Of a stretch of 38,257 bases of DNA, positions 1-38,257 are shown one piece after another. Numbering within the stretch: position 1 is the first letter of the stretch; each line of letters begins with the position of its first letter. Origin of the DNA: Welwitschia mirabilis (Eukaryota); contig JBOZIK010000001.1 in NCBI GenBank assembly GCA_051453625.1, forward strand, positions 8,477,068 through 8,515,324, read 5' to 3'. The notes under the pieces were generated by a model. The model made no database searches. It saw only the letters and a list, made by a program, of their open reading frames with translations, and was not told the origin of the DNA. Made by a program: the position numbers and the translations under genes.

Positions 1-9
1 ACATACTAT

Positions 10-3000
10 GAGGTTCAAAAATGTTTGGTTATTGATCTTTCATTATTTACTTTAGCTCCCAAGTAGCTTTATCAAGACTATGATTACTCTATTTTATCTT
101 CACTTCATAGATTTCCTTATTTTTTAAATTGATAGTTCATTGGTCTAGCACTGCTTCTGACTTCTCCATAGTTGAACAATCTAGTTCCACCTAAATATAA
201 GACTAATTTAACACATGAGAATATCTATAATATACTTTCTTAGCATACTTATATGTAAAACATCATGCATATGCAATATCAAGGAGGGATAGCAAGTTTA
301 TATATGACAGGTTGAATTATTTAGAATATTTCAAATGGTCCAATGAGTTGAGGAGATAATTTTAATCTCTTAACTCCTCTCATTACTGATTTCATTGGTG
401 ACACTTTAAGAAATACATAATCACCTATTTTAAACTCAAAATTTCTTCTTCGATAATGTGCATATATCTTTTATTTATTTGCTACTTATTTAATTCTATT
501 TTTAATGATCCTCATTTTACTTTTTATTTCTTATAATATTTTTGGTTTTATCATCAATATTTCTTTAGGTTTTGTTCATGAAGTAGGTGCTCTACACTTT
601 CTATCATATAAGGCTTCAAACAGAGCCATTTAACTTGAACTCTAATAACTATTACTATATGTAAACAATACTAACAGTAGGTACTCTTTCCAACTCTTAA
701 GACTATCTAGAATATATGACCTGAGAAGATCTTCTAAAATTTAATTAACTCTTTTTGCATGATCATTTATTTAATAATAAAATGTAGTGCTCATATTTAA
801 ATTGGTTCCTAAATCCATTTATAATTCTTACCAAAATTTATAAGTAAATTTTGAATCTTTATTAGAAAAATAATTACTAAAGGCACACCATGTAATTGAA
901 TAACATTTTAAATATATACTTTGGCTATATATTTGGAATTATAAGTAGATTTTACTAAATTAAAATGTGCTGACTTAGTTGCTCTATCAATTATTACCAT
1001 AATAATGTTAGCTCTTTGAGTTTTTGAAAGTCTTATAATAAAGTCCCTGTAAATTACATCTCATTTATATTCTAGAATATCATAAACCCTACTAGATTTC
1101 TATGTTCTGCTTTAATTTATTAAGAATTAAGATACATTATTGCAAATTTTACTATATCCTTTTTCACCACTGATTACCAAAAATTTTCCTTCATGTTTTA
1201 ATATGTTTTAGTTTCTCCAAGATGACTTGCTATAGGTGCATTATGAAATTTAAACATTAGCTTATGTTTAACTTTATCTACATTAGGAACCAAAAATCTT
1301 CCCTTAAATCTAATAATACTATTTGAATTAATACTAAAATTCTCTAATTCTATTGATATTTCTAACTAGTTCTTTAGTTTTCAATAATTCTCATCCTTTT
1401 CTTGTCCTTTTAACATAATCATAGGAATTTGGCTTTGAATTTTCATGATTACTTTAAGAGAACTTCATATACTAAGAGCATTTTTAACCTTATTTCCATT
1501 ACCTTTATGGTATAAAATCTCTAGATTAAAATCACATAAAAATTTCATCCATCTTATTTGTCTAATATCTAAGGTTAATTGAGTAAAAATGTATTTTAAA
1601 CTCTTATGATCTATTCAAATTTAAAACTTTACATCATAGAGAGAATGTTTACACAATTTTAAAGAAAAAATTACTATAACTAATTCAAGATCATGAATTA
1701 AATAATTTTTCTCATAAGTTTTAAGTTGTCTTAATCCATAAGCTATTATTTTCTTATCTTCTTTAAGCACTGCTCCAAGACCTTCTACAGATGCATTGAT
1801 ATAAACTAAAAAGGTCTTTGAATCATCTAGCATTGCTAAAACTAGAGAACCAGTTAAGCATTTTTTAATATGATCAAATAATTACTGACATTTTTCTATC
1901 CATTGGAAGTTTTAATTTTCCTTTAAAAGGCTTATTCATGAAAAAGCTATCTTAGAGATATTGAAGATGAATCGATGATAATACTTAGCAAGATCAAGAA
2001 AGCTTCTAATCTCAATAATATTTAAAGGTATTGTTTATTCTATTCTTGGTAGTATATACTTGTCCTTGAAAGTAATCTTATTTAGCTATCTATAATCAAT
2101 GCATAATCTTAGTGTTTCATCCTTCTTCTTTAGAAATAAGACAGGTGCTTCCCATGATGGTACACTAGGATGAGTAAAGCCTTTTTATAAGAGTTATTCA
2201 AGTTAAGTTTTTAATTATTTTATTCTTGTAGGGGACATTTCATATGATGCCCTAGAAATTGGTTAGGTTCTTAGGATTAATTCAATAGAAAACTTAACTT
2301 TCTAGGGTGCTCGCATTCCTGGAAATTCTGTTTTAAAGGCATCAGGATATTTTTGGGCTATAGTTATATTCTTTACTAAGGTTCCTCCTTCATTTAAGCT
2401 ACTTGATTTTTGGTATAGCATATAAAATGGTGATTTTCTCTTAATTTCTCTTTCGATATGCTTTGAATTAATTAAGTTCACCATTACTGATTTGTAATAA
2501 CCTTGAAAGATTAATCCTTGGCCATGATTCATCATTTCTAAATGGTTTTTATAATTTATAAGTACTCTATTCTATATTAACTAATTCATACCTAAAATAA
2601 TATCAAATTTTCCCAAGTTAATAACAATTGGTTGTATTTAAAAAATTTTTCCACTTATGGATAAAGTACAGTTTTGAACTTGCTAATTAGCTTTGGGCAT
2701 AGACCCATTTTCTAACTCTATGCATCCCTTAATGGGAGTATAACATAATTTTTTTCTTATAATAATTTTACAAGATATAAAGTAATGTGTGGCTTCACAA
2801 TCAAATAAAATAATTACTTACTTATTATTAAGTAAATCCTTACCTTCTATGATAGAGCTTTGAAATTTTACCCCTTGATTATCTACTACTACTTGAAGTC
2901 ATCCTATTGTTTAAGGAGCACTTTTTGATCCTTAAGTCTTTTTTGGTTATTATCTAAAACGGTCTTTATAACATAATGGAAATTCTTTTATATTATGATT

Positions 3001-4027
3001 TCCCTTGTACTTGTAGCAGTGATATCCATTTTACTGGCTTTCATTCTGATACTGATTATGAATTTGCTAGAAGTTAGATTTCTGAGGTTGATTACTTGCA
3101 TAGTATACCTGGATTAATTAAAATTCTTATTTTTGTTGATTAAAATTCTTGTTTTTGTTGTTACTGCTACTGAGATTACTTTTATTGAAGTGTCATTTCT
3201 TATTTTGATAAGAAGTTTTTAGTCAATTTTCCTTAAGGATATGCCCTTATGAAGGAATTCTTTTCTTAATTTCTTGTTGTTTCTACTAGTTTTGTTCTAC
3301 TATCTTTGACTTTTCTACAACATTTGTTAGACTCTTAAGTTAAAACATGGATACTTTGGTAGCAACAGAAGGGAGAATACTATTAATAAAGATATTTTCT
3401 TTAGCTTATTCATATAGATACATATGCGATACATATCTTAATAATTCTACAAATTTACACTCAGGAAATTCTATGGTTACATTATGGGCTTGTCTTAGAC
3501 AGTAGAATTCTATAATATTCTAGAAAATATAGAACTTGTTAAAGTACCTCTCCTTAAAAATGTGTTCAAATTCCATCCATAAAAGTTCTAGATCTCCTAA
3601 CTTGGTCTTTTTTGTTTTCCATCATAGATTAGCTTCTTCTTGTAATATATAAATAGCTGAAAAAGCCTTTTCATATTCATCACATCTTAGGGTATAACAT
3701 TTTCAACATTACTTAGCCATGCTTCTACTTTGGAAGGGTCTAAACCTCTAAAAACTTTGGTGGATTTAGTGTAATAAACATTTGAATTAATTTCCTCATA
3801 CTCACTTCCTTAGGTTGATTAATATCATTGTTTACTTATGGGTTTTAACCTTGATTTACTCTTTGTGATAGGAACTGCATGAAGATATTCATTAATGCTT
3901 CTGGATTAAGGTTGAATGGGGGTTGATTTTCATCATTAGGTTGCTAATTCTCTTGTGAATTCTCTTGATTTTAATTACTTAGTACAACTTAATTGGCTTT
4001 AAGGTTTAACTGATGAAGATGAGGCAT
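10..4027 (-). pseudogene. Decayed gag-pol of the Tekay/Del-like element
   Basis: ATG CCT at 4027 follows ctttcag. Decayed zinc knuckle ~3000, protease LFDCEATHYFI ~2790, [25 protein letters not shown] ~2090-2160, RNase H NASVEGLGAVL..NYLIHDLEL (ORF 1621-1833), integrase IGPFEIL ~335, chromodomain KATWE ~60. Confidence 0.9.
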
Positions 4028-4993
4028 CTGAAAGAAAGGCAAATTTTCATTAGATTATATTTGAAGATAGGATTACATATTATTAAAAGTTGCACTTAGA
4101 AATATTTTATAATCTTAGAAAGCACATGATTTCATTATGATGTGATGAGTTCATATTTATATCTTAAAACATAATCAATTTTATCACCTTTATATATTTT
4201 CAATAGATAAGATTTATAAGTTATGAATATGCGTTTTTACTTTAAAGTTATATGATCATATAATTTAGGATGAATAAACTAGTTGAAGATTTAATTATTT
4301 CCATTCCAAAGATACCTATTTATAAGATATTATTTGTGTATTTATATATATATTATTTTTTCAAAAGGTTAAGCTCTTTAAGAAATCATATAAGATCATT
4401 ATGCTAAATTCTTAAGATAATTGGAATTATTTTGAGTGATTCTTATCGGTAGCTATAAGGTAATAGAGTCTTTAATGACTTGAATTCATCATCCTTCTTG
4501 GTTTGTTCAGGGATTTAGAGTTATAGTAAATATGATTAGCATAATGATCATGTAGGGGTTGGGATTATAGTTAACCTTAGGAATACTTTGGAACTATTAC
4601 AAGTATAATAAACTTCTAATATTATTAAGATGTTAAGATTATGATTAGGGTAATTTTTATAATTATTAAAATTAACATAAATATAATTTGGTATACATTT
4701 AGATAATAGGAAAATTATAGATAGTAAAGTTCATGAGTATTAGAAGATACGATTGAATTCATGATTACCTAAGAGTTAAAATTATCTTAGAATCTAGTAT
4801 TATCAAGGATATAATTGATTTTACTCATGATTTAAGACTATTAGGTACATAACAAATTTTATAGCTATTGGAAATTAAGGTTGCTCTTGTTATCACTAAC
4901 TTTATAATTATTAAAGAAAAAGGTTATTAAAACTATAATTTGATTTATATTCTTATAAATTTATAAGTTTAGTATTATTTAAGTTAATCTAGA

Positions 4994-5005
4994 ACTCTAA
5001 TACCA
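4994..5005 (-). promoter_or_regulatory. Primer-binding site (tRNA-iMet type) of the Tekay-like element
   Basis: Minus strand reads TGGTATTAGAGT, the canonical TGGTATCAGAGC with two C->T changes, 3 nt from the LTR end TGTAACACCC. Confidence 0.85.
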
Positions 5006-5008
5006 ATT

Positions 5009-7364
5009 TGTAACACCCTCTTTTATTCTACCCTAATTAAGCATAAGTTTTTTCCTTTTTTTTATTCTTTAATATTTTAACCTAATAGACACAGCGAAAC
5101 CTAGAATGAAATTCTACTTACTTCTTAATTAGAATGTTCTCTATTTTAAAAAAGATAATCATATTAATAGTATATATTTATCTATAATTAATTCCTAGAT
5201 AATTTAGGTTTAAAAATAATAGTGATGTCACAAGTTTGTGTCCTCCATTTCTTCCTAATTCTTCATCACATAAAAGATATTTGTGAATAGTTGAGGAGAT
5301 GTAAACTTGTTATCAACATACATAAATAAATTTTAACGATAATACCTAACCAATATAATAGGAGGTTGTAAGTCTAATTAATGGCATTTTAACTTCATAT
5401 CTAGCTACCCTTCAGATGTGAGTTGGTTCTACTTTGAGCTCTAAACTATACAAATATGGCTGGGCTCAACTCTATAGGCTTTGACTTCACCTCAATATAC
5501 CCCTAATACAGATGACAAGTGGTCCGTGAGGTGGATGCATGCTTAAAAATAAACCCCTCTTCATTAAATCATCTCAGGATGGTGTAGCATAACCTATCAA
5601 TGTCAAGGGCTTAAGATATTAAGTTAGAGTAAGTTCATACATGGGCAAGATAAGAGAGTGATGATCAAATCCACCTCCAGAAGGGTATTATTATAAAAAT
5701 GCAATGTAATCGACCTTGGTAATAGAATCCAAGTGTGGGACTTAACATTATTAGATTTATTTTAAATTAGTCATGTTCAATGAATACACCATACAAATGC
5801 ATGTAAATAATTCTAATTAATATAGATATTTAAAAAATTATTTACTTAGGTATAATAATTCTAATGATCATTTGGTTCATTTTATAAAAACAACCATAAA
5901 AAGAAAGAAAGCATACAACATCATTACTTTTTCCAAGATTATAATAATAAAAATCTAGATAAAGAAGATATTCTTTTCTTTTCTTTTCTATCTAAATAAA
6001 AGAAATATTATTTTATTTTTCTTTCAATAATATAAAAATATAAAATAATGTACTTAAAAGAAACTAAAACATACTTAGAGCTATGCCAATTCGAGAAACA
6101 CTCTTCCATGCTCATATGACAATCTCCATGGATTAGTATGTAAAAAAAAAAAAAAAGAAAGTATAGCTTAAGCATAACTATTAAGATATAAGTATTTATC
6201 TAATACTTAATATGGTTATCTTATAAGTCAATAAAAATAAGTGATAAACTAGAGACTACTTATGTCACTTAAGCTACTAAAGTGAAAACTTTTATAAGCA
6301 TTCACATTTAACTAAGCCAGAGAAAAAGGGTGGAAGAGGTATTTCTATAATTAAATACCACTTATAGGTAATTTAACTTAAATCTACTAATATAAACATA
6401 TTTTATATACTTAATTTCCTTATAAAATTTTGTGTAATAATTATTTTAAAATTTTAAACATTAATTTTATAACATTTTTGGACTCTAGGAAGACATCATA
6501 GTTAACAATTAATAATTAATTAATTATGAAGTAAAAAATTAAATTATAGTAGTTTTCCAAAAACTAGACACATAATAGGTTTCTTAAAATCTAAAATATC
6601 TTGGAACTATAAGAGTATTATTTTTAAAATTATCATTTAAGTCTAAAAACTATCACATTTTTTAAAATTATAGTCCTACCACACTACACTAAAATAATCA
6701 TAACTTTTAAAATACTTTGAGTTTTTAAATGATTCAAGATGTTTTGGAAATTGATTTAATTTCTTACAACTTATAATGCTTAATTTTATATATATCTTAA
6801 CATATAGTTATAGAAACATAAATTAATTACTTACTATTTTCTAAATTTATTTTCTAATGTATTTTAGCAAATAATTTTTTAAAAGTAATTATACCAAAAA
6901 AATAATAGTTTTTACATTTTCACATTCATAATATAATCCTAGACTCATAAAAAAATTTACTAATTTATACCTACTAATTAATAAGCTATGGTATTTTTAT
7001 CCTATGCTTCTATTCTAGAAATTTAACTTTTAGCAAAAAAAAAATAAAGGTTAAATAACTAATTATAAAACAATTTGAATTAGTAAAATAATGAATACAA
7101 TAGAAAAACTCATTATTTACAAAATAAATGTACTAAATACTACTAATGTAAGCCAATTTAAAAAGGAAAATCAAATCAATTCACAAAAGCATTTATGTTA
7201 AGCCTTAGGGTTACCATGAAGGAGTACCAGGCTAGAAGAGATTTTTGAGGATAAAACTTTACTCNNNNNNNNNNNNNNNNNNNNNNNNNNNNNNNNNNNN
7301 NNNNNNNNNNNNNNNNNNNNNNNNNNNNNNNNNNNNNNNNNNNNNNNNNNNNNNNNNNNNNNNN

Positions 7365-7404
<40 letters not shown>

Positions 7405-8315
7405 GAAAATGCATTTGTATAAAACAAAAGAAAAGTATCTCCCTTTTACAAGAGAGGAAAAGGTCTTTACATATAGAATAAAAAAGGAACATAGTTCAAG
7501 ATCCTAAGATCACATAATTTAGCATTGATAAGTAGGATGAGTAATAAGTGATATTGGAGTACAAAAAGAGAACATATTTATAACTCATGCATCTAACTAG
7601 GATGAGTAATCTTATTGCTTTAATTAGAAAGGTTAATTACATGCATCATTTCCTCATACTAGCTCTTCTTAGCTCTTCATAGGCTCATAAGTAAGTTTAA
7701 TTCATCCAAAATATGCATCAAAAGAATAAATGCATAAATCTCAAAATTGTCATATGGCATAATCTAACAAACTGTTCAATTTCAATGAATAAAGCAATGA
7801 GTCTGCTATGAACAAAGTGCCCCTACACATCTTAAAAAGATAAAAGTCATGGTAGAGTAAATCTACTCTTTTATCATTCTTGATTATAGGAAAGAGTGCA
7901 TGTGCTTGTTCAAATGATCATTTATTTCAATATGCATAAAATCTATCAATTACATAACAAAAGCAAAAAAAATTTATTCATAATATAGTACACCTATCAT
8001 ATTTACTAAGAATCTAAATGAGTAAATAAGATGCAAAATACTTTATTATGTCCTCTTAAAATTTTTAGTTTATTAGTTTTATCACATAATTTTAATTCCT
8101 CACATAATGGGATTATCTAATTTTAAATGTTTAGATAGATTTTCTCATAGAAACATTTTAACATAATTTTTATGATTTTTATGGTAAATTATAATGATTA
8201 CAAACTAAGGTTAATTTAAAAATAAATTCTTATTTGATAAGGAATTTAAATAAGGATAATTATTTATTTTCTTGAAAGTTTAACATACTTATTATTCAAG
8301 TAAATGAGGTTTACA
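5009..8315 (-). repeat. 5' LTR (~3.3 kb including a 100-N gap) of the Tekay-like element
   Basis: Begins TGTAACACCC next to the PBS and ends ...GAGGTTTACA at 8315, where sequence switches abruptly into a plus-strand integrase. Confidence 0.7.
7365..7400 (+). repeat. (AG)18 microsatellite abutting gap 7265-7364
   Basis: Seen directly. Confidence 0.98.
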
Positions 8316-9403
8316 AAATATGGGATATGATATTAGATTACATGAAATTTAAAAAAATCTTACTTCCATCACTTAAGCACTAAGGTTTAATTCAATACCA
8401 CATATGATCCAAAGATCGATGACCAAATGGAAAGCGTTAATATAACTCTTAAAGTTACGTTGAGTTGCTAGGTAGTTAGAAAGGCAAAAAATTGGAAAAG
8501 TTACATGCACTTGGTAAAATTTTTCTATAACTAAACATTTTATACCTCCATCTTGTGCTCAACCTTTGAGACCATGTATGGAAGAAACTATTCAATCACA
8601 GTCACATAGTCATGTCTAACTCAAAGATCTAAAGATACTAAAAGAAATGTGTACTTAGAAGTTAAAACCATGGAAGAAGTTACAAGTAAGGTTAAGTACA
8701 ACTACAAGAAGCCTAGATAGATATAAGTACCATGATTAGTAATACTTTAACTACATATTCCAACTGGGTGTTCAAGTTCTATTATGACTTCAACTAAAGA
8801 GGAGTTCTTTGAAATTTTCTTTGAAATTAGGAAAATATAACAAGCTAGCAACCTAGTATTATGGGTTCTTAAAGATCATAGAAAAAAATTGGAGAACTTT
8901 CCTAAAAGCTAGAGTTTCCATCTAATATGTTTAGAACAAATAGTCTTCCATACTAGTGTACTTAAACCTTATTATGAAGATAAGATCTATGGTATATTTT
9001 GGATTGGAAGAATATATTATTCAATTCCAACTTTACCTTTGATTTCCAATCCTTATAAGTAATAGAATCCTTGACCAAAAATCTTAGAAATAAAACTATC
9101 TAAGAAGGTTTGATAAGATTGCCTCATTGTAACTAAAATACTTGAATAAAAAGGATTATATGTAGCACACTTTTTCCCAACTCTTTAATACATCTTAAGA
9201 CCTTCCCTAATACAAAACCTGTTGCTATTATGTGTAAGAAAAACACTTAAGCAAATTTGTAAAAGAATTTTTATGTTATTTATTGTCTTTTTTAGAAGAG
9301 AATATGGAGCAAAACAATTGAGGTCATGAAAAAGAAAATGTTGTTCCACTAGTAGAAGAGAATCAATACTCAAGGATGAGCCAAAGGATTAAAGGGAAAA
9401 GAA
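8316..9403 (+). mobile_element. 3' part of a second degenerate Ty3/gypsy element: integrase C-half, probable chromodomain and PPT
   Basis: FNTTYDPKIDDQMESVNITL (~8390-8450) matches the conserved FSTAYHPQTDGQTERVNQ. Also TFYTSILCSTFETMYGR ~8540-8585, VFHTSVLKPY ~8943-8972, and purine tract AAAGGGAAAAGAA at 9391-9403. Confidence 0.85.
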
Positions 9404-10969
9404 TGTGATGTTCCAAATTCCATTTTTAATGAAATTAATTAAAAAATAATTACGTCATGTAAAATATGGAATTAATTTCCATTTTCTATGTATTTGTTCA
9501 GTATGTAATAAAGAGTGGTTAAGTTAAACTACCATGAATGTAAAGTTGTATTCCTTTCAAATGACCTTTGACAAGGTATAAGGTCAAGGAATTAGGTGGG
9601 GATGGATTAGGCTAATGTTATCCATAACCTTGGCTAATCACTAAGGGCCCTAAGAGAGGGGATAAGGTAGTAGTTTGCATCTTTATCTTTGATCAAGAGT
9701 CTAAGATTTAAACACTTGCCAAGTAAATGTATAAATGCTATTGGAATTAAAAATGATGTTCATTTCCATTAATTGTGAATTATAGTTCTTAAAATGTTTT
9801 TCCTAGAAATATATTTAGTTTTAATGTATAAGTGTTTTATGCATTTCAAGGTGATTAAAAGGAACATTGTAAAGAATATATGTTTTAGAGGGATAAAGGT
9901 AACTATATGTAATTTGGATAGTTGAAATCAACTATTTTAAAGTAGACAGTTCTTATCTTCTCAAGGTTTGTGACGCCATTTTTAGTAAAATATGATATAA
10001 ATAGTAATTTTATTAGAGAATTGCATAGCTAATAAGACAAATTAATTACTTTCTTTAAAAGAATCTAAATGATGCTAAAATAAAATATGCCTTATCTTAA
10101 AAAGGGGGGAAAACACAATAAAACTTTCTCTTGATCTTTTGAGAACATTAACTTTAGGTTAGTGATGGTATATTATTAACAAAAGAAGCAATAGATACAA
10201 AATAGTCTTACATACATATGTAAGGGAATTATGCACTTTTGTAAGAATTGAACAAGTAAAGATATTATTTGTTAAATTATAATTTTAAAAGAAAAAACAT
10301 TGATTGTAAGTGTTTCTAGGATTTAAATTCTAAAAGGAAATTATCTATTAAACAAATAAAATAAAGAGAAAACTAATAAATATGGAGTTAAGTCACTATG
10401 CTACATATCAGGCTCTTTTAAAAAGGTGACTAAGAATTCCTAGGAGATCATTGTACTAGTATAGCCTTCGCATATCTAGTTACATAGGTCTCATCAAATC
10501 TCTTGCATTCTATGTGTCATGTAGCCTAACATCATTTTCATAAGAATTACTTTATAAAAAAATAATAGGTAAATATTGAGCTCAAAAGTTTTAGTGATCA
10601 TACACTCCCTCATAAGTATAGCTATTACAATTACTTAAACAAATAATTTAATTATGCTTAAGACCTTATAATATGTCAATCAGTGCATCCAAAGTTTTAA
10701 ATCACTAACCTCCTAAATGGAAGTTGAGTATCCCACCAATTATGAGTAATGATTATAACTTGTGAGCTTAAGCATCTTAGATTTGAGTTTGATGGCATGC
10801 AAGTAGGCTTGTGATTCTACTTACATATTTAATATGTGCATAGGTTTTGACATTTTGGGGATGATTTGCAAGCAAGACCTACAAATTTGGTGCCTAGCCC
10901 CCCCTAGATAAGGGCCACCTACGTGTTTTCATTTGACCAAGCAAACTATTAACCTTGGTGAGCATGACA
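9404..10969 (+). repeat. 3' LTR of the plus-strand gypsy element
   Basis: Starts TGTGATGTTC immediately after the PPT and ends GAGCATGACA, an 8/10 inverted terminal match. Confidence 0.65.
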
Positions 10970-11571
10970 TAGTTTCTTAGAATTTTTCTTTTAAAAAATA
11001 TTTTATTACTATTTTTTAAATAATTTTTATTATAAATCATTCCCCATTTAGAAGGTCATGACTTTGAACCTTTATAACCTTTAGATAACCTGATTGGCAA
11101 CCTTAGATATAACTAAATCATTAATTTCGGTAATCATGGTAACTATACTTTTAAAACGTAAATATAATCACATTCAATCTTAAGATTTGTATATCTCTTA
11201 TAAGATTAAAATAATAAAAAACTAGACATTAAATTAGTTATTATTTTTTAAAAATATAATATGCGATAACCGTCTTTTATTCCCTAAAACGGGCCTCTCT
11301 CTTTCCAAGAGAGGAACAATTACAACTTCCGGCTGATGCCAAGACAAGACTCTTTTCCTTTTCTTAGTTACATGCATGTTCCTAACGACCCCCGAAACAC
11401 TTCCCTCTAAGGAATAGCTATGTCTCCCTCCTTCAAGCATTCCTGTCGCTTAGTACATACTGTAACACCCTCGGACCATTTTAAAATATTCACATTCCTT
11501 AAAGAGTTCTTAAATGATCTACCCTCGTTGAAATTACAACTCCCTCAATCATATCTTTTTTGTCAGGTGTC

Positions 11572-11613
11572 TGCACCTGCAACTGCAACTGCCACTGCCA
11601 CTGCCACTGCAAT
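11572..11613 (+). repeat. Imperfect hexamer repeat of 7 units (TGCAAC/TGCCAC-like)
   Basis: tgcacc tgcaac tgcaac tgccac tgccac tgccac tgcaat. Confidence 0.9.
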
Positions 11614-12828
11614 ACGCTCCTCCAAGGGCATGCTTACGTCACGTCACACCGAACACTGTTTCGCGTTGGCTGAGGTGCCCTGTCCGGGGCTCGGCCTAAA
11701 ATTGCTCGTAAGGAAATAATATTTTTGTCAAGTTGTGACCAGACCCAAGATATTGACTCTGGGTTTGATTGGAATTTTGACGGTGCAACGATATTTTATT
11801 AATTAGATGCTAAAGCTTTTTAGTTATGGAAGATATGGTTGCGTATCTCTGCCCGTGAAGTAATCTGGCCCCGTAAATTAGGAGAAATATTATTTCAGTG
11901 TCCGGGTTTGGGCATTTGAATAATGCTGTCTCCTCTTTTAACCTCTATCTCAAACAGTGTGCCATTCTGTGGGCCAACGTGCTCTGCTGGTTCGTTCCTT
12001 TGAGCTCGAATGATTTTTCAATCATTTTTCCTTCTCCCAAGTCCAAATCCAAGCGACCAGATGCGAGTTTAACAGTGGCCATGACTAGCTCTTGTTCTTC
12101 AGAAATTCAATGTAAATTACTGTGCCAGGTCTTTCCACGACCATCGAATGTATCTGGCGTATGAGACTTCGATTGAAACATGCATGCCCTATATGCGCGC
12201 ATACACTGTTGAAAATAGCCTGTTTATATTTAAAGATGAAAAATCTACACAGACAGAATCTGGTACGCTTTATGTGGATTGTTACTTTCCAAATGGCAAT
12301 GAAGCAGAGGAGCAAGTGAAATGCGCGTCAAAAAGTAGGCTGCAAAACGCTTTTAATTAAATGCACTGGAAGGCAATGTTGTAGAAGTAACCGACCATAA
12401 AGTTATCCTCAGGAGAATGATCACTGGGAGATATCGAACACAGAGGCTTCCTTCGTGAAAACGGACTGCAAAAAGTTCAGTTACATACACTAGTTTCATA
12501 AGACAAGGTTGCTGAAGTACCCTAAAGTCTTTTTCGAGCGAAATGGTAAAAATAGAAGAAATAGACTTAATTGTCAAGGGAGACTGCAAAAAGTTTTCCT
12601 TACAGAGTTTAACGTTTTCAAAGCAATACAACAAAACTGATTGAACAAATTTGGCGTAACAGCCTGTCTTGCATACATCAACATGTTTTATTGGAAGCAA
12701 CTCAGATTATTATATCCGAAGCATCTCAATTTGGATTTAATGTTTCTCTACCAATCAACATAACATGCAGCAGCTAGCAAGACCGAAAATTATCGCCTAA
12801 GAAAACCCAGAATCGTACATTCCATGTC

Positions 12829-14256
12829 CTATGTTGTTCGTAAATCACTCTGATGTAATAAACCTATTTCTTCGTCTGTAGATGTTTCCAGTAAGACGGA
12901 CATCTCTAGTTCCTGGCATCCAACCAGCTGCTGTGATTTTGAGGCTTCCAATTCCCAATCCGTGTTATAAACCACCAAAAGTATAGAGGAAGCACAGGCA
13001 ATTTGAGCAGCCAAGAGGCCATACCAAAGACCACTAAAACCGTACTTCAACCAGAAGGCCAGAACGACTGCAACTGGAGTACCCACAAGATAAAATGACC
13101 CCAAATTTATCCGCACTCCGACAGCAGGTCTAGCAGTGCCTCTAAGGACACCACATCCTGTAGTCTGAGGACAGTTTCCCAGCTCACATAGGCCTATCAG
13201 AGGCAGAACTGAGACTGCCATTGAAACTACATTCTCGTCATCTGTAAAAAAGGATGCCCATTTGTCCTTTAGCAAACTAGTCCAGACCAAATTCACGATA
13301 CCTGTTACCACTGCGCACCCCAGTGCCACAAACGTGGCAAGTCGAGCTCTATCAGGCTGGTTTGCTCCGAGTTCATTGCCTACACGTGTTGAAACGGACG
13401 AGCTTAGTGCCATTGGCACTGTGTACATGAGACTTGTTGTCTGTATAACAATGGCGGTTGTTGCCACAGTCACTGTTGGGTCTGGAAGGAAACCTGCAAG
13501 CACTGTCATGATCTCGTACCACCACCATTCCAGACATATCGCGAAGCAATTTGGCAGGGCCAGGCTTAGAAGTGACCACCATTCTTTGAGAGCTGTCATC
13601 GACCAGCCTTTCCAGGTGCTCTTATGCACCCCAGACATGTACAAATAGACTAATAAGAAAGACAGCATATTGAGATTGGTCAAAACTGCACCCACTGCAA
13701 CACCTGGTACGCCAAGATCAAGAACAAAAACAAGAACGATATTGAGAGGCACATGGAGGATGACTGCCAACGCGGAACACCACATCATGGGGGCTGTTAT
13801 ACCCTGCGACCGGAGATACACTCGAATGGGCTGGATAAAACTTTGTGTTACCAGATCAGGCAATGAAAACAGACAATATGTAGCAGCTACAGCTGTTATG
13901 TCTGGATCCTGCCCTACCCACAACATTATCTGGCCCAGATTCAACCAGAGAATCGAGATTGGCAAACAGAAGGATAACAAAATGAGAATCATACGCTGCA
14001 GCGACACGCCGATTAGGTCCCAGTTCTTTCCTCCAAAAGCCTGGCTACAGACCGGATCCATCCCTGACGCCAGCCCAAACAAAATGGAGTAGCCCGTGAT
14101 ATTTGTGAAACCTATTGACAGAGCTCCGCCGGCTAGTTCCTGGCTACCCAGGCGCCCAAGACAGAGCACAGAAACCATTGCTCTAACGTAGACAAGAAAG
14201 TTCATGATTGCCACCGGCACAGAAATGCTTCCCAATTCCTTCAATTCTGTACTAAC
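12829..14256 (-). CDS. DTX54: MATE efflux family transporter (DETOXIFICATION 54 / BIGE1-like), exon 2 of 2
   Basis: 475 uninterrupted codons plus TAG, with plant MATE motifs [57 protein letters not shown] and NLGSFYLVG. The N-terminus is close to Arabidopsis DTX54 as I recall it. The exon starts after a polypyrimidine tract and ctgcag|GTT; an in-frame TGA at 14284-14286 and no ATG before the conserved start mean splicing is required. The symbol is a closest-family call, not proven orthology. Confidence 0.93.
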
Positions 14257-14362
14257 CTGCAGATATGACAGAAACCAGAAGAGTCAGGAAGGAAACAAAG
14301 GTATAAGTATCAAAACGAAATAAAAGAATGCGAGTGTTTGCTTGTCATTCGTGGCTACAGGC
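14257..14362 (-). other. 106-nt intron with GC-AG boundaries (CAG|GCCTGT...ctgcag|)
   Basis: U-rich interior and strong acceptor. The nearby GT donor (CCT|GTAGCC) is out of phase with this acceptor. Confidence 0.65.
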
Positions 14363-14431
14363 CTGCGTGATGGAAGGGAGATTGCAGAAGAAAGACTGGT
14401 AATGTTCCAGTGAAGCAATCCACAATCCCAT
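14363..14431 (-). CDS. DTX54: MATE/DTX54-like exon 1 (MGLWIASLEHYQSFFCNLPSITQ)
   Basis: ATG in strong context (aaagATGG). A phase-0 join gives [14 protein letters not shown], matching the PTLPQ|VIEELKEL N-terminus of DTX54-type proteins. Confidence 0.75.
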
Positions 14432-14443
14432 CTTTTTGATCTT

Positions 14444-14554
14444 TCAGGAGAAGATATTGAAAATTGAACAGGGACGTCTGTGCTCAGGCTCCGCCGATCG
14501 GATGATCGATGGAGATACGGCAGGGGCTTCGTTATTATTGCAGAAGATGGGCAT
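14444..14554 (-). promoter_or_regulatory. Candidate upstream ORF (36 aa, MPIFCNNNEAPAVSPSIIRSAEPEHRRPCSIFNIFS) ending 12 nt before the MATE ATG
   Basis: ATG at 14554 and TGA at 14446-14444. It is only functional if the 5' UTR reaches this far. Confidence 0.4.
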
Positions 14555-16063
14555 GAGACAAGGGACAACAGAGAAAGCAAAAGATGTATGGCGAAGGTAC
14601 AGTACCACGAGTGCTGTGAATTTTTCCGCCTCAAATAGGGGCGAGAATTGGATGATGGGGTGGCATTGGCAAGTAGGGCAAATAACAAGAAGCAGCGAAC
14701 CTTGGAACAAATAAAGAAAAAGAGATAGTAGAAAAACCTTGGAAGAGAAAAACAGACAAAATGACAAAATAGGGAGTAAAAGAAAACAGAGACCCAAACT
14801 CAAAATACGACCAAAGACCAAGTAGCAACACCGCAGTATGTATGTAAGCGTTAACATGGGCTAGAGTTTGTTGCAAGTGGTATTTCCGAGGCCGGTATTC
14901 CAGAGAGCGTGGATAGTTTTCCACCACTTTTCCTCTCCGATTTGAAGGAAGGGGCGTTTTGTGTTTGTTTGATTTCGGTACGGAACACCTCCACTACGCC
15001 ATATTCCGTCAAGATTCGCCCAACGCTGGTTTCTCGCACGTGCGATCCTCGTGTCGGAAGGAATTCATCAATTACTCAACAGACCAGAAATTTCTTGAAA
15101 ATGTAACGAAAATAATATTTTAGCTTACAGAATTGGAGCCCCTGCGCGGTTCCGAATGTGCGTTGAACCGAGAAAAGGGGAAACGCCTTAAGCTTGAGGT
15201 TTCTACGCTACTGGGAGACAACGAAAACAGAGCAGAATAGGAAAGAAATAAGGCTCATAATGATCGTTAACCTTCTCTTTTCCAATGCTCTGTGTGTATT
15301 CATGCGTGGGACCTCTGTAATTAGGAGGTTCTATTTCTGGTCTATGGAAATCCTTCCCTTGATTCTAGGGATTCTCTGACGACGATGAAATTAAATCCCT
15401 AGTTTTCAATTGCATGCATGTTCGGCTTTTGCTTTTCTCCTTCTCTGCCGGCGATTCGAAGCGAAAATGAAAGAAAGGAATGTCCATCATGCAGCTTCGT
15501 TTGGAAATTTCCGACAAGAAAGCTTTGAAAAACGAAATTTGACTCTGAGTGAGGCCTACGGGAGCTAACCTGAAGGAAATTAAGTTTGTATTTACGAAGA
15601 TGTATGCGATTTCTTGCCTTGGAAACGAGCATTATGGCGGCCGCAGAACAAATTGAATCTGAATTTTGCCACAACAGTGAATGGAGAAAGCTTTCTGTAT
15701 TTCTGCTCGGCGAAAAACGCAGGGAGTGCAATCCAGCCGCACAAGATCAGCATCAGAGTAGAAGCTCCGTACGACATGTTTGCTTCTCATTTGTCAATGG
15801 TAAGACCCTTGTGTTGCTTCTCGTTCACAGAATTGATGTGCAAGGGTTTTGATCGATGCGTTTTCAACAAGGTTTGGTTGCTGTCTCCGTCTCCGAATTA
15901 TGTAGGCACAATTCCATGCACGACCAGCTTGAAACGCGGTTGGTTCGAATTCTTCTTCTGCTGTAAAAAAGGTAATGGAGATAATCGATTAGCCTTGTGA
16001 ATTTGAATCTGTTAGAAAGAATATCGGTGCTGTTTTTATCTGCAACTGAATCGAATTTGAACT

Positions 16064-16280
16064 TTACGTAACGGAATCAACGGCTACGTCATGTGCTTCG
16101 TTGGTGCCAATTCTACGTCGTCATCTGCTCTGCTCTGCAATCTCCTTTCAACAACAAAACTGTCTTCTGTTGGTGCCTGATGGTTTCCCTAAACGATAAG
16201 ATTTGGACCTTTCACGGACGTCTGCAAGGCCTATGGGAAAACGTGCTGTTTATTTCAAAACCTTTCAAAAAGTTGCGTCA
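16064..16280. promoter_or_regulatory. Cluster of ACGT/TGACG (bZIP/TGA-type) motifs at the upstream edge of the CpG-rich island
   Basis: TTACGTAA 16064, TACGTCA 16085, TACGTCGTCA 16114, GACGTC 16217, AACGTG 16240, CGTCA 16276. Confidence 0.4.
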
Positions 16281-16308
16281 CATTTGAGTAACAAATAATG
16301 CGCCCCAA

Positions 16309-16640
16309 TTTGACATCACAGTGTAGAGATATGTCAAATTGTAAGGATTGAGGTAGACAGTAAAAAATTTAACTCATGTAAGTGGGAAAAGGCTAAGATG
16401 ACATTGATAAAGATTTTAAATAGTAGATTCCTTGTAAACAGAAAAAGGCTGTGATGATGATGAATAACAAACAATGTACTACAGTTTGACATCAAATTGT
16501 AGACCATAGATATACAGAAAAGGATCTAACTCAATGTAATCAAGAAAAGGATAGGATGATGATGATAACGACTTTAAATAGTTGACATTGTGTAAACTGA
16601 AAAGGTAACAATAACAATGATAATGTAATGATGAATAATT
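16309..16640. repeat. Diverged tandem duplication of ~175 bp
   Basis: Two copies starting TTTGACATCA (~16309 and ~16484), each followed by ..TAACTCA(A)TGTAA..GAAAAGG..GATGA..TGATAA.GA.TTTAAATAGT.GA..TGTAAAC.GAAAA. Confidence 0.75.
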
Positions 16641-17279
16641 GAATAAAAACCAATATAATGATGCAAAGAGAAACTTAGTAACTTGAAGATTTTCTCACCA
16701 TTATATGTCAAAAAAACAAAACCTTTTTTTTAATTTGAGGACTTTTTCACTGTTACATGTCAAGGAACAAAATCCGTGTTTTACTAGTTTGAGTTATATA
16801 TAAGACAAAACCTCTATCTTACTATTAAGTTACATGCTTTTGACCCTAACATTAAGTTATACCTTTGACCAAAGTTGAGGGGGTAGCACTGCTACTTACA
16901 TTCCCATTTATATTGAAGAAGCTTCTAGTACTTCAGGCAAACTCAAAGAAGCAAATAGGGAATCTTGGGAATCTTAGAACATGAGACTCGAAAGGTGTCA
17001 ATAAGTTATCAAACGCTTTAAAATCAACAGAGACTGTGATGAAATCTTTACATGCGCTTAGAGAAAAGTGTAAAAAAGCATGGATTTGGGCCTACAAGGC
17101 TTGAAAACTATTATTCAAAACAATTGTTGCTCTTATGTTACTATACAGTTATCTAGTTTGAGGACTAATCTAGTAATGAAATGGTGGAAGTGCATTAAAT
17201 AAGTTCAAAAATAGTTCTTAACAAAAAAATTATAAACGAAAAAACTAGACTCCCTATGATGTGTTGCTTCTTAAATCCA

Positions 17280-20150
17280 ATATGCTACCATTGGATACTA
17301 AAGTAATGTGTTAATTTATTTCCTATATTCATAAGAACTTTAGTTCATAATGGATGGTTGACTAGCCAATTATAAAATTGAGATCTCTTGATGTGGGTCA
17401 ACCAACCAATCATGAACAANNNNNNNNNNNNNNNNNNNNNNNNNNNNNNNNNNNNNNNNNNNNNNNNNNNNNGACTAACAAAAAGTAAAGATTGCAGTAG
17501 CTACTGGAGAAATATAAGTGTTTGTTAAATAAGATTAATAAACTTCATAACATCATTTTGAAGTTTTTTAAGGAAATAACACTTTGGATAGAATTCTTAT
17601 TAGAAAAAGAGTGTTAAGTAATAAAAGTAGCTTGGGATATGTGTCTTTTATCTCATTTATCATTGTTCTTACCTCTTCTAGCAAGTCATCCTTCTCCTTA
17701 AATGGTAAAGTATCATTTGATAAGAGTACTAATTTAGGTGATGCCCAATCCTACTCTTCAAATATTAAATTTGCCAAAAGAAATAGAAGGTTTTTTATTT
17801 ATGATTTTTGTAATAAGTTTAATCACATCAAATTGAGCTATAATTATAGTAACTTATTTTTAAAATTTGATGGTATGCTACATTTACAATTCACTTGGAA
17901 GAAACCTTATTTTGATATAAGAGAATAATGGTAAAACACATAGACATTTAGCACCATTTCTTCTGTGATCATGTTGAAAGTAAAGATATATACCTTTAAG
18001 TATATGCTAATCGAATATCAGCTACAAAACATCCTTACTAAATCTTTACCCTAAGATTGATTTGTGTCCCTATGTGAATCCCTTAAAGTTGAATCTTACC
18101 CATAAAATTTTTACTTTTCTTATACTTTTTTTTAGATTTTTGATTTCTTCTTATTCTTTTTCTTAAAAACTTGTTACTATACTTAATTAGTTGTATTTTT
18201 CTTAAATTTAAATTTGCAAGGTAATATCTATTTTAGAAATTAGCTAGTCAATTAATCATTAATAAACAAAAACCCTCCTCTAACTTGAAAGTTTTCCATC
18301 CTTAAAAGGTTGATTGAAACTATTTTTTGAGTCAATCATATTTTGTTCCAATTATTTTCTATTATCATTTGGTCCACCACCCCTATGCAGTTAGTTGATC
18401 CTCTTGTTCTTAGACTCTTTTAGTTTATTTCATAATTTCAACACTTTACCCTATGGGTTGACTATCTTATCATTTTTTAGAAACCAATAAATTTGAGAAA
18501 CTTCTTTTCATTTCCAACTGCTCTAGGTTTTCGCTTAGCAACTTTCCTCTATTCTTAAGTGATTTCTTTTGACTTCTACATCATTCAAAAACCTTTTTGT
18601 TCTCTTAAGAAGGTAAAAAACTACCTCCTTTGAAGACTTTTGTTCATTTTTGTTAAAATTCAAGGGTATGTCATTTTTTATTCAAAAAACCATGGTTCTT
18701 AGATTTCTCACATTTCTAATCATTATTCTTGCTTTCCATGCTTACATCCCATTCATTTTTCTTCCTTTTACTCATTCTATGTTATCTTATTTGAAATATA
18801 TCAAACTTAGGCTATTTGGATTCTTTCTTTCCACATTCAAGTTTTTATGCCTTCTCAACTAAGTTTTCAATTTCCTTCACTCTATATGCTATCCTCATGT
18901 TTCATTCTCTCTATCTATCTTGATAATTAGCTTCTTATCTCATTATTTTTTAGAAATGCAATGTATCTTAACTAGTTCCAATTATTTTGCATCTTTTCTT
19001 ATTTAGTTTGCATGCTAACATTTTGACAAAATATTTATGGCATTGATTTTAAATTTATTAGAAATTTATTTACATTTTTCATTTCATGAGTAAATTAAAT
19101 TCTATTATTTCTTATTTAACATAGACTTTATAATATCTAAATCCAAAATGTATGAATTTTTATCATATCATGTATATGTTAACTTATTTTCTTCTTTCAC
19201 TAATGATTAATTTTTGGATGCAGAAAAGCCATTAAGAACTAGAGGCAAAGTCTTCCATGGTGCTTTTTCAAAAGGAAAAGAAGTGAAAAAATTAAGACTA
19301 TTTATAATTAAAGATGTTAAATGTATGCTAGAATGTCTGAAAAAGACAAAATTAAGTTTGAAAATGAATGTAGGAAGAAAAAATTTCTTGAAAATTTAAA
19401 ATCTTTGAGAAACCTAATTATTGAAAACATTTAAATATTAGAGATGAGAACCACCTTTAACACCTCATCTTTAAGTTAATGCAAAAGTGATTAGTCTATT
19501 TTATGCTCACATTGAAGTAGTGATTGTTACTAACTATGTACTTAAAACAAAGATTTTAGGAATTGAGTTCAGAATTGCTCTTGATGCCATCACATAAGTA
19601 GTAAATATCCCTCGTGATGTAGTACATGATATTATTTTTGGACTTTCGAATATCCTTCTAGAGTTAACCATAACTATGAGTTGTATAGCAAGGATTTTGA
19701 TTGTGATTTGATCATAGCATTCTAAGCAATGCATCTCTTACCAATATACAGAGTCCTTAACCTCATCTTTAGTTAAATCATCATGCCATAAGAAGGATAT
19801 AAGGATGAAGTAACTTTGTATTGGCTTAAACTGTTTTATTATATTCATACTAGAATAAGGATAGATGCACCCTCAATTATTTTTAAATATATGATGTATA
19901 AATTATAATATAATACTTAGACCTTTCATTATAGTGGCTTGATCATAGGTTTATGTAGCAAAATTTTCCTTCCTTTGCCTCATAATAGTTTGATAATTCT
20001 ATATTCACTAAACCCATTAACAAATCTACATTAGTCAAGGTGAATGTGTTTAAAATAGAACGTACTTCTTAAGTGCCTTCAAAGTCAAATGTTACTACTC
20101 GTGGTAGTGGGACATTATCATACTTCAATAGATCCCAAGGACATGTTGAT
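17280..20150 (+). mobile_element. Internally deleted, degenerate SIRE-like Ty1/copia remnant: gag end, RNase H end and env-like ORF
   Basis: Gag-end LDRIL..NKSSLGY and decayed knuckle YDFCNKFNHIK (ORF 17584-17928). KHIDI*HHF and EYQLQNILTKSLP (RNase H C-terminus) at ~17932-18052. Downstream decayed ORF with VISLFYAHI..TKILGIEFRI (~19210-20150). Boundaries approximate. Confidence 0.75.
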
Positions 20151-20279
20151 CCCATCATTGATGTACTTAGAAGATAGTCATAGAATAGAAAAAATATGAA
20201 TAATAAAATTAAAACTAAAATTTTATTATATCTGAATAAACATCATAAGTCTATTAGACCATTTAAAAAATACAAAGTA

Positions 20280-21893
20280 TATTAGTATTAATGTTTCCTA
20301 GATACATTAAATATGTTCAAAACTCATGTTTCCTGATAATATCATTAAAATAATGTTTTGCTATAATACACATAACTCATATAGAGTTATCCTCATGATA
20401 TGCCATTTGAAACTAGAAAATTTAATGTCACAACAATCCTCTTTTACTTGTAATAAGAAAAGTTGAAATATTCAATCCTTTGATGGAACATTAGCCCATC
20501 TTCCAGTTTCAAATTTGAGACAATGGAATACCATCCTTACTCTACTAATCAAATTTCTAATTTGTAATGGTATTGTTACAGATAGATACTTTACTTCCTC
20601 CTCAAGCTTGCTTCATCAAATAGCTTTACAATATAATTGAAGTTTTTTTTTTGGCTATCTTCCCACATTGCTTAGTAACTTTTGTTTTCATCATCTTATG
20701 AATTATTTTAGGCTTTCTACTTATATCATAATCCTAAATTTTCCATTCTTATAGCCACAACTTTCCTTTAGCATGCCATTCCTTTTCTTGAGTGACTTCT
20801 AATATCTCACTTAAAAGCTTAATTTTGTTATTAAGTTTTTATGAAGTTTAATATTTAGATAAAAATATTAGAAACTGACATATTGTGTTAGCTTTAAAAG
20901 GTAATATATCAAGCTCTCGCAACAACATTTCCTATGATACATGAAGCTTTAGTCTTAACTTCATCTATTAAAAATTATTTTTGAATTGTCTCTATTTTCT
21001 TCCATAAATATTTGGCAAGGATTTGGATTCATGTTGTGCATTCATATAAAATGAGATTTGGATTCATGTTGTGCATTCATATAAAATGACTCGTTGCATA
21101 CTTGTATTAAATAATTACTTTCATACCTTCCATGATAAAATATTTTCTTTCTTACATTTGCTTTTTATAACATAAAGATCCTTTCACCCCTTTGTAAATT
21201 TTAGTGACACATGTTGATTCCATTTATCATTCTAAGAAGATTCCAATCCTAGGTATTTGTATGACTTAATAATCTCAAAATATTTATTATTTAAATAAAA
21301 AAAGTATTTTTCATTTATTTCATAAATAAGGATTTTTATTTTAGCAACATTTACCTTTATCCTTAAGCATCTACAGAACCTTTCTAATACTTTTAACATA
21401 GTCTAAAGTCCTGCATCAAATTTTATAGCTAGTGCTCCATCGTTTACAAAAATTAAGAAACGGAACATTATTTAGCCTATCTTCATTGAATACCTTTTTG
21501 ATACCTACTACATCCATCTTTCTAATCCATCCATAAGAGTTCCAAATAATGTTAGTGATAAAGGACAACCTTTCTTTACTACTATGCTACTATAAAACTT
21601 ATAAGATTCTTGAGAATCTGTGCTTATTAATTCAATCGTTATTTCTACATATAGTCTTTTTTGGTGATTAATGGACTAAAGACAATATTAAGATCAATAA
21701 GTCTACTTTATAATTTATTTCTAATGACTGAGTTATAAGATTTTGTAAAGTTAATAAAGAAAATGAAAGTCTTCTTGTACCACTCCTTTGATTGTTTATT
21801 TCAAAACTTAAGGGTGACTAGATGATCCATTATAGAGTAATTTCTTTAAAATTCTATTTGAAAGAATGCATAAATTGCTTATTTTTTGTGTAA
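20280..21893 (-). mobile_element. Degenerate non-LTR retrotransposon (LINE) ORF2, RTE-X-like: RT and C-terminal domain
   Basis: VVKKGCPLSLTLFGTLMDGLE (~21520-21583), decayed YADD region IFVNDG, GL*TMLKVLERFCRCLRIKVNVAK, KYLGL (~21245-21260), and C-terminal FHCLKFETGRWANVP..IFQLF..ED (~20440-20540). Runs into gap 21894-22875. Confidence 0.85.
21020..21089. repeat. Perfect 35-bp tandem duplication inside the LINE
   Basis: gatttggattcatgttgtgcattcatataaaatga x2. Confidence 0.95.
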
Positions 21894-22875
21894 NNNNNNN
21901 NNNNNNNNNNNNNNNNNNNNNNNNNNNNNNNNNNNNNNNNNNNNNNNNNNNNNNNNNNNNNNNNNNNNNNNNNNNNNNNNNNNNNNNNNNNNNNNNNNNN
22001 NNNNNNNNNNNNNNNNNNNNNNNNNNNNNNNNNNNNNNNNNNNNNNNNNNNNNNNNNNNNNNNNNNNNNNNNNNNNNNNNNNNNNNNNNNNNNNNNNNNN
22101 NNNNNNNNNNNNNNNNNNNNNNNNNNNNNNNNNNNNNNNNNNNNNNNNNNNNNNNNNNNNNNNNNNNNNNNNNNNNNNNNNNNNNNNNNNNNNNNNNNNN
22201 NNNNNNNNNNNNNNNNNNNNNNNNNNNNNNNNNNNNNNNNNNNNNNNNNNNNNNNNNNNNNNNNNNNNNNNNNNNNNNNNNNNNNNNNNNNNNNNNNNNN
22301 NNNNNNNNNNNNNNNNNNNNNNNNNNNNNNNNNNNNNNNNNNNNNNNNNNNNNNNNNNNNNNNNNNNNNNNNNNNNNNNNNNNNNNNNNNNNNNNNNNNN
22401 NNNNNNNNNNNNNNNNNNNNNNNNNNNNNNNNNNNNNNNNNNNNNNNNNNNNNNNNNNNNNNNNNNNNNNNNNNNNNNNNNNNNNNNNNNNNNNNNNNNN
22501 NNNNNNNNNNNNNNNNNNNNNNNNNNNNNNNNNNNNNNNNNNNNNNNNNNNNNNNNNNNNNNNNNNNNNNNNNNNNNNNNNNNNNNNNNNNNNNNNNNNN
22601 NNNNNNNNNNNNNNNNNNNNNNNNNNNNNNNNNNNNNNNNNNNNNNNNNNNNNNNNNNNNNNNNNNNNNNNNNNNNNNNNNNNNNNNNNNNNNNNNNNNN
22701 NNNNNNNNNNNNNNNNNNNNNNNNNNNNNNNNNNNNNNNNNNNNNNNNNNNNNNNNNNNNNNNNNNNNNNNNNNNNNNNNNNNNNNNNNNNNNNNNNNNN
22801 NNNNNNNNNNNNNNNNNNNNNNNNNNNNNNNNNNNNNNNNNNNNNNNNNNNNNNNNNNNNNNNNNNNNNNNNNNN

Positions 22876-22924
<49 letters not shown>

Positions 22925-22925
22925 T
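22876..22925 (+). repeat. (CT)n microsatellite abutting the gap
   Basis: Seen directly. Confidence 0.97.
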
Positions 22926-23255
22926 TAAAGTGGTGTGGGGAGGGGAGGAATGGTCATTTTTATTAAAACATAAAGACTGGTATTATGCCCAAAATTAGTG
23001 CATAAAGATTCAATACAAAGGATTTTTCCATGCTACCCTACTAGAAGCTACTTTCTAACTACATAAGCAGAAGCCCAAAAACCTATTACAGATCACTTGC
23101 ATTACAAAGATCAAAATCACAAAGAACTAAAACAATCAGCCAGCAAAAGGAAAAAGAATAAAAACTAAACTCTAAAACTAAACAAATACCGTTGATGCAA
23201 ATAAGCTAAAGCTAGCTTTCATACTTATAGAATAACTTGTTACAATGCATAAATG

Positions 23256-23447
23256 ATTGAAAGCTCAGGCACACTTATTCATGAGAATGTATTTCACTGT
23301 GTTAATCTATATGGCTTACTCAAGAGCTTCTTCAATCCTATTCTAGTTTTTATCTAGATGCCATTTCAGCATCATGCATCTATGAGCTTTGATGATCTCC
23401 TATTATGATGCTTTTGGAAGGATTCCTGAGTTTTCATAGTGATCCTT
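23256..23447 (-). pseudogene. Decayed DnaJ J-domain
   Basis: Single frame reads KDHYENSGILPKAS**EIIKAHRCMMLKWHLDKN*NRIEEALE*AI*INTVKYILMNKCA*AFN. All six stops (TAA/TAG/TGA) revert to Gln or Arg by one T->C change. HLD (CAT CTA GAT, 23360-23352) reverts to HPD the same way. Confidence 0.88.
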
Positions 23448-24494
23448 CCAAAATTTCTCTACTTCCATTTCATCATAATCTAGATCCCGATTAGGCTCTA
23501 AGTTCCTTTAGTTTTTTGTTTATTCTTCTATATAGCTCTCATCTAAGGGATAGCTCAAGAAATCTTTGCATGTTTTACCTTTTCCATGCCTAACTTTCCC
23601 TCCATGAGAAGATTCTGACATGGCTGTGCTATGGCCTTCTCTTTCTTATGGGCCTCTTCTTCCTTATTAATTATTTCTAAATCCTTATCTTTCATTTGGT
23701 CATGCTCCCTCTTCGACTTACTATGAGGGTTTTACCAAGGTTCCTTCTCTTGATTTTGCCTTGCTAAGCCTCGACCAGAGATAGGATTTCACTTGACCAC
23801 TTTAGTGTTGTCATGCTGGATTTCTTCTAGTCCCTACTTTTAAAATTCTACCTCATGCCTAATATAGCCATTTGCAAAAAGGAAAAGAAAGTAAAATGGT
23901 CTACTCTTTCTACCCTATTCTCCCTCTAGGCCTTGTTCAAAACCATAGGCTTTGAAGCCCTTCTAGCTAGGGCCTCTACCTTAATAAACTTTAATAATTT
24001 CTTAATTATCCTAGAATGCCAATTTTTCCACATTGCCTCTCAGCCTTTAATGAAGAAGAAGGGTAAGCTCACTAGCCTCCCATATTTAAGGGTTAGTGAA
24101 AAATTAAAATGTACATCCCTTAATTTTGAATGATTTCCATACTAAACAATGTAATAATCAATATATTCAACCATACTCTGATTTTTGAATATATCCCTTT
24201 TCTATTCTTGATGCTTTCCACTTAAGTATCCTTAAAATCTAAAAAGGAAGAAAACACTTATTTTCCTTCTTGATGCAGCCCTGTGATCTCCACTATTAGA
24301 TGTTGAGATATTAGAACTCTCTTTTTCAAGACAAATAATTTTCCATAAGTAATTTCTTTGCTTAATGAGAAAACTAGGTCACCTTTAAGTTTGGTCAACT
24401 ACTTTCATCCAAGAGTCAAAATTTAACTTCATAAATCATTCCTCTACCTAAACTTCTCACTAGTTTCTAGCTCATATTAAGGGTGTTGCCCCAT
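23448..24494 (-). pseudogene. Decayed retroelement-accessory-like ORF plus charged linker leading into the J-domain
   Basis: Starts ATG GGG CAA at 24494: MGQHP*YELETSEKF..LTKLKG..ISQHLIVEITGLHQEGK, then VEYIDYYIV*YGNHSKLRDVHFNFSLTLKYGRLVSLPFFFIKG, then a K/E-rich stretch. About three frameshifts. Family resemblance is from memory of uncharacterised gymnosperm TE-associated ORFs, not from a search. Confidence 0.6.
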
Positions 24495-24789
24495 TGGTTT
24501 TAGCATTAAGACATATAAAACCTTTTTTATTATTTTTTACCTAATGGCACTAACATTTTGGTTTACAATTTAGAATATTTTCTTATTACAAGCTACCAAA
24601 TAAACCATAAGATCATATTAAAAAATCATTTGGGCATGCAAACTACCTACATATAATTTACTTCTAAATTAATCACTTACCATACCTCACATGCTATTAG
24701 ACAAGCCTAAAATAAATGCTCAATAGATTCATTTCCCTCATACTGAATACAAGTTGCTACTATATGGTATCCCCTCTTTCTTAGATTTT

Positions 24790-25674
24790 CTACTCATAGG
24801 ACTTGATCTATGAAAATTACCCATCTTAATATAGCAGATTTTCCCCTAATGCACGTCTTCCATAGCTTATGAAGTGCTTATTACTTTCATTTCTTTTACT
24901 TAGTAATGCTTTAAAGTTAATACGACTTCCATCTAGAGTGCAGTAATCTTTCATCTGCATTAGGATGATTTCATCTAATTTGTTCTTATAAATACTCAAT
25001 GGCCCTATTGCTATTTTTGCATTTTAAGTGGGGTAGGCTCGCCAGTTTTCAATAGTTCATTGCTCTTAGTTGTAGTATATGTTTAAGCTAAATTATTTCT
25101 AGTATAATATCCTTTATGTTCTTTGGCTTCTTACTCTTGAGTATTTTTTTGGTTAGAAGGGTATATCTCCCCTTCCAATTTTCTAGCTCATGGGATTTTC
25201 TAGCTTATCTCTTCCCTTAATAATGCCTTTTAAAAGGGGAAATCCCCTTTCTTTAACTTTTCCATTTCTTATATTTACATTTTAGAATTATTATCGAAGT
25301 GTGACTTATCCTTATTTAAATTTTTTAATGATGTTAACCTTCACTAAGAAGATAATGTTCGTCATATCTTGTATGACCCATTTGCTATATTTTATTAACT
25401 TGACTATCTCTTGTCATATGGTCAGATGAACTCATGGATCTTCTTTTTCCTTATTTCAAATGAAGTTCTTAATTATTTTATTTACTGTTCTTTTACATTC
25501 TTTGGTAGCAATCTTGTTAATGCCCCTTATCTTGCTAGTATCGATCTGATGGAATTCATCAAGTTGATCCTTCCCTTACTTGACAGAAAGATTTATTTCA
25601 TTAACTACATCTTTTACTTATCTTAAGTGGAAGTCATGAAGATCATTAAAATTAGAGAAAGAGATGAATGAGGT
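24790..25674 (-). pseudogene. Second decayed ORF of unknown family upstream of the J-domain ORF
   Basis: Long stop-poor, K/E/I-rich frames such as VKDVVNEINLSVK*GKDQLDEFHQIDTSKIRGINKIATKECK, ERGFPLLKGIIKG and AKIAIGPLSIYKNKLDEIILMQMKDYCTLDGSRINFKALL. No domain recognised. Confidence 0.4.
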
Positions 25675-26029
25675 CTATCAAAAATAATTTCTACTAAAAT
25701 AAATTAAATATTATACAATAAATACCTTACTAGATTAATGTGGTTCCCTGACCTAGATACATTCACACATAGAGTGTAGCCTTCTTTCGTACCTCTGAAT
25801 ATTCTTAGCCTGCAAGGTAGTGGTTTTAAAACATCATCGATCTTACATACAATTGAGATGCTCCTCTCAAGGCAGCATTCTCTTCCCCTTTGGAATATTC
25901 AATATATTAAAATAAAAATGTGCTCACAAGTACTTATAGAAGCATACCCATATAAGGATTGCCTTATAATATGGAAAACTTAGCTAGGGATCCTAAGATT
26001 TAAAATAATAAATGGACTATAATGAGTGT

Positions 26030-27055
26030 GTTAAAAAATATGATAGTTTCATATTTTAATTTCCAATAAATAATAATAACAAATGAAACAACAAGCTTGA
26101 AAATATATTTCTTTAATAAAGTGCTTGAGTTCTTCCTTATTGTTATAATCCACAAGTGTCAAAGATTAGAGTGCTGTAGCTTTATAAGAGCCAATGATCA
26201 AATGATGTATTCACTAGATAGTATTTTGCAAAAGATAGCTAAAAGCTTCCTATTTAGTACAAATCACCTATGGAGTCATGTGTTTCTTTTTCTTTTCTCT
26301 TTGTATCATTTATACTTCTGATGTGTTTCTAACTATTTTCCTAGGGAGATAGTTGTTTGAAAACATGTAAATATTGTGTAATTGATTAAAATAGCTAAGT
26401 TTTAGGTGTTCAATGATTATTTTATTTTCTGCAAATCTTTGGGATAGATGTCTTTTAGATGATAGTTGTCTCTTATTAGGTAGACATTTTTAACATGGAA
26501 GGCATCTCTGCTTAAACTGTCTAGATTTCGATAAAATGTGAACTACAGTTTCTATGACCCTTAGTGATAATGCATTCAAGATGCAAAACTTCATTGATTT
26601 TCTGAGATGTAGATAACTCATCAAAAAATAATTTATTTCTATTACCTCTTCTAGTTTAGTATAAATGTCTTCAACTATGTAAACATCTTTTAATAGTTAA
26701 AGCAGTATGGACATCTTTAGTGTGATAGATATCTTTCACCTATCTCTAGTCCTTCATTTACTATAAACTTCTTTATTAATGCAAACATATTTTTCTGAAT
26801 GAAGTATATTTAGCATAGACATTTTTGATATGGAAAAAGTCTTTCCCATATACAACTTTACCTATGTAGATGTCTTTTGTCAGTTTTGTTTTATTATTTA
26901 TGAAATCCAAGCTGAAGTTTTTATGTAATGTAAAATTTAAGGTTTGACTTGGTTTGGTTCTTTTTAAGATTTGATGTTCTCCAATTTGACCTGTCTACAT
27001 AATAGACATAATACATTTAACAAGGGGAATCATCAAAATTAGAATTTTACCAATA
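26030..27055 (-). repeat. 3' LTR of the SIRE-like element
   Basis: Begins TATTGGTAAAA..TTTTGATGAT (TG decayed to TA) right after the PPT and contains repeated AGACATCT/AGATGTCT-like boxes. Far end uncertain. Confidence 0.55.
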
Positions 27056-27549
27056 ATCTCGCTCTTTTTAATGATCTCCAAGACTTGACAAATCTCATTA
27101 GTGTAATCAAGTTTTATTAGTGGAATGGAGATAGTTTAATGTAAGAGAGAGCATAATATAGTTTAATGTAAGAGAGAACATAATATATGACATAAGACAT
27201 GATAAATTTTAATAGATGTAAAAATATTCATTAACCACATACATAATCATGCAGAGTAGTAACTAAGAAGTAGTATAAATGATAAAACACATAAGTATTA
27301 GGTGATTGTAGATAACGAAACATGACAATAGTCAATAACATAACATGTAATGCATACCAACAACAATAACAAAACATGTAATATGTACCAACAAAAAAAA
27401 GTGATCATTAATAGTGATGTCACTCACAGGGAGTGTAATCCACCTATCTTAAGATCATATCCTCTAGACTCATATAGGATGTCCAATCGGATTTGCCTAT
27501 CTTCTCGCCCTTTTAGATAGTATAAAAAAGGAGCTAATCACTAAGAGCT

Positions 27550-29210
27550 GAGTCACTAGTACACTATGTGCCAACTTCTGCATCATTACTGTCATCATTA
27601 CTATCCATGGTGGTGGAGTTCTAAATGGTATACGAAGAGGAAGATATGGTGGAGCTGTGTGCCCCTTCCTGGATGGCTAAAATGATGACTTACCAGGGCA
27701 TTAAGAGACCTATCTCCTCATATGTAAATATGTCTCATGGTAATAAAAGCACAAAAGAAGCGAGCAGTGGCAATTTCAGCAAAAGATGATGGTGAAGTAG
27801 TGCTAAGAAATGGAACATGATTTGGTGTTGTAAAAGATGGTGATGGAGATGAAAGGCAAGGTGGTGATGATGGATAAGGGGGTGGTGGAGGTTATGAAGG
27901 CTATGTCAGATGGAAAATGGATATTTCAATTAAGGCCTATAAAAGATAAGGGGTTAATCATCAAAGATCTTAGAGTTTTCCTATTACTTTCCCTATATCT
28001 ATGATATAGTGTATGCTCCTCCCATGCTTGTGTTCAAGCCTAGTGCTCCCTTGTGTCTATGCCTTCTCTGCTATGGACTCTAAAGAATTATTATTTGCTA
28101 CATGACCTAAGTTATATCTTGTAGAATAAGATGTCAGAGGTACCTTTACCTCTAATTCCTCCTTAGAATTAGACCAAGTAGGAGTCCCCATGGATTTCCA
28201 ACTACCTATATGAGTCTCTCCTTCACTAGGTATGAAACAGTGCTTCTTCAACCTTAAGAAGTTACATCCAAATCTTAGTGTGATCTTAATAATATCCTTC
28301 AGACCTTTCTTTATTGATGATGAACTATGAATGCTGCAGAGTAACAATGCTAAAACTATGATTTTAAAGGTCTTCTACTTGTGCCTTTACTAGCTAATAC
28401 TAGTGCTCATCATTTTTGGCTTCTTTAGTTGAATAAGATTCATCTATGACACTAAGATGCTAGTATTACTAATAATCATACAAATCAAGAAATGGTGACT
28501 CAAAGTCTGACCCTTCTGAAAAAGAGTAATGATATCCATACATCAAATAAAATTAAGATTAATCTTTATCCTAGTAAGAAGATAATAAATTACAAATGTC
28601 TACATTGAATTGCAATAGCTATAGCTACCATCCCAAACAAGTGTATTACAGAATGTGACTAAACCCAAAATAGAGGCATCTGGTACCATATCTTTATGTT
28701 CTATATTCTCATAAAAATTCATTCTAGGATGCCTAAAAAGTACATTGCTTATTAAATGTTGTGAAATATTAACAAAGAGATAGATAAATATCTATTTTAA
28801 AGAATGTGCATATAATTATAAAAGATTTAAATCATCTATATCAAGCATGAAATTCACAAAAGTAGGTATGATAAATAGAGAAGTATCTTGTACTTAAGTT
28901 TGAAATGTCCAAGTGCAATCATCTATCTCATGAATGTTAGCATAGAATTCCCTAACTATGGAGTCTAGAATGACCTCTTCCTATCAAACTACCATGTTCC
29001 AATCAATAAGTGAAAATATGCAAGAAGATGATCTTTTCTCTACTTTTTAAATCCAAGAGTCCATTCTACAATGATGGAGTTTCTAGTCTATGTTTTAAAA
29101 TGTTTGGTAGTACACTCACAATAAAATTGAGATTCATACTATGATTTGTATGATTCTATGGCAAGTTATTTTTCTTTGGAGGCATCAAAGGACTTTCTCC
29201 TCATCATGCT
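27550..29210 (-). pseudogene. Env-like / putative plant transposon protein ORF of the SIRE-like element
   Basis: DSIVREFYANIHEI (~28925-28966) matches the VREFYAN hallmark of this ORF class. Pro/Ser-rich C-terminal part at ~27780-27900. Confidence 0.7.
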
Positions 29211-29889
29211 TGAAGAAAATATGGAAGGAACTAAACTAATGACATGAAAGATTCAAAAAAAAAAATAACAATTATTTAAGAAAAAAACACCTATTGTACT
29301 AGCTGTGAAGACTTATTCCAAATCAAAGATGTCTTTGCTAAGAGATCTAAGAAAAATGAGCTAAAAAAGGAGATTTGAGAGGGACACCTATTGAGTAAAG
29401 TATTGAAAATGATACATGGTAACCCATTTTGTAATTAAAAATGTCTAAAACCCTCATTTTTGCATGCATTTTAATTTTAGAATAATTCTTAAGGAAACAT
29501 CCATTTTGATAAAAGATGTCTTTTGTTAAAACTTTTATAAGTCATTTGCATACTGTAAATACATCCACCTATTTAGAGATGTCTATTTTAAAAAAAAACA
29601 AAGAAAACATATCTACCCTTTAAAGATGTCTGACATATAAAGACATATGCTTAATAGAAATCTACAATTTTGATGATGTCTCCATGATAGACATCTTGCA
29701 TTTAAAAATGTCTTCATTAAAAGATTAAAAAAACTTTAAAATTTTATTCAAATAACATCATGATAAATGCATTACAACAAACAGTAAAGTATCATGCCAT
29801 AATTTACTATTTTAGGGTCCAACTATAATCTCAACTCATGAAATATCATAAAGTGGAGATGAGATTTTAAAAGTGATTACCTGCTAACT

Positions 29890-32800
29890 TACCTAATTAG
29901 ACAAGGCTCAATCCTCAAGTTTCTGCATAATTTAATAAACTTGCCACCACATAGTGGTTTAGTGAAGAAATCAGTGAGTTGATCATTGATATTAATGTAT
30001 TATAGCATGATGTTCTTATTCTATACATATCCTTTAAGAAAATGATATCTGATCTTGATATGTTTGCTTCTTAAATGTTGTATTAGATTTTTCAAAATGT
30101 TGAAAGAACTTTTGTTATCACAAAAGATGGAAATGATCTTCAAGGATAATGCAAATTTTTTTAAACTTTATTTCACCCAAAGTAGCTGAGCATAATAACT
30201 CCCAGTAATAATGTATTTAGCCTCAACAATTGAGAGAGTAGTTGAGTTTTGCTTTTTTCTCTTCCAAGATACTATACATTGCCTAAGTAACCACTTGTGT
30301 TCCTTCTATCATCTTTGCATGTTACCTAATCTATGTCATAATATCCAACTAGATTAAGGTAAGAGTCCTTTGAATACCCAAGTTTCCAGTTAGTAGTATC
30401 TTTTACATAATAGAAAATTCTTTTAACTGCCATAAGAAGTGATTCTCTAGGATTACCTTCATAATAAGCATAAGTTTCCTATCCTCAAAATGATATCAAG
30501 CCTACTAGTAGTAAGATACAATAAAATACTAATCATACCTCTGTTTAGCTTCTGGTCAATCTTTTTACTATGCTCATCTTTGTTTAGTTTGATGCTTTAT
30601 TTCATTGGGATATCTTTGTTTAGTTTGATGCTTTAGTTCATTGGGATATCTTTTTACTATGCTCATCTTTGTTTAGTTTGATGCTTTAGTTCATTGGGAT
30701 ATCTTTTGCTTTGCAATTCTGTAAGCCATACTTGACTAGCAAATTTTTAATATACTTAGTTTAAGAAATGAATGCACCTTATTTGTGTTGCACAACTTGA
30801 ATCCTTGAGAAGTTACTAATTTCCCTCATAAGACCTATTTCAAACTCATAATCTTAACAAACTTCTTACATAATAATTCATTAGTAGATCCAAAATAATA
30901 TCATCCACATAGATTTGTGCAATAGTACAATTCTTATCATCCTTTTTAATAAATATTTAACATTAGATGCAACTTGTTTATATCTATTTTTTATTAGATG
31001 GCCCAAAAATTTTTCATACCGAGCTTTAGGTGCTTGCTTGAGAACATAAAGAGTCTTTTTTAGTTTGTAAATATAGTCTGATTTATGAGAATTCATAAAT
31101 CCTTTAGGTTACTTAACATATATTTTTTCTTGAAGTAATCCATCTAGAATGCATGTTTAACATCCATTTGATAGAGTTTAAATCCTTTGATACATACAAA
31201 GGCTAGAAGCATTCTTATGGACTTCATATGAGCTACTAGTATATAGGTTTCTTCAAAGTCTATGCCTTCTTATTGATTATACCCTTTATCTACTCATCTT
31301 GCTTTATTTCTAATAAAATTACCATTTTTATTTGTTTTATTTCTAAAAAACTATTTTATGCCAATAATAGATCTCTTAAATGGTCTTATAGTGAGTTCCC
31401 AGATATTACATCTTTTAAATTGTTTAAGTTCCTTTTACATTACTAGCATCACATTTTACTTCATTGAAAGTCTTGGGTTCTACCTATGAGCTATAAGCTA
31501 TAAATCTAAAAAATTCCTCAATATAGCTTCAGGTTTGAATACCACCATACAAACTAACTATTGTATTACTTGTAGAGTGACTTCTTTTTAGTCTAATCAT
31601 ATTTTAAGAAGTTTCCTTATCTATTTCTTCTTTTTTCTTCTTCTTACTATCTGATTGTACTTGAGGATGGCTAGATGATTGATTAATCTATATCAGAATA
31701 TAGCCATCTTACACATAGATAGAAGTTGAGTCAATATCACTTATTTTAACATTTATGGTTTTATATACTACATGAGTTTTGTTATTAAATACTCTGTAGG
31801 ATTTACTAACTAGGAACTAACCCAAAAAATGCCATTATTAAATTTGGAATCAAATTTTCTTAGCTTATTATTTTTCATTTAAGATAAAGCATTTTGATCC
31901 AAATATGTGAAAATAACTTATAAATAGTTTCTTACTAGATCATAATTCATATGAAGTTTTGGAAGTGAAATGTCTTACCAGAAGTTAATTAGAAATGTAA
32001 CATGTAGTGTTGATGGCTTCTACCCAAAAATGATAAGGAACCTATTTATCATGCATCATTATTCTTGTCATTTCATTTAGAATTGTGTTATTTCTTTTAG
32101 AAACTTCATTTTTTGTGGGGCTCTTGGTGTAAAACATTGATGAAGAATATCAAGTAGTTCACAAAAATCTTTGAACTTTGCATTTTTAATTTCAATGCCA
32201 TTATTACTTCTTATTGTCTTTATCTAATATCCCTTATAGTTCTGTAACCTAATACATATCTTAGAGAAAAATTTAAATGCATGGTACTTATGTGTAAATA
32301 ATGATACCCATGTAAAATGAGAGTAGTCACAAAAAAAAGTTAGATAATATCTTTTCTTACCAAGAAATTCTATAGAAGATGGATCAACAATATCAAGACA
32401 TAAAATATTGAAAGCATGTTCAGTTGTAATAGGTTTTTCTTACCAAATCTTGTCCTTGTTTACTTTTCTTTTTGGTATGCTTCATAAACTTGATTATCAA
32501 TGCTTTACTACTTAGAAAGTCTGTTTATCAGTTTTTTTAAGAATAAGATTTTTAGCAAGTCTTTGTTTACATGTCCAAGCTTCCTGTGTCGCAGCTCCAT
32601 TTCACCTATAGTAATTAATAGATACTTGGTTTCTTTATTAGAAATATCTTATAAAGTAGTGATGTAGACATTAAATTTTTTTTATTCTAGTAAATAAGAC
32701 TTTGGTTGAATTATGTTCTTTGATAACATAATCATCTTTGATAAAAGTGACAAAAACATTTGTATTACATAACTAACTAATACTTAGTAGATTATACTAT

Positions 32801-34804
32801 AATTATTCTACAAAGAAAACGTCTTTTACCTTAGGTAGATTACTTCCTTTAATGGTTTCAATCCATCTGATAGATGCTTTTGTATTATTACCAACATGAC
32901 CACTCCTTTATCTTGCTCTACTAAGATGGTAAAGCTAGATCTATCTCTAGTAATGTGCCTGAAACACCCACTGTCAACATAATAGACATGTTTCTTTATT
33001 ACTTGTAATACAATCTGAGCTAATAGATCTGATCTTGATTTTAGAANNNNNNNNNNNNNNNNNNNNNNNNNNNNNNNNNNNNNNNNNNNNNNNNNNNNNN
33101 NNNNNNNNNNNNNNNNNNNNNNNNNNNNNNNNNNNNNNNNNNNNNNNNNNNNNNNNNNNNNNNNNNNNNNNNNNNNNNNNNNNNNNNNNNNNNNNNNNNN
33201 NNNNNNNNNNNNNNNNNNNNNNNNNNNNNNNNNNNNNNNNNNNNNNNNNNNNNNNNNNNNNNNNNNNNNNNNNNNNNNNNNNNNNNNNNNNNNNNNNNNN
33301 NNNNNNNNNNNNNNNNNNNNNNNNNNNNNNNNNNNNNNNNNNNNNNNNNNNNNNNNNNNNNNNNNNNNNNNNNNNNNNNNNNNNNNNNNNNNNNNNNNNN
33401 NNNNNNNNNNNNNNNNNNNNNNNNNNNNNNNNNNNNNNNNNNNNNNNNNNNNNNNNNNNNNNNNNNNNNNNNNNNNNNNNNNNNNNNNNNNNNNNNNNNN
33501 NNNNNNNNNNNNNNNNNNNNNNNNNNNNNNNNNNNNNNNNNNNNNNNNNNNNNCTGATCTTGATTTTAGAATCCATTTTTTCTTTGGTTTAGCTGACATA
33601 GAATATTGTACCATACTTTTTGGCCTTTTGGCATTATTAATGTACTATTTGATTTGGAATTTAGTTAGATAATTAAACTAGTATTGACCTCATTTGTAGT
33701 AATAATAATAGATAATATTATTGGTCTAAACTATATACACATACATTGAGTTGTAGTTCTATTTATTGAACAAGGAAGATAAAGTATCATGAAAGGATTT
33801 ATTATGAACTAAACCACTTTTATCATTTGAGCTTTTTCATTGTCCACGCATAAGACTAAAGGTCTTATTCCCTTGAGTAAAGTCTCACTAATTCTTTTTG
33901 AGTTAGAAAGCTCTTATTTAACATATTAAATTCACATATTAGTTTACTAATCTTATCATTAAGAGGTAAATTTTCAGGTGCTAACCTATTGTAAGAATCC
34001 TTTTTTAATTCATATTCTAATTTACAAGAATAAAGTAATCTTTTCCTTTTAGTACATACCTTTTGAAACTTAATGAATTCTTTAGAAATTAAACCATATT
34101 TGTCTTGAAGTTTCATACCTATTTCAGCTTCACTATCTAATTTAGATTCTTCTTTTATTTCATCTCTTTTCTTTTGGATATGTATAATAGCCATGTAAGA
34201 TGAATGATCTTTTTCATCATTATATGTTTCTAGTTTAGTTACATTCTCATAATCATCCCAACATGTGAAGAAAAATCTCCTTTTCATGGACTCTTTCTTT
34301 TGCATTTTTTCTCGTAATCTATTAGAGATAGGGTATTCTAAGGTTATGTATCCTAATCCTTCACAAACCCAACATTCTTAACTTAGAAACACCAAACTTA
34401 AAAAAAATGAAGAGCTATTATAAGTTTTACCTTTGAACTTACCTTTAGTTTGAAATTTGTATATTTTCTATAATCCTCCTTTTTGTTATTCTTTTGTGAA
34501 ATAAGTCTTTTAACTCACTTGGTCATTAGAGCAAGTTCTTTGTCTACATCATTTTTAGAGGAATATCCATCTGATCCTTCTTTTATTTTTTCTTTTGAAA
34601 TTTTTCTTGTATTTTCACTAGCTTTAAGAGAAATATGATTCTCTTTTAAGGCATCATCTTGAATAAGATTCATCTCATAAGTTGTTAGAGCACTTTGTAA
34701 TTCTTCAATCTTCATAGAGTTAAAATATTTTGATTCTTCAATGGCTATTGTCTTAGGCCTATATTCTAGAGTTAAGGATCTAACAACATTTTGGATTACC
34801 TTAA
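29890..34804 (-). pseudogene. Decayed copia gag-pol
   Basis: Gag KTIAIEESK ~34740, knuckle CWVCEGLGY ~34350, protease YVDSGCFRHIT ~32950-32985, LRHRKLGH ~32580, integrase FWVEAINTTCY ~32000-32030, RT YQMDVK ~31160 and YKLKKTLYVLKQAP, RNase H QLTDFFTKPL ~29955-29980. Confidence 0.92.
30560..30707. repeat. Near-perfect local triplication (~36-53 bp units) within copia RT
   Basis: atctttgtttagtttgatgcttta(t/g)ttcattgggat occurs three times; two copies are preceded by atctttttactatgctc. Confidence 0.9.
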
Positions 34805-36030
34805 TGTTGCAATGAATATTTATATAATGTTATGTCTTTAGTTAAATCTTATTAATCATAAAGATACACACAAATACAACACACTAATATAGATGGGGAG
34901 TGGACCAAAATGTTATAATTCCATTAAAGACATAAACAAGAAGAAAGAGAATTGATTTCAAATAAAATATTAATGTACTTTCTAAGTAGAACAAAGTAAC
35001 AATGCAAAGTAAATAATGCAACTAAACATACTTATGCAAATGATACGCAAAACTAATCTAAACACAACATATGTATGATTACCAAATCAACTTGTTAGAA
35101 AGATCAGTCTTGTATAATCTAGAACAATCAAGAAAAGCCATTACTAGACTAAGATCAACCTAAGCTCTCAAGTGCATTGAATAGAATATGAAACAATAGA
35201 AAATTAATCTAGAAAATGAAATGCAATGCATCTAATCATGATCTATATCACAGATGAATCTATTATAGAATCATAAGTAAGATAAACCATAAAGGATATG
35301 CACATAACAAAAGATATAAAAAGAAAAATAAAGTTTTGATCATATAAGAATTAACATTTATGTTACAAAGTAGCAATACCTCAATAAAGTGTACATTACC
35401 CAATACTAAGAAAGACATCTCTATGCAACTACAAGGATGGATCTCCTACCCTTCACTCTTCGATCATGAGAATTTTTAGTGCTAAAGAAAATAAAGTTAG
35501 AGTTGAGGATGAAGGTGGTATTTATTACAAATAGAGACTCTAAAAACAATAAATACTAATAGATATAATAAAACCCTAATGACAATGCAGGAATACATAG
35601 TACATATGAGAAAAGTTTGGTGAAATTTGATAAATAGTTATATTTAGATATCATCTTGCTAGTCATCTGAATATTACAAAAGATTATGCCATATCATGTA
35701 AAATCCATGTTAGCTACTAGATTAGTTTAGAAAGTGTCCTAGCTAGTATAAGTTCTTTTAATATCCGTATGATTGTCTAGATGATAAGGCAGATGATGGA
35801 TTTTGTGAAAATGTTTTTGTGTTAAATTAGCCTCTTGGATTATAGCATTTCTGCTTTAAATATGATGTATTGCAACTTATCTTAAATGCTATCAAATGTA
35901 ATGAAGATTGCATGTTTTCATGATATGTGCCTAGCTCTCTATTATTATAAAACTCAGCATAAACCTATCTAATATAATGTAAAACAACTTAAAATACCCT
36001 ATCAAATACATGCAATTTGGTAGCGCAACA
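34805..36030 (-). repeat. 3' LTR of a minus-strand LTR element inserted into the copia gag
   Basis: Perfect terminal inverted repeat TGTTGC...GCAACA, followed on the right by taggccccct (PPT on the minus strand). The left edge coincides with truncation of gag. Confidence 0.8.
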
Positions 36031-36696
36031 TAGGCCCCCTAGCCTTATCATTCTCTAACAAAATTAGGTGAACAACCATGATTGTAAGCTAAATTAACTA
36101 AAAATAAATTAATTAAGGAATTGTAAAATAAACTTAAAAATAATCTCAAGAATTTCAGAATGTAGAATAGAAATGTAAAAAATATATTACTGAATGTTTT
36201 ACTTATGCAGAGTACGTGACCATACTATCATTTTGGTGGTCATTCACACGATGGAAGGGATGATAGGCTTAAAAATTATTTTTGAAAAATAGAAGCCTAT
36301 AAAACATTTTTCAGAAAGATAAGCATTTAAACTTAACAATATTAACAACCCTCCACTTAGATGTACAACATGTCATAAAATAGTCAAGTTTAGCATAATA
36401 ATCTTTATCATAAAATATATCAATAATATGTAAATGATGCATACAATATCTCAAAAATAAAATGAACATGATCACAATACTTGGAAAATGATGTCTATGT
36501 AAAATTATGAGTTTTTTTTTAAGTAAAATTCATGGAGAGAAGTTATATAATACAATAATATAATAAATTGCTCCCTCGTTATGCCAAAATAAACTCTTAA
36601 TGTGTAGCAAGCTCAGGTGCATGTGGAGAAGATTAAGGACACTCAGTATCTATAGGGAAATGATGGTCAATGAATATCATGATAGATCATGTGGTT

Positions 36697-37136
36697 TCAT
36701 CTTCCTATACTTTGACTGCCTCTGGGATATCGATAGTAACATCATCCTATACGCGATGTATGCTATACTCTCCTTTTAATAGTGGATATCCTTTGTTGTA
36801 GCTCAGTGAAGCCTTAATTCATATAGCCTCTAAGTCCCTGTGTAGTATCTACTAGGAGTGTTATTANNNNNNNNNNNNNNNNNNNNNNNNNNNNNNNNNN
36901 NNNNNNNNNNNNNNNNNNNNNNNNNNNNNNNNNNNNNNNNNNNNNNNNNNNNNNNNNNNNNNNNNNTCATCTTCCTATACTTTGACTGCCTCTGGGATAT
37001 CGATAGCAACATCATCCTATACACGATGTATGCTATACTCTCGTTTCAATAGTGGATATCCTTTGTTGTAGCTCAGTGAAGCCTTGATTCATATAGCCTC
37101 TAAGTCCCTGTGTAGTATCTACTAGGAGTGTTATTA
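36697..37136. other. 170-bp duplicate on both sides of the 100-N gap (probable unmerged contig or haplotype overlap)
   Basis: 36697-36866 and 36967-37136 differ at 5 positions; the first copy ends at the gap and the second starts at it. Confidence 0.85.
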
Positions 37137-38243
37137 TAGTGTGTATTTATGTAAATGATTACACTTAAAAAGATCCTATCATTCATAAATAGATATAAGT
37201 ATTTACACAATAGAACATACTAACATAGACGAGAGTGAAGCCGAATGTCATAATCTATCAAAGGCCTAGGCTAGAAGAGAGATAATTGGTTTTGGAAAGA
37301 AACACTTACATATTATAGTAAAAAAAATAGAATGCAATATAGAAAATCATAATGCAAATACACTTATGCAAAGTTAACCCGAGAAAGAAAAATAATAATG
37401 CACCTAAACTAATAATGCTCAACCTTGACAAAGACTACCCTCATAATTTATATCATTTAAGAAGCTTTCATAGAATAAAAAATAACATAAACTATAAGGA
37501 ATAAATAATATAAAAAGCATAGGAAAATAGAAAATATTTCTTTATATTAATCTCAAATCAACATTCATGTCACATAGTGGCCATACCTTAATGGAAGAAT
37601 CATATCTTAACACCAAGAAAGACGTCTCTCTGTAAGTACATAGGATGAATTTTTGACACTTTGATATCCTCTCATAAAAATTTATGATGTAAGCAAAGAC
37701 AAGTAGGAGTCAAGGACAGAGTTAATACTTATTGATAAATAGACTTATAAAGCAGCAAACTAGAAAAACAAGTATGGGCACAACCCTCACAACTGAATAA
37801 GAGAAACAGAGATAAATGGAAAAGGGTAGGTGAAGTTCGACTAGAGCATTATAAGAGATGTCATCTTGATAGTCATCCAAACAATATAGGGGATGAATTC
37901 ACCTCATAAAAACTTCATGTCATCTATCAAATTAATTATAGTCAGCATCCTCATTGGCTTTAATTATTCTGTCATTCGTACGGTCGTCCAGATGATGAGG
38001 TGGATGATAGGCTTTTTACAAGTGTTTATGTAATGCATCAACCTCAATGTTTGTAGGTTGTTTACTTTAAAATAGAAAATATTGTAAATTGCTCTAAATG
38101 CCACAAAATGTTATGAAGAGTACATGCTTTTGTATCTTTCATCTTAGCCCTTCATTATCATAGAAATCCAACATAAATATGTTTAATATCCTATAAAACT
38201 ATTTAAAATACCTATTAAGTATATGCAAGTTGGTATCACAACA
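37132..38243 (-). repeat. Second, related 3' LTR nested in the internal region of the previous element
   Basis: End ATGCAAGTTGGTATCACAACA-TAGCCCCT parallels ATGCAATTTGGTAGCGCAACA-TAGGCCCCCT. Start TATTATAGTGTGTATTTAT aligns to TGTTGCAATGAATATTTAT. Shared internal AAGAAAGAC(A/G)TCTCT (35408 and 37615). Confidence 0.75.
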
Positions 38244-38257
38244 TAGCCCCTCATTTA

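Follow-up and report, generated by a model that had tools for sequence, protein, structure and literature searches.

LINEs are known to mobilise sequences other than their own by several routes, which include L1 3′ transduction, template-switch chimeras and processed pseudogenes, and gene fragments and retrocopies are often captured. A selfish element with an Hsp70 co-chaperone module of its own is represented by the polyomaviruses, whose T antigens carry virus-borne J-domains. As for the proteins of the LINEs themselves, the accessible portions of PMC4120745 distinguish ORF1 types with RRM and CCHC, with coiled coil, RRM and CTD, with PHD, with esterase and unclassified ones, and describe ORF1 proteins as modular with frequent coiled coils; a J-domain is unlisted there. 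DUF4283 is the dominant ORF1 domain of plants in the accessible portions of PMC5203782, which also document plant L1 ORF2 proteins with an RNase H domain added after the reverse transcriptase (RT), and which likewise list no J-domain. The sole ‘DnaJ’ string in the accessible text of PMC4120745 results artificially from a reference whose words have run together. At the level of titles and abstracts, no report of a transposon-encoded J-domain was found in the literature.

We describe here a J-domain remnant of Welwitschia mirabilis, for which the closest known phenomenon, the one it is most like, is the mobilisation of gene fragments or retrocopies by LINEs. As in such events, what looks like a host coding fragment follows immediately on the 3′ side of a truncated LINE tail, shares its strand and exists in several copies; unlike in retrocopies of the documented type, a parent gene, a poly(A) and a target-site duplication are not demonstrable for the J-domain unit. 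The locus also resembles LINE ORF1 types I-V, as far as these are covered by the accessible portions of PMC4120745 and PMC5203782, in its position 5′ of a same-strand RT, in a K/E-rich possible coil and in a modular gain of foreign domains. It differs from them in the J-domain itself, unlisted in those portions, and in that the ORF1 hallmark domains were not found in the unit of the window. Compared with cellular J-domain proteins, such as DNAJB8 (2dmx) and DNAJB6 (6u3r), the canonical pattern is held in common, including the ..KWH-x-DKN.. core, and DNAJC3/P58IPK (2y4t) has its J-domain at the C-terminus (the alignment covers residues 21-76). In contrast to these proteins, the copy in the window reads HLD, has five in-domain stops, is multi-copy and embedded in transposon debris, and has no detected partner domain; Pfam recovered neither TPR nor any other partner domain beside it. 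The likeness to polyomavirus T antigens is by analogy alone, not in sequence or structure. We suggest that the locus derives from a piece or retrocopy of a host J-protein gene that was spread by LINE machinery and is now dead, with a probability of roughly 0.45.

A decayed J-domain in CpG-depleted DNA

The window, i.e., the whole stretch of 38,257 nucleotides analysed, has a GC content of about 30% and is strongly CpG-depleted except around an intact MATE transporter gene. Values of 29.07% GC and 28.77% transposable elements are given for the Welwitschia genome in the accessible portions of PMC8275611. The J-domain region lies in repeat- and transposon-rich, strongly CpG-depleted DNA, in agreement with the transposon-like setting proposed by the initial annotation of this locus. 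The features on which the comparison first depends are the following:

30689..32984, minus strand: decayed Ty1/copia pol, the nearest LTR-type element (Pol_BBD, gag_pre-integrs, rve, SH3_retrovirus and RVT_2)
28483..29001, minus strand: Transposase_32-like remnant (putative plant transposon protein), downstream of the copia pol (PF20167, E 1.6e-6, 28.5 bits, below the cut-off of 45)
23256..23510, minus strand: decayed J-domain (Pfam DnaJ and PDB matches; Pfam-aligned part 23274-23444)
12829-14283: intact MATE transporter gene (Pfam MatE, E 1e-68)

The J-domain was read in the minus-strand frame that starts at 23510 (f0), which is also the frame of an ATG at 24494, as an 85-residue read-through with X at its seven stops. 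Residues 23-79 of this read-through align to positions 1-56 of the 63 positions of the profile PF00226 (DnaJ) with an E-value of 8.2e-6 and 26.3 bits, just below the curated cut-off of 27.8. In a PDB sequence search, all 12 matches at E ≤ 0.01 were J-domain proteins, the top one being DNAJB8 (2dmx, E 7.9e-6). A single-sequence AF2 model, with a low pLDDT of 53.6, places helices at residues 14-26, 39-54, 58-63 and 70-80. We conclude that 23256-23510 contains a genuine but dead J-domain, well beyond chance, so that the J-domain announced by the initial annotation in one minus-strand frame is borne out once its stops are read as X.

The decay is evident in the same frame. Five of the seven stops in the 85 codons of f0 fall inside the 57 Pfam-aligned codons, leaving this copy without an uninterrupted reading frame, and six are located in the approximately 64 codons over which six had originally been counted. 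The change from HPD to HLD reported at the outset is present as well: the tripeptide between helices II and III carries CTA, where CCA would encode proline. With HLD and these stops, the present copy does nothing. An intact ancestor would have used the HPD loop to dock on Hsp70 and to stimulate the ATPase of this chaperone.

A parent gene or close (plant) relative was not found by phmmer among 1.84 billion representative sequences searched with the f0 read-through. This search produced seven matches at E ≤ 0.001, of which six are generic J-domains from unrelated sources (34-48% identity) and one is a spurious repeat protein.

The region upstream of the J-domain

An ORF starting at an ATG and running through a K/E-rich linker into the J-domain had initially been proposed, with an N-terminal domain resembling the accessory ORFs of LTR retrotransposons. 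Three features are concerned:

24492..24494, minus strand: the ATG flagged by the initial annotation, without evidence of starting anything (32 stops in the next 350 f0 codons)
23800..24456, minus strand: supposed N-terminal domain, no family recognised (fewest stops in frame f2)
23558..23731, minus strand: K/E-rich, purine-rich open run of 58 codons (frame f1; purine fraction 0.65)

Frame f0 contains 32 stops in the 350 codons that separate the ATG from the J-domain; this density of 0.091 per codon is about the chance level, 0.083 being predicted from composition, which argues against an ATG-started ORF extending into the J-domain; for the same reason, the fact that the ATG and the J-domain are net in frame is uninformative. 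The K/E-rich stretch does exist upstream of the J-domain, but it is in f1. This run (23731-23558; P = 0.047 by dinucleotide shuffle) may once have served as a linker or coiled coil. Over 24456-23800, f2 has 11 stops, versus 22 and 21 in the other two frames (dinucleotide shuffle P = 0.12). A trail of fewer stops, statistically weak, passes from f2 over 24456-23800 to f1 over 23731-23558 and then to f0. The peptides quoted in the initial annotation are distributed among three frames: MGQHP.. and LIVEITGL.. are in f0, YGNHSKL..LVSLPFFF in f2 and the linker in f1.

The supposed N-terminal domain, whose pieces thus occupy two frames, matched nothing in Pfam, the PDB, phmmer or word searches, and its resemblance to LTR accessory ORFs is not supported. 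Pfam returned no match for the three frames of 23500-24560 at permissive E-values, including accessory-ORF and ORF1 families, and neither RVT_3 nor RNase H was matched in any frame of 23900-24560 with E-values up to 10 allowed. A PDB search of the f2 region gave a single chance match (E 0.54), and in the phmmer search of the 1.84 billion representatives, carried out with frame f0 only, the upstream part was covered by no match. A word-based homology search of the f2 region, of a kind that depends on identical words and performs poorly on decayed DNA, found nothing; the AF2 model of this region, built without an alignment, has a pLDDT of 40.2.

These data bear directly on the proposal that an LTR retrotransposon left the unit behind as a fossil accessory ORF, with a captured J-domain joined to an N-terminal domain that starts at the ATG. 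The decayed Ty1/copia pol does lie about 7 kb upstream of the J-domain unit on the same strand, followed by the Transposase_32-like remnant, and the unit is multi-copy (see below). However, self-BLAST found no LTR pair within the window, and a LINE fragment plus 3.5 kb of DNA without assigned features separate the copia remnant from the unit. Moreover, the ATG frame is not open, the N-terminal part corresponds to no accessory-ORF family in Pfam (Transposase_28/32 and PMD included), and tblastn detected no similarity between the upstream region and the Transposase_32-like remnant. The same-strand domains that adjoin the unit are of non-LTR type (zf-RVT and RVT_1). An LTR-retrotransposon affiliation therefore appears highly improbable.

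Other copies of the J-domain unit

We mapped the contigs of two DNA runs (X1 and X2) and the raw reads of two RNA runs to positions 12500-25500 of the window at a likeness of at least 80%. The other copies are seen through the 40 of 1684 differences and the 16 of 6279 contig pieces that were listed. Summed contig depths, which are not equal to copy numbers, were as follows:

J-domain unit: 14-69
MATE gene: about 6-8 in X1 (single contigs with 0-1 differences)
RT of the downstream LINE: 183-762, versus about 6 for single-copy DNA

Single positions of the J-domain are covered by 3-12 distinct diverged contigs across both DNA runs. The contigs that carry a letter different from the window number 3-8 in X1 and 6-12 in X2, and each data set therefore contains several diverged copies of the J-domain. 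Because of these 3-12 diverged copies, the J-domain is a low-copy repeat rather than a unique pseudogene. The locus is thus not a pseudogene present once and in line with a host gene, an outcome that the initial annotation had named as contrary to its proposal; the MATE gene is covered at approximately single-contig depth. In the preferred reading, the unit is a repeat dispersed in the genome, in roughly ten copies that share an identity of at least 80%. One X2 contig spans 23406-25009 at about 98% identity, and the J-domain locus is therefore common to the organism labels of both runs. The mean depth of the two RNA runs was 0-0.19 over the J-domain unit versus 0-1.14 over the MATE gene, most mapped reads being less than 90% alike.

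Among the differences listed in 23300-23530, three of the five fall on f0 stop codons at which other copies have sense codons (23309, inside the J-domain, 23510 and 23522), and at a fourth the leucine that belongs to the LG pair of other J-domains is regained. From the sense codons at the three stop sites it follows that the amplified unit had an open J-domain frame that extended to at least four codons upstream of 23510. The initial annotation had attributed every stop to a single C-to-T event, but the listed copies have G or A at 23309, 23510 and 23522, which makes these three substitutions transversions. A single copy offers no test of such a claim, since every stop can arise from some sense codon by one transition.

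The depth is not uniform along the unit. In X1, it rises from 23.6 to 39.9 and 47.2, then falls to 19.5 before an assembly gap and reaches 247-762 beyond it. Summed depths of 40-69 are observed over the stretch formed by the J-domain and the 700 bases that precede it, and of 14-24 over either flank. This higher depth could reflect selection on the protein during the spread of the unit.

A depth that peaks over the J-domain and is lower in the flanks also favours the view that the locus is a decayed member of a host J-protein family that multiplied by tandem or segmental duplication, the nearby LINE fragments being coincidental. The J-domain is of a standard type, closest in the PDB to DNAJB8 and DNAJB6, and LINE fragments are present all over the window. 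We nevertheless consider a host duplication distinctly unlikely: tblastn detected no second copy of the unit within the 38-kb window, no close plant relative was recovered, and stretches upstream of the J-domain are repeated to a similar degree. Furthermore, the CpG depletion and AT-richness of the unit are those of the surrounding transposons, unlike those of the intact gene of the window.

LINE neighbours and the origin of the repeat

On both sides, the J-domain is flanked by LINE domains encoded on the same strand (zf-RVT and RVT_1). The features of this region, listed in the minus-strand direction, are:

24680..24904, minus strand: zf-RVT, C-terminal domain of plant L1-type LINE ORF2 (PF13966, E 1.6e-9, 38.7 bits, above cut-off)
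24523..24538, minus strand: short A-rich tract, 14 A in 16 bases by direct reading, between the zf-RVT and the J-domain unit
22925..23255, minus strand: T-rich, non-coding-looking tail of 330 bases directly after the J-domain, recognised by composition
22876-22924: (GA)n microsatellite after the T-rich tail
21894..22875, unstranded: assembly gap of 982 N, which conceals any junction between the J-domain unit and the downstream LINE
21244..21609, minus strand: RVT_1 of a second, much more abundant non-LTR retrotransposon (E 2.5e-7, 31.1 bits, cut-off 29.6)
20204..20222, minus strand: 3′ boundary of the abundant LINE family, a short tandem repeat (unit TAAAAT on the plus strand)

The zf-RVT fragment is a short 5′-truncated LINE tail, because there is no RT further upstream (no RVT_1 was found in 24900-27400); tblastn found no second copy of this LINE in the rest of the window. 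The A-rich tract is a weak candidate that may represent the poly(A) remnant of this upstream fragment. At the other end of the abundant family, 24 and 26 contigs have loose ends at 20204. The sense-strand purine fraction, 0.57-0.65 in the J-domain unit, is 0.42 right after the J-domain, a switch that resembles a coding region followed by a UTR. In the preferred reading, the repeat comprises a purine-rich stretch that was once coding and that ends, on its 3′ side, with the canonical J-domain. In the 380 bases between the J-domain and the gap, neither an endonuclease nor any other Pfam domain was found, and no ORF1 domain (RRM, CCHC, Transposase_22, DUF4283, PHD or esterase) was found around the unit. 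Pfam missed RVT_1 on long six-frame read-throughs and found it on a 185-residue piece, and the blanks of the long-frame scans are therefore weak. Word-based searches with longer proteins of the zf-RVT region and the RT piece returned nothing; they need exact words and are weak on decayed DNA. No target-site duplication is demonstrable, the nine families of short direct repeats being close to the number estimated by chance in AT-rich DNA.

The same-strand neighbours raise the question of whether a non-LTR retrotransposon family formerly possessed a J-domain co-chaperone of its own, as the C-terminal part of the downstream LINE ORF1 or as an extension of the upstream L1 ORF2. Taking both forms together, we regard this as doubtful, albeit a possibility of some weight.

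In the first form, which is the main rival to a host origin but taken singly is unlikely, the J-domain ORF would be the ORF1, or 5′ ORF, of the abundant downstream element and would constitute a new ORF1 type. The element would have its 5′ end at about 24500, an ORF1 composed of the supposed N-terminal part, the K/E-rich coil and the C-terminal J-domain, then a spacer, an endonuclease hidden in the gap, the RT at 21244-21609 and the 3′ end at 20204; it would recruit host Hsp70 by means of its own co-chaperone, for instance in the assembly or remodelling of its RNP. Strand and order agree with this layout, and the distance from 24494 to 20204, about 4.3 kb, is a fitting size for a short LINE. 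The depths of 23, 40 and 47 across the unit and of 247-762 over the RT form the gradient produced by 5′ truncation, the T-rich stretch past the J-domain could be an inter-ORF spacer, and the frame is open in other copies, among the differences listed, where the window copy has stops. ORF1 proteins are moreover modular and often contain coiled coils, according to the accessible portions of PMC4120745. However, the 982-N gap interrupts the sequence between the unit and the RT, the 380 bases before it contain no endonuclease motif, and depth falls to 14-20 between the J-domain and the gap. Neither RRM, CCHC, Transposase_22 nor DUF4283 was found, and the J-domain is not among the ORF1 types reported in the accessible portions of PMC4120745 and PMC5203782. 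Finally, no relative combining RT and J-domain was recovered, although the RT-based word search matched nothing whatever.

In the second form, the J-domain would be the C-terminal extension of the upstream L1-type ORF2, in the order RT, zf-RVT, possible RNase H, linker and J-domain, and the supposed N-terminal domain would be a decayed RNase H such as that of some plant L1 elements. On the same strand, 170 bases separate the end of the zf-RVT from the flagged ATG, a spacing that would suit an RNase H, and the zf-RVT is covered by similar numbers of other-copy contigs (11-13, versus 3-12 for the J-domain). Among the differences listed, other copies have a sense codon at 24438 in f2, inside a candidate RNase H-start motif; we take this motif to be the typical start of RNase H domains in plant LINEs. 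Plant L1 ORF2 proteins with RNase H are documented in the accessible portions of PMC5203782. Against such an extension, RVT_3 remained unmatched in 23900-24560 even at E-values up to 10, and the depth dips to 23 between the zf-RVT and the unit. Among the contig pieces listed, one contains the J-domain without the zf-RVT (record 13) and another the zf-RVT without the J-domain (record 15), an argument that is weak because 16 of 6279 pieces are listed. This arrangement therefore seems very unlikely.

We thus return to a host gene piece spread by LINE machinery. Host origin and LINE-mediated spread of the unit are the most likely reading of a sequence homologous to J-domains (Pfam E 8.2e-6, 12 of 12 PDB matches), present in several copies but in modest number, with a frame that is open in other copies at three stop sites among the differences listed. 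The same-strand LINE domains on either side, the A-rich tract between the zf-RVT fragment and the unit, and the coding-then-UTR-like switch from purine-rich to T-rich sequence are consistent with this origin, as is the absence of J-domains from the ORF1 types in the accessible portions of PMC4120745 and PMC5203782. A fragment or retrocopy of a host J-protein gene would have been copied by non-LTR (LINE) machinery, through 3′ transduction, a template-switch chimera or repeated retro-copying, would have landed among LINE fragments and would then have decayed by methylation-driven deamination and other substitutions. Several observations fit this scenario less well. Neither the parent gene nor a close relative was found by phmmer; poly(A) and target-site duplication are not demonstrable, with the 982-N gap located 380 bases past the J-domain. 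In addition, the flanks have a lower depth than the J-domain with the 700 bases that precede it, and the rise of depth in the 3′ direction (23, 40 and 47 in X1) is that of the 5′ part of a LINE undergoing 5′ truncation.

As it stands, the locus is transposon-associated gene debris, a known phenomenon. If the J-domain was only a passenger, the locus represents one more host gene fragment that retroelements first spread and later destroyed, in a genome with heavy methylation and deamination, and its value would be mainly for annotation. If it was encoded by a LINE, it would be a protein type outside the ORF1 classifications in the accessible portions of PMC4120745 and PMC5203782, and a chaperone-recruiting module would join the short list of accessory domains of LINE ORF1 and ORF2. 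Such an element would have recruited host Hsp70 directly, providing a testable link between the assembly of retrotransposon RNPs and Hsp70.

The abundant LINE family and the reading of Pfam blanks

The LINE lying downstream of the decayed J-domain, on the same strand, was recognised as very abundant from its summed contig depth.

20204-22047, minus strand: very abundant LINE family

This depth, which is summed over contigs of two DNA runs at ≥80% likeness and is not a copy number, reaches up to 762, versus about 6 in single-copy DNA; a few RNA reads mapped to the same interval. Internal length variants are numerous: joints near 20800-21300 leave out 51-292 bases. At 21020-21089, a 35-base unit is duplicated perfectly in tandem. 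The 3′ boundary is located at 20204, where the element terminates with a repeat of TAAAAT units and not with poly(A). The reverse-transcriptase domain of this LINE (RVT_1) was missed by the Pfam scan of long six-frame read-throughs (1473 aa, 17473-21893) and recovered above threshold when a shorter query from that frame, 185 aa long, was used; Pfam blanks obtained with long frames on decayed DNA are therefore unreliable.

Sequences around the copia pol and a probable scaffold-join artefact

Two open stretches and a remnant flank the decayed Ty1/copia pol, and a duplicate surrounds a gap of 100 Ns.

33865-34829, minus strand: two open stretches (170 aa and 104 aa) upstream of the pol, with a CCHC-like motif
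28483-29001, minus strand: Transposase_32-like remnant (putative plant transposon protein; E 1.6e-6)
36697-36866 and 36967-37136: 170-base direct duplicate, 97% identical

The open stretches have no Pfam match and, judged by eye, look gag-like. The Transposase_32-like remnant scores 28.5 bits and so does not reach the cut-off, which is 45; it lies downstream of the pol on the same strand and could be either an extra ORF of the Ty1/copia element or a separate insertion. The duplicate is probably an artefact of assembly at a scaffold join.

The MATE transporter gene and its island

12829-14283, minus strand: intact single-exon ORF of 484 aa encoding a MATE transporter (Pfam MatE, E 1e-68)

The island around this ORF (10000-17000) has a GC content of 0.43-0.45 and a CpG observed/expected ratio of 0.6-0.9; this ratio is 0.0-0.2 in the enclosing DNA. 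RNA reads from both runs share a loose end at 13478, which could correspond to a splice site or to a paralogue junction.
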